Below are positions 1 through 64,000 of a stretch of DNA of 64,000 nt, piece by piece. The notes beneath the pieces are model-generated. The model searched no databases, was not told the origin of the DNA, and saw nothing but the letters and a program-made list of their open reading frames with translations. The DNA is taken from NCBI GenBank assembly GCA_002742935.1, contig PDON01000064.1:8514-72513 (forward strand), read 5' to 3'. Both the position numbers and the translations under genes were made by a program. Within the stretch, counting starts at the first letter, position 1. Each line of letters begins with the position of its first letter. This stretch comes from Candidatus Cloacimonadota bacterium (GTDB lineage Bacteria > UBA4055).

Positions 1-1140
1 GATTGTGGTATTGTTCCTGTTCCTGAAAAAGATCTTCCTGTTACCCTTCCTGAAGGTGATCATATCGATTACAGACCAAAGGGTAAAGCACCTCTTTCAC
101 TTATAGATTCCTATATGAATACAAGCTGTCCAAAGTGTGGAAAAGCCGCTAAAAGAGATCCTGAAACTATGGACACATTTGTAGATTCTTCATGGTATTT
201 CCTAAGATATGTAAACCCTAAATTGGATGATAAACCTTTTGATAGTAACGAGGTAAATAGTTGGCTCCCTGCTGATCTCTACATTGGTGGTGCTGAACAT
301 ACAAACGGACACTTAATATACTCAAGATTTGTAACAAAAGTTTTATACGATATGGGATATATAAACTTTGAAGAACCATATAAAAAACTTGTACATCAAG
401 GTATGATTACAAGAAATGGTTCAAAGATGAGTAAGAGTAAAGGAAATGCTGTTTCTCCCGACTATTTTGTAGGAAAATATGGAACTGATGTGTTTAGACT
501 ATATGTTATGTTTATGACAAATTTTAGAGAAGGTGGAGATTGGTCAGATGAGGGTATTACCGGTCTTGATAGATTTGTAAATAGAATCTGGAGACAATTT
601 GTTGAAACAGAGTATGAGAATAGTGGAAATATGGTAATAGATCAAGATCTTAATTACTCTCTTCATAACACTATAAAGGAGGTTAGATCCAACTTAGAGG
701 ATTTATACTTTAATACTGCTATTTCCAGAATGATGGAGCTTTTTAATGAACTATCATCCTATACTAAAGACAGTAAAAGGTTTAATCCGGACTTCTACAA
801 CTTTGTTAAGGAGAAGTTTATACTGCTTTTAGCTCCTCTAGCTCCACATGTAAGTGAAGAGCTTTGGGAAAGATTAGGAAATAAACCTTCAATATTTAAT
901 CAAACAATGCCGGATTATGATGAAAAAGCTTTGGTTAAATCTACTCAGGTGGTGGTTGTTCAGGTTAATGGCAAGGTAAGAGCTAACATTGAAACCTCAA
1001 TTGAGGCTACGGATGATGAGATTAAGGATTTGGCTCTTAATGATACTAATGTCAAAAAGTTCTCTGAAGGTAAGACCATTGTCAAAACTATTTTGATAAA
1101 TAGAAAAGGTGGTAAAATGGTCAACCTTGTTGTTAAGTAG
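1..1140 (+). CDS. leuS: Leucine--tRNA ligase, C-terminal part; the 5' end lies upstream of the window
   Basis: The reading frame is open from nt 1 (DCGIVPVPEKDLPVTLPEGD...) and continues into the 115..1140 ORF. The ORF carries a LeuS zinc-knuckle and C-terminal anticodon-binding region (CPKCGKAAKRDPETMDTFVDSSWYFLRY, VQVNGKVRA). Confidence 0.88.
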   Translation, partial: DCGIVPVPEKDLPVTLPEGDHIDYRPKGKAPLSLIDSYMNTSCPKCGKAAKRDPETMDTFVDSSWYFLRYVNPKLDDKPFDSNEVNSWLPADLYIGGAEHTNGHLIYSRFVTKVLYDMGYINFEEPYKKLVHQGMITRNGSKMSKSKGNAVSPDYFVGKYGTDVFRLYVMFMTNFREGGDWSDEGITGLDRFVNRIWRQFVETEYENSGNMVIDQDLNYSLHNTIKEVRSNLEDLYFNTAISRMMELFNELSSYTKDSKRFNPDFYNFVKEKFILLLAPLAPHVSEELWERLGNKPSIFNQTMPDYDEKALVKSTQVVVVQVNGKVRANIETSIEATDDEIKDLALNDTNVKKFSEGKTIVKTILINRKGGKMVNLVVK

Positions 1141-1166
1141 AACTCTCTAGAGAGTTTTATTTAATT
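1141..1166 (+). terminator. Rho-independent terminator after leuS
   Basis: The palindrome aactctctagagagtt lies immediately after the stop and is followed by a T-rich run (ttatttaattt). Confidence 0.5.
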
Positions 1167-1449
1167 TGTCTAATAAGTTAGCTGCAAACTTATTAGGAAA
1201 TGATGCAAGACTTTTAACCTATAGGAAATTAATAATGTAAGAGAGAATGTAGAGAGAGGTTGTATCCTCTCTCTACATTAGTCTTCTGTAACTTTATAGT
1301 TTTTATGTTTTTAAAAGAAAATCCTAGATATAGAAATTGCTTAGAAAATGGATTATAGGAAGAAATAATCCTTTAAAGAATATTCATTTCTTCGGTATTT
1401 ATTTTATGAAATAGTATATTTAATAGATCCTAAAATCTATGGAGAAAAA

Positions 1450-2520
1450 ATGGTAGAAAAGAGTTTAAAACTTATAGCAGATGTTGATCAAATAAAGAGT
1501 AATATATCAAAAGTTTATAATAAAATATCTTCTCAAAATATAGGTTTTAGACCACATTTTAAAACTCATCAAAGTAGAATGATGGGCAAGTTTTTTAAAG
1601 ATTTTGATATAGATAAAATAACAGTTTCTTCCATACCTATGGCAGAATATTTTTCAGATCAGTTTAAGGATATAACCATAGCTTTTCCTTTAGATATTAA
1701 TGAAATAGAGAAATTAAACAGTATAGATAGAACTGTTACCCTAAATCTTTTAATTGTTGATCCTTTGCAGATAGAGTTCTTAAAAACTATTAAAAGGGAT
1801 ATAAATATATTTATAGAGATTGATTGCGGTTATGGAAGGTCCGGAGTTATTGCCAAAAATTTTGATATGATTGAAAAACTTATAAATGGTATAGAGGGTA
1901 TACAAAATTTATACTTTAAAGGTTTTCTAACCCATTCAGGTAACAGCTATGGAGCAAAATCAAAATTTGAGATAGAGAGTATCTATTATCATGACTTAGA
2001 ACTTATGAAAAGTTTAAAGGAAAGGTTTAAAAGTTCTAAACCAATAATCTCAATGGGGGATACTCCTTCTACTTCTATTGTTAAGGATTTTGGCGAAGTA
2101 GATGAGCTTAGACCGGGGAATTTCATATTTTACGATTTCATGCAAGTAGAACTTGGAGCTACAAAATATTCTAACATTGGAGTGTATTTAAAATCTTCAG
2201 TTGTTCAAACTAAAAAAGATAGCTTTGTTATATCAGCAGGAGCCGTAGATCTTTCAAAAGAGTTTATAATATCCAGTAATAAAATATCATACGGCAAAAT
2301 ATTTGACAGTAATGATAGAGAAAAAATTGTTGGAAATATTTATTCTCTTTCACAGGAGCATGGATTGGTTGAAGTTGTTGATAAGAACTGGTTTAAAGGT
2401 ATAAAGATTGGTGATTTTGTTAATATCTATCCTATTCACTCCTGTTTAACTGCGGACTGTTTAGGAAAGTACTATGGAAGTGATGAAAAGATCTATGACC
2501 ATTTTAAATTAAAAGGCTAG
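1450..2520 (+). CDS. PLP-dependent enzyme of the DSD1 / alanine-racemase-fold family (D-serine deaminase / D-threonine aldolase-like)
   Basis: The N-terminal RPHFKTHQS motif (PLP-lysine, HxKTHK-like) is typical of the alanine-racemase N-terminal domain in DSD1-family proteins. The 356 aa length fits the family. Confidence 0.55.
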   Translation: MVEKSLKLIADVDQIKSNISKVYNKISSQNIGFRPHFKTHQSRMMGKFFKDFDIDKITVSSIPMAEYFSDQFKDITIAFPLDINEIEKLNSIDRTVTLNLLIVDPLQIEFLKTIKRDINIFIEIDCGYGRSGVIAKNFDMIEKLINGIEGIQNLYFKGFLTHSGNSYGAKSKFEIESIYYHDLELMKSLKERFKSSKPIISMGDTPSTSIVKDFGEVDELRPGNFIFYDFMQVELGATKYSNIGVYLKSSVVQTKKDSFVISAGAVDLSKEFIISSNKISYGKIFDSNDREKIVGNIYSLSQEHGLVEVVDKNWFKGIKIGDFVNIYPIHSCLTADCLGKYYGSDEKIYDHFKLKG

Positions 2521-2891
2521 ATAATATCTTATGAAAAAATCAACATTATACTATTTAATAATTTCCAGAGATATTTTCTAAGTAAAATATAAGTGTTTTA
2601 TAATGATATCCACCAAAAACTATACAGTCAATATGGTAAAAAGAGTTCATAAAGCTAAAGATTTAGCTTAACTATCTCTTTGTTATCTTCATTGAAAGTG
2701 GGATACATTTATCCATCAAGAGTTCTGCTTATTTGGATTCGTTTTACTGTAACTTCTAAAGTTTTTTATCCTTCTAAAAGTAGACACTATTTATAAGATA
2801 GTGTAATTTTTGCAATATTTATCATATTTATATACCAATGTTGTAGTTAATCTTATAGTATACGGAAAACTAATTAATAGAGGAGTATTTT

Positions 2892-3353
2892 ATGAAGTAC
2901 CTGTTTACCCTAGCAGTTTTGCTATCTTTTACTTTTGTTTATTCGGTATCTTATGATTCAAAGGAATTAAAAAAAGTAAAAAAAGTTGAGAAAGTTGAGA
3001 AAGTAAAAAAAGTTGAGAAAAAAATTGATCTTAGACTTTGTGGAAATTGTGGAGAGGTTAAAGGTAGTGAAAATTGCTGTAAGCCAAATATGAAGGAATG
3101 CAGTAATTGTGGACTACATAAAGGATCTCCTGGATGTTGTAAGATGGAAAAAGGAAAAGATCTCAAGCTTTGTATTAAGTGTGGCGAGGTTAAAGGAAGT
3201 AAAAAATGTTGTGATCCTAAAATTAAAAAGTGTTCTAAGTGTGGATTACATAAAGGATCTCCGGCTTGTTGTGTAAAACATAAGCATAGAGATTATAAGA
3301 AGAAGATTAAAAAAGATCCTGCTTCTTGTAAAGTAAAGAGTAGTTGTAATTAG
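2892..3353 (+). CDS. Secreted cysteine-rich, lysine-rich repeat protein; putative metal-binding, metallothionein-like
   Basis: It has an N-terminal signal peptide, a KVEKVEKVKKVEK tract, and two 44-aa repeats each with 8 Cys in the pattern CxxC-x7-CC-x6-CxxC-x7-CC. The RBS is aggag-like (tagaggag). Confidence 0.55.
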   Translation: MKYLFTLAVLLSFTFVYSVSYDSKELKKVKKVEKVEKVKKVEKKIDLRLCGNCGEVKGSENCCKPNMKECSNCGLHKGSPGCCKMEKGKDLKLCIKCGEVKGSKKCCDPKIKKCSKCGLHKGSPACCVKHKHRDYKKKIKKDPASCKVKSSCN

Positions 3354-3400
3354 AAAAGGTTCAGGGCTCGCCGGAGAGAAGCAATTTTTAAGACAATATG

Positions 3401-3428
3401 AGGGTGGAAATTTCCACCCTTTTTTATT
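3401..3428 (+). terminator. Rho-independent terminator
   Basis: A perfect 20-nt palindrome agggtggaaatttccaccct is followed by tttttatt. Confidence 0.6.
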
Positions 3429-3612
3429 GTATTATTATTTGGTTTTGCTTTCTTAAAAGATTAATATTTAAGATATGGTTAAGTTATTTTTTTGTTGATA
3501 ATGATAAAAAGTTATACAATTAATGTAGCTCCTACTGAAAAAAGGATAGAAAATTATTAATAATCCTAAGTAAGTTAACACAAGATTTATGATGAGATCA
3601 TTATAAACGGGC

Positions 3613-4358
3613 TCATTCATATATCTCATTTTCTATTATCGGTAGTATCTTTTCTGACCATTTTTTGTAACCCATTCCGTTCAAATGAACACCATCATCA
3701 TTACAGTATTCGTTGCGTAATTTACCATTATTTGAAAATACTTTATTCAGTTCTATATATTGTATACTATTTTTTTCACACATATTTCTAATTTTCTCAT
3801 TAACAATTTTTACACTCTTATTATTTTTTTCCCATGAATCAAATTTTTCAGAAAGATATAATATTGAAAAAATAAAGGGCTTTATATTATGTTCTTTTAG
3901 CTCCTTAACAATTTTATATAGGTTATCTACAATATTTTCAGGGGTTACTCCTTTTCCAATATCATTTATTCCTCTCCCATTATAAAGCATATCTTTGGTT
4001 CTGCTTTATAAATATATTCCATTCTTGATAAGAATCCTTCAGTTGTATCACTACCAATACCTCTGTTTATTATATCATTTCTGTTTAGAAGTTCATTCCA
4101 ATTAACTCCATATGTAATGGAGTTCCCAAGCATAACTATATTGCCTTTTTTATTGTACTGTTTATAAAGGTCTATCTCTTTGGTATATTCACAATTTTTT
4201 TGATATTCTTTTCTCATATCAAATTGATTATAAAACCTTTTATATACTCTTAAGGGATAATCTTCTCTAATTATTATAAAAACAAGTATAAATAATAATA
4301 TAATATTTGAGACTATAAGAAACCTTTTTCCAGCCTTTACCTTAATTCTATCAAACAT
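3613..4358 (-). pseudogene. SGNH/GDSL-family hydrolase split by a frameshift, with an N-terminal membrane anchor
   Basis: ORF 3966..4358 carries SGNH blocks I and II (GNSITYG; GIGSDTT). ORF 3613..3990 carries blocks III and V (GINDIG; DGVHLN). The two overlap by 25 nt in different frames at the ataatgggagaggaataaatgat junction. Confidence 0.6.
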
Positions 4359-4631
4359 AAGAAACCTTTTCTATTTAGTAATTATAACTAAAACATATCT
4401 ATTTGATATGATATATATCTAATGAAATATTTTTTTATTTGAAATACTCTATAATCGGAAAAGACCAATTATAGAGTATTTTTATATTCATTAATCAAAA
4501 GATTATAAGTAGTTTCTATTCAATTAAATAACTTCAAAAATAATATTTTGATGAAAGTCTCAAAAAGATTACTAACGAGAATTAAAAATAGTTATAGTCG
4601 AATTTTTTTTCATTACTCCCTTTAAATATAT

Positions 4632-5738
4632 TTATTTATAATCTTTATTTGATATCTCTTTCCCTAGTTTATACTCTGTTTCCTGTATAAGTTTTCCTGC
4701 TAAATCATATCGCTTCCAAGTTCCATCTTTTTCGTCATTTTTATAATTACCTTCCCAGTTTACTCTGTTTGCTTCATTGTAGCTTTTATATAAACCATTC
4801 AGAACATCATCTTTATAAGTTCTTTCGGCAACTAAACGACCATCCTCTTCATAGAAAGTTTTCCAAATGCCTGTTTTAAAATCATCTTTGTAATTTCCCT
4901 CTTCCAGTTTAATACCTTTTTCACTGTATTTTTCAAAAAGACCATTTTTTTTGCCATGAGAAAAATTTAGAACTTCTTTTTTATTTCCATTTTTGTAGAA
5001 AACAACTACTTGTTCTATTTGATCTTTACTAAATGTTTCTTCACTCAGTAAAATTCCATCTTGATTATATCTCTTCTGTTTCCCATCCAGTTTGAAGTCT
5101 TTAAAGGTTTTATCAATTGACAACTTACCGTTAGGATAGTAACCTTTATGTCTGTAAGTTCCCTCATTCTCATATTCTCTTTCCCAATCTATTTTCCCAT
5201 CTGAATGTCTTTGCTCGGAATGCCCAAAATGTACGCCCTCTTTATAGTTTTCGGTAACATAGATTACAGCATTATTGGTAGTTTTACCTTTTTTCCACCA
5301 TTTCCCTTCTGCTTTACCATGTTTGTAGAACTCACGAGCTTTAACCTCTCCTTTATCATCAAAGTATTCCCATTTCCCTTCCTGTTTCCCATCTACAAAT
5401 TCACCTTCTGTACTCACTTTTCCATTTTGATGAAAACGTTTATAGTTTCCGTGTGTTTTACCATTTTTAAAAGATTTTTCACACAGCTTATGCTCTTTGT
5501 AGTCGTAATCTGTTTGGTTTCCAACTTTCTTTCCACCTTTAAAATGAACATCTATAAAATTACCTCGACTATCTGCAATTTTATAATGACCGTCTAAAAG
5601 ATTATTTGAATTATCTTTATACAAAATATCAGTACCAAACCTTTGCTCCTTAATCTCATTTTCCATTACCAAGTTTTGTGCAAAAATTTGTGATGCTATC
5701 AATAAACATCCGGCTATCAAGATTGCGATTCTTTTCAT
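4632..5738 (-). CDS. MORN-repeat-variant (YwqK-like) lipoprotein
   Basis: It has a signal peptide ending LIAGCLL and many GxxxGxWxxYxxNGK-like repeats (GKKVGNQTDY..., GKTHGNYKRFHQNGK..., GKQEGKWEYFDDKGE...). Confidence 0.55.
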   Translation of the reverse strand: MKRIAILIAGCLLIASQIFAQNLVMENEIKEQRFGTDILYKDNSNNLLDGHYKIADSRGNFIDVHFKGGKKVGNQTDYDYKEHKLCEKSFKNGKTHGNYKRFHQNGKVSTEGEFVDGKQEGKWEYFDDKGEVKAREFYKHGKAEGKWWKKGKTTNNAVIYVTENYKEGVHFGHSEQRHSDGKIDWEREYENEGTYRHKGYYPNGKLSIDKTFKDFKLDGKQKRYNQDGILLSEETFSKDQIEQVVVFYKNGNKKEVLNFSHGKKNGLFEKYSEKGIKLEEGNYKDDFKTGIWKTFYEEDGRLVAERTYKDDVLNGLYKSYNEANRVNWEGNYKNDEKDGTWKRYDLAGKLIQETEYKLGKEISNKDYK

Positions 5739-5845
5739 AAATCCTTCCTTTTCTATTTGATATTAAAAGCTGTAAAAAAGAAATATAATCACTCTTATCT
5801 TTATAACAACTATTTAAACTTTCCGTTATTTAAGAAGATTCTTAA

Positions 5846-6244
5846 CTATTTTTTTAGTTCTAAATCTAAATATCTACTACTTCCAATAGTTATGTAATAT
5901 AGGGGATATAATAATATAACTCCTGCTACTGCCAAAAAAAGAATAACTTTAGTAAACATAAAGAGCATTACAAAAAGCATAAAAACACCTTTTATTAGAT
6001 CCTCATATTTAAAACTATTTAGATTTAGAGTTACTACTTCATCATCTTCAAGGTCAACTTTTATTTTCTTGCTTCCACACCAAGCAGATTTTGCATAAAC
6101 TTCATGTTTGCCTTTCTCCAACTCATACTCTTTTGTCTCTTTCTTTATTTCTCCAAGAGCTTTTTCATCAATATAAACCTTTGCAGGTTTATTGCTTACT
6201 ATCTTAATTTTTCCCATTTTGCTCTCTTTTGTAATATCTTCCAT
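5846..6244 (-). CDS. PEGA-domain-like protein with a C-terminal transmembrane helix
   Basis: KIKIVSNKPAKVYIDEKALGEI...LEKGKHEVYAK fits the PEGA pattern. The C-terminal half is hydrophobic. Confidence 0.35.
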   Translation of the reverse strand: MEDITKESKMGKIKIVSNKPAKVYIDEKALGEIKKETKEYELEKGKHEVYAKSAWCGSKKIKVDLEDDEVVTLNLNSFKYEDLIKGVFMLFVMLFMFTKVILFLAVAGVILLYPLYYITIGSSRYLDLELKK

Positions 6245-6857
6245 TTTATCCTCCCTCCATTAATGAATAACAGTACAATTTGTTAAGAGATATTAAACAT
6301 CTACATTCTTTGAAATATAACTCTTCTTATAATGTTTTATTGGTAATTACTAATAAATGATAAACAACTAATCAAAGTATAAATTATCATTACTATTAAA
6401 AGTTCTTACTTTAAAATAATAATGTCAACTCTATTGGTAATATTTTTTTACACAAAATTAAGCTATAATTTAACCTTTTATATTTGATAGGTAGTATATC
6501 CTGAAAAAGGATAAGAATATATTATTTAATATTTTATATGATTATTATTGAAAAAGAATTCAAGTTTTTAAAGTGTGATCTATGCAAACTTTAAGTTTAA
6601 TATAAAGAAAAAAGAATAAAGCAAAAATTTAGATTTACTCTTTCTTTGTGATCTATGCTAGAGTGGATTCCTATTATTTGTCTATCTTAAGCTTTGTTTA
6701 TTGGGTTATAATACCATTATCTTTAAAACTATTTCCGTAGCCATAAATCCAATTTAAAATTCTTAAATAAGATTTTTTTAAGTAGACCTTGGAGATAATT
6801 GTGAATTGTGTTTAAATTAGGGTTTTGTTATTAAATATATCAACCAGTAAAGTTAAG

Positions 6858-7604
6858 CTACTTGGATCTTATATTATATCTCTTCTTCAATAATTCAATT
6901 TTTTTGGTATCACTAATTGGAATTCTGAGCTTTCTTATTTTTACAAAATCTTTACTTGTAGTTTCTAAACTTGGAATAAAACCTTTATGAAGGGTAATAA
7001 ATTCAATAAAATTTTTACCTGTCTTAATTTTTTTAATTTTAATCTTATTTCTCCAATCTGAAAAACTCAAGGGGAAAATCCATCTATTTACAAATATTAC
7101 TTCTCTGTAAAACTTTATTATGTATTTTTCTGAAAAAATATTGTTTACCAACTCATCTTTAATATATTTTCCCAAAATAATAAATAGAGGTAATAAAAAA
7201 GATAAAAATAGATTCAGTAAAACAAAAAATACAACAGGATCTTCCTTATAAATAATTATAAAAAGAAAGGAAAACGGAAGTAAAAATGAAATAAGGATTG
7301 CAATCTTTACAAAAAAAGTTTTTAGGTAATCTTTTTTTCTATTCTCCAACCAAACTTTTTTATCAATTTCCAGTTCTAAAATAAAATCATAGCTCTTTAT
7401 AAAATCCTGCTTTGACTTGATTAAGTAGTAAAATATTTTTAGAACTATTGCTGTGGAGATAAGATATGAAAAGATGAGAAAGGATTTATCTAAGGCAATA
7501 AGCTCTTCTGAAACCAATACTAACAAAGATCCCATAGAAATACACATAAAAGTAACTAAACTAAGAATTATAATTACTTGCTTAAAAGGATGTATTTCAT
7601 TCAT
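6858..7604 (-). CDS. Hypothetical polytopic membrane protein
   Basis: This is a 248-aa ORF with several hydrophobic segments and no recognisable motif. Confidence 0.35.
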   Translation of the reverse strand: MNEIHPFKQVIIILSLVTFMCISMGSLLVLVSEELIALDKSFLIFSYLISTAIVLKIFYYLIKSKQDFIKSYDFILELEIDKKVWLENRKKDYLKTFFVKIAILISFLLPFSFLFIIIYKEDPVVFFVLLNLFLSFLLPLFIILGKYIKDELVNNIFSEKYIIKFYREVIFVNRWIFPLSFSDWRNKIKIKKIKTGKNFIEFITLHKGFIPSLETTSKDFVKIRKLRIPISDTKKIELLKKRYNIRSK

Positions 7605-7670
7605 ACTGTATATTCATTTTAATTATACTTATCAATAAATATAAAATTAATACTTTAAGAAGGGAAGGTT

Positions 7671-7710
7671 ATAGCCTAAAAGAAGCTCAAATGAGATTCT
7701 TTTAGGCTAT
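7671..7710. other. 14-bp-stem intergenic hairpin
   Basis: Arms atagcctaaaagaa and ttcttttaggctat form a perfect inverted repeat around a 12-nt loop. Confidence 0.3.
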
Positions 7711-7723
7711 TAATTTGTAAGTA

Positions 7724-9535
7724 CTATTTAACAAGTATCATCTTCTTAGTTTCACTAAAACCATTTACGGAAAGTTTATAGAAATAAACACCGGAATTTA
7801 AGCTTTCAGCATTAAATTCAACGGAGTGGTAACCACTACCCATATCTCTATCTATGAGAGTATTAATAATCTCACCGTTTGAGTTGAAAATTTGGAGTTT
7901 AACGCTAGAATCATCTGAAATTTTGAAATTTATAGAAGTTTTAGGGTTAAATGGATTTGGATAATTTTGTGAAAGATAAAACCCTTTTACCATATTTAAC
8001 TCGTTAGTTGATATCCCGGAGCTAAAAGATATAGATACATTATCAATAGACCAGTTGTTTATTTGATAAGAGTCTCCTGAAAATTGGAAAGCTATATATA
8101 GAGAACTTGACCCAACATGATTGTTTGAAATTTCCATAAAAAATGACTCAGGACCAATATTTTGGGTGTTGTCAAAAGTATGAACAACTTCCCAATTCAC
8201 ACTATCTGTAGAGGTGACAATTTTACAATCATAACCAGGTCCATAATAGTTTATCATATGATCAAAAGATAAAAAAACAGAAGATTTTCCCGAAGTATCT
8301 AGAGGTTTAACTATAAGATATTGTTCTCCAACAGTAGCAGGATTCCAATAAAACTCCGCTTCAGGAGAAGAACCTCCCGCATTGCTTGAATATCCATGCC
8401 TCCAATTATTACCTTTAACTATCCAACCTTCAGGAGGGAAGTTTTCAAACCCTTCAAACACTAAAGTATTACCGGTAATAAAGGAAACCGTATTTGATAC
8501 AGCCTCTAATCCTGCTCCTATATTATTAACAGCGACAACAGTATAATTGTAGTTTGAAGATAGAGGTATAGTGTTGTCTGAAAATGAGGTAGCCATACCC
8601 TCTAAAGTAAACTCTTGTCCATCATTTCTGGTAATAGAGTAAGAGATTATAGAGTCATAAATATACAAACCACCATTAGCTCCAACTGTAGGGTTTTCCC
8701 AACTTAATTCTGCTATACCCTCATTGTTAACAAGTGTAAGGTTATTAACCATTCCCGGTACATCTTCACCAACATAAATTGATGTTTTTGTAGGTAATCC
8801 CTCACCTGCTTCATTAACACCAACAATCTTATAGGTGTACAAACCACTTTCAGGTATTGAACTATCCATATACTCTTTCTCTTCACCCATTTCAGGAGAA
8901 TCAAAACTTGTTATGAGGGTTTCGTTTCTATAAAGCTTAACAGCTGTAAGAGAAGTTAAAGGCTCTCCACTAAATGTAATACTAGGATTTTTCCACGAAA
9001 GATCAACATTAAAAGAGTTATTGTTATTTAATGTTGAAGTAAAATCTGTTGGAGCTCCCGGAGCACCACTATCAAACATTTCATTCATTGCAAGCTTTAA
9101 TTGAACATCAAAGTTTCTATCATTGTCATTATAGTAAACCTTATAGTCTCTGCCTATCACACCAAACAAAGGTACATATCCATTTGAAAAGCCACCTGAG
9201 TTGTCATACAGAGGCAAAGATATTGGATAGTTTTGATTTTCCCAATTTTCAGTACAAACCCAAAAAGATCTTCCTGCCCACTCGGTTCCGGAATTTTCTC
9301 CGTAAATTTCCGCCCATTTCTCCTGTAATATCGGCGCCGCCGAGGTACAGCCACCTCACCACGACTGACCCCAAAAAATCATTACTACTTTACCTTCATC
9401 AACCTGCTCATAGATTGATGTTTCTAAACCATCTTCTGTAGTGAAGCTGATGTTTTCACATACATCCCCTATAGCATATTCTGCTGGAAGTAGAGAAGCC
9501 AAAACCATTAAAAATAAAATTAAAGTTTTTTTCAT
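7724..9535 (-). CDS. Secreted TlpA-like thioredoxin-fold selenoprotein (UGGC motif) fused to Fn3/beta-sandwich domains and a T9SS C-terminal sorting domain; paralog 1. The ORF track shows only 7724..9217
   Basis: ATG at 9535 has an AAGGAGGG RBS and is followed by signal peptide MKKTLILFLMVLASLLPAEYA. The frame is open apart from a single in-frame TGA at 9358..9356 (codon 60) in the context VVMIFWGQSW-U-GGCTSAAPIL. A thioredoxin-like cis-Pro region (GYVPLFGVIGRDYKV) follows. The C-terminus (NYPNPFNP...VYFYKLSVNGF...MILVK) is a classic T9SS sorting tail. Confidence 0.55.
9318..9358 (-). promoter_or_regulatory. Candidate bacterial SECIS element directly 3' of the in-frame UGA of paralog 1
   Basis: UGA-GGU-GGC-UGU-ACC-UCG-GCG-GCG-CCG is an anomalously GC-rich codon choice in an AT-rich genome. 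GAGGU/ACCUC and CGGC-GGC-GCCG mini-hairpins can form. The same block is conserved at nucleotide level in paralog 2. Confidence 0.3.
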
Positions 9536-9667
9536 AAAAGTACCCTCCTTATGTAAGACATTTACGTATAAATTTATCTCTATAATAATATAACAAACAA
9601 AAAAAATAGCATGCTGGCAAGAGAAAAAAATATTTAAAACTAGTTAATATAGTCTCACATTTAAAAT

Positions 9668-9700
9668 AAAAAGCCTCCAATTTTGGAGGCTTTTTATTTT
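9668..9700. terminator. Terminator hairpin downstream of paralog 2, usable from either strand
   Basis: aaaagcctccaattttggaggctttt is flanked by A/T runs on both sides. Confidence 0.5.
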
Positions 9701-9719
9701 AAATATTTTTAAGAAAGTG

Positions 9720-11522
9720 TTACTTAACAAGTATCATTTTCTTAGTTTCACTAATACCGTTTACTGAAAGTTTATAGAAATAAACACCAGAATTTAAGCT
9801 TTCTGCATTAAATTCAACAGAGTGATAACCGCTACTCATATCCTTATCTACAAGAGTACTAACAAGCTCACCGTTTGAGTTGAAAACAGCTAAATTAACA
9901 GCTGATCTACTTGAAGTATTAAAGCTTATAGTAGTTGTAGGATTAAATGGATTTGGATAGTTTTGTGAAAGAGTGAACTCTTTTACACTATTGAATTCAT
10001 CAATTGAAGAGTTTAAAGCAATTGAAACATCATCAATATACCAATCATTTATTTGATAAGAGTCTCCTGAGAACATAAAAGCAAGATAAAATGTTTCAGA
10101 TCCAACATGATCATTTGAAATCTCTGTAGAGAATAGTTCCGGTCCTATATCTTGACCAGGGAAAGTATGAGCAACCTCCCAGTTTTCCATATCTGTAGAA
10201 GTAACTATTTTACACTCATAGCCAGGACCATAATAGTCAATCATATTGTTAAAAGCAATAGATATAGAACTTTTTCCTGATGTGTCTAAAGGCCTAGTTA
10301 TAAGGTATTGATCACCAACAGTTTGAGGAGACCATCCAAACTTAGCCTCAGGTGCTGTCCCACCGGCATAATTTGCATATGAAGCTCTCCAATTTTCACC
10401 TTGAACAGTCCACCCTTCAGGAGGAAAGTTTTCAAAGGTTTCAAGTAGTAATGTTGAGTTTGGAATAAAGCTAACTGTATTTGATACGGCCTCTAACCCG
10501 GCTCCTACATTATTATTAGCTACAACGGTGTAACTATAGTTTCCGGCTAGTGTTATAGAGTTGTCTGAAAAGGATGTAGTCATACCTTCTAAAGTAAACT
10601 CTTCACCATCATTTCTAGTAATAGTATAAGAGGTTATAGAGTTTTCTACATAGTATCCGTTATGTGCTCCAACCATTGGATTTGTCCAACTTAGATCAGC
10701 AACTCCATTATTATCAACTAAGTTAAGCCCGGTAACCATTCCCGGAGCATCTTCACCAATATAAACTGTTTTAGAGCAAGGAATTCCTTTGCCTGCTTCA
10801 TTAACACATTGAATTTTATAGATATGTAAACCCTCTTCAGAAATAGAGTTGTCCGTATAACTCATTTCTGCTCCTACCTCAGGAGATTCAAAGCTATTAA
10901 CTAACTCTCCATCCAAGTAAAGGTTAATATTTGATATTGAAGGCAAAGGAGCTTGACCTATTGTTTGAGAAGGGTTTGTCCAAGAAAGATCTACGCTAAG
11001 AGCTCCTTCTCCATCAGGAGTTACTGAAAAGTTACTTGGAGCTAATGGAGCTGCACTATCATACATTCCATTCATTGCAAGCTTCAATTGTTGCTCAAAA
11101 TTTGTAGAGTTAGAATTGTAGTAAACTTTGTAATCCTTACCTATAATTCCAAACATAGGAACATATCCGTTATCAAAGCCACCTATATTATTGTATAAAG
11201 GTACCGATATAGGATAGTTTTGATTTTCCCAATTTTCAGTACAAACCCAAAAAGATCTTCCTGCCCACTCAGTCCCTGAGTTGGTACCGTAAGTATTTTC
11301 CCACATCTGTTGTAAAACCGGCGCCGCCGATACACAACCACCTCAACCACTGCTTCCCCAGAAGATTAGAACGACCTTCTCTTGATCAACCTGCTCATAG
11401 ATTGATGTTTCTAAACCATCCTCTGTAGTAAAGCTAATGTTTTCGCATACATCTCCTATAGCATATTCTGCTGAAAGGAGAGAAGCCAAAACCATTAAAA
11501 ATGAAATTAAAACTTTCTTCAT
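9720..11522 (-). CDS. Secreted TlpA-like thioredoxin-fold selenoprotein (UGGC motif) with Fn3/beta-sandwich domains and a T9SS C-terminal domain; paralog 2. The ORF track shows only 9720..11306
   Basis: ATG at 11522 has an AGGAG RBS and is followed by signal peptide MKKVLISFLMVLASLLSAEYA. A single in-frame TGA at 11345..11343 is again codon 60, in the context VVLIFWGSSG-U-GGCVSAAPVL. The same T9SS tail is present. The protein is about 70% identical to paralog 1. Confidence 0.55.
11306..11345 (-). promoter_or_regulatory. Candidate SECIS element 3' of the UGA of paralog 2
   Basis: UGA-GGU-GGU-UGU-GUA-UCG-GCG-GCG-CCG conserves the same rare GC-rich codons (tcg gcg gcg ccg) as paralog 1. Confidence 0.3.
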
Positions 11523-11687
11523 AGAAGTCTCCTAAAAATTATACCAACAAAAACTAAGTATGGAATGAAACAATAAAAACTATACATTTGCAAGTGAAAA
11601 ACTAAAAAAAATAACTTTAAATTTGAAAACATTAACATTATATTTAAGTAGATTTTATTTTGTTTTTTTTAAGAAACTGGTGGTGTA

Positions 11688-13781
11688 ATGGTGAAATACT
11701 GGAAAATTGTAGTGAAGATATCTCTCTTCATGGCTTTGGTTGGCTGTGCTTTTGAGAATCAACTTTTTTTTGGAGTTGAAAAAGCGGAACTCAAAATACC
11801 TTTTGGTAAAAAGAGATATGATTTTGTAAGAATGAATGATGATGCAGACTTAGAAGAGATGGAGATTGGAGGTAATCTAAAAATTGAGACAATACATGAT
11901 TCAGCTGTTTTAGCAATTTACAAGATAAAAATAGATGGAGAGTCTAATGAAAAACAGTTTCGATTTAATGAGACTGTTCTACCATTTACTGAAGTTCCTG
12001 CTATAACTAAATCTTCCAGTGTTAGCATATACAGTAGCGAAAATCCAGAACTAAAGTGGGCAAAGGTAAATAACGGATCTCTTTACATCAGTATTGAAAA
12101 TCAGTTCGGAGATTTATCATTTTCAAAGATAAGATTTTCGTTGAAAAATAACGAAAGCTCTTTTGATCCAGACCTAAATGTTTCATCATTTCTTATTTTA
12201 AGGGATTCGATATCAGATCTTATGCCGGGTGAAACAAAAAACTATTTTAAGGATCTAAAAAATGAATGGATTACTGATAATATGGAACTTGAAGTAGCCT
12301 ATATCAACAACTCTCTTTCGGCAGATCAAAATGTTAATGGTGTAGATTCTTCCCAATTTATCCGATTTAACTATAGTATTACAAATTGTTCTTTTGACAG
12401 TAGTAAGGTTCTGTTTAGTAATAAAACCGTAGAGCATGATACTTCATACGCATTTAATATCAAAAATATAAATCCTAGATTTATTGAAACAAAAGATGCT
12501 GAAATTAGAGTTATAGTAGATAATGAAAGTCCATTTTTAATTGGGATAGAACCTCAAATGGATTCTCTTTACAGTCTAAACACTAATTCTATTTATGAGT
12601 TTGATAGCATAATGGTGGGAGCACACGAAAAAAGTAGATCAAAATTTAATATTGAAAATACAAAGCTTCTTTTTAATTCAGAAACAAAAGAGACAGGTTT
12701 TAAATATAAAATAAACCTAAAATCTCCCGATAATAGTGAATATTTAAGATTTTCTCAGTCCGATAGTACTTTTCTTAAGCTTATAATAACAGGGATATCG
12801 GAAGGTTTTGAGAATGAAAGGGATTTTGGAGTTAGCAAAATAGATGGCTCTTTTGTCTCAAAAGATATTGAACTTGAAGAATCAAAGTCTGAGATTGATG
12901 TAGATTGGAGCGAGTTTGAGGGCTTTCATGTAGATTCCATAGGTGTGAACCTTTCTTTAGATATTTTGAGAGAAGGTTTTACAATGGATAAAATTGAGAT
13001 AGATACTCTTTATTTAAGAGGTCTGAAAAAAAGTGGGGAGCTTAGCGATCTTTACAATATTGAGATTCCAACTTTAGAGAATTTTAGTGATACAACTATT
13101 AGGGTAACGGGTTTTGAGGATCTTATAAACTTTAAACCAGACTCTATATTCTATTCGGGAAAAGCTGTTTTTGACTACAATGGAACAATAAATGACAGTG
13201 ATAAAATTAAGCTAAATATTGAGTTTGGGGTTCCTGTTCAAGGAGTAGTTGAGGATACAATAAAAAGATCTGGTGATGTTGAAACAATTGAGGCTTTTAA
13301 CAAAGATGATGGTAATATCCACTATAAAATTGATGATCTTATACTGGATGCTTTTCTAAATTATCAGCTAACAAATAAAGATTCCGATAATGTTGAATTC
13401 TGGGCTGAAATTGAGGTTCTGTTTTCTGAAACAGCAACGGAAACATTTGACAGGGGAAAAGATTCATTAACAGGTGATATTAAAACTCTATTTAAAGCTA
13501 GAGTGAGGAACGACAATATTAATGAGCATGGTTATTATCTTTCAGACCCTTCAATAAATCCTCAATTTATAGGTGATGGATATTTTGTTGACAATGAAGG
13601 TATTCATGTAAATGGAGAACTTGCAAATAAAATTATAAACAAAGATACATATGTTCAGCCTGTGTTTAGGATATTTCCAACTAATCCCGGGAAGTATATA
13701 AAGATGAGTATTGATGATTATATTGATGTACAGCTTAAAGCTAATGCGAAAGTTACAATTAAGTACGAACATAATAATTAA
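11688..13781 (+). CDS. Large lipoprotein, hypothetical
   Basis: A lipobox-like LVGC follows an N-terminal hydrophobic stretch. The 697-aa protein is Asn/Ser/Asp-rich with no known motif. It is divergent from the selenoprotein pair. Confidence 0.45.
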   Translation: MVKYWKIVVKISLFMALVGCAFENQLFFGVEKAELKIPFGKKRYDFVRMNDDADLEEMEIGGNLKIETIHDSAVLAIYKIKIDGESNEKQFRFNETVLPFTEVPAITKSSSVSIYSSENPELKWAKVNNGSLYISIENQFGDLSFSKIRFSLKNNESSFDPDLNVSSFLILRDSISDLMPGETKNYFKDLKNEWITDNMELEVAYINNSLSADQNVNGVDSSQFIRFNYSITNCSFDSSKVLFSNKTVEHDTSYAFNIKNINPRFIETKDAEIRVIVDNESPFLIGIEPQMDSLYSLNTNSIYEFDSIMVGAHEKSRSKFNIENTKLLFNSETKETGFKYKINLKSPDNSEYLRFSQSDSTFLKLIITGISEGFENERDFGVSKIDGSFVSKDIELEESKSEIDVDWSEFEGFHVDSIGVNLSLDILREGFTMDKIEIDTLYLRGLKKSGELSDLYNIEIPTLENFSDTTIRVTGFEDLINFKPDSIFYSGKAVFDYNGTINDSDKIKLNIEFGVPVQGVVEDTIKRSGDVETIEAFNKDDGNIHYKIDDLILDAFLNYQLTNKDSDNVEFWAEIEVLFSETATETFDRGKDSLTGDIKTLFKARVRNDNINEHGYYLSDPSINPQFIGDGYFVDNEGIHVNGELANKIINKDTYVQPVFRIFPTNPGKYIKMSIDDYIDVQLKANAKVTIKYEHNN

Positions 13782-13808
13782 AAAATAAAATTAGGAAACG
13801 GATAAGCT

Positions 13809-15095
13809 ATGCTGAGATATATAATTTTAACTCTTATATTTTTCACGGCTATTGAAGCACAACAATTCAGTATAAAAAACTTTTCACTATCATCATCTGA
13901 TATGATAAATATTCAGAGTGATGAAGTAAACGGGCTAAATCCTGCACTACCAAATTTCAACCAAAACGGGAACTATTATATAAGCTTTATACCTGTAGCG
14001 TTAAACAACAGCTTTTTAATGGATTATAAGGAAAAACAGTTTGATAATGCAGAGCTAATGCTTACAAAAAAAACTATTAATGATATGATAAACATGGCAG
14101 ATTACGGGTGGAAATGGAGAGAAAAATATAGAGCTTCTATTTTTTCCATGGGTTTCTACAATCAATCAATTTCTATTTCAACAAACTCTATGGCTACATT
14201 AAACCTCCCTGTAGATCTTTTAAAAGTTCTAAGAGGTTACGATTATAACAAGGAGTATGGTTTCAATGATTTTGGTTTAGAAATTTTGCACTATATTTCA
14301 TTTGAATATTCATACTCATTTGATCTTTCAACACTATTTGATCCTCAAAAAATAGGATTGAACAGAGCCTCTTTGGGAATAGGGGCAAGAGTTTTATACT
14401 CTCCTAGATACTATTCAGCAGAAAGTTTGTCTGGGTCGTTAACAATAAATGATGAAAACTCTTCCAATCCCGGAACTATAAATTTAGATACGCAGGTAGA
14501 AATTTTTAATTCCTTTGGAGGTATTGGTAAGGGGTTTGATTTTGGTTTTGCAGGAGAGGTAAATGAAAGCTTTAAAATAGGAGCATCACTTACGAATCTC
14601 TTTGCATCCATTTATTTCAATACTGACAATAAAACAAGAAGGCATGGTCTAATTGTAAACGATTATCTCGACTATACAGAGTTTGATAGTGACTCCATAA
14701 TAACATCAACAGAAATAGATGAGAAAGTAAAAGAGGATAAAAGAACTGTATCTTTGCCGGTTAAGTTTTCTCTGGCTTTTTCATATGACTACATAACAGA
14801 AAATAATTGTTTTACAATTACATCATCATACATTCAGGGTTTTGAAGATAGATTGGATATATCCTCTATACCACAAATTAATATAGGGGTAGAGTACTCA
14901 TATATTGATCATGATTGGATTAAACTTAGACAGGGTTTTAGTTTTGGAGGGAATGAGAGAACTGCATTTGCTTCTGGATTAAATTTTAATTTTTCATACT
15001 ATGAAATTGATTTAGCAGTAGCTTATCAACTGTTTGGTGAAAGTTCAGAGTTTAGAACAACAGGTTTATCCCTTTCTCAAAAATTTAAATTTTAA
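13809..15095 (+). CDS. Outer-membrane beta-barrel protein; possibly a T9SS-associated PorV/PorP-like barrel, which is speculative
   Basis: It has a signal peptide, alternating amphipathic beta-strand character and a C-terminal ...KFKF (terminal Phe), typical of OMPs. It is co-oriented and adjacent to the lipoprotein gene. Confidence 0.4.
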   Translation: MLRYIILTLIFFTAIEAQQFSIKNFSLSSSDMINIQSDEVNGLNPALPNFNQNGNYYISFIPVALNNSFLMDYKEKQFDNAELMLTKKTINDMINMADYGWKWREKYRASIFSMGFYNQSISISTNSMATLNLPVDLLKVLRGYDYNKEYGFNDFGLEILHYISFEYSYSFDLSTLFDPQKIGLNRASLGIGARVLYSPRYYSAESLSGSLTINDENSSNPGTINLDTQVEIFNSFGGIGKGFDFGFAGEVNESFKIGASLTNLFASIYFNTDNKTRRHGLIVNDYLDYTEFDSDSIITSTEIDEKVKEDKRTVSLPVKFSLAFSYDYITENNCFTITSSYIQGFEDRLDISSIPQINIGVEYSYIDHDWIKLRQGFSFGGNERTAFASGLNFNFSYYEIDLAVAYQLFGESSEFRTTGLSLSQKFKF

Positions 15096-15181
15096 TGCTT
15101 TAAAGGGGAAAGTTTTAACTTTCCCGTAACTTTGAAAGAATCCATTTTTTTTAGATTCTAAATATAAACTTAAAGTATTTG

Positions 15182-15213
15182 TTACAGTAATAACACCTGT
15201 TGTTATCACTGTA
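15182..15213. promoter_or_regulatory. Inverted repeat, a candidate operator upstream of the rnf operon
   Basis: ttacagtaataaca-cctg-ttgttatcactgtaa pairs at 12 of 14 bp per arm and lies about 240 bp upstream of rnfC. Confidence 0.25.
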
Positions 15214-15453
15214 ACAAATAGTCGTGCTTTAGCTTAAATTATCAATTGACATTATCTTCTTTAATCATTACTTTAGTGGCTGATTATATGATTAAAGTTA
15301 TTATTTTGTTAAAATTTAAAACTGAACTTTAAGGGGAAATATTTTAGAAAATAGTTATTTTTATACTACAAAAGCAACAAATCTCCGTAAGTTTAATAGT
15401 TCTGTTTCGTAACTTTGATTAATTAGAGCATTGGTACTAGAAGATAAATTAAA

Positions 15454-16785
15454 ATGGAGACTTTTATGGGTTACACTTTTAAAGGAGGATATCACCCACC
15501 TGATGGTAAGAGTCTTTCTGAACACTGTAAAATTGAACAGATTCCTCAACCGGATACTGTTGCTATTCATCTTTCCCAACATATAGGAGCACCTTCAAAG
15601 CCTATTGTTTCCATAGGTGAGGAGGTAAAAGTTGGGCAACCTCTAAGTGAAGCAGCAGGATTTGTATCAATTCCTGTTCATTCTTCGGTTTCCGGAAAGG
15701 TTAAGGCTATAGCAAAAATAGCTGATTCAAATGGAGTAAAACATGATGCTGTCATAATAGAAAATGATAAAGAGGATACTCTTTTTGAGGGTGTTGGTGT
15801 CAAGAGAGATTACTCAGATTTTACACCTGATGATATGAGAAAAATAATTGGAGCTTCAGGAGTTGCGGGAATGGGTGGAGCAAGATTCCCTACTCATGTA
15901 AAACTTTCAGTTCCCAAAGATAAAAAGATAACTCATGTTATTCTAAATGGTGTTGAGTGTGAACCATATCTAACAGCAGATGACAGACTTATGCAGGAAA
16001 CTCCTGAAACTATTGTTGAAGGTCTTCTCATAATGATGAAAATATGTAATGCTGAAAATGGTATTATAGGTATTGAGCTTAATAAACCAAAAGCTATTGA
16101 AACAATGGAAAAAGCTGTAGCTAACATACCAAATGTTAAGATAATAGGTTGTAAAGTGAAATATCCTCAAGGAGGGGAGAAGCAACTTATAGTAGCTGCT
16201 CTTGGTAAAGAGGTTCCTTCAGGAGGATTACCTATGGATGTTGGAGCCGTTGTTTCCAATGTTGGTACTGCACACTGTATATATGAAGCCATTGCTCTTG
16301 GAAAGCCTTTGTATGAAAGAGTTGTAACTGTAACCGGAGAAGGTGTTAATTCTCCTAAAAATATACTTGCTAAAATTGGAACTCCTGTAAAAAATCTTGT
16401 TGATTATGCAGGTGGTCTCAAGGAGGATATTCACAAAGTTATTAATGGTGGGCCTATGATGGGAGCTTCTATGTCAGATCTTCTATCTCCTGTTCATAAA
16501 GGAACCTCCGGTGTTTTATGTATTACAAAAGCTGATGGTGAACTTCTGGAAGAGCAACCATGTTTGAGTTGTGGTAAATGTGTAACTGTTTGTCCTATGA
16601 GACTTGTTCCTTGTAGTATGGCAACTTTGGTTGAGTTTGGAAAATATGAAGAGGCTCAAAAACTTGGAATAATGGATTGTATAAGTTGTGGAACTTGTGC
16701 TTATGTATGTCCATCTAAGAGAAATCTTGTTCACTATTTTATTCGTGGCAAGGGTGAAGTAATGAAAATGAAAACAACTAGGTAG
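15454..16785 (+). CDS. rnfC: Rnf complex subunit C (NADH-binding, 2x[4Fe-4S])
   Basis: It contains CLSCGKCVTVCP and CISCGTCAYVCP ferredoxin motifs. It sits in the rnfCDGEAB order. Confidence 0.85.
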   Translation: METFMGYTFKGGYHPPDGKSLSEHCKIEQIPQPDTVAIHLSQHIGAPSKPIVSIGEEVKVGQPLSEAAGFVSIPVHSSVSGKVKAIAKIADSNGVKHDAVIIENDKEDTLFEGVGVKRDYSDFTPDDMRKIIGASGVAGMGGARFPTHVKLSVPKDKKITHVILNGVECEPYLTADDRLMQETPETIVEGLLIMMKICNAENGIIGIELNKPKAIETMEKAVANIPNVKIIGCKVKYPQGGEKQLIVAALGKEVPSGGLPMDVGAVVSNVGTAHCIYEAIALGKPLYERVVTVTGEGVNSPKNILAKIGTPVKNLVDYAGGLKEDIHKVINGGPMMGASMSDLLSPVHKGTSGVLCITKADGELLEEQPCLSCGKCVTVCPMRLVPCSMATLVEFGKYEEAQKLGIMDCISCGTCAYVCPSKRNLVHYFIRGKGEVMKMKTTR

Positions 16786-16793
16786 AGTTATAA

Positions 16794-17843
16794 ATGGATA
16801 AAAAACTTGTAGTATCGGCAAATCCCCATTTGAGGAATACCGATTCGATAGCAAAGGTTATGCATACTGTAAATATTGCTCTTTTGCCTGCTATATTTAT
16901 GTCTGCGTACTATTTTGGATTTAGAGCTATTCTCGTAATTCTCGTAAGTGTTCTGTCTGCGGTAGTTACAGAAGCTTTAATCCAAAAATTTAGAAAGAAG
17001 CCCATTACTGTTTCAGACGGATCTGCAATTTTGACAGGTATTTTATTAGCTTTTAATGTTCCTCCTCAAATACCACTTTGGATAGTAGCGTTAGGTTCAT
17101 TCTTTGCCATTGGAATAGTTAAACAAGCTTTTGGTGGAGTTGGATTTAATATTTTAAACCCTGCTTTGGCAGGAAGAGCTTTTCTTTTGGCTTCTTGGCC
17201 TGTTCAAATGACAACAACTTGGTCTTCTGCAGGTGGTAGATTTGCTTCCAAAGCAAGTGAGAAGGCTATGGAAATTGGAGGAGCTTTTGATGCTCTTACT
17301 CAAGCTACACCACTAAATGTAATGAAATCTGTAAACAAAATTATAAGTGAATCACCTGAAGGTTCTGCTAAGGCTGCTCAAGCTGTTGAGATAATGAGTG
17401 GATTAAAAGATTCATATTTAGATCTTTTGACAGGTAATGTAGCAGGGTGTATTGGTGAAACATCTGCTATAGCACTTTTAATAGGAGCTTCAATACTTTT
17501 TTACAAAGGATACATAACTTGGAGAATTCCGACAGCTTATATTTTGACCGTGATTATATTAGCACTTATAATTCCGGGACAAGATCCAATATTACATCTT
17601 CTTTCCGGAGGTTTAATTCTTGGTGCATTCTTTATGGCAACCGATATGGTTACTTCACCTGTTACTCCAAGTGGAATGATATATTTTGGTATAGGTTGTG
17701 GTATCTTCACAGTTCTCATAAGAGTTTGGGGTGGATATCCTGAAGGTGTTTCATACAGTATTTTACTTATGAATGTTGTATCTCCATTAATTGACAGATA
17801 TACAACTCCGAAAAAATTTGGTTTCATAAAAAAATCTAAATAG
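16794..17843 (+). CDS. rnfD: Rnf complex subunit D
   Basis: This is a polytopic membrane protein of the NqrB/RnfD family and is second gene of the rnf cluster. Confidence 0.85.
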   Translation: MDKKLVVSANPHLRNTDSIAKVMHTVNIALLPAIFMSAYYFGFRAILVILVSVLSAVVTEALIQKFRKKPITVSDGSAILTGILLAFNVPPQIPLWIVALGSFFAIGIVKQAFGGVGFNILNPALAGRAFLLASWPVQMTTTWSSAGGRFASKASEKAMEIGGAFDALTQATPLNVMKSVNKIISESPEGSAKAAQAVEIMSGLKDSYLDLLTGNVAGCIGETSAIALLIGASILFYKGYITWRIPTAYILTVIILALIIPGQDPILHLLSGGLILGAFFMATDMVTSPVTPSGMIYFGIGCGIFTVLIRVWGGYPEGVSYSILLMNVVSPLIDRYTTPKKFGFIKKSK

Positions 17844-17854
17844 AAGGTAAGAAG

Positions 17855-18433
17855 ATGGGAAATATATTTAAAATGTCCGCAACTCTTTTTTTGGTAGCCG
17901 GATTAGCCTCAGGACTTCTGGCTTTCTACAGCTCAATGACTAGCCCTGTAATTAAGGAGCTTTCCTTAAAGAAGGAGACTGAAGCAAGAACCTATGTTGT
18001 TCCAAAGTCGGTTAAGGAGTTTGAAGAGATAAAAAAGGATAATATTACATACTACAAAGCCAAAGATGATAAAGGTTCTCTAATAGGATATGTTTTCTTA
18101 GCTAAAGGACCCGGCTTTTCCGGTGATGTAGAAACTATGGTTGGGGTTGACCCTAATTTTAAAATCTTTGGTGTTAAAGTAATTAAGCAAACTGAAACTC
18201 CGGGTCTTGGAGCTGAAACTCAGGTAGTAAAATATGGAGATACAAAACCTTTCTTTGAATCATGGTTTGAGGGTGTCAACTCTATAAATGTAGTGGTTGA
18301 GAAGGATAATGCAAATTCAAAAGATAAGGTTCAATCCATAACAGGAGCCACAATTACTACAAGAGCTGTATGTAATGCTATAAACAAATACTCTAAACTT
18401 GTTAAAGAAGATCTTCAAGAAGGGGGTATGTAA
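17855..18433 (+). CDS. rnfG: Rnf complex subunit G (FMN-binding)
   Basis: It has the SITGATITTRAV FMN-attachment motif. Confidence 0.8.
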   Translation: MGNIFKMSATLFLVAGLASGLLAFYSSMTSPVIKELSLKKETEARTYVVPKSVKEFEEIKKDNITYYKAKDDKGSLIGYVFLAKGPGFSGDVETMVGVDPNFKIFGVKVIKQTETPGLGAETQVVKYGDTKPFFESWFEGVNSINVVVEKDNANSKDKVQSITGATITTRAVCNAINKYSKLVKEDLQEGGM

Positions 18434-19050
18434 TGACAATGTTTGAAAATTTAACAAAAGGGTTTATAAAAGAGAATCCCGTTTTGGTTCTTGCTCTTGG
18501 TCTTTGTCCATCTCTAGCCGTAACAACCTCTATTGAGAACGGTTTAGGTATGGGTATGGCATCAACAGCAGTACTTATGGGATCAAGTTCTATAGTATCC
18601 CTACTAAAAAAGTTTATTCCAAGTAGTATAAGGATTCCTATATATATTGTAATTATTGCTACCTTTGTAACAATAATAGATTTAACTCTACAGGCTTATA
18701 TTCCGGCTCTTTCGGAATCATTAGGACTTTTTATACCTCTTATTGTGGTAAATTGTATAATTCTTGGTAGAGCTGAAGCTTTTGCCAGTAAAAACTCTCT
18801 ATTAGATTCTCTTATAGATGCTCTTGGTATGGGTCTTGGTTTCACTTTAGCTCTTGTGCTAATTAGTTCTTTAAGGGAGTTTGCAGGAACAGGAGCTATT
18901 TACGGGTATCCTATATTTCAGATGATGGGGTTAGATTTTAAAGGCTCTATTATGATGATTCTTCCTCCGGGTGGTTTTTTGGCCATGGGATTAATCTTAG
19001 GATTTATGCAGTGGAATAGAATGAGAAAAAAAATTAAAGGAGGTAAATAA
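18433..19050 (+). CDS. rnfE: Rnf complex subunit E
   Basis: This is an NqrD/RnfE-family membrane protein. Confidence 0.8.
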   Translation: MTMFENLTKGFIKENPVLVLALGLCPSLAVTTSIENGLGMGMASTAVLMGSSSIVSLLKKFIPSSIRIPIYIVIIATFVTIIDLTLQAYIPALSESLGLFIPLIVVNCIILGRAEAFASKNSLLDSLIDALGMGLGFTLALVLISSLREFAGTGAIYGYPIFQMMGLDFKGSIMMILPPGGFLAMGLILGFMQWNRMRKKIKGGK

Positions 19051-19655
19051 TGAATTTTTCACATATAATGTTTTTATCTATCTCCTCTATATTTATCTCA
19101 AACTTTGTTCTTATGCAGTTTTTGGGAATATGCCCCTTTATTGGTGTATCAAAAAAGATAGATTCTGCTCTAGGTATGGGTATGGCGGTAATCTTTGTAA
19201 TGACATTGGCATCAACAGTTACCTCTCTCGTACAGAACTATCTGTTAGTTCCCTACAATATGGAGTATCTTCAAACAATATCCTTTATTTTGGTAATTGC
19301 ATCTTTAGTACAATTTACTGAAATGTTTATGAAGAGACATATGCCTGCTCTTTACCAACAACTGGGTATTTTCCTTCCACTAATTACAACAAATTGTGCT
19401 GTTCTTGGTGTAGCTATTCTAAACACAAAATTTCTATGGGATGATGGAACTCCTTTAAGCTTTATAGAGTCTGTTTGGAATGGAGCAATGGCAGGAGTTG
19501 GTTTTACCTTAGCTCTTGTTCTAATGGCAGGTGTTAGGGAGAAGCTTGAGACAGCAGATGTTCCTGAAAGTTTAAAAGGTTTACCAATAACCTACATATC
19601 AGCCTCTCTTATTGCGGTTGCTTTCTTAGGTTTTAGTGGTATGAAAATAATGTAA
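19050..19655 (+). CDS. rnfA: Rnf complex subunit A
   Basis: This is an NqrE/RnfA-family membrane protein. Confidence 0.8.
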   Translation: MNFSHIMFLSISSIFISNFVLMQFLGICPFIGVSKKIDSALGMGMAVIFVMTLASTVTSLVQNYLLVPYNMEYLQTISFILVIASLVQFTEMFMKRHMPALYQQLGIFLPLITTNCAVLGVAILNTKFLWDDGTPLSFIESVWNGAMAGVGFTLALVLMAGVREKLETADVPESLKGLPITYISASLIAVAFLGFSGMKIM

Positions 19656-19674
19656 AGAAAGGTGGAGATAGATT

Positions 19675-20640
19675 ATGAATACAATAATAACTGCTACTCT
19701 TTCTGTTGGTGGTATTGGAGCTTTGTTAGGAGGGGTATTAGCTTATGCTTCTAAAGTTTTCCATGTTGAAGTTGATCCAAAGATAACACAGATTGATGAG
19801 GTTTTACCTCAAGCAAATTGTGGTGCTTGTGGATTTCCCGGTTGTGCGGCATATGCTGAAGCTGTTGCAGGTTTAAAAAGTGATATAAATCTTTGTAGTC
19901 CGGGTGGACAAGAGGTTGTAGATAAAATTGCTTCAATTATGGGAATGGCAGCTACTGTTGCCGAGCCGGTTGTAGCTTATGTTGCTTGTAAGGGAAGCAA
20001 AGAGAACGCAAAAGATAGATTTGAGTATTATGGAGTTAAAAACTGTAGTTCTGCTGTTTATATATCCGGTGGTCATAAGCAGTGTGAGTATGGCTGTTTA
20101 GGATTTGGAGAGTGTGTTGAGGCATGTAATTTTGGTGCTATGCACATGGATGAGGAGACAGGTTTACCTGTTGTTGATGATGAGAAATGTACTGGTTGTA
20201 GGGCTTGTGTTGATGCTTGTCCTAAAGGTATAATGAAGCTTATACCTAAAAATAGAACTGTTTATATAGGATGTAACTCACAAGCTAAAGGTAAAGAGGT
20301 GATGGATGCTTGTAAGGTTGGTTGTATAGGTTGTAAAATCTGTTCTACGCCTAAGGTTACTCCGGGTAAATCTATTAAGATGAACGGTGATCTTCCTGTC
20401 ATAGATTTTAAGATAGAGGAGGATTATACTGCAGCTAAGTTTAAATGTCCTAAAGGTTGTTTTGTTGATAAAAATGATAGATCTAAATCAGAAGAACAAT
20501 TAGCTTCTGAAAAGAGCGAGTTCAAAAAGATGGAAGCTGAAAAAGCTGCCGCTGCAAAGAAAGCTGCACTTGAAAAAGCTGCTAAACTTAAGGCTGAAAA
20601 GGAAGCTAAAGCTGCTAAAGAAGCTGAAGAACAGAAATAG
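19675..20640 (+). CDS. rnfB: Rnf complex subunit B (polyferredoxin) with an Ala/Lys/Glu-rich C-terminal tail
   Basis: It has an N-terminal TM helix and multiple Cys clusters (CGACGFPGCAAY, CTGCRACVDACP). The tail reads ...KKMEAEKAAAAKKAALEKAAKLKAEKEAKAAKEAEEQK. Confidence 0.8.
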   Translation: MNTIITATLSVGGIGALLGGVLAYASKVFHVEVDPKITQIDEVLPQANCGACGFPGCAAYAEAVAGLKSDINLCSPGGQEVVDKIASIMGMAATVAEPVVAYVACKGSKENAKDRFEYYGVKNCSSAVYISGGHKQCEYGCLGFGECVEACNFGAMHMDEETGLPVVDDEKCTGCRACVDACPKGIMKLIPKNRTVYIGCNSQAKGKEVMDACKVGCIGCKICSTPKVTPGKSIKMNGDLPVIDFKIEEDYTAAKFKCPKGCFVDKNDRSKSEEQLASEKSEFKKMEAEKAAAAKKAALEKAAKLKAEKEAKAAKEAEEQK

Positions 20641-20671
20641 TTTTATTTTTAATTCTTTAATCATATAAAAT

Positions 20672-20703
20672 ACCCCTCTAAATTTTTAGAGGGGTATTTT
20701 TAT
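20672..20703 (+). terminator. Rho-independent terminator after rnfB
   Basis: cccctctaaatttttagagggg is followed by tattttta. Confidence 0.6.
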
Positions 20704-20714
20704 TCAGAGTGCCT

Positions 20715-20811
20715 ATAACTTCGTATTACTGTTAATTCTTCTGTAATGGATCGCATAAAAAGGAAATTCCTTTACCTGTTTCTAGCCAGTCTGACTTTTT
20801 AAGGCAACCTC
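20715..20811 (+). repeat. Intergenic repeat family, copy A; a shorter variant with an internal deletion
   Basis: ataacttcgtattactgtt ... atcgcataaaaag ... gtttctagccagtctgactttttaaggcaacctc aligns to copies at 22860 and 52399. Confidence 0.55.
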
Positions 20812-21086
20812 ATATTTAGAATCTAATGAAAACTCTCATTTGAGTTTTATGTTACACAATATTACTCATTAAAAACTTATTTCAAATTTAACTAATGAAA
20901 TTTTTTATAACTTTTAGCAGTTATTTATTGTTTAAATCAAAAAAGTTAGTTTAATTAATACTTATCTTTATGTTTTCATTAGTGAAAATGTTGGGCATAG
21001 GTTTTATTTTTGAAAGTTTATTTTCTTTGTATAATAAATTTTAAAATTTATACAATTTTTAACTCTTATAATTTTGGTGGTTTTAT

Positions 21087-22826
21087 ATGGTTTCGGATAT
21101 TGGAAATAAATACACATTAATGAGAGAGAAATATTTAATCAGAGTTGAAGATATGATTAAAAGGATAGAAAAACATAATGACCATGTTGATCGAAATCTT
21201 ATTATTGACTCCTATAAAATAGCTTTTAATGCTCATAAAGGTGTTTACAGAGACGATAATGTAACCCCTTATATTGAACATCCTGTAGAGGTTGCAGAGA
21301 TACTTTCTGAGTTGAAAGTTGATGATGCTACACTTTCAGCGGCTTTACTTCACGATGTTGTAGAGGATACAATTATAACCGGAACAGATTTAAGAAGAAA
21401 GTATGGTGATATTGTCAGTTCCATTGTTGAAGGTTTAACAAAGAAGAAACAAAAATTTGGTTCAGTTGCAGAGAAGCAAACTACCCATTTTAAAAAGCTT
21501 TTGGAAAGCACAATAGGCGAGTTCCGTATAATAATTGTTAAAATGGCAGATAGGGTTCACAATATGAAAACGTTGGGAGCTTTGTCTTACGACAGAAAAA
21601 GTAGAATTGCGAATGAAACCAAAAACATATTCTCACCATTGGCAAATATGTTGGGGATGCATAAGTTTAAAATTGAGCTTGATGATCTTATCTTTCTTTC
21701 TTTAGATCCTGAAAAGTTTAAAAGGATAAAAAACTCTGTAGATGAGTATGAAGCTAGGAATAAGCAAAGAGTTGATAACACAATAAATAAGCTTAGTGAC
21801 GAATTTGAGAGATTGGGTATAAAAGCAGATGTTATTGTAAATAAAAGGTCCTACTCATCAATTGCAGAAAAGATTAAACATAGAAACTTTGAGGAGTCAA
21901 AAAAATTTTTTTCTGTTAAAGTGGTTACAAAAGACAGCTCAAACATGTATAATATTCTTGAGCATATACACAGGTTGTTTAAACCTCTAAATCAGGTAAG
22001 TGATTATATAGCTTCTCCTAAACCAAACGGATACAAAAGTATTCATACAAAGGTAAGAACCGATGATGGTTATGTTTATGAGTTTTTGATAAGATCAAGA
22101 CTTATGGATGAGTTAGCAGAATATGGTCTTATTCATACAATCTATACAATGAGTAGAACTACAGATGAAGATAATAATAATACTGTAAAAACTTATGTAA
22201 ACTCCATGAAAAATCTTTATCAGGAGAGTTTTATTGATGAAGGGGATCATTCGGGAGTATGGGGTAATTTAGTAAGCAATCTTGTAACTGATTTTATACA
22301 TGTTTCTTCGCCCAAAAATGAGGTTTATACGCTTCCTAAAGGATCTTGTATATTAGATTTTGCATATAAGATACATACAGATCTTGGAGATCACTGTATT
22401 CCGAGTAAAGTCAACGGAAAAACAAGACCAATAAGTTTTAAATTGAGAGATGATGATGTTATTACAATATCAACCTCTGAGAAGCAATCTCCCAAAGAGG
22501 ATTGGTTGGATTTTGTTCAAACACCTAAAGCAGCAAAACATATAAAGAGAGCACTAAAAGATAAGTACAAAAATCTTGATATTGATTTCAAAAAAGATAA
22601 GATTATTAAAAAAATAGAGTTCTCAACAGATTTTCGTTTAGGACTTCTATCAAAAATTGAAGAGAAGATAAATATGGTAGATAAGATCATATCAATGAAC
22701 CTAAAGATAGAGAATGATATTGCAATAATTGCAATAGAGGCCGAGTTTAATAATCAAAAATGTTTAGATGATTTTATATTATATATAAATTCAATGGATT
22801 CTATATTTGATCTACACATAGAGTAG
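21087..22826 (+). CDS. RelA/SpoT-family (p)ppGpp synthetase/hydrolase
   Basis: It has an HD hydrolase motif (HPVEVAEIL...ALLHDVVEDT) and a synthetase region (YKSIHTKVRT). At 579 aa it is short for the family. Confidence 0.75.
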   Translation: MVSDIGNKYTLMREKYLIRVEDMIKRIEKHNDHVDRNLIIDSYKIAFNAHKGVYRDDNVTPYIEHPVEVAEILSELKVDDATLSAALLHDVVEDTIITGTDLRRKYGDIVSSIVEGLTKKKQKFGSVAEKQTTHFKKLLESTIGEFRIIIVKMADRVHNMKTLGALSYDRKSRIANETKNIFSPLANMLGMHKFKIELDDLIFLSLDPEKFKRIKNSVDEYEARNKQRVDNTINKLSDEFERLGIKADVIVNKRSYSSIAEKIKHRNFEESKKFFSVKVVTKDSSNMYNILEHIHRLFKPLNQVSDYIASPKPNGYKSIHTKVRTDDGYVYEFLIRSRLMDELAEYGLIHTIYTMSRTTDEDNNNTVKTYVNSMKNLYQESFIDEGDHSGVWGNLVSNLVTDFIHVSSPKNEVYTLPKGSCILDFAYKIHTDLGDHCIPSKVNGKTRPISFKLRDDDVITISTSEKQSPKEDWLDFVQTPKAAKHIKRALKDKYKNLDIDFKKDKIIKKIEFSTDFRLGLLSKIEEKINMVDKIISMNLKIENDIAIIAIEAEFNNQKCLDDFILYINSMDSIFDLHIE

Positions 22827-22859
22827 GTTACCAATCACCGGCAGTTGAGCTCAGACTGT

Positions 22860-22992
22860 CGATAAACTTCGCATTACTGCGTCCTAATTTTTTTCTGCTC
22901 AAATCACCTAGTATTTCTAGGCTCAAATCGCATAAAAAAATGACTCCTTGTACTACTCGTTTCTAGACAGCCTGACTTTTTAAGGCAACCTC
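22860..22992 (+). repeat. Intergenic repeat family, copy B (full length)
   Basis: cgataaacttcgcattactgcg...cctagtatttctaggct...atcgcataaaaaaa...tactactcgtttctagacagcctgactttttaaggcaacctc is about 80% identical to copy C. Confidence 0.6.
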
Positions 22993-22994
22993 TA

Positions 22995-23033
22995 AAAATC
23001 CTCTCTATAAAATTTTATAGAGGGGATTTTTAT
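22995..23033 (+). terminator. Terminator-like hairpin flanking repeat copy B
   Basis: atcctctctataaaattttatagaggggat is followed by ttttta. Its stem sequence resembles the hairpin at 20672. Confidence 0.45.
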
Positions 23034-23309
23034 AATAATAGGTATTGAGCTATGGTTAAATAGGTAAACCATAATTTTTTTCAGAGTAGAGCCTAATTTT
23101 TCTTCCACATATAGCAGATAAGATAAAAACAGAACAAAATTTATTAATAAATAGATGACGATTCTACTATTTTTAACCTTTTTTTCATATTAAGTTGACC
23201 ATCTCTTTATTCTGTTTAAATTTAAGTCAAAATTATAGATTATTCCTAAAAATTAAAGCTGAATGGGGAAAAGGGGATAAACAGGGAACTATTTAAATTA
23301 GCTTATAAA

Positions 23310-24311
23310 GTGGGTGGATATATGTTACACAAATCAATTAAATCAATTTATAATAAATGTTTAGAGGGAGAAGCTATTACAAAAAATGAAGCTTTAGAGC
23401 TCTCAAAACTGAAAGGCGAAGATATTTTAGATCTTGTATCCTTAGCAAATAAGGTTAGAAAATTTCACTTTGCTGATGAAACTCATGTATGTACAATACT
23501 CAACACAAAATCAGGTAAATGCTCAGAAAATTGTAGGTTTTGTGCCCAAAGTGCTCACTACAATACAGGGGTTAAAGAGTACCCTCTTCTTGATATAGAT
23601 TCAATTCTTGAGGCAGCAAAAACAACTTATGAGAGTGGTGTAAAACATTTTGGTTTGGTTACAAGTGGTCAAGGGTACAGAGGCGAGAGTAAAGAGTTTG
23701 ATAAGATACTAGAGATTATTGATACCATCTATAAGCATTACAATCTAAATGTATGTGCATCTGTTGGAATATTAGATGAAAAGAATGCAAAAAGATTAGC
23801 AGATAGAAATATTAAGCATTACAATATCAATCTTCAAACAGCACCATCAAAGTATAAAACTCTTATATCTACTACCCACGAAATTGAGGAGAAGTACAAT
23901 ACTATTAAGTATCTAAAAAAGTATGGTGTTGATGTATGTGCAGGTGGAATTTTTGGTGTTGGTGAATCTATTGAAGATAGAATAGAGATGGCCTTTAAAC
24001 TTAAAGATCTCAACATTGATGTAATACCAATAAATGTACTAATACCCATACCGGGAACACCAATGGAGGGGATTAAAGAGATCTCTGTAAGTGAAATAGC
24101 ACTATCTTTCTGTATTACAAGATTGATAAATCCTACAAAAATTATAAAGTTTGCAGCCGGAAGAGAGACAAAGATGAAAGATTTTCAAGCTCTTCTTATG
24201 CTTTCGGGTGCAAATGGATTTTTAACCGGAGGATATCTTACTACAAGAGGTAGAGATGTAAGCGAAGATATGAAGTTTGTTGAAGAGTTAAAAGGGTTCA
24301 CAACAAACTAA
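23310..24311 (+). CDS. bioB: Biotin synthase (radical SAM)
   Basis: It has the CSENCRFC radical-SAM cluster motif, BioB-like length and downstream motifs. Confidence 0.85.
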   Translation: MGGYMLHKSIKSIYNKCLEGEAITKNEALELSKLKGEDILDLVSLANKVRKFHFADETHVCTILNTKSGKCSENCRFCAQSAHYNTGVKEYPLLDIDSILEAAKTTYESGVKHFGLVTSGQGYRGESKEFDKILEIIDTIYKHYNLNVCASVGILDEKNAKRLADRNIKHYNINLQTAPSKYKTLISTTHEIEEKYNTIKYLKKYGVDVCAGGIFGVGESIEDRIEMAFKLKDLNIDVIPINVLIPIPGTPMEGIKEISVSEIALSFCITRLINPTKIIKFAAGRETKMKDFQALLMLSGANGFLTGGYLTTRGRDVSEDMKFVEELKGFTTN

Positions 24312-24330
24312 TATTAAATGAGATAATAGT

Positions 24331-25602
24331 ATGGATAAAGAGTTTGACAGAAAATATATATGGCACCCCTATACATCTTTAAAGAATCCTTTAAAAGTTT
24401 ATGGAGTAAAAAGATGTTATAAAAACAGAATTGTTCTTGATGATAAAAGAGAGCTTATTGATGGTATGAGTTCCTGGTGGGCAGCTATACATGGTTATAA
24501 CAATAGTTATATAAATAAAAGTCTAAAAAGTCAGGCAGATAAATTTTCCCATGTAATGTTTGGAGGTTTTACTCATGAAACTGCCATAGATCTTTGTAAA
24601 AGTATAAAAAATATTATGCCAAACGATCTTAACTATATCTTTTTAGCCGATTCAGGTTCTGTTTCTGTTGAAGTTGCTCTTAAAATGGCTATACAATATC
24701 AATACTCAAAGGGTAAGAGCAGATCAAATTTTTTAACATTTAGAAACGGTTATCACGGAGACACTTATCATGCAATGAGTGTGTGTGATCCCGTAACAGG
24801 AATGCATACTATATTTAATAAAACATTACCTTCTCAAACCTTTGTAGAAAAGCCTAAGTGTAAATTTGATATGGAGTGGAAAGATTCCTATTTTACAAAG
24901 GTTGAAGATGAAATTACCAAAAATAGAGATAACCTTGCTGCTGTAATAGTTGAACCCATTGTTCAGGGAGCAGGAGGAATGTGGATTTATCATCCTAACT
25001 ATCTTAACAGATTGAGAGAGATTTGTAGTAAATTTGATATTCTTTTAATATTTGATGAGATTGCAACGGGATTTGGAAGGACAGGAAAGATGTTTGCTAT
25101 GGATCATACAACTATCTTACCGGATATTGTTACCATTGGTAAAGGTTTGACAGGTGGATATATGACAATGGGTGCCGTAGTTGCAAACGAGAAAGTTAAA
25201 TCTACTATCAGTGAAAGTAGTAACCCTATAATGATGCATGGTCCGACATTTATGGGAAACCCCTTGGCATGTTCTTGTGCTATAGCCAGCTTAGATCTCG
25301 TGGTAAAATATAATCTTGATAATCTTTCAAATAGGTTTAAAACTATTTTTAACTCTACTTTCAAAGGTGTTGAAACCAATGAGAATGTAAGAGATGTTAG
25401 AAGCTTGGGAATGATTGGAGTTATTGAGATGAAGAGAGATGTTGATATGGAGAGGATACAGAAAGAGTTTGTAGATAGAGGAGTATGGTTAAGACCCTTT
25501 GGTAAACTTATCTATATGATGCCTCCTTACATTACCCCTGAAGATGATCTTAAAAAATTATGTATGGCAACAAGAGAGGTTATTGAGAATAGTTTTTATT
25601 AA
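24331..25602 (+). CDS. bioA: Adenosylmethionine-8-amino-7-oxononanoate aminotransferase
   Basis: It has a class-III aminotransferase signature (DEIATGFGRTGKMFA). Confidence 0.85.
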   Translation: MDKEFDRKYIWHPYTSLKNPLKVYGVKRCYKNRIVLDDKRELIDGMSSWWAAIHGYNNSYINKSLKSQADKFSHVMFGGFTHETAIDLCKSIKNIMPNDLNYIFLADSGSVSVEVALKMAIQYQYSKGKSRSNFLTFRNGYHGDTYHAMSVCDPVTGMHTIFNKTLPSQTFVEKPKCKFDMEWKDSYFTKVEDEITKNRDNLAAVIVEPIVQGAGGMWIYHPNYLNRLREICSKFDILLIFDEIATGFGRTGKMFAMDHTTILPDIVTIGKGLTGGYMTMGAVVANEKVKSTISESSNPIMMHGPTFMGNPLACSCAIASLDLVVKYNLDNLSNRFKTIFNSTFKGVETNENVRDVRSLGMIGVIEMKRDVDMERIQKEFVDRGVWLRPFGKLIYMMPPYITPEDDLKKLCMATREVIENSFY

Positions 25603-25689
25603 ATTTATTGACTAATATCTTTGTTTAATCTATAATATAAGCAGATTCTATTTATATTAAGATAAAACCCAAATAGAGAGGGAAATAAA

Positions 25690-26136
25690 ATGAAAGATAA
25701 AAAAATAATAGTTGCGAATGCACATTGTGACGGTCCTTGTGGTGTTTACGATCCTTCATCTGCTAGAATTGCCGCAGAGGCTGTGGTTTCTATGACAAAA
25801 AAACTTATAGGTTTAAAAACTCCCGATATCAATAATATCGAAGCTTTCAGGTCATATTTAAACAGCTTTTCAAGATATGTTGCTATAAAGGAGGAGCAAG
25901 CTCATATTGCTAAAACTGAACTGCTAGTTTTATGGACAGATTATTTTAAACCTGTTCACTTAGAAAAGTATCCAAACCTTCATGATCTTTTCTGGAAAGC
26001 TGCAAAGCTTTGCTCTGCTACCAAAGTTGAAATAAATCTTGAAAAGTGTGAAGAGTTAATGAAAACTATAGAAGAGATCCACAATATTTTCTGGGAGACT
26101 AAAGGTAGAGATATCAATTTCTTTACAGCAAGCTAG
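25690..26136 (+). CDS. sodN: Nickel-containing superoxide dismutase precursor
   Basis: An N-terminal propeptide is followed by the Ni-hook HCDGPCGVYDP (canonical HCDLPCGVYDPA). VLWTDYFKP and IFWETKG match NiSOD. Confidence 0.8.
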   Translation: MKDKKIIVANAHCDGPCGVYDPSSARIAAEAVVSMTKKLIGLKTPDINNIEAFRSYLNSFSRYVAIKEEQAHIAKTELLVLWTDYFKPVHLEKYPNLHDLFWKAAKLCSATKVEINLEKCEELMKTIEEIHNIFWETKGRDINFFTAS

Positions 26137-26154
26137 TCAAAATTTAATTAAATA

Positions 26155-26460
26155 TTGGAAGTAAAAATAGAAAAGAAAAACAGTTTCAATATAGTTATTA
26201 AAGGGGACTCTATGTCCCCTCTATTTTTGGATGGAGAGGTTTTAGAGGTAACTACTGATATAGAAAATATCTCAGTGGGTGATACTATACTGTTTAACCA
26301 CCCTTATATTGAAGATTGCATACTCATTAAGAGAGTTGAAGATATTAAAAATGATAACTACTTTGTTGTAGGTATAAACAAAAATAGTAGTACCGATAGC
26401 AGATCATTTGGTAAAATATCAAAAAGCTCTGTTTTAGGTAAAATTCCCAAACTTAAATAA
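26155..26460 (+). CDS. sodX: S26-family signal-peptidase-like NiSOD maturation protease (SodX)
   Basis: It has the GDSMSP catalytic-Ser motif, and the gene sits immediately downstream of sodN. Confidence 0.6.
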   Translation: MEVKIEKKNSFNIVIKGDSMSPLFLDGEVLEVTTDIENISVGDTILFNHPYIEDCILIKRVEDIKNDNYFVVGINKNSSTDSRSFGKISKSSVLGKIPKLK

Positions 26461-26488
26461 TAAAATATTTTTATGTAATGGAAAATTT

Positions 26489-27613
26489 ATGAAAAGATAT
26501 TTAAAAGAAATAGAAAACTTAAAAAATATGGGAAGATTCAGGTCTATACCTAAAGAGTGTCCTAAAGATTTTATAAATTTCTCTTCAAATGATTATTTGG
26601 GAATTCTGTCGGATAATGATCTTATAAATAGATTTAAAGAGGAGAATACAGATCAGCTAAGGTTTGGTAGTGGCTCTTCAAGATTGTTGGATGGAGATAG
26701 CTCATACTCAAGAGCTCTTGAGAAACTTTTAAGTGAAAAATTTTCCAAATTTGGAGATAAAAAAGCCCTTCTATACAATAGTGGATATCATGCAAATAGT
26801 GGAATACTTCCGGCTATCACAACTAATAAAGATCTCATAGTATCAGACTTTATAAATCATGCAAGTATTATAGACGGAATGAAACTTAGTAACGCACAAT
26901 TCAAAAGATATAAACACAGTTCTATGGAACATTTAGAATCCATTGTTTCAAAGAACTATAACAAGTATGAAAAAATTTTTATTGTTACAGAATCTCTATT
27001 CTCAATGGATGGTGATATTGCTAAGTTGAAAAAAATTATAGAGATAAAAAAAAGATACAATTGTTTTCTATATATTGATGAAGCTCACTCTTTTGGAGTA
27101 TTTGGAGAAAATGGACTTGGGATAAGTGAAGAGATGAATATTTTAGAAGATGTAGACCTGTATGTTGCTACATTTGGTAAAGCTTTAGGATCTTTTGGGG
27201 CGTTTTCAATATCTAATGAGACCATTAGAAGCTATCTTATAAACAGTTGTAGAACACTTATTTTTTCCACATCACTCCCACCTGTTAACCATCTATTTAC
27301 ACTCTATTGTTTAGAGAGAGATTATCTATTGAAACCAAAGAGAGATAGAGTAAAAGAGAATATAAACTATCTCTCAAAAATATTTCCATTCACAATTTAT
27401 TCACAAATTTTCCCATACATTACGGGTAGTGATAAATCTGCTCTAGATCTGTCAAAAAAATTAAGAGATAGTGGTATTTACTCATTGGCTGTAAGGCCTC
27501 CAACCGTACCGGAAAACTCTGCAAGATTAAGATTTTCCATAACGGCAAATCATACAAAAAAAGATTTTGATAAACTCAAACTTTTATTGGAAAGCTTTCA
27601 AGATTTAAAATAG
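26489..27613 (+). CDS. bioF: 8-amino-7-oxononanoate synthase
   Basis: It is a class-II aminotransferase-fold protein. ATFGKALG contains the PLP-lysine of KAPA synthases. Confidence 0.75.
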   Translation: MKRYLKEIENLKNMGRFRSIPKECPKDFINFSSNDYLGILSDNDLINRFKEENTDQLRFGSGSSRLLDGDSSYSRALEKLLSEKFSKFGDKKALLYNSGYHANSGILPAITTNKDLIVSDFINHASIIDGMKLSNAQFKRYKHSSMEHLESIVSKNYNKYEKIFIVTESLFSMDGDIAKLKKIIEIKKRYNCFLYIDEAHSFGVFGENGLGISEEMNILEDVDLYVATFGKALGSFGAFSISNETIRSYLINSCRTLIFSTSLPPVNHLFTLYCLERDYLLKPKRDRVKENINYLSKIFPFTIYSQIFPYITGSDKSALDLSKKLRDSGIYSLAVRPPTVPENSARLRFSITANHTKKDFDKLKLLLESFQDLK

Positions 27614-27633
27614 AAAATTTATGGTTATAAGCA

Positions 27634-28137
27634 ATGATTAAATATATTGAACACTACCCCGAAGAGGTAAAAAATAAAGTTAAGCTTATGATAGAAAAAA
27701 ATAGTTTGAAAAATTATCTTTTGATAAACTATTCTGAGCCTCACAACTTTACAAACAATAAGCTACTCTACAAATATGTTATAAATCTAAAAAATAGATA
27801 TATGAAAAGGTCAATTCCTCTATCATCTGTAAGCTATGATGATAAAATTGAAACAGCTTATCAAGCTCTGGGTGTAAATATTTTTCACTCTAAAGTTCAC
27901 GGTAAAAAATTGAAATCAAAAAATAGTATAAAGATATCTACCTTTTTTAAACATGTACCAGAATCTTTTTTGCAGATGATAGCGGTTCATGAGTTGGCTC
28001 ATTTCAAGGAAAAAGATCATAATAAACAGTTTTATAATCTGTGTAAGTATATGAAAGATGATTATTTTCAAGTTGAGTTTGATACAAGATTATATATGAT
28101 CTATTTAGATATGGGCGGAAAGGAGATTTGGGTATAG
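27634..28137 (+). CDS. YgjP/DUF45-like HExxH metallohydrolase
   Basis: It has the VHELAHFKEKDH motif near the C-terminus. Confidence 0.5.
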   Translation: MIKYIEHYPEEVKNKVKLMIEKNSLKNYLLINYSEPHNFTNNKLLYKYVINLKNRYMKRSIPLSSVSYDDKIETAYQALGVNIFHSKVHGKKLKSKNSIKISTFFKHVPESFLQMIAVHELAHFKEKDHNKQFYNLCKYMKDDYFQVEFDTRLYMIYLDMGGKEIWV

Positions 28138-29262
28138 ATGAAGAATAAAGTTACAAATATCTACTATATTTTATTTATATTAGTGGGAATGATGGCTGGT
28201 CTTTTGGGACCTCTTATTCCCTATCTTTCAGAAAGAGCCAATATATCTATAGCTAAAGCAGGAGGTTTCCTCTCACTGTTTGCAATTGGTTTTATGACAG
28301 GAGCTTACCTTTCAGACAGAATACTATTACTCTCAAAACCAAGTAGGGCTATAGCTTTCCTACTTCTTCTTTTTGGATTGGAGATGGGACTATTTTATAT
28401 ATCATCAGCCTATGCTATATATCTACTGCTCTCATTTCTTTTGGGGGCAACTCAAGGGGTAATAAACTCTTCAGGAAACTCTATTATGCTTAAAGTGTGG
28501 AAAGAAGAAGCCGGACCAAAAATTACAACTCTACATTTTTTCTACGGAGTGGGAAATATTATTATACCTCTTCTAATAGTAGGTTCAGCTATATACTTGA
28601 GGAATGACAGTTATATATTTCTACTTTTAGTTTTAATATCATTACCACTTGCTTTCACACTTTTCTACAATCAAATACCAAAATCAAAAGAGAGTGAAAA
28701 GGATAAAATATTATATGATAAGAGATCTCCGTATTTCTTAATATTCCTTTCTCTATTTGCTCTGTATGTAGGTATTGAGTTAACTATTGGAGGTTGGATA
28801 ACTACCTACGGAATACTCAAAGGAACAGATAAAGATACAGCAAAAACACTACCCTCTATATTTTGGGGCTTTTTAACTTTGGGAAGGTTACTTCTAATAT
28901 ATGTAATTAAGGTAGTACCTGATAGAAAAATACTCTTTTCAGCCTCTATCCTAGCTATAGTTTCATCATCTATTCTACTTTTGGATTCAACCTTTGGGAT
29001 ATATTTAGCTCCCGCTTTAATAGGGTTGTCTGTTTCTGTGTATTTTCCTACTTTATACAGTTATGGAAGTAAATTTTATAACCTTGAGGGTAGAAATACA
29101 GGATTTATATTTATATCTGCAGGAGTTGGAGGAGTGAGTATGCCGTATATAACAGGTCTGTTTATAGAGTACTTTGGAGCTTTATCACTTTCCTATATTA
29201 TAGTGTTACTTCTCACAATCTGGTTCTTGATATTTTTTGGTTTAAATAAACGATTGAGGTAG
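28138..29262 (+). CDS. MFS-type transporter
   Basis: About 12 hydrophobic segments are arranged in two six-TM halves. Confidence 0.55.
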   Translation: MKNKVTNIYYILFILVGMMAGLLGPLIPYLSERANISIAKAGGFLSLFAIGFMTGAYLSDRILLLSKPSRAIAFLLLLFGLEMGLFYISSAYAIYLLLSFLLGATQGVINSSGNSIMLKVWKEEAGPKITTLHFFYGVGNIIIPLLIVGSAIYLRNDSYIFLLLVLISLPLAFTLFYNQIPKSKESEKDKILYDKRSPYFLIFLSLFALYVGIELTIGGWITTYGILKGTDKDTAKTLPSIFWGFLTLGRLLLIYVIKVVPDRKILFSASILAIVSSSILLLDSTFGIYLAPALIGLSVSVYFPTLYSYGSKFYNLEGRNTGFIFISAGVGGVSMPYITGLFIEYFGALSLSYIIVLLLTIWFLIFFGLNKRLR

Positions 29263-29349
29263 TTAACAATTTAACAATAAATAATTTCTCTTTAAAAGAT
29301 ATTAAAATAATTATAAATTGAGTATATTCTATAAAAAAAAGGTGATATT

Positions 29350-30534
29350 TTGAAGTTTTATGATATAAAGTTAAAAAAGGGTAGAGAGGAATCTCTGAAA
29401 AGATTTCATCCTTGGATATTTAGTGGAGCTATAAAGAGTATAGATAAAAATATTATAGAAGGTTCATTTGTCAGAGTACTCTCATTTGATAATGAACTAA
29501 TTGGATACGGCTACTATCAAATAGGATCTATTGCTGTTAAAATGCTCACCTTTGGTAATCTTCCTATAGATGAAAAACTGATTGAAAATAGAGTTAGATC
29601 TGCTTGGGATTTAAGACAAAAGTTTGGATTTACCCAAAACAGGGAAACAAATGTTTTTAGGTTAATATTTGCAGAGGGTGATCTACTTCCCGGAGTTATT
29701 GCCGACTACTATAATGGAACTGTAGTTCTTCAGTTTTACACCGTTGCAATGTTTAATATTAGAGAGATTATAAAAAAAAGTTTAATAGATGTTTTAGGTG
29801 AAAAGCTTAAATGTATATATGATAAAAGTTCCTCTACTCTACCTTTTAAAGCCAATGTAACACCAAATGATGGCTATATTTATGGTAAAGAGAGTGGCAA
29901 CGAAGTTTCTGAATATGGTTATAAGTTTTTAGCAGATTGGGAGTTGGGACAAAAAACAGGATTTTTTATAGATCAGAGAGAGAATAGAAAATTGCTTGAA
30001 AACTATTCTAAAGGAAGATCTGTTTTAAATATGTTTTGCTATACAGGTGGATTCTCATTTTATGCTATGGCAGGAGGAGCTAAAAGGGTTACATCTGTAG
30101 ATATATCTAAAAGAGCTATTGAACTTACAAATAAAAATGTAGAGCTTAATTTTCCTAATGATGAAAGACATGAAGCTGTTGTTGCCGATGCTTTTGATTA
30201 TCTTAAAGAGAATGGTAAAAATTATGATCTTATAATATTGGATCCTCCGGCTTTTTCTAAACATAAGAGTAGTATAAAACAAGCTATGGTAGGCTATAGA
30301 AGATTAAACACAATAGCTTTTAATAATATTAAACCCGGTGGTATAATCTTTACTTTCTCATGCTCTCAAAATATTGATAAGCAAGCTTTCAAAACTGCAG
30401 TATTTACTGCTGCTGCAAAATCAGGTAGAAACGTTAGAGTAGTTGAACATCTATCACAACCCGTGGATCATCCTATAAATATTTTCCATCCTGAAGGTGA
30501 GTATTTAAAAGGTCTTATACTTTACGTTGAGTAA
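29350..30534 (+). CDS. rlmI: SAM-dependent 23S rRNA m5C methyltransferase, RlmI-like (PUA + MTase)
   Basis: The RlmI-type N-terminus (KRFHPWIFSGAI) and the methyltransferase motif VLNMFCYTGGFS are present. Confidence 0.65.
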   Translation: MKFYDIKLKKGREESLKRFHPWIFSGAIKSIDKNIIEGSFVRVLSFDNELIGYGYYQIGSIAVKMLTFGNLPIDEKLIENRVRSAWDLRQKFGFTQNRETNVFRLIFAEGDLLPGVIADYYNGTVVLQFYTVAMFNIREIIKKSLIDVLGEKLKCIYDKSSSTLPFKANVTPNDGYIYGKESGNEVSEYGYKFLADWELGQKTGFFIDQRENRKLLENYSKGRSVLNMFCYTGGFSFYAMAGGAKRVTSVDISKRAIELTNKNVELNFPNDERHEAVVADAFDYLKENGKNYDLIILDPPAFSKHKSSIKQAMVGYRRLNTIAFNNIKPGGIIFTFSCSQNIDKQAFKTAVFTAAAKSGRNVRVVEHLSQPVDHPINIFHPEGEYLKGLILYVE

Positions 30535-30740
30535 AAGTAATTTCTAACCGTATATATTTTAGTGTATTTTGGAGTAAGTGATAAAAACTTTTTATGATTG
30601 GTGTTAAAACATATTTTTCGTTGTTTACTTAATCATCGTAAACTCCACTTTTCAAATCCACTTTATTGTAACTTTAAAGCTTTTCACTTTTTCAGTAGAA
30701 CCCTAACTACTTACCTCTTTCTAATATCTTAAAATATAGA

Positions 30741-31046
30741 CTAGTTGCCCTCTAACTTGTTTTCAAGGTTTTTCTTTACCTTTTTACCATCTTTTACAAC
30801 CTCTTCTAGCTTTTCTGTTGCATTATCTTTAAAATCTTCTATTTTCTCCTTAATCTCATCTTTGGAAAAAGGTAAATCCTCTCCTGTAAAGTATAGGTAT
30901 GCAAAATAACCTAAGGTAATTAGAGAAACTATTAAGGCTAGTTTCAATAATTTTTTTAATACAAAATAGAGAATTAATACTATAAGAACTCCTGCAATAA
31001 TCATATTGAGGTTACTTGATGTTATAGAATTTATAATATTATCCAT
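30741..31046 (-). CDS. Small membrane protein, hypothetical
   Basis: It has two hydrophobic helices and a charged C-terminus. Confidence 0.35.
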   Translation of the reverse strand: MDNIINSITSSNLNMIIAGVLIVLILYFVLKKLLKLALIVSLITLGYFAYLYFTGEDLPFSKDEIKEKIEDFKDNATEKLEEVVKDGKKVKKNLENKLEGN

Positions 31047-31143
31047 GGAAACCCTTTTTATAAAAAATTAAACTCCAATTCACAATATATTGTCTCTCAA
31101 AATAAAAAAACAAGATTTTAAAAAATAAAGATCATCTCTAATT

Positions 31144-32316
31144 TTATATCTCTATAATAATTTCAGGTATATCTTTTTTTATTATACTGTATGTATAACT
31201 TATTTTAACTTTAGAATATTTCCCATATTCACTTTCATCAATTTTTATCCTTTTTTCAAAAGATTTTTTCCCCATTACAAAAATAAAATTCTTATTCTCT
31301 GTACTCTCTGTACTTTTAGCTTTTCTACTGTCTACAGGAATAATAAAAGATCTACTATCTAAATGGTTTCTAGAGATATTATCGGATCTATCCTTTTCTA
31401 ATTTGGTTAAATCTAAAAAATTAAATGATAGAAATAATCCTAAAATCATTATTAAAGATGCGGTTTTAAAACCTCTAACCTTAATTATCAGATTATTACA
31501 ACTTTTTAATCTTTCCAATCTTGAAATAATAGATCCTCCATTTGCAGATATAGCTAAAATATAATCCCTTTCGAGTGCAAGGTTTCCTATAGCTTTCATA
31601 TAGTTTTTCTTGTCTTCAACCATATTAACTGCAATATCATCACATATCATCTCTCTGGATTCTCTTACCAATGTATTAAGTATGTAAACTAAAGGGTGAT
31701 AAAACAGTATAGACTCTGCCAAAATTTGAAAAATATTTATCAAGTAATCATTTCGTTTTATGTGTGCAAGTTCATGAGCAATCAGCCCTTCAATCTGATC
31801 AGAATCAATTTTTGTTACTAGGGATATAGGGATCAGAATAATTGGTTTTAGAAAACCTATTGTTAAAGGTGATACAACCCTATCCGAAAGAAAAATTTTA
31901 ATATCTTTTTTAATATTTGCTTTAATCTTTAGCTTTGAAAAATTTTTATAAACTCTATCTGTAACATTAAAAAGATTCCTCATTATTGAGAATCTTAGAA
32001 AAATATAACCTACCCCATTTTTAATTATTGAGATAGAAGTACCAACTATCCAAAAGTAGAATATAAGATTATTATATTTAGGATCAATTGAGTTTAATGC
32101 CGAGGGTATAAGGATACTATTTCCGCTCCAAAATTTGAAAAGAGTTGCTGTAAAAGAGGTAAAGATTAAGCTAAACATAATAAATATTGATCTTTTATAT
32201 ACTTTTACAGGATCTTTAGTTTTTGATACAATATATGTTGGAATAGTAAAAAAAATACCTGCAATAATCGAATTTAGTATAAATTCCCCTATAAATAGCT
32301 TAATTCCCATCTTCAT
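31144..32316 (-). CDS. BlaR1/MecR1-family M56 peptidase sensor-transducer
   Basis: It has N-terminal TM helices and the HELAHIKRNDYL zinc-protease motif. Confidence 0.7.
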   Translation of the reverse strand: MKMGIKLFIGEFILNSIIAGIFFTIPTYIVSKTKDPVKVYKRSIFIMFSLIFTSFTATLFKFWSGNSILIPSALNSIDPKYNNLIFYFWIVGTSISIIKNGVGYIFLRFSIMRNLFNVTDRVYKNFSKLKIKANIKKDIKIFLSDRVVSPLTIGFLKPIILIPISLVTKIDSDQIEGLIAHELAHIKRNDYLINIFQILAESILFYHPLVYILNTLVRESREMICDDIAVNMVEDKKNYMKAIGNLALERDYILAISANGGSIISRLERLKSCNNLIIKVRGFKTASLIMILGLFLSFNFLDLTKLEKDRSDNISRNHLDSRSFIIPVDSRKAKSTESTENKNFIFVMGKKSFEKRIKIDESEYGKYSKVKISYTYSIIKKDIPEIIIEI

Positions 32317-32704
32317 CTACCTCAAGTTTATCAAGAAAAGCTCTTATTTTATCCCTCTCCTCTTTTGTTATTTTACCGCTTCCAAGAGCTTGTATAACAA
32401 GTTTATGTGCTGAACCACCAAATACAGTATCCATTAAATTACCTAAAATTCCGTTTTTAGTGTCTTTTTCCTTAATTTTAGCAGAGTATATGTGAGATCT
32501 TTTACTTGTATCCCTTAAAAGAAAACCTTTTTCAAACATTATCTGCATAACCTTTAAGGTTGTGGTGTATCCAACCCTCGTTTCAAGATTTTGAATATTA
32601 TTTACACCTCTGACGGTTGTAGGTCCTTTTTCCCAAAGTATTTTTAGTATTGCTAACTCTTTAGTGGTAGGTTTTACAGACATACTAAATCTCCCGTAAT
32701 ACAT
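32300..32704 (-). CDS. BlaI/MecI/CopY-family transcriptional repressor
   Basis: It has a winged-helix N-terminus (TKELAILKILWEKGPTTVRGV) and overlaps the start of the M56 gene, which is a typical operon arrangement. Confidence 0.7.
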   Translation of the reverse strand: MYYGRFSMSVKPTTKELAILKILWEKGPTTVRGVNNIQNLETRVGYTTTLKVMQIMFEKGFLLRDTSKRSHIYSAKIKEKDTKNGILGNLMDTVFGGSAHKLVIQALGSGKITKEERDKIRAFLDKLEVDEDGN

Positions 32705-32948
32705 CTTTTTTGTTAAATAGAGTAAACCTAAGATATCGTAAAAAGATCTAAGCTTTAAAGTTGATCCAATACGAATTCTTTCGTATTAAACAAAGTAACA
32801 CAGAGAAAAGTTCAAAAAAAGTGAAAATTGTCTTAAATTAGGAACTAATGATTGTAAATATACTATATAATTTAAAATTATCACTATTTGAATTTTTATT
32901 CTTTTCGGCTATATTATTATACAAAATCTTTGAAGAGAAAATGGGGTT

Positions 32949-34958
32949 ATGGCAAATTTAAAAGAGTTTTTTGATTACAATTTTATAGAGTTCGCAAACT
33001 ATGTTGTTAAATATAGGGCTATTCCTGATATACATGATGGTTTTAAGCCTGTTCAGAGGCGTATTATCCACTCAATGCTTGAACTTGATGATGGTAAGTT
33101 CAATAAGGTAGCAAACATTGTTGGTAATACAATGAAATATCACCCTCACGGAGATGCTTCCATTTACGAATCTCTTGTAAATATGGCAAATAAAAATCTC
33201 TTTATTGAAAAGCAGGGTAATTTTGGTAATATATTCACAGGTGATAAGGCTGCTGCTGCAAGGTATATTGAAGCCAGATTAACACCTTTAGCAAAAGAGG
33301 TTTTATTAAATAAAGAACTTACTGACTACATTGACTCCTATGATGGAAGAAATAAGGAACCTATTATTTTCCCTGCAAAGATTCCTATTATTTTACTTTT
33401 AGGATCTGAAGGTATTGGTGTTGGTATGTCAACAAAGATTATGCCTCACAACTTTAATGAAGTATTAAACGCTCAAATATCATACTTGAAAGGTGAAGAG
33501 TTTACTCTATATCCAGATTTCCAACATGGCTGTATGATGGATGTAAGCGAGTATAATGATGGTAATGGAAAGATTAAACTTAGAGCTGTTGTTGAAACTG
33601 AAAGTGATAAAAAGATAGTTATAAGGAAGATACCTCATGGAACAACAACAGAATCTATTATAAACTCTATAGAGAAAGCTTCTAAAAAGGGTAAGATAAA
33701 GGTAACCTCCATAAACGATTATACAGCTTCCGAGATTGAGATTGAAGTGATTCTCGCAAGGGGGTATAAGGCACAGGATGCTATTACAGCTCTATACGCT
33801 TTTACCGATTGTCAGGTTAGTATCTCTCCTCAGACCCTCTGTTTAAATAACGGGCTTCCAAAAATTTACACTGTTTCAAATATTTTAAAATATTGTACAG
33901 ATAACTTAGTAGATATTTTAACAAGAGAGCTTGAACTTAAACTTAAAAAACTTAAAGATGAACACCATTATAAGTCTCTTGCCCAAATTTTTATAGAGGA
34001 AAGGATATATAAAAGTATAGAGGAGGTTGAAACATATCCAAAGGTGATTAAAACAGTTATTCAAAACTTTGAACCATTTAGAGAAAAGTTAACTAGAGAT
34101 ATTACAAATGATGATGCAGAAAAGCTTTTGGCCCTCCAGATAAAGAGAATATCAAGATTTGATATAAACAAAAATAGAAAAGAGTTAAAAGAGATTTTGT
34201 CTGAGATCAAGAGAACAGAGGAGAGTTTGAAATCTATTGTTCCTTACACAATAAAATATATAAAATCCATTATTAAGGAGTATGGAGAGCAGTTCCCCAG
34301 AAAGACAGAAATTGAGAACTTAGAGGTGATAACCGCAAAAGATGCAGCTATTGAGAATATAAAACTCTACTATGATAGGAAAAATGGATATTTAGGAACT
34401 TCCGTGAAATCTGAGAACTCTATTTTGGTGAGTGAATTTTCAGATGTTATACTCTTCTATGGAAATGGAACATACAAGGTTGTGAGGGTTTCTGAAAAAG
34501 CTTTTGTAGGTAAAAATATTATCTATTTCAACAAGGCTGATTCCCAAGAGTCAAAGCTTAGAATCTACTCCATTGTTTACAGAGATAAAAAGAGTAAATT
34601 TTGTTTTATAAAGAGGTTTAAGGATATTAAATATATACTTGATAAGGAGTATAGATACTATCCCGAAGGTTGTAAACTTGAATATTTTACTGTGAGACAA
34701 AATCTCCATTTTACCTGCTACTTGGAAAGATTACCAAGAATGAGATCTTTTGTTAAAGAGTTTGATCTTAATGATTACAAAACAAAGGGTATAACAGCAA
34801 ACGGACTTAGGATAATTGATAAAAATATTATCAAGATTAAAGTTGATAAGATATCAGAAGATGTTGAAAGTTCTCCCATTGATGAGTTTCAGGATAGATC
34901 AAAGCCGGAAACAGTAATACCCGAAGAACCCAGATTGTTTGATCTTGAGGAGGATTAG
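32949..34958 (+). CDS. Type IIA topoisomerase A-subunit (GyrA/ParC family), short form lacking the C-terminal beta-pinwheel
   Basis: GyrA-type motifs are present: DGFKPVQRRII, KYHPHGDASIYESLVNMA, and the active-site tyrosine context AAARYIEARLT. The protein is only 669 aa and no B-subunit gene is adjacent. Confidence 0.6.
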   Translation: MANLKEFFDYNFIEFANYVVKYRAIPDIHDGFKPVQRRIIHSMLELDDGKFNKVANIVGNTMKYHPHGDASIYESLVNMANKNLFIEKQGNFGNIFTGDKAAAARYIEARLTPLAKEVLLNKELTDYIDSYDGRNKEPIIFPAKIPIILLLGSEGIGVGMSTKIMPHNFNEVLNAQISYLKGEEFTLYPDFQHGCMMDVSEYNDGNGKIKLRAVVETESDKKIVIRKIPHGTTTESIINSIEKASKKGKIKVTSINDYTASEIEIEVILARGYKAQDAITALYAFTDCQVSISPQTLCLNNGLPKIYTVSNILKYCTDNLVDILTRELELKLKKLKDEHHYKSLAQIFIEERIYKSIEEVETYPKVIKTVIQNFEPFREKLTRDITNDDAEKLLALQIKRISRFDINKNRKELKEILSEIKRTEESLKSIVPYTIKYIKSIIKEYGEQFPRKTEIENLEVITAKDAAIENIKLYYDRKNGYLGTSVKSENSILVSEFSDVILFYGNGTYKVVRVSEKAFVGKNIIYFNKADSQESKLRIYSIVYRDKKSKFCFIKRFKDIKYILDKEYRYYPEGCKLEYFTVRQNLHFTCYLERLPRMRSFVKEFDLNDYKTKGITANGLRIIDKNIIKIKVDKISEDVESSPIDEFQDRSKPETVIPEEPRLFDLEED

Positions 34959-35031
34959 TTTCCTTTTTAATCTTTGTTTTTTTATAAAACATGATGTTGT
35001 TATAAGTTAGAGATGATTTTAAGGAGATTTT

Positions 35032-35412
35032 ATGAAAAAATATACAATAGTAACAAACAATAAAAGAGTTGTTGAAAGGTTTAAAAATTTTTATACTATT
35101 GTTGAAACTTCCGATATAAACCACACCTTAATAAAGGCAAGAGATCTTATACATAAGGGTTATGTTTTAGAGACTCACCCTCTTGCAGGCAGTGTTAAAC
35201 CTATGAAAAACCCTTTCAGATCTATTGTGTTGATAGAGTCTAATGAGGTCGATTTTAGAAGTGTGGATATTATGGAAAAAGCTCTTGAAAAGTATGAAAT
35301 GTTTAGAAAATCACACAAAGAGATAGAGCTTCCTCAATCCATAATAGATGACTACATGGAGATAGATTTTTCACTTATGAATAGTGCAGATCAATCCATA
35401 AGAAGGGATTAA
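35032..35412 (+). CDS. Hypothetical protein
   Basis: A 126-aa ORF with an RBS and no recognisable motif. Confidence 0.35.
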   Translation: MKKYTIVTNNKRVVERFKNFYTIVETSDINHTLIKARDLIHKGYVLETHPLAGSVKPMKNPFRSIVLIESNEVDFRSVDIMEKALEKYEMFRKSHKEIELPQSIIDDYMEIDFSLMNSADQSIRRD

Positions 35413-35449
35413 GAAAACTTTTCCGTAGTAATTTTTAGACAGGAGTGGT

Positions 35450-36844
35450 TTGGAATCATTTATAATTGAGATATCTGAAGATTTAACGACTGCAAGAGTC
35501 CAATTAAAGAGATTTAAAGATCTCTCCTCCGAAGATGTTATGAGAGCTCTCTACAAAGAGGGTGTGATTTTTGGTATTGATGAGAAAAAGATTAAAACTT
35601 TAATAGAATCCAAAAATCCTCTATGGAATGAAATTGCAAGAGCAACTTCTCCTATTGAGCCTATAGATGATAAACTTATATTTCTTGTTGATTTGGATAG
35701 TAGAGCTGTTGAGAAAAAGGGTAGAGTTGACTTTAGAAATAGGAGATATTTGAAAACTATTTCAAAAACAGAAGAGATTTTAAAGTTTATTCCCGGAGTT
35801 GATGGAGTTGAAGGTAAGCTTATCGATGGATCTACTTACCCTTTCAAAAAAAGAAGATCTATTATAAAACTTAAAAATTTTATAGATAAGAATAATATTG
35901 GTTTCAAAAAGCTTAGTAGTGGAGAGTTTATATGCTACTCTTTAATTGATGGAGAGTACTTTGTAGATAAAGGCAAACTCTTTGTTGTTAAAGATTTTAT
36001 TTTAAAACATGATCTGGATTTTAGAACCGGAAGTCTAACGGCTGTTAATAGTTCCATTACAATAAAAGGGGATATTAAATCCGGATTTTCTGTTTCCACA
36101 AAGAGAGATATAAACGTAAGTGGCAATATTCTTAACGGTGGTATTAATTGTTGCTTCATAAAAGCAAAAGAGATAATGATGGGGGATAAGCCAATACATG
36201 CAAAAACTATTGTTGCTAACTATCTCTCTTCAAGAAAAAATATTTATTGTGAAGATGTTCAAATAAAAACAATACATGGTTCCTATTTGGGGAGTTGCTC
36301 CATAAAAGCAGATACTATATCTTTTGGAAAATACTTTTGTAAAGAAAGTTTAGTATCTAAACAGATAGGATCCCCTAATGGAGGATCTACATACATTGTT
36401 TTAGGATTTGATAAAATACTGTTTGATATATTGGAGGATAAAAGAAAAAATTTTTCTAAAGTTAGAAGAAAGGGTCGAGGTATGAGGATTGAAGTAGCTA
36501 AATGTTCTAATGAGATATCCTATCTTAGAAGTAGACATAAGAGGGGAGAGGTGGAAGATAATAGATACTACTCTTACCTTAACTATTTGGAGAGTGAACT
36601 TAGGCTATTAAAAGGAGATCTTTCCGTTGTTGAATCAAATGAGAAGGATCTCAAGATTGAGATTGAGAAGTTGGAGTATAAATTACGATTGAACTATGCC
36701 GCTTACATTGAGGTTGAAAAGTTGTATCCCGGAACAATTATAAGATTTGGCTACAATAAGCCTTTTGTTACATATAAAGAGTACAATAATGTTAGGATTG
36801 TGTACTCCGAAAAAGAGAGAGTTAAATTTTTAAAATTAAATTAG
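35450..36844 (+). CDS. FapA/DUF342-like protein (beta-helix repeats + C-terminal coiled coil)
   Basis: It has repetitive G-x-(I/V) beta-helix-like segments and a coiled-coil C-terminus (LESELRLLKGDLSVVESNEKDLKIEIEKLEYKL). Confidence 0.4.
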   Translation: MESFIIEISEDLTTARVQLKRFKDLSSEDVMRALYKEGVIFGIDEKKIKTLIESKNPLWNEIARATSPIEPIDDKLIFLVDLDSRAVEKKGRVDFRNRRYLKTISKTEEILKFIPGVDGVEGKLIDGSTYPFKKRRSIIKLKNFIDKNNIGFKKLSSGEFICYSLIDGEYFVDKGKLFVVKDFILKHDLDFRTGSLTAVNSSITIKGDIKSGFSVSTKRDINVSGNILNGGINCCFIKAKEIMMGDKPIHAKTIVANYLSSRKNIYCEDVQIKTIHGSYLGSCSIKADTISFGKYFCKESLVSKQIGSPNGGSTYIVLGFDKILFDILEDKRKNFSKVRRKGRGMRIEVAKCSNEISYLRSRHKRGEVEDNRYYSYLNYLESELRLLKGDLSVVESNEKDLKIEIEKLEYKLRLNYAAYIEVEKLYPGTIIRFGYNKPFVTYKEYNNVRIVYSEKERVKFLKLN

Positions 36845-36851
36845 AGGAACT

Positions 36852-37028
36852 ATGATTATACTTATCTTAGGTTTTTTAATAATTATAGCTATATTTTCTG
36901 CAATGATCTTTATTGAAAATTATAAGAGAAAAGGGAAAAGTGATCTTGAAGATTATGATCCAATGGATCCCAATAGTGTTAGAGAACTTCAAAACAGGAT
37001 AAATGATGAGAAAAAAAATTGTCGTTAG
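36852..37028 (+). CDS. Small (58 aa) single-TM protein, below the ORF-track cutoff
   Basis: ATG at 36852 is preceded by gaggaa. The product is MIILILGFLIIIAIFSAMIF..., hydrophobic then charged. Confidence 0.3.
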   Translation: MIILILGFLIIIAIFSAMIFIENYKRKGKSDLEDYDPMDPNSVRELQNRINDEKKNCR

Positions 37029-37106
37029 AGGAAATCAAACCTCTTTCACTTCAAGATAAAGTTTATTATATTATAAGACTGTTGTTTTATTATCCAAGGA
37101 ATTATT

Positions 37107-38123
37107 GTGAGAGAAACAGTACTTAGCGGAGCACAATTAGGTAACGAATCAGAAATAGAGAGATCTCTTAGACCAAGATTTCTTAAAGACTTTACAGGTC
37201 AAAAGAAGATAAGAGAAAATCTTAAAGTTTTTATTGAATCTGCTAAAATGAGAAATGAAAGTTTAGATCATACTCTTTTACACGGACCTCCGGGACTTGG
37301 AAAAACAACTTTGGCAAATATCATAGCTTCTGAAATGGGAGCTGATATAAAGATAACTTCAGGGCCGGTTTTGGAGAAGGCCGCAGATCTTGCAGGACTT
37401 TTAACAAATCTTCAAGATGGGGATATTTTGTTTATTGATGAGATACACAGACTTTCGCCCGTTATAGAGGAGTATCTTTATCCTGCTATGGAGGACTATA
37501 CCATAGATATTATGCTTTCTACCGGACCTTCTGCAACTAGTGTTCAACTCAATCTTCCAAAATTTACTCTTGTAGGTGCAACAACGAGAGCAGGAAATTT
37601 AACATCACCAATGAGAGCGAGGTTTGGCGTTAATTTGAGAATGAACTACTATACACCTGAAGAGCTTGATTTTATTGTTAAAAGATCTGCCTATATTCTA
37701 GATATGGATATAGATGATGAAGCATCTTTTGAGATAGCAAGAAGATCTAGAGGTACTCCAAGAATTGCAAATAGAGTGCTTAGAAGAATAAGAGATTTTG
37801 CGATGGTGAAAACAGGTGGTAAAATTGATCTGCCCATAACTATTTTTGGAATGGAGGCCTTAGAGATTGATAATAAAGGTCTGGATAGTATGGATAAAAG
37901 TATTATTTCTGCCATTATTGAAAAGTTTAAGGGTGGTCCTGTTGGTATTAAGAATATTGCTGTTGCTGTTGGTGAGGAAGCTGAAACTCTTGAAGAGGTT
38001 TATGAACCTTATTTGATTCAAGAAGGATTTATTCAAAGAACCCAAAGAGGAAGAATGGTTACAGATCTTGCCTATAAACATTTTGGTTATGAGAATGAAA
38101 GAGGACAACTTAGTTTGTTATGA
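37107..38123 (+). CDS. ruvB: Holliday junction branch-migration ATPase RuvB
   Basis: It has the Walker A motif [17 protein letters not shown] and other RuvB-family motifs. Confidence 0.9.
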
Positions 38124-39151
38124 GAGTAGATGATTTTGATTATACTCTTCCGGAGGAGTTGATTGCTCAAAAACCTTTGGAAAATAGAGATCTGTGTAAG
38201 ATGTTAACCGTGGATAGAAAAAGTGGTGAAACAAGATCGTTACAGTTTAGAGATATAAAAAAGATTCTCAAAAGAGGGGATCTCCTCGTAGTTAACGAAA
38301 CAAAGGTTATACCAGCAAGATTTTATGCAAAGAGGGAGGATAATCCAAACTCTTCAACAGTTGAGATCTTTCTAATAAAAGAGATTAGTTTGAACAAATG
38401 GGAGGTTTTGGTTAAGCCGGGAAGAAGAGCAAAAGTTGGACACTCTTTTATTTTTGGAGATGATATAAAAGGAAAAATTGTTGAAGTTTTGGAGAGTGGT
38501 AACAGAATTTTATACTTTGACTACAACGAAGATATAAAATATAATCTTTTTACAATTGGTAATATTCCATTACCTCCTTATATTAAAAGAGAATCTAATG
38601 AAAGAGATATCTCTGATTATCAAACAGTTTTTGCCCAAAAAGAGGGTGCTGTGGCAGCCCCTACGGCAGGTCTTCACTTTACGAGATCCTTATTGGAAGA
38701 GATAGAATCCATAGGGGTTGAAATTGTTAAAATCGTTCTCCATGTAGGTATAGGAACGTTCAGACCTGTAAAAGTTGACACGGTTGAAGAGCATGAGATG
38801 CATAATGAGTCTTACGAGATTGAAGTAGATGCGGCAGAGAGGATAAATAAAGCAATTGATGAAAAGAGGAGAATTATAGCTGTGGGGACAACCTCTGTCA
38901 GAACTTTGGAATCAGGTGCTATTGGTAATAAAGTTGTTTCGGGAAAAGGTAACACTAAAATATTTATCTATCCGGGTTATAACTTTAAGATTATAAATGG
39001 TCTTATAACCAATTTCCATCTTCCTAAATCCACTCTTATTATGCTTGTTAGTGCTTTTGCCGGAAGAGAAAATATTATGAATGCTTACAAGAGAGCCGTA
39101 GAGGAAAAATATAGGTTCTTTAGTTATGGTGATGCAATGTTAATAATTTAG
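38120..39151 (+). CDS. queA: S-adenosylmethionine:tRNA ribosyltransferase-isomerase
   Basis: The N-terminus [19 protein letters not shown] is characteristic of QueA. Confidence 0.85.
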
Positions 39152-39161
39152 TGAAGTTTTT

Positions 39162-40289
39162 ATGATTTGTAAGGAATGTAATACTCTAAATGCCAAGGAA
39201 GCAAAGTTTTGTGAAACCTGTGGTCGTAAAATAAAAATAAAAAAGCTAAAGTTTAAGGTTGAGAAAAAAGATGATAGAGGTATTGTTAAAAATTTACTTC
39301 TGAATAGGCATACAATAAAATATGTTGTCTCATCTGCTCTTATCTTATTTATTGTATTTTTTATTGTTATAAATATTGAGACTATCAATACAATAATTCC
39401 TGAAGCTAAAAATAAGTTTTCTTTATCTGAAAATTCAATATTTAGTGGGTTGATACCACCTAAAAAACAAGAGAAAAAGAAAGTAGAGGTTGAAGAGGTA
39501 GAGGAAAAAGTAGAAATAGAAAAACCAAAACCTAAAAAAATGGTAAAGAGAAAAAAATCAAAATATAATAGCTATACAGGTATGGTTAATAGAGATGATA
39601 AGGTAATCTATGGAGATGATGATAAAAGAATGGTATTGGTTCCTGGTCAAACAGTTACAATTGGTGATGATAACGATCCATTAGCGAACCCTAAACACAA
39701 AATTAAAGTTGACCCTTTCTATATGGATGTTTTTGAAGTTACCAACATCGAATTTAAAAGATTCCTTAGAGAAACAAATTATAAATCAATTGAAAGCTAT
39801 CCCCATTTTCATAATCCAAGATTCAATAAAGATAAACAACCAATGATAAATGTTGAATATAAAGATGCTAAAGCTTATGCAGATTGGATAGGAAAAAGGT
39901 TGCCAACGGAAGAGGAGTGGGAGTGTGCCGCAAAGGGTGGTAAAGAGTACAGCTACCCTACAGGAGAGAATGTAAATAGAAGATTAGCAAATTATGGTAA
40001 AAAGATTAAAAATGGATCAACAACTATCATTGGTTCTTATGATCCAAACCCCTACGGAATATATGATCTTGCAGGTAATGTATCAGAAATTGTTTCGGGG
40101 GTTCTTTCTCCATACAGTGGTAACAATACAGCAAGTATAACATGGGGAAAGAGAACCAGTAGAGGGGGATCTTGGTTAAGTCAAAAAAGGGATTTAAAGA
40201 ATTATATAAGAAGACCACTTGAAGTTGAATCAGAAGATATTGGAACAAGGGGTTTTAGATGTGTTATAAGTAAATCAGCTCTAAACTAG
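39162..40289 (+). CDS. Zinc-ribbon + TM + FGE-sulfatase (SUMF1/EgtB/PvdO-like) domain protein, paralog 1
   Basis: It has the zinc ribbon CKECN...CETCG and a TM segment. The C-terminal FGE-domain motifs are DVFEVTNIEFKRF, RLPTEEEWECAAKGG, GGSWLS and RGFRCV. Confidence 0.65.
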   Translation: MICKECNTLNAKEAKFCETCGRKIKIKKLKFKVEKKDDRGIVKNLLLNRHTIKYVVSSALILFIVFFIVINIETINTIIPEAKNKFSLSENSIFSGLIPPKKQEKKKVEVEEVEEKVEIEKPKPKKMVKRKKSKYNSYTGMVNRDDKVIYGDDDKRMVLVPGQTVTIGDDNDPLANPKHKIKVDPFYMDVFEVTNIEFKRFLRETNYKSIESYPHFHNPRFNKDKQPMINVEYKDAKAYADWIGKRLPTEEEWECAAKGGKEYSYPTGENVNRRLANYGKKIKNGSTTIIGSYDPNPYGIYDLAGNVSEIVSGVLSPYSGNNTASITWGKRTSRGGSWLSQKRDLKNYIRRPLEVESEDIGTRGFRCVISKSALN

Positions 40290-40320
40290 ATAAACCGTTA
40301 ATATATTAGGGAGTATAATA

Positions 40321-41397
40321 ATGAGTAATATTTGTAAAAGGTGTGGATCTTTTAATGAGATTGGAGCAAAGATATGCTCTGAATGTAACGCAGAAATAAA
40401 GACAGGAAAGATCAAATCCAATTCCTCTGTAAAAAAGGACACAATAATAAATGGAGAAAGAAAATTAGGGTTTAAGATTAATCTTCGTAAATATGCTAGT
40501 GGTTATATTTTCATAATAATACTTATTCTTTCCACAATTTTTATCTTTACTGTAAATAGTGATAATTCCCTAAATATTACCGTTGCGAGTATTGTTGACA
40601 GTTTATCTACAAAAACTGTAAAGGATACAATAAATACTGCTGAGAAAGATAAAAAGGTTAAGAAAAAGAAAAAAAAGAAGATAGGTCCTAATTATGTGAA
40701 GAGGAGTATTAGAGATCTTCCAACATATAAAAGTTCCAAAGATGATATGCTTATGGTTTTGGTTCCGGCAGGAGAGTTTGAAATGGGAAGTAATAATGAA
40801 ACCGATTTTGAATCTCCGGTACATAAGGTTACTACCAATAGTTTCTATATTGATGTTCACGAGGTGACAAATAGGCAATATAGAACATTTTTGGAAGCTA
40901 CAGGTTATAAAGCTCCAAGTTTTATAGGTAGACAAAGATTTAATGGCCCCAACCAACCGGTTGTAGGTGTTAGTTATGAGGATGCAAAAGCTTATGCAGA
41001 ATGGGTTGGTAAGAGGTTGCCAACAGAAGAGGAGTGGGAAAAAGCTTCAAGGGGAGGATTAAAAAATATAAAGTATCCGTTCAGCAAGGTTCCTGACCCC
41101 AAAAAATACTGTTACAATTTAAATCCTAATGAAGGAAACCCTATTGATGTTAAGTCTCTAAAGTATAACGACTATAAAATATACGACACTTCAGGTAATG
41201 TATATGAATGGACATCTTCTAAACCTAAATATTATGAAACCCAAAAAAATATGGTTGAAGGGGTTCAATATTTCAGAATTATCCGTGGAGGAAGCTGGAA
41301 GAGTACACCTGAAGATATAACAGTTTCAAAGAGAAAGTTTACAAAAACAAAAAACAAAAGAGATGATCTTGGTTTTAGATGTGTTATGGATAATTAG
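40321..41397 (+). CDS. Zinc-ribbon + TM + FGE-sulfatase domain protein, paralog 2
   Basis: It has the same architecture (CKRCGS...CSECN; RLPTEEEWEKASRGG; RGGSWKS; GFRCV), a K-rich linker, and sits in tandem with paralog 1. Confidence 0.65.
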   Translation: MSNICKRCGSFNEIGAKICSECNAEIKTGKIKSNSSVKKDTIINGERKLGFKINLRKYASGYIFIIILILSTIFIFTVNSDNSLNITVASIVDSLSTKTVKDTINTAEKDKKVKKKKKKKIGPNYVKRSIRDLPTYKSSKDDMLMVLVPAGEFEMGSNNETDFESPVHKVTTNSFYIDVHEVTNRQYRTFLEATGYKAPSFIGRQRFNGPNQPVVGVSYEDAKAYAEWVGKRLPTEEEWEKASRGGLKNIKYPFSKVPDPKKYCYNLNPNEGNPIDVKSLKYNDYKIYDTSGNVYEWTSSKPKYYETQKNMVEGVQYFRIIRGGSWKSTPEDITVSKRKFTKTKNKRDDLGFRCVMDN

Positions 41398-41438
41398 AGA
41401 TTGTTTTAGAGAGGATCTTTGAAAAAGATTTTAATATT

Positions 41439-44226
<2,788 letters not shown>

Positions 44227-44242
44227 AATTTTAGGAGGGGAT

Positions 44243-45682
44243 ATGTCAGAGATAAAAAATTTAGAACCAAAGATTGTTTGGGAGCAGTTTTATAATTTAA
44301 CCCAAACCCCAAGACCTTCAAAAAAGGAGGAAAAAGCTGTTGAGTATCTTATCAATTTTGCTAAAGAGAACAATTTTAGCTATGATAAAGATAGTTCAAA
44401 CAATGTAATCATAAGAAAAGATGCTTCCAAAGGTTGCGAAAACAAGGAATCAATTGTTATTCAAAATCACATTGATATGGTTTGTGAGAAGAATGATGAT
44501 ACAGAATTTAATTTTGACACAGATCCTATTGAAACATATATAGATGGAGAGTGGGTAACTGCTAAAGGTACTACTCTAGGTGCTGATAATGGAATTGGTG
44601 CTGCTATGGGTCTTGCTATTCTTTTGGATAAAGATCTTAAACATGGACCTCTTGAAGTTCTTTTTACAACAGATGAAGAGGAAGGAATGGGTGGAGCCAT
44701 TGGTCTTTCAAAAGATTTCATTAAGAGTAGAAAGATGATCAACATTGATACTGAAGAGGAGGGAGCAATATACATAGGTTGTGCCGGTGGTAAATCTACT
44801 ACTTTCGATGCAAAATTTGATGAAGTTGAAGTTGAGGGTATATCATATAATGTGAGCGTAAAGGGTCTTTTGGGTGGTCATAGTGGTCTTATGATAGATC
44901 AGCAACTTGGAAATGCTATAAAGCTATTGGCTAGAGTTTTGGTAAAGCTTAAGTGTGAAGGTAAATTTCTACATATAGTTTCTCTCAATGGTGGAGATAA
45001 GCATAACGCTATACCTAGAGAGGCAGGTTGTAAACTTATATTAGGTAATGCAATAGATAAAGATGCTATCTCAAAAGAGTTTACCCAAATATTTAGAAAC
45101 GAACTTAAAGGTATTGATGAGGGCGTTGAGGTTAAAATCTCTGATGGTGAAAACTATAAAAGATGTTTATGCTTTGAAGATTCAATGAGAGTTGTTGATC
45201 TTATTTTAGCTATTCCACATGGAGTTCAGTCTTATAGCAAAGAGATACATGGTCTTGTTGAAAGTTCTACAAATCTTGCTTCGTTTAATATTAAAAATGG
45301 TGAACTTTCTATGGTTAGTAGTCAAAGATCTTCAGTTTCCTCTAAGGTTACAGAGGTTTCTGATAGTGTAAAAGCTTGTGGAAATCTAGCCGGTGTTAAT
45401 GTTGAAACAGGTGATGGATATCCTGCTTGGCAACCAAATTTTGATTCAGATCTTGTAAAAAAGAGTGGAGATATATATAAAAAATTGTTTAATAAAGAGG
45501 TTGGTGTAAAGGTTATTCATGCAGGTTTGGAGTGTGGACTATTATCTGAAAAATATCCCGATATGGAGATGATTAGTGTTGGTCCTGATATTACCGGAGC
45601 TCACTCTCCTGATGAGAGCTTAAAAATAAGTAGTGTTAAAAATGTTTACACTTTTGTTAGAGAACTTGTGGAAAGTTTATAA
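44243..45682 (+). CDS. pepD: Aminoacyl-histidine (Xaa-His) dipeptidase, M20 family
   Basis: The PepD-like N-terminus and M20 metal-binding motifs (HIDMV, TTDEEEGMGGA) are present. Confidence 0.7.
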   Translation: MSEIKNLEPKIVWEQFYNLTQTPRPSKKEEKAVEYLINFAKENNFSYDKDSSNNVIIRKDASKGCENKESIVIQNHIDMVCEKNDDTEFNFDTDPIETYIDGEWVTAKGTTLGADNGIGAAMGLAILLDKDLKHGPLEVLFTTDEEEGMGGAIGLSKDFIKSRKMINIDTEEEGAIYIGCAGGKSTTFDAKFDEVEVEGISYNVSVKGLLGGHSGLMIDQQLGNAIKLLARVLVKLKCEGKFLHIVSLNGGDKHNAIPREAGCKLILGNAIDKDAISKEFTQIFRNELKGIDEGVEVKISDGENYKRCLCFEDSMRVVDLILAIPHGVQSYSKEIHGLVESSTNLASFNIKNGELSMVSSQRSSVSSKVTEVSDSVKACGNLAGVNVETGDGYPAWQPNFDSDLVKKSGDIYKKLFNKEVGVKVIHAGLECGLLSEKYPDMEMISVGPDITGAHSPDESLKISSVKNVYTFVRELVESL

Positions 45683-45720
45683 CTGTTTAAGGGTTAATGA
45701 TTCTGTTTTATCTTTAAAAT

Positions 45721-45950
45721 GGAATAGCCATTAGGTGCTCTTGTTTTATCTTTCGGTAGATCTGACTAAGATCTACTAAAAGAAGGTTAAGAGCATGCTA
45801 TTTGACAGGTCGTGTAGATATAGCCAAACTGCAAGCTTCTCAGCTGATAGGTGTTGAAGCTTGCAGTTGATATAAATAGAGAGAAGAGATAGAACAAAGA
45901 ATCTGCCTTTTCTATCTCTTTGTGGTAGGCGTTAAAAACTCTTTTCTATA
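45721..45950 (+). other. Highly structured intergenic region; possible leader or small RNA
   Basis: Several perfect inverted repeats lie within 230 nt: tagatct/agatcta, tgcaagcttc/gaagcttgca (10 bp) and agagatagaa/ttctatctct (10 bp). They are enclosed by ggtgctctt/aagagcat. Confidence 0.25.
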
Positions 45951-46199
45951 ACCTACTCTTTTAATATCTGTTACTTTGTACCCATTTTGCCGTAAACGGA
46001 TAGTGTTTGATCTTTTAAAAGGAGATCCTAACTAAAATCATAAACTTATCAAAGATTTTACTTGTATATAGCAAAATCCGTACATAATATTACTACCAAT
46101 AAGTTTTATGCTCATATTAGTTGAAACTTAGTTGTTAAACCTTTATATTATAGGGTAACTTAAAATCTTTTAAATGAGTATTATTTCAAAGTTAACTAG

Positions 46200-46421
46200 T
46201 TGAAAATAGTTTGGAGATCCTTAATGTTAAAAATATTTTTGCTAACAGCATCTGTTTTTGCTTTCCTCTTTGTAGGAATGGGATTAAAGATGTTGGTTTC
46301 CGGTAGGGCTACAAAAAAAGCTTGTTCATGTAGCTTTGGAGGGAATGATCTTAAGCCGTCTGGTTCGTGCTGTGGGGGTAGTAACCCCAACAAAAGGATT
46401 GAAATAAAGAAAATAACTTAA
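46200..46421 (+). CDS. NqrM-like small Cys-containing membrane protein (putative Na+-NQR maturation factor)
   Basis: This 73-aa protein has one TM helix and CSCS...SCCGG cysteines. It lies immediately upstream of nqrA. Confidence 0.4.
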   Translation: MKIVWRSLMLKIFLLTASVFAFLFVGMGLKMLVSGRATKKACSCSFGGNDLKPSGSCCGGSNPNKRIEIKKIT

Positions 46422-46441
46422 ATTAGGAAAGCGGAAAGCCT

Positions 46442-47767
46442 ATGAAGCATATTAAGCTAAAGAAAGGTTATGATATCAGAATTGATGGGGATTTCTCTGA
46501 CCCGAAAATCAAAGATGATTTTATTGTTCCTGATCTTGTAGCTGTTAAACCTATTGATTTTACCGGTATTAAAGAGAAGCTTATGGTAAAAGAGGGTGAT
46601 AAGGTAAAAATTGGTACACCTCTCTTTTATGCAAAGCATGATGATAGAATCAAATTTGTTTCACCTGTTAGCGGGGAAGTTAAATCTATAGTTAGAGGTG
46701 AGAGAAGAAAGGTTTTGGAGATTGTTGTTGAGAACGACAAAAAGAGTGAAAGATTAGACCTTAGTGTAAAAGATGGTAATAGAGAGGAGATTTTAGATTC
46801 TCTTTTAAAATCAGGTGTGTTCCCTACCATTAGACAAAGACCTTTCAATAAAATTGCAGATGTTGATAAAATACCAAGAGATATTTTTATCTCATTTTTT
46901 GATTCAGCTCCACTGGGAGTTGATTTCTTGTTTATTGCTAACCAGTATGATGGTGAGCTAAAAAAAGGTATAGAGGTTTTTAAGAAGTTAACAAATGGTT
47001 CTATTTACATAGGTGTTAACTCTGATAATATCCCCAAAATTGATGGTGTTGAATTTGTTAAGTTTACAGGACCTCATCCTTCGGGAACTGTAGGGATTCA
47101 GATCCATCACATCTCACCTATTAAGGGTAAAAATGATATTGTTTGGGGATTAGATCTCAGTGATCTTATTAGAGTAGGAACACTTTTCAAAGAGAAGAAA
47201 TTTCCTGACTGCAAGATTGTTAAGGCTGTGGGAACAAATAGTTTAAATCCCGGTTACTATAAAGTTACCAATGGTGCGAAAATTAACTCATTTGTAGAGG
47301 CTAAAGAAAACTCAAGAGTTGTATCGGGAAATCTATTAACAGGTAGAAATGTAGGCAATGAAGGGTATCTTGGCTTCTATGATAATCTTATATCTATTAT
47401 ACCTGAGCCTAATGAAGCTAAATTTCTTGGCTGGTCAATGCCCGGTTTTGGAGTAGAATCATACTCAAGAACCATGATAACGGGGTTTATGTCAAAGCTA
47501 AAGAAGTTTAATATAGATGCCGGTATCAATGGTGGCAAGAGAGCTTTTATATCTTCGGGAAATTATGAAACTGTAGTTCCTATGGATATCTATCCCGTAT
47601 ATCTCATTAAGGCTATCTTAGCTGAAGAGATTGAGGAGATGGAGGCTTTGGGTATCTATGAAGTTAGTGAAGAAGAACTAGCTTTATGTGAGTTTATCTG
47701 TCCTTCAAAAATTGAGTGGCAGGAGATTGTTAGAAAAGGTTTAGATCTTATGGAAAAAGAGGCTTAA
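46442..47767 (+). CDS. nqrA: Na+-translocating NADH:quinone oxidoreductase subunit A
   Basis: This is an NqrA-family protein and first gene of the nqrABCDEF order. Confidence 0.8.
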   Translation: MKHIKLKKGYDIRIDGDFSDPKIKDDFIVPDLVAVKPIDFTGIKEKLMVKEGDKVKIGTPLFYAKHDDRIKFVSPVSGEVKSIVRGERRKVLEIVVENDKKSERLDLSVKDGNREEILDSLLKSGVFPTIRQRPFNKIADVDKIPRDIFISFFDSAPLGVDFLFIANQYDGELKKGIEVFKKLTNGSIYIGVNSDNIPKIDGVEFVKFTGPHPSGTVGIQIHHISPIKGKNDIVWGLDLSDLIRVGTLFKEKKFPDCKIVKAVGTNSLNPGYYKVTNGAKINSFVEAKENSRVVSGNLLTGRNVGNEGYLGFYDNLISIIPEPNEAKFLGWSMPGFGVESYSRTMITGFMSKLKKFNIDAGINGGKRAFISSGNYETVVPMDIYPVYLIKAILAEEIEEMEALGIYEVSEEELALCEFICPSKIEWQEIVRKGLDLMEKEA

Positions 47768-47843
47768 ACAATAGAGCTTAAAAGATCTCTTTTAGATTGA
47801 AGTAAGTTGGAAGTAATCAATAATATAATTTTGGATTATGTAG

Positions 47844-49022
47844 ATGAAATTTTTACACAATATGTTAGAAAAGGTTAAGCCTAATTTTGAAAAGGGTGGG
47901 AAGTATGAAAAGCTTTACCCTCTTTTTGAGATGACAGAAACCTTTCTATTTAGTCAACCTATACCTACAAAAAAGGGTGCTCATATAAGGGATGGTGTTG
48001 ATTCAAAAAGATTTATGACGATGGTTATATATGCACTAATGCCTGCTATGCTTTTTGGAATGTATAACATTGGATTTCAGCACTATAAATCAATAGGAGC
48101 AGAAGCTTCTATTTTTGAAATGTTTATTAAAGGAGCATGGTCACTAATACCCATATACATAGTAACTTTTGGAGTTGGAGGCTTTTGGGAGATGCTTTTT
48201 TCTGTAATAAGAAAGCATGAGATAAATGAAGGTCTCTTGGTTACCGGTTTTTTGATACCTCTAATTGTACCACCTACCATACCGCTTTGGCAACTTGCTA
48301 TTGCTGTTTCTTTTGGTGTTGTAATAGCTAAAGAGGTTTTTGGAGGAACGGGAATGAATATATTTAATCCCGCTCTTATGGCAAGAGCTTTTCTGTTTTT
48401 TGCTTATCCAAAAAATATTTCAGGTAATAGTGTATGGACTGTTTTTGGCGATAAAACCATTGATGCCTACACATCGGCAACCCCTCTTTCTGTAGTGGTT
48501 GAGGGATCTACAACTACTACTCCTGTTGTGGATAATCTTTTGAGTTCAGGATACTCATTTATGGATATGTTCTTAGGATTTATTCCGGGTTCTGTTGGAG
48601 AGGTGTCAACGTTGGCAATACTTTTGGGTGCAGCTTTCCTTATAATAACAGGTGTGGGAAGCTGGAGAATTATGTTGTCAATCTTTGTAGGAGGATATCT
48701 AATGGCACTTTTGATGAACGGCTTTGCTCCTGATTCTTCATCTCTTCTTGCCATACCTCCTCACTATCACATGGTTATGGGTGGATTTGCTTTTGGTGCC
48801 GTTTTTATGGCAACAGATCCTATATCTGCTTCCCAAACCAATAAAGGAAAATATATTTATGGATTTTTAATTGGTGTTATAGCAATAATTATAAGATCTT
48901 TAAACCCTGCTTATCCTGAGGGTATGATGCTTTCTATTCTGTTTATGAATGCTTTTGCACCACTTATTGACCACTATATTGTTGCCGGAAATAAGAAAAG
49001 GAGGTTAAACTATGGTAAATAA
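47844..49022 (+). CDS. nqrB: Na+-NQR subunit B
   Basis: This is a polytopic membrane protein homologous to RnfD, with an FMN-attachment region. Confidence 0.8.
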   Translation: MKFLHNMLEKVKPNFEKGGKYEKLYPLFEMTETFLFSQPIPTKKGAHIRDGVDSKRFMTMVIYALMPAMLFGMYNIGFQHYKSIGAEASIFEMFIKGAWSLIPIYIVTFGVGGFWEMLFSVIRKHEINEGLLVTGFLIPLIVPPTIPLWQLAIAVSFGVVIAKEVFGGTGMNIFNPALMARAFLFFAYPKNISGNSVWTVFGDKTIDAYTSATPLSVVVEGSTTTTPVVDNLLSSGYSFMDMFLGFIPGSVGEVSTLAILLGAAFLIITGVGSWRIMLSIFVGGYLMALLMNGFAPDSSSLLAIPPHYHMVMGGFAFGAVFMATDPISASQTNKGKYIYGFLIGVIAIIIRSLNPAYPEGMMLSILFMNAFAPLIDHYIVAGNKKRRLNYGK

Positions 49023-49689
49023 GGAAAGTAACCTCTATACATTGGTTTTTGCCAGTTTGATTACTATTTTCTGTGCTGTTCTTCTTTCGTTTACCTCATT
49101 TTCTTTGAAAGAAAAGCAAGAGAAAAATCTTGAGGTGGATTCAAAAAAGAATATATTAAAAGCCGTTACTCTTTTAAAAGATGGAAAAGAGTATTCTCAA
49201 GAGGAGATATTGGATCTCTACAAAAACTCTATTGAAGAGAAGTCTGTTGATGATAATGGTAACTTCACAACCAAAGGTAATAAGGTTTATATTGCCAAAA
49301 AAGATGGTAAGATTATCTCATATTGCATACCTATTGAGGGTAAAGGGTTGTGGTCAACTATATATGGTTACATGGCTCTTGAAAAAGATTGTAATAGAGT
49401 TAAGGGTATAACATTTTATAAGCATGGTGAAACTCCGGGACTTGGAGGAGAGATATCTCAGCCATGGTTTATGAAAAACTACATTGGTAAAGAGATCTTT
49501 AATAGTTCGGGAGAGTTAGCTTCTATAACAATTCTTAAAGGTAAGGTAAATCTTCAAAACAGTGAATCTTCACACCAAGTTGATGGTATAAGTGGAGCAA
49601 CCCTTACATGTAAGGGTGTAAATAAATTTATTAAGGAAGATCTTACTACATACAAACCATTCTTTAACAAAATAAAAGGGGGTATGTAA
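49012..49689 (+). CDS. nqrC: Na+-NQR subunit C (FMN-binding)
   Basis: It has the [15 protein letters not shown]-attachment motif. Confidence 0.8.
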
Positions 49690-50297
49690 TGGATTTAAAG
49701 CTTATAAAAGATCCTATCTTTAAAAATAACCCCATAACAGTTCAGGTGCTTGGAATCTGTTCTGCTTTGGCTGTAACAACACAGTTAAAACTTTCAATAG
49801 TTATGGGGATTGCCGTAACATTTGTGGTAGTTTTCTCAAACTTCTTCACATCTATCATAAGAAATTTTATTCCCAACAAGATCCGTATTATTGTTGAGAT
49901 GGCTATAATTGCAACTTTTGTAATCTTAGTAGATGAGTTTTTGAAAGCTTTTGCTTTTAATGTTTCTAAACAGCTTTCAGTATTTGTGGGACTAATTATA
50001 ACAAACTGTATCGTACTTGGAAGACTTGAAGCATTTGCTATGGGAAACAAACCCGGAGCATCTGTTCTTGATGGTTTTGGTAACGGTTTGGGTTATGCTT
50101 TAATCTTGGTTGTAGTAGGTTTCTTTAGAGAGCTGTTAGGATCAGGAAAACTTATGGGAATAAAGGTTATTCCTGAAAGTTTTTACAATTTTGGATATGT
50201 TGATAATGGTATTATGGTTTTGGCACCGGGGGTGTTTTTCCTTCTTGCAATCATAATTTGGATCCATAGATCTATTACCGGAAACAAAGAAGCATAA
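49689..50297 (+). CDS. nqrD: Na+-NQR subunit D
   Basis: This is an NqrD/RnfE-family membrane protein. Confidence 0.8.
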
Positions 50298-50328
50298 AGA
50301 ACTATAAATTAAAGATTAGGAATAGATT

Positions 50329-50943
50329 ATGGATTTAGTAAATCTGGCAATAAAATCAATATTCATTGAAAATATTGCTCTATCATTCTTCTTGGGAATG
50401 TGCTCCTTTTTGGCTGTTTCCAAAAAATTAAAGACTGCTGTAGGTCTTGGATTGGCAGTTGTTTTTGTAGCTACCATTACTGCTCCCGTTAACTGGGTTA
50501 TAAAAAAGTATATTCTTAGCAAGGGTGCTTTAGTATGGCTTGATCCTTCATTTGCAGATACTGATCTTTCATTTCTTTCACTAATTGTATTTATTGGTGT
50601 TATTGCAGCAATGGTACAGATAGTGGAGATGACAGTTGAAAAGGTTTCGGAATCACTATACAACGCTTTGGGTATCTTTCTTCCTTTAATTACCGTAAAC
50701 TGTGCAATTTTAGGTATATCCCTGTTTATGGTTGAAAGAAACTATACATTAGCCGAAACAACAGTTTTTGGTGCTTCCTCAGGATTTGGTTTCTTTTTAG
50801 CTATGGCTGCACTAGCCGCAATAAGAGAGAAGCTAAAATATTCAAATGTTCCAAATGGATTGAGAGGTCTTGGTATAACAATGATAACAACCGGACTTCT
50901 TGCGATGGCTTTTATGTCATTTTCCGGAATAAACTTAGGTTAA
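50329..50943 (+). CDS. nqrE: Na+-NQR subunit E
   Basis: This is an NqrE/RnfA-family membrane protein. Confidence 0.8.
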
Positions 50944-50970
50944 TTTAAAGGTAAATTAGGAGTAGATAAT

Positions 50971-52209
50971 ATGTCAATTATCTTAATTAGTACAGTTGTA
51001 TTTCTTGTGATTATCCTAATCCTTACCGTTGCAATAATCTTTTCTGAGAAGTTCCTTGTTGATAAGGGTAATGTAAAGATTAAGATTAATGAAGGATCTG
51101 ATAAGGATTTTGAAGTAGAGTCGGGACAAACTCTTCTAAATACACTCTCAAATCAAGGGATACTACTACCTTCAGCTTGCGGTGGAGGTGGTACTTGTGG
51201 TGTTTGTAGATGTCAAGTTAAAGAGGGTGGAGGGGATCTCCTTCCAACAGAAGAGAGTCATATTACAAGAGCAGAAGCTAAAGATAACTGGAGGCTTGCT
51301 TGTCAGGTAAAGGTTAAAAAAGATATGGAACTTGAGATTCCAGAGGAGTATTTTAATATTAAAAAGTGGGAATGTGAAGTTATATCAAATAAAAATGTTT
51401 CCACATATATTAAAGAGTTTGTACTAAGGCTTCCTCCGGGTGAGCATATGCATTTCAAAGCCGGTGGATATATCCAAATAGATCTTCCAAAGTATGATAT
51501 AAAATTTTCTGATATGGATATTGAGGATGAGTACAAAGATGAGTGGAATCAATACAAAATGTTTGATCTTACCGTAAAAAATAACGAGGAAAGCGTAAGG
51601 GCATACTCTATGGCTAACTATCCTGCTGAGGGTGATATAGTTATGTTAAATGTTAGAATCTGTCCTCCACCTTGGGATAGAGCTAAGAATCAGTATATGA
51701 ATGTTCCTCCGGGAATTTCATCTTCGTATGTATTTAGTCGTAAACCCGGTGATAAGGTAACTGTTTCTGGTGCTTACGGTGAGTTCTTTATAAATGAAGA
51801 TAGTGAAAGCGAAATGTGTTACATTGGTGGTGGTGCAGGTATGGCTCCAATGAGATCCCATATTATGCATTTGTTCAAAACTATGAAAACCAAGAGGAAG
51901 GTAACATTCTGGTACGGTGCAAGATCTGTTAAAGAACTTTTCTATCTTGATGATTTTAAAGCTCTTGAAGAGGAGTTTGAAAACTTTACATTCAATATAG
52001 CTCTTTCTGATGCTACTCCAGAAGATAAATGGGAAGGTATGACAGGGTTTATCCATGCAGCTCTTCGTGATAACTATCTGTTAGAGCATGAAGCTCCTGA
52101 AGATATTGAGTACTATCTTTGTGGACCTCCTATGATGATTGATGCAGTAAATAAGATGCTCTTTGATCTAGGTGTTGAGAAAGAGATGATTAGATATGAT
52201 GAGTTCTAG
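50971..52209 (+). CDS. nqrF: Na+-NQR subunit F (2Fe-2S ferredoxin + FAD/NADH-binding)
   Basis: It has an N-terminal TM helix, CGGGGTCGVCRC 2Fe-2S cysteines and an FNR-like domain. Confidence 0.85.
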   Translation: MSIILISTVVFLVIILILTVAIIFSEKFLVDKGNVKIKINEGSDKDFEVESGQTLLNTLSNQGILLPSACGGGGTCGVCRCQVKEGGGDLLPTEESHITRAEAKDNWRLACQVKVKKDMELEIPEEYFNIKKWECEVISNKNVSTYIKEFVLRLPPGEHMHFKAGGYIQIDLPKYDIKFSDMDIEDEYKDEWNQYKMFDLTVKNNEESVRAYSMANYPAEGDIVMLNVRICPPPWDRAKNQYMNVPPGISSSYVFSRKPGDKVTVSGAYGEFFINEDSESEMCYIGGGAGMAPMRSHIMHLFKTMKTKRKVTFWYGARSVKELFYLDDFKALEEEFENFTFNIALSDATPEDKWEGMTGFIHAALRDNYLLEHEAPEDIEYYLCGPPMMIDAVNKMLFDLGVEKEMIRYDEF

Positions 52210-52228
52210 GATTTTATAGAAAATGGAA

Positions 52229-52258
52229 AAAGGGATCAAAATTTGATCCCTTTTTTGT
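52229..52258 (+). terminator. Rho-independent terminator after nqrF
   Basis: aaagggatcaaaatttgatcccttt is followed by tttt. Confidence 0.6.
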
Positions 52259-52398
52259 TCTGGAAATAAAGGATATAAGGGTAAAGATAACCTCAGTTCG
52301 AGATAGGTATTTATCCAATATTTGTTTTATCTCGAATGATACAACTGTATTGATCAGTCTGGGAAAAGTTTTAAGATTTTTTAAAATCTACAGGCTAC

Positions 52399-52523
52399 CG
52401 ATAAGCTTCGCATTACTGCGTTATCAAATTTTTATGTTCAAATTACCCAGTATTTCTAGGCTATGGATCAGATAAAAATTGGATTCTTTATACTACTAGT
52501 TTATCGAAATTCTGACTTTTTAT
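52399..52523 (+). repeat. Intergenic repeat family, copy C
   Basis: cgataagcttcgcattactgcg...cccagtatttctaggct...tactactagtttatcgaaattctgacttttta aligns along the full length of copy B. Confidence 0.6.
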
Positions 52524-52610
52524 AGTACTTTTTTTGTATCCAAAGATCCTCTTTTTCTTATCAAAAAGAATCAAAAGATTAAATAAAAAAAAGAGGATGC
52601 CAAACTTTTG

Positions 52611-52641
52611 AACATCCTCTTTCTATATTTAGAGCTTAATG
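52611..52641 (-). terminator. Rho-independent terminator of groEL
   Basis: On the minus strand, aagaggatgttcaaaagtttggcatcctctt is followed by ttttttttattt. Confidence 0.6.
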
Positions 52642-52643
52642 AA

Positions 52644-54302
<1,659 letters not shown>

Positions 54303-54339
54303 CTAATTTTACATATAAGTTTTAAACTTTGATTGTTAT

Positions 54340-54618
54340 CTATTCAACAACAGCCAATATATCTTCCAAATTTAGAACAAGATATTTCTCATCATCAAGC
54401 TTAACTTCTGTTCCGGAGTATTTTCCAAAAAGAACTTGATCATCAAGTTTTATATCTTTTTTCACATCCTCACCTGTTCCAATAGCAATCACTTTGCCCA
54501 TTTGAGGTTTCTCTTTTTCAGCTGAATCAGGAAGAAAGATACCTCCTGCTGTTTTGTTCTCCTCTTTTTCAATCGGCTTAACAACTACTCTGTTTTGTAT
54601 AGGTTTGAATTTTGCCAT
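54340..54618 (-). CDS. groES: Co-chaperonin GroES
   Basis: This 92-aa Cpn10 sits upstream of groEL. Confidence 0.9.
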   Translation of the reverse strand: MAKFKPIQNRVVVKPIEKEENKTAGGIFLPDSAEKEKPQMGKVIAIGTGEDVKKDIKLDDQVLFGKYSGTEVKLDDEKYLVLNLEDILAVVE

Positions 54619-54737
54619 TTTGTTCTCCTTTTTATAGTAATTTTAGTTTAAGTTCAACAATCTTATGTGTTGTGCAATTAGGATGCCATTTGAAATGCTA
54701 TGCCTATAACTTTTGTTTCTGCTTCTTTTGGCATAGT

Positions 54738-54760
54738 TTGTCATCTAAAACATATGACAA
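54738..54760. promoter_or_regulatory. Inverted repeat upstream of groES (candidate heat-shock operator; not a CIRCE)
   Basis: ttgtcat-N9-atgacaa lies about 120 bp upstream of the groES start. No TTAGCACTC-N9-GAGTGCTAA element was seen. Confidence 0.25.
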
Positions 54761-55112
54761 TGGCAGAATATCTACAGAGCTTATTATTAGCTTTTACTAA
54801 TTTTACACTCCAAGATCTTTGACAAAAATATATAGATATAATTGTAAAAAAAATGATTGAATTCTTATCTACATTAGTATTATCATTATAATACTATGTT
54901 AATGGTTCTCTGTTAAGGTTGTTGAAAATGTATAATTTCTAATCTTTTATAGTTAAAAGCATAATTTTTATATGGATTTATTATTACACTTTACAACCTC
55001 TTTTCTATATGGTAGAACTATTTAGATAGAGTATTTAACAGAGTTGTCTTATAGTTTTGAAATTAACTATTGGGTAAGAATAGATAAAAGAAAAAATTAA
55101 GGATGGTATTGT

Positions 55113-56285
55113 ATGAACATTCATGAGTATCAGGCAAAAGCACTGATGTCAGAGTATAAGGTTCCGACTACTAAAGGTGGCGTAGCTTTAACTCCAAGCG
55201 AAGCAGTAGAGATTGCAAAATCTTTAGGTGGCGAAATATGGGTTGTTAAGGCTCAAATTCACGCAGGTGGAAGAGGAAAAGCCGGAGGTGTTAAGCTTTC
55301 AAGATCTTTGGAGGAGGTTAAATCTAATGCTGAGGATATTTTAGGAAAAACTTTGGTAACTCATCAAACAGGACCTGAAGGAAAACTTGTAAAAAAGGTT
55401 TATGTTGAGAAGGGTATTAATATAGAGAGAGAGTTTTACTTAGGAATGGTTTTAGATCGTGCAGCTGAGATGCCTGTTATGATGGCTTCAACTGAAGGTG
55501 GTGTTGAGATTGAAAAGGTTGCTGCAGAGACTCCTGAAAAGATAGTTACAGTTACAATAGATCCATCTATAGGGTTTAAATCTTTCCATGGAAATCAACT
55601 TGCTTCAGGTTTAAATCTTACTAAAGAGGAATCAAAGCAATTTATTAAATTTGCTCAACTTCTGTACAAGGTTTATACTGAAAAAGATTCAAATATGGTT
55701 GAGATAAATCCTCTTGTAAAAACAAAAGAGGGTGATTTCCTTGCTCTAGATGCTAAGTTTGGATTTGATGATAACGCTCTTTTAAGACACCCTGATATTA
55801 GTGAAATGAGGGATTTTGATGAAGAGGAGCCAACAGAAACAGAAGCTTCAAATTATGATCTCAGTTATGTTAAGCTTGACGGTAATGTTGGTTGTATGGT
55901 TAACGGAGCCGGTTTAGCTATGTCCACTATGGATATTATCAAGTTCTATGGTGGTGAGCCTGCAAACTTCTTGGATGTAGGAGGTGCTGCAAGTGCTGAA
56001 ACTGTTGCAAAAGGTTTTGAGATAATATTAAAAGATCCTAATGTGAAAGCTATTTTTGTTAACATCTTTGGTGGTATTGTAAGATGTGACAGGGTTGCAA
56101 ATGGTATTATTGAAGCTACCAAAGCTATAAATGTAAAGGTTCCTATTATTGTAAGATTAGATGGAACTAATGCTGATATTGCAAAGGATATATTGGATAA
56201 TAGTACCTTGAATAATATTATATCTGCAGATGATTTAGCAGATGGTGCAAAAAAATCTGTTAAGGTTGTTAAGGGGGATAAATAA
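55113..56285 (+). CDS. sucC: Succinate--CoA ligase (ADP-forming) beta subunit
   Basis: It has an ATP-grasp N-terminus ([12 protein letters not shown]) typical of SucC. Confidence 0.9.
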
Positions 56286-57160
56286 TGTCAATTTTAGTAA
56301 ATAAAGATAGTAGAATTATTGTTCAGGGTTTTACAGGTAAAGAGGGAACTTTCCATGCTACTCAGTGTATTGAGTATGGTACAAATGTTGTTGGAGGAGT
56401 TACCCCGGGTAAAGGTGGAACTACTCATCTTGACAGACCTGTATTTAATACAGTTAGAGAAGCTGTAAAAGAGACAAAGGCTGATGTCTCTTTAATCTTT
56501 GTTCCTCCTTTTTTTGCAGCTGATGCGGTTATTGAGGCAGCTGAAGCAGGAATTAAACTTATTGTTTGTATAACAGAGGGTATTCCTGTAAAAGATATGA
56601 TGAGAGCTAAGCCTTATGTTGAAAAGATGGGGGCTAAGATGATAGGACCTAATTGCCCCGGTATCATCACTTCTGATGAATCTAAAATTGGTATTATGCC
56701 GGGCTTTATCTTTGAAAAAGGTAGAGTTGGTGTTATCAGTAAATCAGGTACTTTAACTTATGAGGCTGTAAATCAGGTAGTTAAGGCCGGTTTAGGTGTA
56801 ACTACTGCTATTGGTATTGGTGGAGATCCTATCATTGGTCTTTCATACATTGAACTATTAGAGATGTTTGAAGCTGATCCTGAAACTGAAGCTGTTGTAA
56901 TTATTGGTGAAATTGGCGGAACTTTAGAGATTGAGGCTGCTGAATTTATAAAGAAAAATATGAAGAAGCCTGTTGTAGCTTTTATTGCAGGACAAACAGC
57001 ACCAAAGGGTAAGAGAATGGGTCATGCCGGAGCTATTATTGCAGGTGGTAAAGGAACTGCAAAAGATAAGATGGATGCTTTGGAAGCTGCCGGAGCTTAT
57101 GTTTGTAAAACTCCTGCTGAGATTGGAGATATGACTAAGAAAGCTTTGGGTGTTGAATAG
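56285..57160 (+). CDS. sucD: Succinate--CoA ligase alpha subunit
   Basis: The CoA-binding and phosphohistidine motif GHAGAII is present. Confidence 0.9.
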
Positions 57161-57207
57161 ATCAATCTTAATAGTTTTAGATTATAAGAGTTTGTCTCTT
57201 TGTAAAA

Positions 57208-57236
57208 AACCCTCCTTAAAAAGGAGGGTTTTTTTA
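57208..57236 (+). terminator. Rho-independent terminator after sucD
   Basis: aaccctccttaaaaaggagggtt is followed by tttttt. Confidence 0.65.
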
Positions 57237-57532
57237 TTGTATACAATAGAATATATTTAACTTTATAGCTATGCTTTTATTATAAGCATTTTAGTTTGAC
57301 ATAATTATTAAACCAATATTTAATGTAATAAGTATAAATATCTATAGAAAAGAAATTTCTCTGAGGCTCTCGAAGGGAATGAAAACTATAATCATATAAT
57401 TATACCCTTTGAGAACCTCAGGGTGCAGATATAATTTGTACTTCTAGATTTAATTATTACATAAGATACTCTATTATTTTCATATAGAACTCGGGTTGAA
57501 ATATAGAAAATTTAGATTATTTATCAAGATCT

Positions 57533-58288
57533 CTATCCCCTCCATTCAATAGAGGGAACTATATCTCTTAAATTTGAAAGGATCTCCTCCCTTTCCTCCC
57601 TTTTATAAGGGTTATAGCTTTTATAAGAGGGTATATAACTATTTTCAGGTACAAAATCTTGTAAAATATACCTCTTACAATCTTTAATGGGACTACAGAT
57701 AGATCTCAACCTTTCCAAACTATGGATCTCCTCTATAGTGGTTGTTCTAAACTCATAATCAATATCTGAACTAAGAATTAGATCAATAGAGGTTTTAACT
57801 CTTCTATCTATATCTGAAATCTTGGTATAGTTTTTATACTCATCAATAGGAAGTTTTATATCCATGGCAATGTAATCTAATAAGTTTAGATCTATCATCT
57901 TTTTTAATATACAGGGATTTGATCCATTTGTATCAAGCTTAATATTAAACCCCATAGATCTAACCTTTTGGATAAACTCTATAATATCTTCTTGAAGTGT
58001 GGGTTCTCCACCACTGATTACAACACCTGAAAGTTTTCCAATCCTGCTTTCTAGAAATGAAAAAACCTCGCTCTCCTCTATGGTGTCAGATCCATTTTCC
58101 AGCAGAAAACCATTATGGCAAAAAGGGCATAAAAAATTACACCCTTTAGTAAATAGTATTGCTGATATATTGCTTGGAAAATCACTTAAACTAAATTTAT
58201 GAACAGCAGCAATCTGCAATCTCCCTCTCCTTGTACGATGAAAGAATAAATGTTTTACGAGCTTTAAACTCCTCCTGTTTGCCATCAT
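57533..58288 (-). CDS. nrdG: Anaerobic ribonucleoside-triphosphate reductase activating protein (radical SAM). The true start is probably an internal non-ATG near 58219
   Basis: GCNFLCPFCHN (CxxxCxxC) and GGEPTLQ are present. The long ATG-started ORF overlaps nrdD by 92 nt. A TTG at 58219 would give a typical short overlap. Confidence 0.75.
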   Translation of the reverse strand: MMANRRSLKLVKHLFFHRTRRGRLQIAAVHKFSLSDFPSNISAILFTKGCNFLCPFCHNGFLLENGSDTIEESEVFSFLESRIGKLSGVVISGGEPTLQEDIIEFIQKVRSMGFNIKLDTNGSNPCILKKMIDLNLLDYIAMDIKLPIDEYKNYTKISDIDRRVKTSIDLILSSDIDYEFRTTTIEEIHSLERLRSICSPIKDCKRYILQDFVPENSYIPSYKSYNPYKREEREEILSNLRDIVPSIEWRG

Positions 58289-60329
58289 TCCATTGATTGA
58301 TAGGTCTTATATATCCAACTACTCTTGAATATATTTCACAAGTAGATTGACAATCAGGGCAGATCTCTACCTCTCCGTTTAGATAGCCGTGTGTAGGACA
58401 TATACTAAAAGTAGGTGATATGGTGAAATATGGCAATCTATACTCATGACAAATCTTTTTTACCAAAAATTTTACACTTTGAGGATTGAGATTTTTCTCT
58501 CCGGTAAATAGATGGAGAACAGTACCTCCGGTGTACTTTGTTTGAAGCTCATCCTGTTGATCCAACACCTCAAAAGGATCGCTTGAGTAGTTTACAGGAA
58601 GCTGAGTAGAGTTAGTATAGTAAGGGCTTCCTCCCTCTCTATGGTTCTCCTCATTTGCACATATAATATCAGGGAAAGACTCCTTATCGAGCTTAGCTAA
58701 CCTGAAAGTTGTACCCTCTGCCGGAGTAGCTTCAAGGTTGTAGTTGTTGCCTGTCTCTTTCTGGAATTTGATTAGAGTATCTCTAATATAATCCATTACC
58801 ATTAGAGATAGTTCTTTACCTTCTGTAGATTCAATACCAAAACCTTTAAGGTTTAAAAGGGCTTCATTCATACCTAAAATACCAATTGTAGAGAAGTGGT
58901 TTTTCCAATAGACACCATATCTCTCTTTAATATATCTCAAGTAAAATTTTGTATATGGATACAGATTGGAATCTGTCAGTTTTTCAAGCACCTTTCTCTT
59001 GGTCTCTAAACTATCCTTTGCTATCTCCATCATCTCTTTAAGATTTTTAAGAAACTTATCGAGATCTCCATTTGATTTATAGGCTAACCTTGGAAGATTT
59101 AGGGTTACCACACCAATGGATCCTGTTAGAGGGTTTGCTCCAAACAATCCTCCACCTCTACTTTCAAGTTCTCTTGTATCCAATCTCAATCTACAACACA
59201 TTGAACGGGAATCATCTGGGCTTAAATCGGAGTTTATAAAGTTTGAAAAGTATGGGATTCCATATTTTGCTGTAGATTCCCAAAGAGGATCCAAATCCCT
59301 ATTTTCCCAATCAAAATCCTTCGTGATATTATATGTAGGTATTGGGAAGGTAAACACTCTTCCTCTGGCATCACCTTCATTCATAACCTCAAGGTAAGCT
59401 CTATTGATGAGATTCATCTCCTCTTGATACTCAGAATAGGTAGTTTCCATAGGTTCACCACCAATGATTACAGGGTTATCCGCAAAGGTAGATGGAGGAA
59501 CTAAATCCATAGTTATATTGGTAAACGGGGTTTGGAAACCAACTCTTGTAGGTACATTTATATTGAAGATAAACTCCTGTATTGCCTGTTTTACCTCTTT
59601 GTAATCGAGATTATCATATCTTACAAAAGGTGCTAATAGTGTATCAAAACTTGAAAGAGCCTGAGCTCCTGCCGCTTCACCTTGGAGGGTGTAGAAGAAG
59701 TTTACAATCTGTCCTAGAGCTGTTTTAAAATGTTTAGGAGGTTTACTCTCAACCTTTCCACTAACACCTCTGAAACCTTGGCATAAAAGATCATGGAGAT
59801 CCCAACCAACACAGTAAACAGATATTAGGTTAAGATCGTGAATATGCAGATCCCCATTTTGATGGGCCTTCTTTATTTTTGAGCTATAGATTTTGTTTAG
59901 CCAATAGGTCTTACTTACCTCTGAAGCTAAATAGTTGTTTAAACCTTGGAGAGAGAAGCACATATTTGAGTTCTCTTTTACCTGCCAATCGAGTTTAGAA
60001 AGGTAACTATCCACCATATCTATGTTGGAGCTGGATATGATATCTCTAATCTTTGAGTGTTGATCTCTATATATAATGTAGGCTTTTGCGGTAGATTTAT
60101 ACGGTGAGTTTAGAAGAACCTCTTCGACAATATCTTGAACCTCTTCAACGGTGGGGATCTCATTTTCAGTTGTCTGTTCAAGTAAGCTTAAAACCTTCAA
60201 TGTTAAACTTTTTGCTATCTCAAAACCAAACTCCCCCGTTTCCTTTCCGGCTTTACCAATGGCATCTCTAATCTTCTTGGAGTTGAAATCGAAGATTTGA
60301 CCATCCCTCTTTCTTATCTTGCTAAACAC
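58197..60329 (-). CDS. nrdD: Anaerobic ribonucleoside-triphosphate reductase (class III)
   Basis: It has the glycyl-radical motif SRVVGYIRP near the C-terminus, a C-terminal Cys cluster and an ATP-cone-like N-terminus. Confidence 0.85.
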   Translation of the reverse strand: MFSKIRKRDGQIFDFNSKKIRDAIGKAGKETGEFGFEIAKSLTLKVLSLLEQTTENEIPTVEEVQDIVEEVLLNSPYKSTAKAYIIYRDQHSKIRDIISSSNIDMVDSYLSKLDWQVKENSNMCFSLQGLNNYLASEVSKTYWLNKIYSSKIKKAHQNGDLHIHDLNLISVYCVGWDLHDLLCQGFRGVSGKVESKPPKHFKTALGQIVNFFYTLQGEAAGAQALSSFDTLLAPFVRYDNLDYKEVKQAIQEFIFNINVPTRVGFQTPFTNITMDLVPPSTFADNPVIIGGEPMETTYSEYQEEMNLINRAYLEVMNEGDARGRVFTFPIPTYNITKDFDWENRDLDPLWESTAKYGIPYFSNFINSDLSPDDSRSMCCRLRLDTRELESRGGGLFGANPLTGSIGVVTLNLPRLAYKSNGDLDKFLKNLKEMMEIAKDSLETKRKVLEKLTDSNLYPYTKFYLRYIKERYGVYWKNHFSTIGILGMNEALLNLKGFGIESTEGKELSLMVMDYIRDTLIKFQKETGNNYNLEATPAEGTTFRLAKLDKESFPDIICANEENHREGGSPYYTNSTQLPVNYSSDPFEVLDQQDELQTKYTGGTVLHLFTGEKNLNPQSVKFLVKKICHEYRLPYFTISPTFSICPTHGYLNGEVEICPDCQSTCEIYSRVVGYIRPINQWNDGKQEEFKARKTFILSSYKEREIADCCCS

Positions 60330-60575
60330 TGATTACTCCTACTTTTTGATACAACTTTACAGCTTTTTGAATAGTATTAGATCTAAACATGAAAGTTTTA
60401 CTATTTTCAGGTTGTTTTACAAAAAAGAAACTATTATAAATGTCCTTATAATTTCTGTTTCAGATCTCATTTTTCCCTTGAAAATCGATCAACTTACAAA
60501 AGTGAAATTATACTAAAAAAATAGTAGAGTCAATAATTATTTTTCTTTAGCCTTAAATTATTTTTTATAGGTTTT

Positions 60576-60624
60576 TTACTATATATAGTGGCTTCTCTTT
60601 TTATCCTTATACTATATATGGTTA
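60576..60624. promoter_or_regulatory. Tandem NrdR-box-like palindromes upstream of nrdDG
   Basis: ttACTATATATAGTgg (60576-60591) and atACTATATATGGTta (60609-60624) match the NrdR-box consensus acaCwAtATaTwGtgt. They are spaced about 33 bp centre-to-centre and lie 250-290 bp upstream of nrdD. Confidence 0.4.
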
Positions 60625-60810
60625 ACATGGAAAATTATATTTTTTCTGTTTTTTGTAAAATATTCTTTAGATTTACCTCTGTAAACCATGGTGCTTATGT
60701 GGTAATATTTACATATTTTAGGAGGTGGTTTTTTATTAGCATTAGTATGCTTAGATATATACAATATCAAATGAAAAGTAAAGGAAATTGTGGGTAACTA
60801 TTCTAAAAAT

Positions 60811-61485
60811 CTAAATAATATTCTGATTAAAATGGTTATATATATACTCTCTCAAAAAGTTCTTTAACTCCAACTTACATCTTGGAGAAATCTCCCAATC
60901 TATATTGCTAAACTTAGATATACTAATTTTCTGTAATATTTTATAACTTTCAACTGATAGAGGAAATGCTCTCTCACTATTTGAGATAGCTCCATCATCA
61001 AGAGAGATTTTTATATATTTGTTTCCTTCAATATTTTTATAAATGGGTAAACCTACACCTAAACAGAATATATAATAGTAGTAGAATGAAATCTCTAAAC
61101 TATTATAGGGAGGATTATTTATGTTAGAAATTGATGTTAAAAACCTCTCTATAAGGTTGTAGAAGCAATAGGATTTATCTACTGTTTTATTAGAAAATCT
61201 GTTAAAGAAGTTTAATATCTTTAAAGAAAATTCAATCTTTTTATAGCTTTTTCTTATCTCTTGATTACTTTCTAAAAGTTCAGCTTCAATAAATTTTTTG
61301 TTACCGCTTAGAGTAACACTTATTTTGTTTAGAGGTTCAATAATTGCCCTGTAGATACTATTTTTTTTGCTTATCCCATAAATGCTAAACTTGATTAGCC
61401 CATAATTTTCCGTTAAAAGATAGTTTACGAGGGTACTCTTTTGTTTAAACTGATTAACAATTATACCAATATACTCTCTATCCAT
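60811..61485 (-). CDS. recO: DNA repair protein RecO-like
   Basis: It has an OB-fold N-terminal region and RecO-like length. The similarity is weak. Confidence 0.5.
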   Translation of the reverse strand: MDREYIGIIVNQFKQKSTLVNYLLTENYGLIKFSIYGISKKNSIYRAIIEPLNKISVTLSGNKKFIEAELLESNQEIRKSYKKIEFSLKILNFFNRFSNKTVDKSYCFYNLIERFLTSISNINNPPYNSLEISFYYYYIFCLGVGLPIYKNIEGNKYIKISLDDGAISNSERAFPLSVESYKILQKISISKFSNIDWEISPRCKLELKNFLREYIYNHFNQNII

Positions 61486-62692
61486 TCTTCTTTACACGAA
61501 TAATTGATCCTGGAACAACGCTTTTATGATGTCTCATTACAACAATCTGATTAGGTTTGGTTCTTTCAAGCTCTCTACCAACAACATCTTTTATAAACGG
61601 AGGTCTTATGGTTAAAATCCTTTTTTCAGGAATAACAATTTCCATCTCATCATTTGGGTGGAAAGCTGATTTAACCTCAACAACCATAAAAGTTCTATCT
61701 ATAATCTCCTTTACAACTCCGGCAATATCATAGTTAGAAATCTCTTTGCTCCTATCTACAGCTTGAGATCTTTCAGGAGTAGTTTTACCTTCAAAATAAA
61801 ACTCCGTGTATCCTCTGTTTGCAATTTTTGAAAGATTTTCATCCCACTCCGGTTTGTAAACAAACCCTTTAGGATCTTTTTTGTAGGTATCCCTAACATC
61901 TTTGTATAAATGAATAACGGATGAAAGATAGGAAATAGCTTTCATTCTACCCTCAATCTTAAAGGAATTTATGCCAATATCCATGAGTTGAGGAATCCTT
62001 TTTAATAGAGAGAGATCTTTTGAGTTAAAAAAGTATGTACCTCTCTCATCCTCCTCTGCAATAATAGGATCATCCAGAAAGTTGGTTGAAAGTTTATAGG
62101 GATATCTACAAGGTTGGCTACACTCACCTTTATTTGGATCTCTATTGGATGTATGATAACTTATCATACATCTTCCTGAATAGGACATACACATAGCACC
62201 GTGAACAAACATTTCAAGGTCAAGATCTGTAAACTCTCTTATTTGTTTTATCTCATCAAAAGTTAATTCTCTGGGAAGTACAACCCTCGAAGCTCCAAGA
62301 TCTTTTAGAAGTTCATATGTTTTATAGTTTGTAGCTGAAAACTGGGTGGAGATATGGATCTCTTTATTTTCTATATGCTTTTTAACAATCTCCATAACAC
62401 CCAAATCTGCAACAATCAGAGCATCAATATCGCTCTCTTTTATTTCATTGAGATATGTTGGAAGATCTTCAAGATCTTTGTTATGTGCCATAATATTTAG
62501 AGTGAGAAATGAACTTACTCCTCTCTCCTTACAAAATTTTGAAGCGGAGTATATCTCATCTAAATCAAAATTTCCTGCAAAAGCTCTCATACCAAACTTT
62601 TTGCCACTCAAATAAACAGCATCGGCACCAAAATTTACGGCAGTTTTAAGCTTTTCATAATTACCTGCCGGAGCAAGTATCTCTCCTATCAT
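61478..62692 (-). CDS. Peptidase U32 family protein
   Basis: It has the U32 signature N-terminus MIGEILAPAGNYEKLKTAVNFGADAVYL and the E-x-F-x-H-G-A-x-C region (FVHGAMCMSYSGRC). Confidence 0.8.
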   Translation of the reverse strand: MIGEILAPAGNYEKLKTAVNFGADAVYLSGKKFGMRAFAGNFDLDEIYSASKFCKERGVSSFLTLNIMAHNKDLEDLPTYLNEIKESDIDALIVADLGVMEIVKKHIENKEIHISTQFSATNYKTYELLKDLGASRVVLPRELTFDEIKQIREFTDLDLEMFVHGAMCMSYSGRCMISYHTSNRDPNKGECSQPCRYPYKLSTNFLDDPIIAEEDERGTYFFNSKDLSLLKRIPQLMDIGINSFKIEGRMKAISYLSSVIHLYKDVRDTYKKDPKGFVYKPEWDENLSKIANRGYTEFYFEGKTTPERSQAVDRSKEISNYDIAGVVKEIIDRTFMVVEVKSAFHPNDEMEIVIPEKRILTIRPPFIKDVVGRELERTKPNQIVVMRHHKSVVPGSIIRVKKNG

Positions 62693-63093
62693 ACACTCTC
62701 CGCTTTAACTGAGGTCTGTTGAAAAAGTACAAAATTTTATAAGTTACGAAAAATTCAATCCCCAAGAAATAGAGTTTACCATGGTTAAGTAATGGTAAGA
62801 TTGATTTTAATGCTGATCATGAAGAGGCAGCAAAACTAAATTCTATTCTTGTACTTTTACCTCCCATATAAATTACAAAGCTTTTATTTGTCTATAATTA
62901 AAAAACTCTGCTTTTTACAAAAATCTCTTCCTAAAGTATTACATACCTGGAATCTCCTCTTTTTAGTAGATCTTTAAACTAGGAAGATTCTACAAAACAG
63001 ACTGTTAAACCCCTTAAAGAGAAGCTGTAAACAGTCAATAATTGTGAAATATAACAAAATTTATCTGTTTATGCTCATTTAAAAGAATATAAC

Positions 63094-64000
63094 TTATGCA
63101 ACAGGAAAAATTATTGTAAAAGAAGTTCCTACTCCAACCTCACTTTCAACACCTATAGCTCCATTATAATTGTGAATGGTGTTATAAACATTTGAAAGTC
63201 CCAAACCGGAACCTTTACTTTCACTTTTTGTAGTAAATAAAGGATCAAAAATCCTATCAAGAAGATCTTTTTCAATCCCTTTCCCGGTATCTTTAAAAAT
63301 GATCTTAATATACTTTTTTTCTAAATCCATATCCGCAAATTTCAAATATTTTATATCTGAAAGATCATGTGTTGAGATCTCAATCGTTCCGACTCCTTCC
63401 ATTGCATCTATGGAGTTTAAGCCTAAGTTTATAAACATATTCTCAAAAAGATTTTTATCACCCATTACCATGGCTGACTTAGCGTTAAAATTGGTTTTAA
63501 AAACAACAGATTTAGAACTTGCCTTCAGAAGCTTAACAGATTGATTTATAATATCATCCATATTGAGAAGTGAGGGCTCATTACTACTTTTTTTAGTTAA
63601 AGAAAGTAGTGATTTTGAAAGATCAATTCCTCCCTTACTGGCAGATATAATATTTGATATAAGCTCCCCCTCTTCACTTTCTTCACTAAATCTAACTTTA
63701 AGAAGATTTAAAAATCCTATAATACCTCCCAATACATTATTAAAATCATGAGCTATACCACTCGCCAATAAGCCTATTGATTCCATTTTCTTGGATTCAA
63801 TAAGCATTTTTTGATATTTTTTCTTTTCAGTAATATCAAATACAGTATAGAGATATTTATTTTCATCTACAGGAGTCCAATAATGTGAATAGTTTGTAGA
63901 TTTAAACTCATTTTCCCATTCATTATACTTATCAGGATTAAAATTTGACGGTAAAGCACCCCACATACAAGAGAAACACTTTTCAAAGTCTAAGCATCTA
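63094..64000 (-). CDS. Sensor histidine kinase (HisKA + HATPase_c); the N-terminus runs past the window edge
   Basis: It has an H-box (ASGIAHDFNNVLGGI) and N/G boxes (GLNSIDAMEG; GSGLGLS). Confidence 0.75.
   Translation of the reverse strand, partial: RCLDFEKCFSCMWGALPSNFNPDKYNEWENEFKSTNYSHYWTPVDENKYLYTVFDITEKKKYQKMLIESKKMESIGLLASGIAHDFNNVLGGIIGFLNLLKVRFSEESEEGELISNIISASKGGIDLSKSLLSLTKKSSNEPSLLNMDDIINQSVKLLKASSKSVVFKTNFNAKSAMVMGDKNLFENMFINLGLNSIDAMEGVGTIEISTHDLSDIKYLKFADMDLEKKYIKIIFKDTGKGIEKDLLDRIFDPLFTTKSESKGSGLGLSNVYNTIHNYNGAIGVESEVGVGTSFTIIFPVA

What the first reader, a model, noticed from the sequence alone, without database searches (positions are those of the whole stretch)
9306..9358. 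Conserved GC-rich codon block immediately 3' of both UGA codons, a SECIS-like RNA constraint
After the TGA both paralogs read ggt-gg(c/t)-tgt-(acc/gta)-tcg-gcg-gcg-ccg. In this genome Ala, Pro and Ser are normally encoded by A/T-ending codons, yet TCG GCG GCG CCG is used and is identical at nucleotide level in both copies, while flanking codons have diverged. The second copy is at 11306-11345. That pattern indicates selection on RNA, not protein. The segment can form GAGGU-GGCUGU-ACCUC and a CGGC-GGC-GCCG GC-clamp hairpin starting about 13 nt after UGA. That is the expected location of a bacterial SECIS stem-loop with G in the apical loop.
Basis: seen in the sequence. Interest (0 to 1): 0.75.

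Follow-up and report, generated by a model that had tools for sequence, protein, structure and literature searches.

The report
Selenocysteine insertion hairpin in secreted thioredoxin-like genes
The GC-rich codons after the in-frame UGA of two neighbouring genes form a small RNA hairpin, kept by compensating mutations in 17 relatives, that fits the bacterial signal for reading UGA as selenocysteine. The genes belong to an unannotated family of secreted thioredoxin-like selenoproteins that databases wrongly split in two.

Summary
Both features lie on the minus strand.

- **The genes.** Two tandem paralogs (7724-9535 and 9720-11522) each carry one in-frame TGA in a U-G-G-C motif. This motif sits where the thioredoxin CxxC motif would be.
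- **The block.** TCG GCG GCG CCG follows the TGA 13 nt downstream. Given this 32% GC window's codon usage, it has P = 4e-6. CGGCGCCG occurs nowhere else in the 64 kb.
- **The relatives.** I recovered 15 more family genes from other assemblies (29-81% protein identity). All have the TGA. All can fold a hairpin at the same spot: CGGC-GGC-GCCG or compensated variants AGGC/GCCU, GUGGC/GCCAC, CGGU/ACCG, GUGGA/UCCAC and CGUCG-GUUC-CGACG. The core stem is 95.6% paired.
- **Fit to the model.** All four structural criteria of the published bacterial SECIS model are met.
- **What was wrong.**
- **Cys versions.** No close Cys-containing homolog turned up among 1.84 billion representative proteins. Every database entry is truncated just after the UGA.
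- **Not shown.** SelB binding, Sec insertion and the presence of selABCD in this genome.
- **Side observation.** TGA ends only 1 of 60 genes in this organism.

This is a new member of a known kind.

The parts
7724..9535 (-). Gene g1: one reading frame of 603 codons with a single in-frame UGA (codon 60). It has a signal peptide, a thioredoxin-fold domain with W-U-G-G-C, FN3-like and choice-of-anchor-J-like regions, and a T9SS C-terminal sorting domain.
   Evidence: Translation. Pfam Por_Secre_tail 1.1e-10, with AhpC-TSA and fn3 below cut-off. NCBIfam TIGR04183 and choice_anch_J. Public gene calls split it into 59 aa + 497 aa.
9356..9358 (-). In-frame UGA of g1, proposed Sec codon (the U of UGGC).
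   Evidence: It aligns with the first Cys of CxxC in thioredoxin, PDI and ResA.
9329..9345 (-). g1 conserved hairpin. The core CGGC-GGC-GCCG is at 9332-9342, and flanking pairs extend it to 9329-9345. The apical loop GGC is at 9336-9338, with 17 nt between the UGA and the loop. It overlaps the codons TCG GCG GCG CCG (9332-9343).
9322..9351 (-). g1 lower (outer) stem: CUGU(A) at 9346-9351 pairs with (U)ACAG at 9322-9327 and encloses the hairpin. It is partly conserved. This part should be melted once the UGA is in the ribosomal A site.
   Evidence: Alifold. 73.5% paired across 17 sequences, with C-G/U-A covariation at pair 9/36. The inference on melting is from PMC4513850.
It is not conserved.
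   Evidence: It is the RNAfold MFE for g1 only. It is absent from g2 and from all orthologs.
9720..11522 (-). Gene g2: the paralog of g1, with 600 codons, a single in-frame UGA at codon 60 (G-U-G-G-C) and the same architecture.
11343..11345 (-). In-frame UGA of g2, proposed Sec codon.
11316..11332 (-). g2 conserved hairpin. The core CGGC-GGC-GCCG is at 11319-11329, extended by the A-U and U-G pairs.
   Evidence: The RNAfold MFE contains it.
11309..11338 (-). g2 lower stem: GUUGUG at 11333-11338 pairs with UACAAC at 11309-11314.
9659..9704 (.). Palindromic terminator-like hairpin between g2 and g1. It suggests the two genes are separate transcription units.
   Evidence: The sub-threshold Rfam hits pile up here.

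Best explanation
The GC-rich block is the upper stem-loop of a bacterial selenocysteine insertion sequence (bSECIS) embedded in the coding sequence.

Proposed mechanism:
- In the mRNA, a 4-7 bp G+C stem closed by a GGC loop starts 11-14 nt after the UGA, so it is predicted to sit just outside the ribosome when the UGA is in the A site.
- SelB-GTP-Sec-tRNASec binds this hairpin and delivers selenocysteine to the UGA, out-competing release factor 2.
- A weaker lower stem (Cys codon region paired with the UUA-CAR region) extends the structure before the ribosome arrives.

The product is a signal-peptide-bearing, thioredoxin-fold UxxC thiol-disulfide oxidoreductase. It is fused to variable beta-rich domains and usually to a T9SS sorting domain, so it is a periplasmic or cell-surface selenoprotein.

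Shown here: the sequence anomaly, conservation of the UGA, the conserved and covarying hairpin, the fit to the bSECIS model, and the thioredoxin-like fold with U at the catalytic Cys position.

Inferred: SelB binding, Sec rather than another residue, and export.
For: (1) Codon anomaly. P = 4e-6, and the 8-mer is unique in 64 kb.

(2) Conserved UGA. 17/17 family genes carry an in-frame TGA in UxxC, with the reading frame open on both sides.

(3) Truncated database entries. An HMMER search of 1.84e9 representatives with the post-U segment gave 22 hits at E<=0.001. 20 are family members, and each begins at its own residue 1-8, aligned to query positions 5-47 just after the U. That is the signature of gene callers stopping at the TGA. 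The other two hits are repeat proteins.

(4) Core stem.
- 95.6% of cells are paired.
- There are 5 double-sided changes and no single-sided changes.
- 0/500 shuffles reach the observed covariation.
- Slid registers reach at most 67.6% paired.
- The 7-bp version has 16 double-sided cells.

(5) Loop. The loop is GGC in 14 sequences, GUC in 1, AGC in 1 and GUUC in 1. G is in loop position 1 or 2 in 17/17. It is often the third base of an Ala codon that is otherwise rarely GCG.

(6) Strand. G-U pairs occur in the flanking pairs of the hairpin and in the lower stem (pairs 13/32, 15/29 and 16/28). They fit only sense-strand RNA.

(7) bSECIS criteria from PMC13188914:
- Loop of 3-9 nt: observed 3-4.
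- Stem of 4-16 bp: observed 4-7.
- G in the first two loop positions: met.
- 16-37 nt from UGA to loop: observed 17-18.
- MFE <= -7.5 kcal/mol: observed -8.2 to -18.3 for 48 nt.

(8) Dual use of UGA in one gene. In L009 the same gene has the hairpin-followed internal UGA and also ends in a genuine UGA stop followed by a terminator. A local signal must distinguish the two.

(9) Catalytic position. The U aligns with the first Cys of CxxC in thioredoxin, PDI and ResA. Pfam AhpC-TSA or Redoxin hits occur in 11 and 7 of the 17 members.

(10) Specificity. A covariance model of the site finds only these two places in the window: 56-60 bits, against at most 12 bits elsewhere.
Against: - No selA, selB, selC or selD gene and no tRNA was found in the 64 kb window, the 16.7 kb second contig or the other loci. 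The Sec-decoding trait of the organism is therefore unverified.
- No close Cys-containing ortholog exists to give the classical Sec/Cys pair.
- Three of the four core base pairs are G-C in nearly all sequences. Covariation therefore rests on about 5 independent events at two pairs, plus the flanks.
- In 5 of 17 sequences, including g1, the 48-nt MFE prefers another fold. Folding z-scores are weak.
- There is no Rfam match, even at E<=10.
- A 3-nt loop is at the lower limit of the model.
Confidence: 0.85

Rival explanations
1. The hairpin stimulates SelB-independent decoding of UGA. This could be near-cognate read-through as Trp or Cys, or a dedicated suppressor tRNA. The lineage may have nearly abandoned UGA as a stop, and the residue at position 60 would not be selenocysteine.
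For: - TGA ends only 1 of 46 genes in the window and 0 of 14 on a second contig of the same assembly. TGA is nevertheless commoner than TAG off-frame.
- No Sec machinery was seen.
Against: - In-frame UGA occurs nowhere else in 46 genes. A general suppressor would allow drift into other sites.
- The position is the nucleophilic Cys site of a CxxC fold, where known selenoproteins place Sec.
- The hairpin matches the SelB-type model in loop G and in spacing.
- The relative L009 uses UGA as a real stop in the same gene.
Confidence: 0.06
2. The UGA is a true stop. A roughly 60-aa secreted peptide and a separate downstream protein are made, and the hairpin is a coupling or attenuation element.
For: All public gene calls annotate it this way.
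Against: - The frame is continuous in 17/17 genes.
- The thioredoxin fold spans the UGA (ResA alignment 4-131).
- There is no conserved start codon after the UGA. The called starts vary (M, V or L at different positions).
- The downstream part would lack a signal peptide although it carries a T9SS sorting domain.
- The residues flanking the UGA are highly conserved.
Confidence: 0.03
3. There is no RNA function. The block reflects protein constraint on S-A-A-P, plus chance codon choice or gene conversion between the paralogs.
For: - A-P after CxxC is conserved in thioredoxins generally.
- The paralogs share other identical tracts.
Against: - P = 4e-6 within the window.
- The same rare codons recur in distant orthologs whose other synonymous sites are scrambled.
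- Third-position changes are matched by changes in the pairing partner.
Confidence: 0.02
4. The block is a DNA-level palindrome (GGCGCC), such as a protein-binding or restriction-modification site.
For: GGCGCC is a palindrome, and it is unique to these two sites.
Against: - The variants keep complementarity, not sequence (CGGUGGCACCG, GUGGAGGCUCCAC).
- G-U pairs are strand-specific.
- The element is always at a fixed distance from an in-frame UGA.
Confidence: 0.02

Closest known systems
Bacterial SECIS consensus (bSECISearch model of Zhang & Gladyshev, as summarised in PMC13188914 Fig. 2A)
   Same: - A stem-loop inside the ORF, directly after the Sec-UGA.
- A small apical loop with G then G/U: the C-GGC-G arrangement fits the N1-G-[G|U]-N-N2 pattern with N1-N2 paired.
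- 17 nt of spacing between the UGA and the loop.
- MFE below -7.5 kcal/mol.
   Different: - The loop is at the minimum size (3 nt).
- The stem is very short (4-7 bp) and almost pure G+C, in genomes of 31-41% GC.
- There is no Rfam model for it.
E. coli fdhF SECIS / SelB system (PMC4513850; spacing from own knowledge of Heider, Baron & Bock 1992 and Liu et al. 1998)
   Same: - Two tiers. A lower part is unwound by the ribosome, and an upper hairpin remains available to SelB when the UGA is in the A site.
- The upper hairpin begins about 11-14 nt after the UGA.
   Different: - There is no bulged U and no GGUC-type loop.
- Binding by a cognate SelB is untested.
- The organism's SelB is unknown.
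Trx-like / Prx-like UxxC selenoprotein families of marine metagenomes (GOS: Trx-like 1-3, Prx-like 1-2, UGSC-containing; PMC2398784)
   Same: - A thioredoxin fold.
- Sec in a UxxC motif at the position of the N-terminal Cys.
- The SECIS lies in the codons of the following helix.
- Some members read UGSC.
   Different: - Those families have many Cys homologs (21 to 7,880 in GOS). None was found here among 1.84e9 representatives.
- This family has a signal peptide, long C-terminal beta-rich domains and a T9SS sorting domain.
- It has no Pfam or NCBIfam model.
- Identity with any numbered GOS family could not be tested, because no sequences were available.
TlpA/ResA-type extracytoplasmic thiol-disulfide oxidoreductases
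   Same: - Exported via a signal peptide.
- A CxxC thioredoxin fold. The profile aligns over 128 positions with ResA 4nmu.
- A V-P (cis-Pro-like) motif.
- A DsbD gene lies next to the family genes in L008.
   Different: - Sec replaces the first Cys.
- The similarity is weak (E 1e-4).
- The domain is fused to T9SS cargo domains.

Membership tests
Bacterial SECIS element (bSECIS model, PMC13188914) | Located in the ORF, immediately downstream of an in-frame UGA. | tested here: met
   The hairpin core starts 14 nt after the UGA in 17/17 genes.
Bacterial SECIS element (bSECIS model, PMC13188914) | Apical loop of 3-9 nt and upper stem of 4-16 bp. | tested here: met
   The loop is 3 nt in 16 sequences and 4 nt in L001b. 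The stem is 4-7 bp.
Bacterial SECIS element (bSECIS model, PMC13188914) | G in one of the first two loop positions, usually followed by G or U. | tested here: met
   GGC in 14, GUC in 1, GUUC in 1 and AGC in 1. AGC has G second but not the G[G|U] pattern.
Bacterial SECIS element (bSECIS model, PMC13188914) | 16-37 nt between the UGA and the apical loop. | tested here: met
   17 nt, and 18 nt in L001b.
Bacterial SECIS element (bSECIS model, PMC13188914) | MFE <= -7.5 kcal/mol. | tested here: met
   The 48-nt MFE is -8.2 to -18.3 kcal/mol in all 17. The isolated 19-nt hairpin gives only -5.0 to -10.0, and in 5/17 the MFE fold is a competitor.
Bacterial SECIS element (bSECIS model, PMC13188914) | Base pairing supported by covariation. 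| tested here: met
   There are 5 compensatory cells in the 4-bp core and 16 in the 7-bp helix. 0/500 shuffles reach the observed score. The core's two central pairs are invariant, or nearly so, and are uninformative.
Bacterial SECIS element (bSECIS model, PMC13188914) | Binds SelB and directs Sec insertion. | not testable with these tools
   This needs EMSA, reporter assays or 75Se labelling.
Bacterial SECIS element (bSECIS model, PMC13188914) | The host encodes selA, selB, selC (tRNA-Sec) and selD. | tested here: inconclusive
   None was found in the 64 kb window, in L014 (16.7 kb) or in the other loci.
Selenoprotein gene (comparative criteria) | The in-frame UGA is conserved in homologs from other organisms. 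| tested here: met
   17/17.
Selenoprotein gene (comparative criteria) | Sec/Cys pair: homologs with Cys at the aligned position. | tested here: inconclusive
   No close Cys ortholog was found. At superfamily level the U aligns with the first Cys of CxxC in thioredoxin, PDI and ResA.
Thioredoxin-fold CxxC oxidoreductase (TlpA/ResA/AhpC-TSA-like) | Profile match across the fold, with the redox motif aligned. | tested here: met
   PDB profile hits have E of 7e-6 to 1e-4, and ResA aligns over positions 4-131. Pfam AhpC-TSA matches 11/17 members (best 3e-9) and Redoxin 7/17. g1 itself is below Pfam's gathering score (24.2 against 26 bits).
T9SS cargo protein | N-terminal signal peptide plus a C-terminal Por_Secre_tail domain. 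| tested here: met
   TIGR04183 / PF18962 score above cut-off in g1 and most members. The signal peptide was judged by inspection only. Three members (L009, L010, L011) end in a different C-terminal module.

The most novel reading that the evidence does not exclude
The family could be an obligately Sec-containing (never Cys) class of T9SS-exported surface oxidoreductases. The lineage carrying it may have almost given up UGA as a stop codon: 1 of 60 genes end in TGA, and TAG ends about half. UGA would then be close to a dedicated selenocysteine codon, with little or no RF2 competition. That would be a natural intermediate of the kind hypothesised in PMC13462651, where Sec use primes the loss of UGA as a stop.
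Probability: 0.1. Interest if true: 0.8.

Novelty: new member of a known kind. Interest (0 to 1): 0.5.

Why it matters
- **Annotation.** At least 17 genes, and about 20 protein clusters at 50% identity, are mis-annotated in public databases as a 60-aa peptide plus an N-truncated protein. Recognising the SECIS restores a complete secreted thioredoxin-like selenoprotein family.
- **Detection methods.** Cys/Sec-pair search methods, which dominate the field (PMC13188914, PMC12013277), would miss this family because it has no close Cys homologs.
- **Dual coding.** The site is a clear case of an RNA structure written into the third codon positions of an A-A-P motif in a very AT-rich genome.
- **Genetic code.** The accompanying near-absence of TGA stops, if it holds genome-wide, would make this organism a useful test of ideas on how Sec decoding and RF2 use co-evolve.

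Tried and rejected
- **Rfam.** Neither the gathering search nor E<=10 on 9200-11450 gave anything at the site. The weak hits all fall on the intergenic terminator.
- **Single-sequence folding.** The z-scores are not significant, so thermodynamics alone cannot decide.
- **Word-indexed protein search.** A query with U replaced by C found no hits. A 17-sequence profile found only P0005.
- I therefore used only the post-U segment and did not attempt AlphaFold.
- **Collection scans.** The Sec machinery of the source genomes could not be searched.
- **Spurious hits.** P0017 and P0022 from the HMMER search are repeat proteins, not Cys homologs.
- **tRNA scans.** The window and 12 of the loci have no tRNA genes.
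- **Literature.** No paper links selenocysteine with T9SS cargo, and no paper was found for the assembly accession.
- **Global reassignment of UGA (code 4 or 25).** Rejected, because no other gene has an internal TGA and L009 uses TGA as a real stop.
Full report
**1. What is at the coordinates**

The feature lies on the minus strand.
- Two adjacent genes, g1 (7724-9535) and g2 (9720-11522), are each a single reading frame interrupted by one TGA at codon 60. The TGAs are at 9356-9358 and 11343-11345.
- A scan for ORFs joined by a TGA finds only these two cases in the window.

**2. Is it more than chance?**

- The window is 32.3% GC. In 43 long ORFs, TCG is 3.2% of Ser codons, GCG 3.5% of Ala codons and CCG 10.4% of Pro codons. 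The four codons together have P = 4e-6 given S-A-A-P.
- CGGCGCCG and GGCGCC occur only at these two sites in 64 kb, and the only 14-mer with 13 or more G/C bases is here.
- The paralogs also share long identical tracts elsewhere (codons 35-46 and 85-103). Their mutual identity alone proves little.
- Single-sequence folding is also inconclusive.
- Rfam has no match at the gathering threshold or at E<=10.

**3. Relatives**

- A degenerate-pattern scan found one ortholog in a Zodletone MAG labelled Bacteroidales (L001, 70% identity) and one in a metagenome (L002, 47%).
- An HMMER search of 1.84 billion representative proteins with the post-U segment gave 22 hits at E<=0.001. Twenty are family members, and each begins at its own residue 1-8, aligned to query positions 5-47 just after the U. 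The other two hits are repeat proteins.
- This means gene callers stopped at a TGA in every case. No full-length Cys-containing homolog exists in that library.
- Fetching the DNA for ten of these hits showed the same layout in nearly every locus. In nine of the ten, a roughly 60-80 aa upstream ORF was called directly before the gene; L009 has no upstream gene call. In all ten the frame continues through an in-frame TGA into the called gene.
- Several loci hold tandem pairs.
- In total there are 17 distinct sites, all in UxxC motifs (UGGC, UGSC, UPGC, UVSC, USGC, UPSC, UPYC, UGTC, UPTC). They come from contigs of 31-41% GC, at 29-81% protein identity to g1.

**4. The RNA structure**

The 48 nt from each UGA align without gaps. 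Thirteen of the 17 sequences have the core CGGC-GGC-GCCG at nt 17-27. The other four vary as follows:

| Locus | Variant | Change |
|---|---|---|
| L006b | AGGC-GGC-GCCU | C-G to A-U; the Pro codon becomes CCU |
| L012 | GUGGC-GGC-GCCAC | to U-A; Pro becomes CCA |
| L013 | CGGU-GGC-ACCG | C-G to U-A; Ala becomes GCA |
| L008b | GUGGA-GGC-UCCAC | two core pairs changed, all still paired |
| L001b | CGUCG-GUUC-CGACG | a different stem in the same place |
| L004 | core kept, with a bulged A | |
| L008a | loop GUC | |
| L011 | loop AGC | |

Counts on the alignment:
- For the 4-bp core, 95.6% of cells are paired. There are 5 double-sided changes and no single-sided ones. 0/500 shuffles reach the observed pairing or covariation. 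Slid registers reach at most 67.6%.
- Extending to 7 bp gives 84% paired and 16 double-sided cells, again with 0/500 shuffles.
- The lower stem (nt 8-13 with 32-37) is 73.5% paired, with C-G/U-A covariation at one pair.
- G-U pairs in the flanking pairs and the lower stem fit only the sense-strand RNA.
- The local hairpin folds in 17/17 sequences, at -5.0 to -10.0 kcal/mol. The 48-nt MFE is -8.2 to -18.3 kcal/mol, and it contains the hairpin in 12/17.
- In the rest of these same genes GCG is 10.7% of Ala codons and CCG is 17.7% of Pro codons. In the block they are near-universal, except where compensation demands otherwise.
- A covariance model of the site finds only the two sites in the window: 56-60 bits, against 12 bits for the next best hit.

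**5. Fit to the known signal**

The published bSECIS model (PMC13188914) has four criteria:

| Criterion | Required | Observed |
|---|---|---|
| Apical loop | 3-9 nt | 3-4 nt |
| Upper stem | 4-16 bp | 4-7 bp |
| G in the first two loop positions | yes | 17/17 |
| Spacing from UGA to loop | 16-37 nt | 17-18 nt |
| MFE | <= -7.5 kcal/mol | -8.2 to -18.3 kcal/mol |

- The C-GGC-G arrangement matches the model's N1-G-[G|U]-N-N2 pattern.
[quoted passage not shown] Here the conserved hairpin begins 11-14 nt after the UGA, and the poorly conserved lower stem lies inside that footprint.
- In L009 the same gene has the hairpin-followed internal UGA and a genuine terminal UGA followed by an intrinsic terminator. 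A local signal, not a global code change, must therefore define the internal UGA.

**6. The protein**

- All members have an N-terminal signal-peptide-like segment.
- The domain around the U matches thioredoxin, PDI and ResA profiles, with the U on the first Cys of CxxC. The E-values are 7e-6 to 1e-4, and ResA aligns over positions 4-131.
- Pfam AhpC-TSA matches 11/17 members and Redoxin matches 7/17.
- A conserved V-P follows at the usual cis-Pro position.
- Most members end in a T9SS Por_Secre_tail domain.
- One locus has a DsbD gene directly upstream.
- The best reading is an exported, probably cell-surface, UxxC thiol-disulfide oxidoreductase.
- No Pfam or NCBIfam model covers the N-terminal domain.

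**7. What is not shown**

- No selA, selB, selC or selD gene and no tRNA was found in the 64 kb window, in a 16.7 kb stretch of a second contig of the same assembly, or in the other loci. The rest of the genome was out of reach.
- SelB binding and Se incorporation are inferred.

**8. Rivals**

- SelB-independent decoding: 0.06
- A true stop with two separate ORFs: 0.03
- Protein-level constraint, chance or gene conversion: 0.02
- A DNA palindrome: 0.02

Each is contradicted by the covariation, the strand-specific G-U pairs, the fold spanning the UGA, or the absence of other in-frame UGAs.

**9. Side observation**

- Of the 46 long ORFs in the window, 23 end in TAG, 22 in TAA and 1 in TGA.
- The single TGA stop belongs to ruvB. 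It lies in an ATGA overlap and is backed by an in-frame TAG two codons later.
- On the second contig the counts are TAA 8, TAG 6 and TGA 0.
- Off-frame, TGA (1233) is commoner than TAG (800).
- This strong avoidance of UGA as a stop in a Sec-using organism recalls the hypothesis in PMC13462651. It is based on only 60 genes.

**10. Verdict**

The real element is the G+C hairpin, not the g1-only GAGGU hairpin.

It is a new member of a known kind: a standard-type bSECIS in a previously unannotated selenoprotein family. The family is apparently Sec-only, is T9SS-exported and has a thioredoxin-like domain.

Noticed in passing
window, all 46 ORFs of 150 aa or more; L014 (second contig of the same assembly): TGA is almost never used as a stop. 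The window has TAG 23, TAA 22 and TGA 1; L014 has TAA 8, TAG 6 and TGA 0. TGA is nevertheless commoner than TAG off-frame (1233 against 800). The one TGA stop (ruvB, 38121-38123) lies in an ATGA overlap with queA and is followed by TAG two codons later. This may reflect weak or absent RF2, with UGA nearly reserved for Sec.
   Followed up: partly
L009 269-271 and 1580-1582: The same family gene has an internal hairpin-followed UGA and a genuine terminal UGA stop, followed by an intrinsic terminator (1606-1632).
   Followed up: yes
window 9659-9704: There is a perfect palindromic terminator-like hairpin (AAAAAGCCTCCAATTTTGGAGGCTTTTT) between g2 and g1. It attracts all the sub-threshold Rfam hits.
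   Followed up: partly
L008 1-488: A DsbD-type gene (DsbD_TM plus thioredoxin domains) lies directly upstream of a tandem pair of family genes. It is a possible electron donor for the exported selenoprotein.
   Followed up: no
window 7724-11522; L006; L008; L001: Family genes occur as tandem or neighbouring pairs. In the window the paralogs share long nucleotide-identical tracts (codons 35-46 and 85-103), which suggests gene conversion.
   Followed up: partly
window 15454-20640 and 46442-52209: Both an Rnf-type and an Nqr-type six-gene operon are present. The window also has anaerobic ribonucleotide reductase NrdD with its activase (57533-60329), and L014 has FlgI. The organism looks like an anaerobic, flagellated bacterium with T9SS, probably of the FCB group.
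   Followed up: no
window 39162-41397: There are two tandem FGE-sulfatase (SUMF1-like) domain genes.
   Followed up: no
window 11688-15095: A 697-aa ORF with no Pfam match and a DUF5723 gene lie divergently next to g2. The same pair flanks the locus in the public contig (L003).
   Followed up: no
L009, L010, L011 C-termini: Three family members lack the Por_Secre_tail domain. They end instead in a shared module (...YDVYSS.NPYGTFTL...FYYIVAKN), so the selenodomain is combined with different C-terminal anchors.
   Followed up: no

What the first reader, a model, noticed from the sequence alone, without database searches (positions are those of the whole stretch)
7724..9217. ORF-track models of both paralogs are N-terminally truncated; the first uses a TTG as a false start
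The listed 497-aa and 528-aa ORFs (the second at 9720..11306) begin 46-72 codons after the UGA and lack signal peptides. Both proteins end in a T9SS C-terminal domain, which requires Sec-dependent export. The true genes must therefore include the upstream signal-peptide exon-like segment described above. Automated annotation would miss the thioredoxin active site.
Basis: seen in the sequence. Interest (0 to 1): 0.5.

Follow-up and report, generated by a model that had tools for sequence, protein, structure and literature searches.

The report
Mis-annotated secreted selenoprotein gene pair
Two neighbouring genes were each cut in two by gene finders at a UGA codon that almost certainly encodes selenocysteine in a thioredoxin-like active site. 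They belong to a previously unannotated family of exported, probably cell-surface, selenoproteins, and every database entry found for that family is truncated in the same way.

Summary
On the minus strand the real genes are 9535..7724 (603 codons) and 11522..9720 (600 codons). Each has a Shine-Dalgarno site, an ATG, an 18-residue signal peptide and a thioredoxin-fold domain. An in-frame UGA at codon 60 sits where the first Cys of CxxC would be (W-U-G-G-C and G-U-G-G-C). FN3 and choice-of-anchor-J-like domains and a T9SS sorting domain follow.

GenBank carries only the truncated 497-aa (TTG start) and 528-aa products.

Main evidence:
- dN/dS is 0.1-0.3 on both sides of the UGA, in the same frame.
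- A rare-codon GC hairpin (CGGC-GGC-GCCG) starts 12-13 nt after the UGA and shows compensatory changes in relatives.
- About 40 related gene copies from metagenomes all have signal peptide + U-x-x-C + hairpin.
- No database homologue spans the site, so no Cys form was found.
- In five related contigs the gene lies directly upstream of tRNA-Sec. selA follows in the two contigs examined, and selB too in L037.

One number is wrong: in the second gene the false ATG lies 13 codons after the UGA, not 72.

Not tested: Sec machinery in this MAG, and actual selenium incorporation.

Verdict: canonical Sec recoding in an undescribed, T9SS-sorted thioredoxin-fold selenoprotein family.

The parts
7724..9535 (-). 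Paralog A, full selenoprotein gene: 603 codons plus stop, ATG at 9535..9533, UGA-Sec at codon 60
   Evidence: It is a single frame with one internal TGA, and dN/dS is below 0.3 on both sides of it.
9544..9550 (-). Shine-Dalgarno AAGGAGG, 8 nt before the ATG of paralog A
   Evidence: The TTG at 9217 has no such site.
9482..9535 (-). Signal peptide of A (MKKTLILFLMVLASLLPA, cleavage inferred before EYAIGD)
   Evidence: Kyte-Doolittle 3.0. Relatives have ..FA|AY.. or ..FA|VW.. at the same place. SignalP was not available.
9056..9481 (-). Thioredoxin-fold domain of A (residues 19 to about 160)
9347..9358 (-). Active-site motif U-G-G-C of A; the Sec codon TGA is at 9358..9356
9323..9350 (-). SECIS-like stem-loop of A. 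Lower stem CUGUA/UACAG. Core hairpin at 9343..9331 (UCGGC-GGC-GCCGA).
9215..9217 (-). False TTG start (codon 107) of the 497-aa ORF and of GenBank CR982_07000
7736..7963 (-). T9SS type A C-terminal sorting domain of A (residues 525-600)
8030..8461 (-). Choice-of-anchor-J-like domain of A (residues 359-502). It scores below the curated cut-off.
   Evidence: 25.9 bits against 30. Homologue P0005 is named this way by NCBI.
9720..11522 (-). Paralog B, full selenoprotein gene: 600 codons plus stop, ATG at 11522..11520, UGA-Sec at codon 60
11529..11533 (-). Shine-Dalgarno AGGAG before the ATG of paralog B
11469..11522 (-). Signal peptide of B (MKKVLISFLMVLASLLSA)
   Evidence: Kyte-Doolittle 2.65.
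11334..11345 (-). Active-site motif U-G-G-C of B; TGA at 11345..11343
11310..11337 (-). SECIS-like stem-loop of B. Lower stem UUGU/ACAA. Core hairpin at 11330..11318 (UCGGC-GGC-GCCGG).
11304..11306 (-). False internal ATG start (codon 73) of the 528-aa ORF and of GenBank CR982_07010
9732..9959 (-). T9SS type A C-terminal sorting domain of B (residues 522-597)
9659..9704 (.). Palindromic intrinsic-terminator-like hairpin between B and A. It implies that the two genes are separate transcription units.
   Evidence: The weak Rfam hits are all to this hairpin.

Best explanation
Both loci are single genes for exported selenoproteins.

Inferred mechanism. Translation starts at the SD-preceded ATG (9535 or 11522). 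The nascent chain carries a Sec-type signal peptide. At codon 60 the UGA is decoded as selenocysteine by SelB and Sec-tRNA(Sec), recruited by a small GC-rich hairpin that begins 12-13 nt downstream. Its core is a 4-5 bp stem CGGC/GCCG with a GGC triloop; a lower stem is present in this subfamily. Translation then continues through the rest of a thioredoxin-fold domain, two FN3-like domains, a choice-of-anchor-J-like domain and a T9SS C-terminal sorting domain.

The mature protein would cross the inner membrane by Sec. It would then cross the outer membrane by the type IX system and be anchored on or released from the cell surface. There the U-G-G-C centre would act as a selenol/thiol-disulfide oxidoreductase.

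Shown here: the frame, the selection, the signal-peptide-like N-terminus, the sorting domain, the thioredoxin-superfamily homology with U at the catalytic position, the conserved and covarying hairpin, and the linkage of the family to selC-selA-selB in relatives.

Inferred: actual Sec insertion in this organism, surface location, and the redox substrate.
For: 1. Frame and selection. There is one internal TGA per gene, at the same codon. dN/dS is 0.12-0.27 on both sides in comparisons of A, B and the orthologue L001.

2. Start sites. AAGGAGG and TAGGAGA precede the upstream ATGs; nothing comparable precedes the TTG or the internal ATG. Hydrophobic N-termini occur only in the extended models.

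3. T9SS domain above cut-off.

4. Thioredoxin fold. The family profile against the PDB gives 200 matches at E of 1 or less; all 60 listed are thioredoxin-fold proteins (best 1e-6). U aligns with Cys1 of CxxC, and the invariant Pro of 'GYVP' aligns with the conserved Pro (IPM) of 4fyu, which I take to be its cis-Pro loop. hhalign against E. coli TrxA gives 84% probability, FWGQSW-U-GGC on FWAEW-C-GPC. AhpC-TSA and Redoxin are each hit by 18 of 26 members.

5. RNA signal. TCG GCG GCG CCG uses codons at 3%, 3.5%, 3.5% and 10% of their synonymous families, so P is about 4e-6 per site. These are the only G/C runs of 10 nt or more in 64 kb. Synonymous divergence is lowered in codons 61-72. Across 37 distinct junctions the core helix is 91% paired, with CG to UA or AU double changes at two of the core pairs (23-33 and 26-30), one of them involving the synonymous third base of Pro.

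6. Family. 33 further copies were found by DNA pattern and 8 by protein homology independent of the hairpin. All have signal peptide + FWG/FFG-xxx-U-x-x-C-xxAAP + a long in-frame ORF.

7. No protein among 1.84 billion representatives, or in the 5.8-billion word-index set, spans the site. All matches stop at the UGA or start after it.

8. tRNA-SeC (anticodon tca) lies directly downstream of the family gene in L004, L028, L032, L037 and L038. selA follows (433-450 bits) in L037 and L028, the two contigs examined, and selB in L037.

9. TGA still works as a stop for ruvB, and no other gene has an in-frame TGA. This is site-specific recoding, not a changed code.

10. A Cloacimonetes-type tRNA(Sec) is documented (PMC5330540).
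Against: No selA, selB, selC or selD and no tRNA lies in the 64-kb window. The rest of this MAG could not be read.

No Rfam family, bacterial SECIS models included, matches.

The hairpin is much smaller than the E. coli fdhF SECIS. Folding energy alone is not distinctive: z is -1.1 and -1.4, and 17% and 3.7% of synonymous recodings fold as well.

The lower stem is not conserved across the family (65% paired).

29 of the 37 junctions were found with a pattern that fixes the hairpin core. Only the roughly 10 pattern-independent ones are unbiased evidence for it.

Pfam thioredoxin-type models stay below their gathering scores for the window proteins.

No reductant is known for a thioredoxin-fold protein outside the outer membrane.
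Confidence: 0.9

Rival explanations
1. The annotation is right. UGA terminates a 59-residue secreted peptide, and an independent downstream gene starts at TTG 9217 or ATG 11306.
For: This is what GenBank and other gene callers produce. TGA can act as a stop in this genome, as in ruvB.
Against: The supposed spacer (codons 61-106) is under purifying selection in frame. There is no SD before the called starts. The called starts fall at scattered positions in homologues. The split would cut a thioredoxin fold between its beta1 strand and alpha1 helix. The downstream product would carry a T9SS sorting domain but no way to cross the inner membrane.
Confidence: 0.02
2. The two genes are pseudogenes inactivated by a nonsense mutation.
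For: There is an in-frame stop inside an otherwise intact frame.
Against: The same codon is TGA in both paralogs and in about 40 copies from many metagenomes. It is always at the catalytic position and always followed by the hairpin, with dN/dS well below 1. No intact Cys version exists in the databases.
Confidence: 0.01
3. The UGA is read through, but as something other than selenocysteine. Candidates are Cys from a tRNA(Sec)-like tRNA, or Trp or Gly by near-cognate or reassigned decoding.
For: Selenium incorporation was not shown. TGA is a very rare stop here: 1 of 43 long ORFs, and 5 of 71 in related loci. tRNA(Sec)-derived tRNAs that carry Cys have been described in some bacteria (my own recollection of Mukai et al. 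2016, not re-read here).
Against: No other gene in the window has an in-frame TGA. The tRNA next to the family gene in five relatives is called tRNA-SeC, and in the two contigs examined it is followed by selA, the enzyme that makes Sec-tRNA, and in L037 by selB. The position is the nucleophilic Cys of CxxC, the classic Sec site. Gly or Trp there would destroy the active site.
Confidence: 0.05

Closest known systems
[quoted passage not shown]
   Same: Sec replaces the first Cys of a CxxC motif in a thioredoxin fold. The weak best Pfam hits are AhpC-TSA and Redoxin. The UGA is followed by a hairpin inside the coding region. These proteins are routinely truncated in databases.
   Different: The domain here is only the N-terminal module of 500-1000-residue exported proteins with variable FN3, choice-of-anchor-J, MAM or LamG middles and a T9SS sorting tail. 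No Cys-containing homologue was found. No Pfam or NCBIfam model reaches its cut-off. I could not compare it directly with the reference sequences of those families.
TlpA / ResA / DsbE / tryparedoxin-like extracytoplasmic thiol-disulfide oxidoreductases (PDB 3hcz, 4nmu, 4fyu)
   Same: These are the best solved-structure matches. They share the beta-strand + W/F-x-x-CxxC + helix arrangement, a cis-Pro loop and export by a signal peptide.
   Different: They use Cys, are small single-domain periplasmic or membrane-anchored proteins, and are recharged by CcdA/DsbD. Here the nucleophile is Sec, the motif is U-G-G-C, and the protein is addressed to the T9SS.
T9SS type A cargo proteins (Por_Secre_tail, TIGR04183), including choice-of-anchor J proteins
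   Same: N-terminal Sec signal peptide, modular Ig/FN3-like middle, and a C-terminal sorting domain ending ...KKMxLxK.
   Different: In the two-term literature search I ran, no paper linked selenocysteine with type IX secretion (the one paper holding both terms does not link them, judging from its title and abstract; I did not read it).
E. coli fdhF-type bacterial SECIS (own knowledge)
   Same: A hairpin in the coding sequence just 3' of the UGA. The spacer is 12-13 nt here against 11 nt to the minimal SelB-binding helix in fdhF. The apical loop starts with G.
   Different: The conserved stem is much shorter (4-5 bp), has a 3-nt GGC loop and no bulged U. No Rfam model matches. SelB binding is untested.

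Membership tests
Bacterial selenoprotein gene (UGA-Sec recoding) | In-frame UGA flanked on both sides by sequence under protein-level selection in the same frame | tested here: met
   dN/dS is 0.12-0.27 for codons 20-59 and 61-106 in the A/B/L001 comparisons where dS was not saturated (for A-C codons 1-59, pS exceeded 0.75 and no ratio could be computed); the same layout in about 40 copies.
Bacterial selenoprotein gene (UGA-Sec recoding) | The UGA aligns with a redox-active Cys of homologous proteins | tested here: met
   U aligns with the first Cys of CxxC in 3hcz, 4fyu and E. coli TrxA. No close Cys-containing orthologue was found.
Bacterial selenoprotein gene (UGA-Sec recoding) | Conserved stem-loop (bSECIS) immediately downstream of the UGA | tested here: met
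   A rare-codon GC hairpin lies 12-13 nt after the UGA, 91% paired over 37 junctions, with compensatory changes in pattern-independent members. Caveats: no Rfam hit, and the MFE is not significant.
Bacterial selenoprotein gene (UGA-Sec recoding) | selA, selB, selC and selD present in the same genome | not testable with these tools
   None lies in the 64-kb window and the rest of GCA_002754885.1 could not be read. In relatives, selC lies directly downstream of the family gene in five contigs; selA follows in L037 and L028 and selB in L037. A Cloacimonetes tRNA(Sec) is documented (PMC5330540).
Bacterial selenoprotein gene (UGA-Sec recoding) | Selenium actually incorporated at the site | not testable with these tools
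   This needs 75Se labelling or mass spectrometry.
Thioredoxin-fold thiol-disulfide oxidoreductase (TlpA/ResA/AhpC-TSA-like) | CxxC-type motif after a hydrophobic strand and an aromatic residue, at the start of a helix | tested here: met
   VVMIFWGQSW-U-GGC-TSAAPILQ. F37, G39, U43, C46, A50 and P51 are invariant in 26 members.
Thioredoxin-fold thiol-disulfide oxidoreductase (TlpA/ResA/AhpC-TSA-like) | Conserved cis-Pro loop before beta3 | tested here: met
   There is an invariant Pro in 'GYVP(L/F)F'. It aligns with 'AGIPMLIVI' of 4fyu. That this is the cis-Pro loop, and the cis conformation itself, are my inference.
Thioredoxin-fold thiol-disulfide oxidoreductase (TlpA/ResA/AhpC-TSA-like) | Score above the curated cut-off of a Pfam or NCBIfam thioredoxin-type model | tested here: not met
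   AhpC-TSA scores 21.1 and 14.9 bits against 26. Redoxin scores 15.8 and 15.4 against 26.6. TrxA and ResA NCBIfam models are far below cut-off. Homology is supported only at superfamily level by the family profile (E 1e-6).
Thioredoxin-fold thiol-disulfide oxidoreductase (TlpA/ResA/AhpC-TSA-like) | Thioredoxin three-dimensional fold | not tested
T9SS type A cargo protein | C-terminal Por_Secre_tail / TIGR04183 domain above cut-off | tested here: met
   42 and 45.7 bits against 27 (Pfam, both paralogs); 42.4 against 23 (NCBIfam, paralog A only).
T9SS type A cargo protein | N-terminal Sec signal peptide | tested here: met
   Met only in the extended models: MKK + a 13-residue hydrophobic core + an A at -1, conserved in relatives. 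This is a heuristic test; SignalP was not available.
T9SS type A cargo protein | T9SS machinery (PorK/L/M/N, SprA, PorU/V) in the genome | not tested
   None was seen among the window genes scanned.

The most novel reading that the evidence does not exclude
This is an obligately selenocysteine-dependent family: no Cys form was detectable. It consists of thioredoxin-fold oxidoreductases exported by the type IX secretion system and displayed on the cell surface of Cloacimonadota-like anaerobes. That would make them the first extracellular, outer-surface bacterial selenoenzymes. The UxxC head, carried on varied adhesin-like stalks, would act on external substrates such as disulfides in proteins, polysulfide or sulfur, or selenium or metal species. 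The family's position directly upstream of selC-selA-selB in some lineages would mean it is a principal client of the Sec machinery there.
Probability: 0.3. Interest if true: 0.7.

Novelty: new variant of a known kind. Interest (0 to 1): 0.55.

Why it matters
Practically, two GenBank proteins, and every database relative I could find, lack their signal peptide and catalytic centre. Function prediction, localisation prediction and proteomic searches for this family therefore all fail. A family model with U at the active site would repair dozens of annotations.

Biologically, it adds a thioredoxin-fold selenoprotein with three unusual features:
- It is fused to T9SS cargo architecture.
- It has no detectable cysteine counterpart.
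- In some genomes it lies next to the selC-selA-selB genes.

Together these point to selenium-dependent redox chemistry at or beyond the outer membrane of uncultured anaerobes. The family also supplies a compact, well-sampled SECIS variant (4-5 bp stem, GGC triloop, 12-13 nt spacer) for a phylum already reported to have an unusual tRNA(Sec).

Tried and rejected
- Searching the 5.8-billion-protein set with the first 169 residues (U to C) found nothing. The later results explain this: every relative is split at the UGA.
The exhaustive search therefore used only the post-UGA part, and no 3-D model was made.
- Protein-pattern scans of genome and metagenome contigs used very specific peptides (WVCTENW, Y[AS]IGDVCE). 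They returned only the L001 contig, or nothing. The DNA pattern of UGA + hairpin was far more productive, but it biases the hairpin statistics.
- Five of its 38 matches, in contigs of 60-71% GC, are chance hits with no protein similarity.
- Rfam gave no SECIS hit at gathering or at permissive thresholds. The weak hits are all to the intergenic terminator.
- Single-sequence folding and a synonymous-recoding test were not significant. I therefore rest the RNA argument on codon rarity, family conservation and compensatory changes, not on energy.
- The longer two-stem SECIS model fits the window subfamily but not the whole family.
- Genome-wide TGA reassignment was considered because TGA stops are so rare. 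I rejected it because no other gene has an in-frame TGA and ruvB ends at a TGA.
- No Sec-machinery gene was found among the window's genes that were scanned.
Full report
**What is in the sequence.** One is 7724..9217 (497 aa, TTG start) and the other 9720..11306 (528 aa, ATG start). Translating further upstream in the same frame gives, for each, a continuous reading frame interrupted by a single TGA: 9535..7724 (603 sense codons) and 11522..9720 (600 sense codons). The TGA is codon 60 in both, at 9358..9356 and 11345..11343.

The 59 codons before the TGA read MKK(T/V)LI(L/S)FLMVLASLL(P/S)AEYAIGDVCENISFTTEDGLETSIYEQVD..K VV.IFWG(QSW/SSG). The codons after it read GGC(T/V)SAAP(I/V)LQ... The local motif is therefore W-U-G-G-C in one gene and G-U-G-G-C in the other.

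The TTG of the first ORF is codon 107 and the ATG of the second is codon 73. The models lose 106 and 72 residues. It is wrong for the second, where 12 intervene.

GenBank (MAG GCA_002754885.1, 'Candidatus Cloacimonadota bacterium', contig PDWJ01000350.1) carries exactly the truncated proteins CR982_07000 (497 aa) and CR982_07010 (528 aa). Gene callers also emit a separate 59-aa ORF in front of each.

**Is the upstream part translated together with the downstream part?** Several lines say yes.

- A third copy lies in another MAG (L001, JAFGVU010000128.1). It has the same layout and is also annotated as 59 aa + 446 aa.
- The first 160 codons of the three genes align without gaps. Nei-Gojobori estimates give dN/dS of 0.12-0.20 for codons 20-59 and 0.17-0.22 for codons 61-106, which is the stretch that the annotation of paralog A treats as non-coding.
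- The upstream ATGs are preceded by AAGGAGG and TAGGAGA. The TTG and the internal ATG have nothing similar. SD-like 4-mers precede 18 of 43 long ORFs in the window, against 12% of random positions.
- Only the extended N-termini have a signal-peptide-like hydrophobic core: Kyte-Doolittle 3.0 and 2.65, against 1.1 and -0.04.
- Both proteins end in a T9SS type A sorting domain above the curated cut-offs. From established knowledge of the type IX system, its cargo first crosses the inner membrane through Sec, so the truncated models are internally inconsistent.
- A more distant homologue that lacks the N-terminal domain (P0004, L002) has its own signal peptide directly in front of the FN3 region. 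This shows that the cargo needs a signal peptide and that the N-terminal domain is a separable module.

**What the N-terminal domain is.** Single-sequence Pfam and NCBIfam hits are weak and below cut-off: AhpC-TSA 21 and 15 bits, plus Redoxin, TrxA and ResA. All of them centre on the U-G-G-C region.

I built an alignment of 26 family members with U written as C. It has invariant F37, G39, U43, C46, A50, P51, W57, W81, P105 and G111.

As a profile against all PDB sequences it returns thioredoxin-fold proteins; all 60 listed matches of the 200 with E of 1 or less are of that fold. The best are a thiol-disulfide isomerase 3hcz (1e-6), the 145-residue thioredoxin 4fyu (8e-6, aligned over 112 positions including the 'GYVP' to 'GIPM' Pro-containing loop, which I take to be the cis-Pro loop) and ResA 4nmu (8e-4). 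In each case U sits on the first Cys of CxxC.

AhpC-TSA and Redoxin are each hit by 18 of the 26 members at E of 0.01 or less.

The domain is therefore a divergent thioredoxin-fold oxidoreductase module of the TlpA/ResA/tryparedoxin type, with the UGA at the nucleophilic position. It does not pass any curated family cut-off, so I claim superfamily membership only.

**The RNA element.** Directly after the UGA both genes read GGU GG(C/U) UGU nnn UCG GCG GCG CCG. In a 32.3% GC window these codons are rare: GCG is 3.5% of Ala codons, TCG 3.2% of Ser and CCG 10% of Pro. The chance of this codon string given the peptide is about 4e-6. These two sites are the only G/C runs of 10 nt or more in 64 kb. 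Synonymous divergence is lower in codons 61-72 than elsewhere.

The sequence forms a hairpin. The upper stem is (U)CGGC/GCCG(A/G) with a GGC triloop and starts 12-13 nt after the UGA. In this subfamily there is also a lower stem, CUGUA/UACAG in paralog A and UUGU/ACAA in paralog B. The U-A to C-G difference between the paralogs is compensatory and involves two synonymous sites.

Across 37 distinct junction sequences the core helix is 91% paired. Double changes CG to UA or AU occur at pairs 23-33 and 26-30.

Most of those sequences were retrieved with a pattern that fixes the core, so the unbiased evidence comes from members found through protein homology. In these the stem changes to AGGC/GCCU (L041b), UGGC/GCCA (L042, L046), CGGU/ACCG (L043), CGUCG/CGACG (L044) and CGGC-AGC-GCCG (L045). 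The hairpin is kept while the synonymous third base of the Pro codon changes.

Weak points:
- No Rfam model matches.
- Folding energies are unremarkable.
- The lower stem is not family-wide (65% paired).

From my own knowledge, the 12-13 nt spacer is close to the 11 nt between the UGA and the minimal SelB-binding helix of E. coli fdhF.

**A whole family, all truncated.** The DNA pattern TGAGGTGGNTGYNNNNNGGCGGCGCCG matched 37 metagenome contigs. Five matches in contigs of 60-71% GC are chance. The other 33, in contigs of 32-42% GC, all encode the same layout. A Met lies 58-64 codons upstream in most, followed by a signal peptide..SWTDN.G..HSI.EL...GKA...FWG..., then U-GGC-..AAP, then a long in-frame ORF that reaches 330-1002 codons in the complete copies. 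Most complete copies end in a T9SS-type tail.

An exhaustive HMMER search of 1.84 billion representative proteins with the post-UGA part found 22 proteins. Every family hit begins at its residue 1-8, somewhere between query positions 5 and 47. All are truncated, at scattered false starts.

I looked up the DNA of six of these hits. Five show a 58-71-aa ORF just upstream and an in-frame TGA. The sixth, P0078, is cut by the end of its contig, but the adjacent copy on that contig shows the same layout. The motifs are UPGC, UVSC, UGSC, UPTC, UGGC, UGTC and UNTC.

A profile search of the 5.8-billion set found only fragments that end at ...FWGGTG or begin after the UGA. No Cys-containing homologue spanning the site was detected. 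NCBIfam has no model for the domain.

**Link to the Sec machinery.** The window holds no tRNA and no sel gene. Its genes are housekeeping: Rnf, Nqr, RelA/SpoT, BioB/A/F, RuvB, QueA, LigA, GroEL and NrdD.

In five related contigs (L004, L028, L032, L037, L038), however, ARAGORN finds a tRNA-SeC (anticodon tca) directly downstream of the family gene, by coordinates roughly 30-50 nt after its stop and on the same strand. In L037 it is followed by selA (PF03841, 433 bits) and selB (GTP_EFTU + SelB beta-barrel + SelB winged helix). In L028 it is followed by selA (450 bits). A Cloacimonetes-type tRNA(Sec) is on record (PMC5330540).

TGA is not generally reassigned. No other long ORF has an in-frame TGA. 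ruvB ends at a TGA 12 residues after a complete RuvB_C domain.

**Mechanism.** Two steps are inferred from the above.

- Canonical SelB/SECIS-dependent insertion of Sec at codon 60 of a Sec-exported precursor.
- T9SS-dependent transfer to the cell surface, where a U-x-x-C thioredoxin-fold head sits on FN3, choice-of-anchor-J, MAM or LamG stalks that vary between paralogs.

The chemistry would be a selenolate attack on a disulfide or similar electrophile, resolved by Cys63. It is inferred from the fold only. The substrate and the electron donor or acceptor outside the cell are unknown.

**Comparison with what is known.** Thioredoxin-fold UxxC selenoproteins are a well-known class. The table of PMC9312934 lists Prx-like thiol:disulfide oxidoreductase, thiol:disulfide interchange protein, thiol-disulfide isomerase-like, redoxin-family, DsbA-like and DsbG-like families. 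Truncation of selenoproteins in databases is a recognised problem (bioRxiv 10.1101/2022.07.06.499078).

What I did not find described is such a domain as the N-terminal module of T9SS cargo. The one paper that contains both 'selenocysteine' and 'type IX secretion' does not, judging from its title and abstract, link them (not read). The apparent absence of any Cys form and the position next to selC-selA-selB are also not described.

I rate it a new variant of a known kind. The recoding mechanism is ordinary. The family, its architecture and its destination are new.

**Verdict.** Confidence that these are single selenoprotein genes is 0.9. Interest is 0.55.

Noticed in passing
L037:3363-8800 (-); also L028, L004, L032, L038: In five related metagenome contigs the family gene is followed directly, on the same strand, by tRNA-SeC. 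In L037 selA and selB come next, and in L028 selA. The selenoprotein sits at the head of the Sec-machinery cluster.
   Followed up: partly
whole window; loci L004-L046: TGA is a very rare stop codon: 1 of 43 long ORFs in the window (ruvB, 37107..38123, overlapping queA by ATGA) and 5 of 71 in related low-GC loci. TAG is as common as TAA in the window (21 against 21). This is unusual for a 32% GC genome and I have no explanation for it.
   Followed up: partly
window 7724-9660 against 9720-11660 (-): The two paralogs are about 65% identical overall. They reach 87-92% nucleotide identity over the signal peptide and first strands (about 9546-9456) and over the T9SS tail (about 7883-7750). Either gene conversion or stronger constraint at both ends could explain this. 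Tandem pairs of family genes also occur in L025, L041 and L046.
   Followed up: partly
L008, L031, L035 (C-termini of family members); L045, P0070, P0072, P0076: Some family members do not end in a T9SS tail. Some end in a dockerin-like ...DVDGNG.VEAYDCSLILQYIVG... sequence, others in ...FYIVAKN....SIIVK. The Sec-thioredoxin head therefore seems to be combined with more than one kind of C-terminal address. This was judged by eye only.
   Followed up: no
window 9659-9704: A perfect 20-bp palindromic, terminator-like hairpin (AAAAAGCCTCCAA TTTTGGAGGCTTTTT) lies between the two paralogs. It attracts all the weak Rfam leader and sRNA hits in the region.
   Followed up: partly
window 15454-20640 and 46442-52209 (+): The window carries two related membrane redox-pump clusters. 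The first is Rnf-type: RnfC and RnfD confirmed by Pfam, the rest taken from gene-call annotation. The second is Nqr-type: NqrA, NqrB-like and an NqrF-like Fer2/FAD/NAD protein.
   Followed up: partly
window 39162-41397 (+): Two tandem genes encode proteins with FGE-sulfatase (formylglycine-generating-enzyme-like) domains, each with an N-terminal extension of about 150 residues that has no family match.
   Followed up: no
window 6858-7604 (-), 11688-13781 (+), 13809-15095 (+): The immediate neighbours of the pair are uncharacterised. They are a 248-aa very hydrophobic protein with no family hit just downstream of paralog A, a divergently transcribed 697-aa protein with no family hit, and a DUF5723 protein.
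   Followed up: partly
L002:137-4899: A homologue of the FN3/choice-of-anchor-J/T9SS part that lacks the Sec-thioredoxin module (P0004) has its own signal peptide. It lies just downstream of a fur-feoA-feoB cluster.
   Followed up: no

What the first reader, a model, noticed from the sequence alone, without database searches (positions are those of the whole stretch)
20715..20811. Novel intergenic repeat family, three copies, always just 3' of an operon end (rnf, relA/spoT, nqr)
Copies at 20715-20811, 22860-22992 and 52399-52523 share the blocks cgataaRcttcgcattactgcg, cctagtatttctaggct, atcRSataaaaa and tactactNgtttMtMgaMaNYctgactttttaWRG. Copy A carries an internal deletion. All are on the same strand, lie next to terminator hairpins of the same style (cctct..taaa..ttttagagggg), and contain internal palindromes such as ctag-tattt-ctag. 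This resembles a small-RNA gene family or a MITE that targets terminator regions. I do not recognise it as a known RNA family.
Basis: seen in the sequence. Interest (0 to 1): 0.65.

Follow-up and report, generated by a model that had tools for sequence, protein, structure and literature searches.

The report
Hairpin-targeting miniature mobile element family
The three look-alike intergenic segments belong to a family of at least 20 small non-coding mobile DNA elements in an uncultured Cloacimonadota bacterium; they insert at the foot of terminator hairpins and often duplicate the whole hairpin, an unusual insertion footprint for an otherwise ordinary kind of genomic parasite.

Summary
Copies A (20704-20812), B (22851-22993) and C (52390-52533) are homologous (nhmmer E 4e-19 to 8e-44), all on the + strand, each just 3' of a gene end beside a terminator hairpin. 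A is a short form.

The window is contig PDWJ01000350.1 of a Candidatus Cloacimonadota MAG. One pattern scan found 17 more full copies plus fragments on 14 PDWI/PDWJ contigs. I found none in the GTDB species representatives, IMG/VR, plasmids, phages or Rfam, and none at the relA loci of the nearest relatives.

- **Flanking repeats:** 6 of 20 copies carry direct repeats of 17-24+ bp that abut both ends and coincide with an entire stem-loop.
- **Hairpin adjacency:** 13 of 20 copies have a hairpin ending within 2 nt of the 5' end, against 3% of random positions.
- **Position and orientation:** 18 of 20 lie beside a gene 3' end, but orientation relative to that gene is mixed.
- **RNA evidence:** covariation is not convincing, and I found no promoter-like site.

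Best reading: a non-autonomous, MITE-like transposon with structure-dependent targeting of stem-loops. Whole-hairpin duplication regenerates the terminator downstream. The closest known behaviour is IS1272 (IS1182 family). No transposase partner was found. The sRNA reading is weakly supported.

The parts
20704..20812 (+). Copy A. Short, degenerate form lacking the optional P5 hairpin and a few other bases. It lies after the rnfB terminator and 275 nt upstream of relA.
   Evidence: nhmmer E 3.6e-19. CM 77.6 bits. Alignment A2.
20670..20703 (.). rnf-operon terminator: stem-loop ATACCCCTCTAAATTTTTAGAGGGGTAT plus T-tract, immediately 5' of copy A.
   Evidence: Read directly from the sequence. Rfam terminator-type partial matches.
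22851..22993 (+). Copy B. Full-length and the best-scoring copy of the family. It starts 25 nt after the relA stop codon.
   Evidence: nhmmer E 7.7e-44. CM 168.9 bits.
22993..23032 (.). relA terminator: A-tract, stem-loop CCTCTCTATAAAATTTTATAGAGGGG and T-tract, abutting the 3' end of copy B.
   Evidence: 15 paired positions starting at the boundary.
52337..52389 (+). 5' extension specific to the C-type subfamily (..ATCGATCAGTCTGGGAAAAGTTTTAAGATTTTTTAAAATCT). It ends in the mini-hairpin AGATTTTTTAAAATCT (52374-52389), which abuts the core.
   Evidence: The same extension is conserved in L003 (two copies) and L004.
52390..52533 (+). Copy C. Full-length core of the C-type subfamily, in the convergent nqrF / groEL spacer.
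   Evidence: nhmmer E 1.8e-33. CM 139.6 bits.
52227..52255 (.). nqr-operon terminator (AAAAAGGGATCAAAATTTGATCCCTTTTT), upstream of copy C.

Best explanation
The three segments are copies of a non-autonomous, MITE-like mobile DNA element. It is about 143 bp long, with a short form of about 118 bp and a long C-type of about 215 bp. So far it has been seen only in one Candidatus Cloacimonadota lineage.

Anatomy (read from the sequence):
- a 5' end, (T)CAGACTGCC
- a small hairpin, CGCATTACTGCG
- an A/T-rich stem capped by an optional hairpin, CCTAGTATTTCTAGG
- a conserved block, CCTTGTACTACTCG
- an internal inverted copy of the 5' end, GCCAGTCTGA
- a tail, CTTTTTAAGGCAACCTC(A), whose last 10 nt are a degenerate second inverted copy of the 5' end

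Mechanism (inferred): a transposase supplied in trans recognises DNA stem-loops or cruciforms by shape rather than by sequence. These are mostly intrinsic-terminator hairpins at gene 3' ends. It joins the element ends at the two feet of the palindrome. Repair then duplicates the whole stem-loop, giving target duplications whose length tracks the hairpin (17-24+ bp).

Consequence (inferred): the upstream hairpin copy loses its T-tract, while the downstream copy keeps it. The host gene therefore still terminates, with a 3' UTR about 160 nt longer, and the insertion is close to neutral.

The enzyme is unknown. The closest documented behaviour is the DDE transposase of IS1272 (IS1182 family).
For: **Copy number and distribution**
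- Multi-copy: 20 full copies plus 4-5 fragments.
- An independent assembly breaks its contig inside copies A and B.
- Lineage-restricted. There were 0 true hits in 185,579 GTDB species representatives, IMG/VR, and plasmids and phages. There were none at the relA loci of the nearest relatives.

**Target duplications**
- 6 of 20 copies have direct repeats abutting both element ends, with scores of 12-24. Mismatched flank pairs gave a mean of 6.0 and a 99th percentile of 11.5.
- Each repeat is a complete stem-loop that differs between loci. Examples: L006 AAGGGTAGTAAAAATACTACCCTT on both sides; L013 AGAGATAGGAAATTTCCTATCTCT; L012 GGCATAAAATCTTATGCC; L008 ATTACTCTCCTAAAAGTAAT; L010 AGATCTTGGAAAGATCT.

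**Hairpin targeting**
- A stem of at least 6 bp ends within 2 nt of the 5' boundary in 13 of 20 copies.
- One starts within 2 nt of the 3' boundary in 7 of 20 copies.
- The rate at random positions is 3%.

**Position and orientation**
- 18 of 20 copies adjoin a gene 3' end.
- Orientation is mixed relative to the adjacent gene and to the local coding strand. This fits insertion into double-stranded DNA rather than a transcript-linked function.

**Precedent**
- IS1272 targets stem-loops of variable size and sequence just downstream of genes.
- The published model explicitly predicts whole-stem-loop duplication if joining occurs at the 5' feet of a cruciform (PMC5678879, Fig 13 pathway b).
Against: - No autonomous partner or transposase was found in the window or on contig L012, the only other locus whose ORFs were scanned. 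No long repeat is shared between the other loci.
- Terminal inverted repeats are weak. The well-conserved inverted repeat is subterminal at the 3' end, and the terminal 10 nt match the 5' end at only 7 of 10 positions.
- 14 of 20 copies lack a recognisable duplication.
- Copies differ from one another by about 22% on average, with a maximum identity of 93%, so no demonstrably recent jump was seen.
- No empty site was available to prove insertion.
- IS1272 itself deletes the stem-loop rather than duplicating it.
Confidence: 0.7

Rival explanations
1. A family of small RNAs or 3'-UTR RNA modules. The element is transcribed, either from its own promoter or by read-through from the upstream gene. 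It folds into a multi-stem structure and acts as a regulatory or stabilising RNA. Its spread is secondary.
For: - The + strand folds into a consistent four-helix structure, with 91.9% of cells paired against 26-44% when partners are slid.
- Copy B has z-scores of -2.5 (+ strand) and -3.5 (- strand).
- Substitutions compatible with G.U on the + strand outnumber the A.C type: about 22 to 13 overall and 8 to 2 in the CGCATTACTGCG hairpin (my count).
- Predicted unpaired blocks are highly conserved, for example CCTTGTACTACTCG.
- All three window copies are sense to the upstream gene. Where the hairpin is duplicated, the first hairpin lacks its T-tract, so read-through transcription is expected.
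Against: - The two covariation measures that are robust to relatedness equal their shuffled controls: 6 against 5.6 pairs, and 18 against 17.8 pair types.
- The outer helix has 5-7 broken pairs out of 20 at two positions.
- Orientation relative to the adjacent gene is mixed: 12 same, 6-7 opposite.
- No sigma-70-like promoter lies in the elements.
- There is no Rfam match.
- The element is not conserved in the nearest relatives.
- Target duplications show that its distribution is set by insertion, not by function.
Confidence: 0.12
2. A retro-mobile, SINE-like element. The structured + strand RNA is copied into nicked terminator DNA by a reverse transcriptase supplied in trans, for example from a class C group II intron, which also homes to terminator stem-loops. 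This gives variable-length duplications and 5'-truncated copies.
For: - The duplication length is variable.
- Three of four fragments are 3' parts: L012 2873-2931, L012 7507-7465 and L008 2906-2975.
- There is a bias towards + strand wobble pairs.
- Terminal inverted repeats are weak.
- The target class is the same as that of bacterial class C group II introns (my own knowledge: Robart, Seo and Zimmerly 2007).
Against: - At 143 nt the element is too small to hold the group II ribozyme domains, and no group II or other ribozyme match appeared in Rfam.
- No reverse transcriptase is encoded in the window.
- Class C introns do not duplicate the hairpin.
- The duplications coincide exactly with palindrome boundaries, as expected for recognition of a DNA cruciform.
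- Target-primed non-intron retroposition is not known in bacteria.
Confidence: 0.07
3. A REP/REPIN-like or IS200/IS605-derived (PATE-like) element, moved as single-stranded DNA by a HUH (Y1) transposase that recognises hairpins.
For: - The element is close to hairpins.
- It has strand-specific folding potential.
- Other hairpin-bearing small repeats (X2, X3) occur in the same genomes and nest against it.
Against: - HUH Y1 elements insert without target duplication, yet 6 of 20 copies have duplications of 17-24 bp.
- No conserved tetra- or pentanucleotide target lies 5' of the element.
- The element has no subterminal hairpin at its 3' end.
- Orientation shows no bias relative to the local coding strand.
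- The hairpins belong to the target, because they differ between loci; they are not part of the element.
Confidence: 0.05

Closest known systems
IS1272 / IS1182-family insertion sequences (structure-dependent, stem-loop-targeting transposition; Wan et al. 2017, PMC5678879)
   Same: - The targets are inverted-repeat or stem-loop structures of variable length and sequence, typically just downstream of genes.
- Recognition appears to be by shape, not by sequence.
- Duplicated terminal-IR sequence occurs at one end.
- The published model includes an outcome (pathway b) in which the whole stem-loop is duplicated, which is what is seen here.
   Different: - IS1272 is an autonomous IS encoding a DDE transposase, with 16-bp terminal IRs.
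- Its observed insertions replace (delete) the stem-loop and leave no duplication.
- The present element is 143 bp and non-coding, has only weak terminal IRs, and duplicates the stem-loop.
- No sequence relationship to any IS1182-family end or transposase was tested or shown.
Bacterial MITEs in general (e.g. Correia/NEMIS, RUP, ERIC, Nezha)
   Same: - They are small, non-coding, multi-copy and intergenic.
- They are foldable because of inverted repeats.
- They have subfamilies with internal deletions, and they nest with other repeats.
   Different: - Typical MITEs have clear terminal IRs matching a parent IS, and short duplications of fixed length (2-10 bp).
- Here the duplication is long, variable and equal to the target palindrome, and no parent IS is known.
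Bacterial class C group II introns
   Same: They home to the foot of intrinsic-terminator stem-loops, which is a neutral landing site.
   Different: - Introns are ribozymes of at least about 600 nt with conserved 5' GUGYG and domain V motifs.
- They insert in one orientation relative to transcription and make no duplication.
- None of these features applies here.
IS1397/ISKpn1 and IS110/IS1111-family elements that insert into REP or attC palindromes; SPRITE terminator-like repeats of pneumococcus
   Same: They show a preference for extragenic palindromes or terminator-like sequences.
   Different: - Those IS elements recognise specific repeated palindrome families and insert inside them, with 0-4 bp duplications.
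- SPRITE carries the terminator-like hairpin within itself.
- Here the hairpins are unrelated host terminators, duplicated on both sides.

Membership tests
MITE (non-autonomous DNA transposon) | Small (under about 500 bp), non-coding, dispersed in many copies | tested here: met
   Length is 108-145 bp. There are 20 full copies plus fragments on 15 contigs. No ORF is present.
MITE (non-autonomous DNA transposon) | Target-site duplications flanking the copies | tested here: met
   6 of 20 copies have abutting direct repeats of 17-24+ bp, far above the mismatched-flank control. The length is atypical.
MITE (non-autonomous DNA transposon) | Terminal inverted repeats | tested here: inconclusive
   The 5' end TCAGACTGCC matches the internal GCCAGTCTGA at 9 of 10 positions, but that copy sits 20 nt from the 3' end. 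It matches the terminal GGCAACCTCA at 7 of 10 (alignment A2).
MITE (non-autonomous DNA transposon) | A parent IS with the same ends and a transposase | not testable with these tools
   None was found in the window or on contig L012, the only other locus whose ORFs were scanned, and no long shared repeat links the other loci.
MITE (non-autonomous DNA transposon) | Presence/absence polymorphism (empty sites) | not testable with these tools
   No orthologous empty locus was available. The nearest relatives share 67% and 50% amino-acid identity in RelA and have different synteny.
IS1182 family (IS1272-like) derivative | Targets stem-loop structures of variable sequence, often just downstream of genes | tested here: met
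   compared with PMC5678879.
IS1182 family (IS1272-like) derivative | Stem-loop replaced, with no duplication (the outcome observed for IS1272) | tested here: not met
   Here the stem-loop is duplicated. This corresponds to the hypothetical pathway b of the same paper.
IS1182 family (IS1272-like) derivative | Ends homologous to the IRs of an IS1182-family IS, and a DDE transposase of that family in the genome | not tested
   No reference IR or transposase sequence from this lineage was available.
Any Rfam RNA family | Covariance-model score at or above the gathering threshold | tested here: not met
   There were 0 matches at gathering threshold in the whole window. At permissive thresholds only terminator-type noise appeared.
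Independent small-RNA gene | Own promoter and terminator, with conserved structure supported by covariation | tested here: inconclusive
   No sigma-70-like promoter was found, though the host's promoter type is unknown. Foldability is high, but the relatedness-robust covariation measures equal their controls.
Class C group II intron | Ribozyme domains (5' GUGYG, domain V), at least about 600 nt, fixed orientation after the terminator | tested here: not met
   The element is 143 nt, starts with CAGAC, has no Rfam intron match and has mixed orientation.
IS200/IS605-derived PATE or REP | No target duplication, a conserved short target 5' of the element, and subterminal hairpins at both ends | tested here: not met
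   Duplications are present. The 5' flanks are variable. There is no 3' subterminal hairpin.

The most novel reading that the evidence does not exclude
This family may be the first natural example of structure-dependent transposition in which the transposase joins the element to the two feet of an extruded terminator cruciform. That would duplicate the whole stem-loop, which is the outcome only hypothesised as 'pathway b' for IS1272.

The duplication would rebuild a working terminator downstream. Terminators would then serve as a self-repairing safe haven for a transposon.

A still more radical possibility is that the element moves through its structured + strand RNA, as a bacterial SINE-like retroposon.
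Probability: 0.4. Interest if true: 0.65.

Novelty: new variant of a known kind. Interest (0 to 1): 0.5.

Why it matters
Its target duplication length would be set by the target palindrome, not by the enzyme's geometry.

It also illustrates a neutral landing strategy. Insertion between the stem and the T-tract of an intrinsic terminator, with duplication of the stem-loop, leaves termination intact and only lengthens the 3' UTR.

There are practical consequences too. The repeats break short-read assemblies of this poorly sampled Cloacimonadota lineage. They could be mistaken for sRNA genes or riboswitch-like 3' elements in annotation. They might also serve as strain markers.

Tried and rejected
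**Known RNA families.** Rfam found nothing at gathering threshold in the whole window. Permissive scans over all three copies gave only terminator-type noise.

**Copies elsewhere.**
- The first GTDB species-representative pattern scan found 0 hits.
- A looser pattern found 2 hits. Both are chance matches with no homology to the profile.
- IMG/VR: 0 hits with two patterns.
- PLSDB plasmids and INPHARED phages with sensitive blastn: no match.

**Conservation at orthologous positions.** The two nearest RelA homologues (67% and 50% identity) were fetched with their contigs. Neither the HMM nor the CM detects the element there. Their synteny differs, so they are not true empty sites.

**Autonomous partner.** The window and contig L012 encode only housekeeping genes. 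All-against-all blastn of the loci shows no shared long repeat. The L006/L016 similarity is between paralogous C-termini of the genes upstream of the two copies, not an empty site.

**Guide-like complementarity.** I inspected the variable 3' tail against the flanking hairpins by eye and found no general relation.

**Strand bias.** There is no consistent bias of orientation relative to the local coding strand, which argues against a replication-fork or single-stranded DNA mechanism.

**Composite transposon.** I considered reading A-relA-B as a composite transposon flanked by similar hairpins. The two hairpins are only generically similar terminators, so I did not pursue it.

**Literature.** Two searches for terminator-duplicating MITEs or insertion sequences found nothing relevant. 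A search on IS1182 then turned up the IS1272 structure-dependent model. The FEMS review of IS families could not be retrieved.

Full report
**1. The observation**

The three segments are real and homologous.

A profile HMM built from the wider family scores copy B at E = 7.7e-44, C at 1.8e-33 and A at 3.6e-19. A covariance model gives 168.9, 139.6 and 77.6 bits and finds no fourth copy in the 64 kb window.

The real extents are A 20704-20812, B 22851-22993 and C 52390-52533. They start 8-10 nt further 5' than reported, because the element begins with (T)CAGACTG. All three lie on the + strand.

The gene context is as stated:
- A follows the rnfB terminator and precedes a relA/spoT homologue.
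- B starts 25 nt after the relA stop codon and is followed by a terminator.
- C lies between the nqrF terminator and the convergent groEL terminator.

**2. Where the window comes from, and how big the family is**

The RelA protein is encoded on PDWJ01000350.1 (GCA_002754885.1), which NCBI annotates as a MAG of Candidatus Cloacimonadota.

An exact two-block pattern found nothing in 185,579 GTDB species representatives. In the metagenome collection it found 14 stretches, all on PDWI or PDWJ contigs.

HMM and CM searches of those loci give 17 further full-length copies and 4-5 fragments.

Searches elsewhere:
- A looser pattern on the GTDB representatives gave two hits, both chance matches with no profile similarity.
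- IMG/VR, plasmids and phages hold nothing.
- Rfam has no matching family at gathering or permissive thresholds.
- The nearest RelA homologues are only 67% and 50% identical. Their contigs lack the element.

An independent Logan assembly of run SRR6011892 produced a contig that begins inside copy A's conserved 3' block (window 20783) and ends inside copy B's conserved 5' block (window 22880). This is the expected behaviour at a multi-copy repeat.

The family is therefore real, multi-copy and, as far as can be seen, confined to one poorly sampled lineage.

**3. Anatomy**

The alignment of 20 copies (A2) has 82% mean column identity. Pairwise identity averages 78% and reaches at most 93%.

The element reads, from 5' to 3':
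- (T)CAGACTGCC
- a variable 6-7 nt
- CTT, then the hairpin CGCATTACTGCG, then TCATC
- a T-run
- the optional hairpin CCTAGTATTTCTAGG
- ATCGCAT and an A-run
- ATTCCTTGTACTACTCG
- TTCTAG-CCAGTCTGA
- CTTTTTAAGGCAACCTC(A)

Four copies (window A, L015, L011, L012b) lack the optional hairpin. Copies such as L016 carry ATGGATC on both sides of that hairpin, so the short form is explained by deletion between these short direct repeats.

The 5' end TCAGACTGCC is repeated in inverted orientation twice at the 3' end. One copy is internal (GCCAGTCTGA, 9 of 10 matches). The other is terminal and degenerate (GGCAACCTCA, 7 of 10 matches).

The C-type subfamily (window C, two copies in L003, one in L004) shares an additional 5' extension of about 55 nt and a 3' extension of about 12-25 nt.

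**4. The decisive feature: the flanks**

In six of the 20 copies, the sequence immediately 5' of the element is repeated immediately 3' of it:

| Locus | Flanking repeat | Match |
|---|---|---|
| L006 | AAGGGTAGTAAAAATACTACCCTT | 24 of 24 |
| L012 | GGCATAAAATCTTATGCC(T) | 19 of 19 |
| L013 | AGAGATAGGAAATTTCCTATCTCT | 22 of 24; both differences lie in the loop |
| L008 | AATTACTCTCCTAAAAGTAATA | 20 of 22 |
| L010 | AGATCTTGGAAAGATCT | 16 of 17 |
| L009 | AAAAGGATAGTCATT... | cut off by the end of the locus |

These repeats score 12-24. Upstream flanks paired with downstream flanks of other loci gave a mean of 6.0 and a 99th percentile of 11.5. Every repeat starts exactly at the element boundary.

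Each repeat is a complete stem-loop. The sequences differ from locus to locus, so they belong to the target and not to the element. Their length (17-24 bp or more) follows the size of the palindrome.

Where a T-tract is present, it follows only the downstream copy. An example is L013: ...TATCTCT|TTTTTTTATGG.

More generally:
- A stem of at least 6 bp ends within 2 nt of the 5' boundary in 13 of 20 copies.
- One begins within 2 nt of the 3' boundary in 7 of 20 copies.
- The rate at random positions of the same loci is 3%.

Copies with a hairpin on one side only, or with different hairpins on the two sides, are about equally frequent on either side once the C-type is counted as one event. I attribute these to decay or to recombination between copies. 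This is inference.

**5. Position and orientation**

Using long ORFs as gene proxies, 18 of 20 copies adjoin at least one gene 3' end. Only one lies between divergent gene starts.

Orientation is not fixed. Twelve copies are co-oriented with the upstream gene, and six or seven are antisense to the only gene whose 3' end they adjoin. There is also no consistent relation to the local coding-strand majority.

It does not hold as a rule about strand.

**6. Is it an RNA?**

The + strand can fold into four helices. With that structure, 91.9% of alignment cells pair, against 26-44% when partners are slid. Cells with changes on both sides number 24 against 12.5 in shuffles.

The two measures that are robust to relatedness equal their controls, however: pairs with a double change are 6 against 5.6, and further pair types are 18 against 17.8. 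The outer helix is broken in 5-7 of 20 copies at two positions.

Much of the apparent covariation comes from two subfamilies of the inverted repeat (CGATAAGC/GCTTCTCG against CTACCAAC/GTTTCTAG). Mosaic copies that mismatch also exist.

G.U-compatible substitutions favour the + strand, about 22 to 13 overall and 8 to 2 in the small hairpin (my count). This is suggestive but could reflect mutation bias.

No sigma-70-like promoter lies in any window copy, although the host's promoter type is unknown.

I conclude that the fold is a property of the inverted repeats and internal palindromes. Selection for an RNA function is not demonstrated. Sense copies are nevertheless probably co-transcribed into 3' UTRs (inference).

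**7. Mechanism**

The combination of evidence points to a non-autonomous transposon whose transposase chooses stem-loops by structure:
- many diverged copies
- lineage restriction
- random orientation
- a strong preference for stem-loops of unrelated sequence
- duplication of exactly the stem-loop

A direct precedent is IS1272 of the IS1182 family. New insertions of IS1272 hit inverted-repeat structures of 22-30 bp with different sequences, mostly just downstream of genes (PMC5678879).

The authors' model has the 3' OH ends of the element attacking an extruded cruciform:
- Attack at the 3' feet deletes the stem-loop. This is what IS1272 does.

The second outcome is the footprint seen here. The same paper notes duplicated terminal-IR sequence at one end of IS1272, which recalls the double inverted repeat at the 3' end of this element.

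Status of each step:
- Shown: the duplications, and the enrichment of hairpins at the boundaries.
- Inferred: the cruciform intermediate, a DDE enzyme, and any IS1182 affiliation.

No transposase was found in the window or on contig L012, and no long repeat is shared between the other loci.

**8. Consequence for the host (inferred)**

Insertion separates the original stem-loop from its T-tract, but the duplicated stem-loop downstream keeps the T-tract. Termination is therefore expected to move about 160 nt downstream rather than be lost. That would make terminators a near-neutral landing site, and it explains the accumulation at gene 3' ends.

**9. Rivals**

- A functional sRNA or 3'-UTR module (about 0.12) is disfavoured by mixed orientation, lack of robust covariation and absence from relatives.
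- A SINE-like retro-element (about 0.07) would explain the variable duplications and the excess of 3' fragments. It has no supporting reverse transcriptase or ribozyme features.
- A HUH-type (REP, IS200/IS605) element (about 0.05) is contradicted by the duplications and by the lack of a conserved target motif.

**10. Verdict**

The family is new: it is unmatched in Rfam, the GTDB representatives, IMG/VR, plasmids and phages. It belongs to a known kind, MITE-like repeats. Its unusual feature is a set of palindrome-sized, variable target duplications, which fit a published but previously hypothetical branch of structure-dependent transposition.

I rate it 'new variant of a known kind', with interest 0.5.

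Noticed in passing
L011 ~940-1011 (-); L012 2940-3000 (+); L012 5975-5996 (inverted): A second small repeat family (X2) begins with the GC-rich hairpin AGCCGTTGCRYGCAACGGCT followed by CTACAATTCATA... It directly abuts copies of the element in three places, so the element appears to use other repeats' hairpins as targets too.
   Followed up: partly
L007 ~1340-1409 (-); L003 ~11200-11275 (-); L014 ~8610-8668 (inverted); L012 ~5700-5735: A third repeat family (X3) reads AGCCCTTTACGGGCTRCCGATTCCACCATTTTTAGGAAACTATTTTATAATTTCCTAAAAA. Its hairpin plus ...TTCCACCA resembles a tRNA 3' end (T-arm-like stem, acceptor strand, CCA). It also abuts the element at both kinds of end.
   Followed up: no
L012 2873-2931: A 3' fragment of the element overlaps the end of a nicotinate phosphoribosyltransferase gene (ORF 1410-2891) and supplies its last codons and stop codon.
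   Followed up: partly
window 20783 and 22880 (ends of Logan contig L002): An independent assembly of run SRR6011892 breaks its relA contig inside the conserved blocks of copies A and B. The repeat evidently fragments short-read assemblies of this organism.
   Followed up: yes
window 21087-22826: The RelA/SpoT homologue is short (579 aa: HD, RelA_SpoT and TGS domains only). It lacks the C-terminal ACT/RIS domains present in nearly all other homologues (mostly 700-750 aa). Its two nearest relatives (593 and 594 aa) share this truncation.
   Followed up: no
window 7708-11533: A tandem pair of diverged paralogous genes (72-87% nucleotide identity, 1987-nt register) encodes proteins with a Por_Secre_tail (type IX secretion) sorting domain.
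   Followed up: no
window 52350-52376; also L003 and L004 C-type copies: The C-type 5' extension contains GATCAGTCTGGGAAAAGTTTTAAG. This resembles the element's own 3' block CCAGTCTGACTTTTTAAGG and may be the remnant of an older nested or tandem insertion.
   Followed up: no
window 2961-3272: A lysine/glutamate-rich coding tandem repeat (9-nt units, AAAGTTGAGAAAG-like, plus a 132-nt repeat) lies inside ORF 2892-3353.
   Followed up: no
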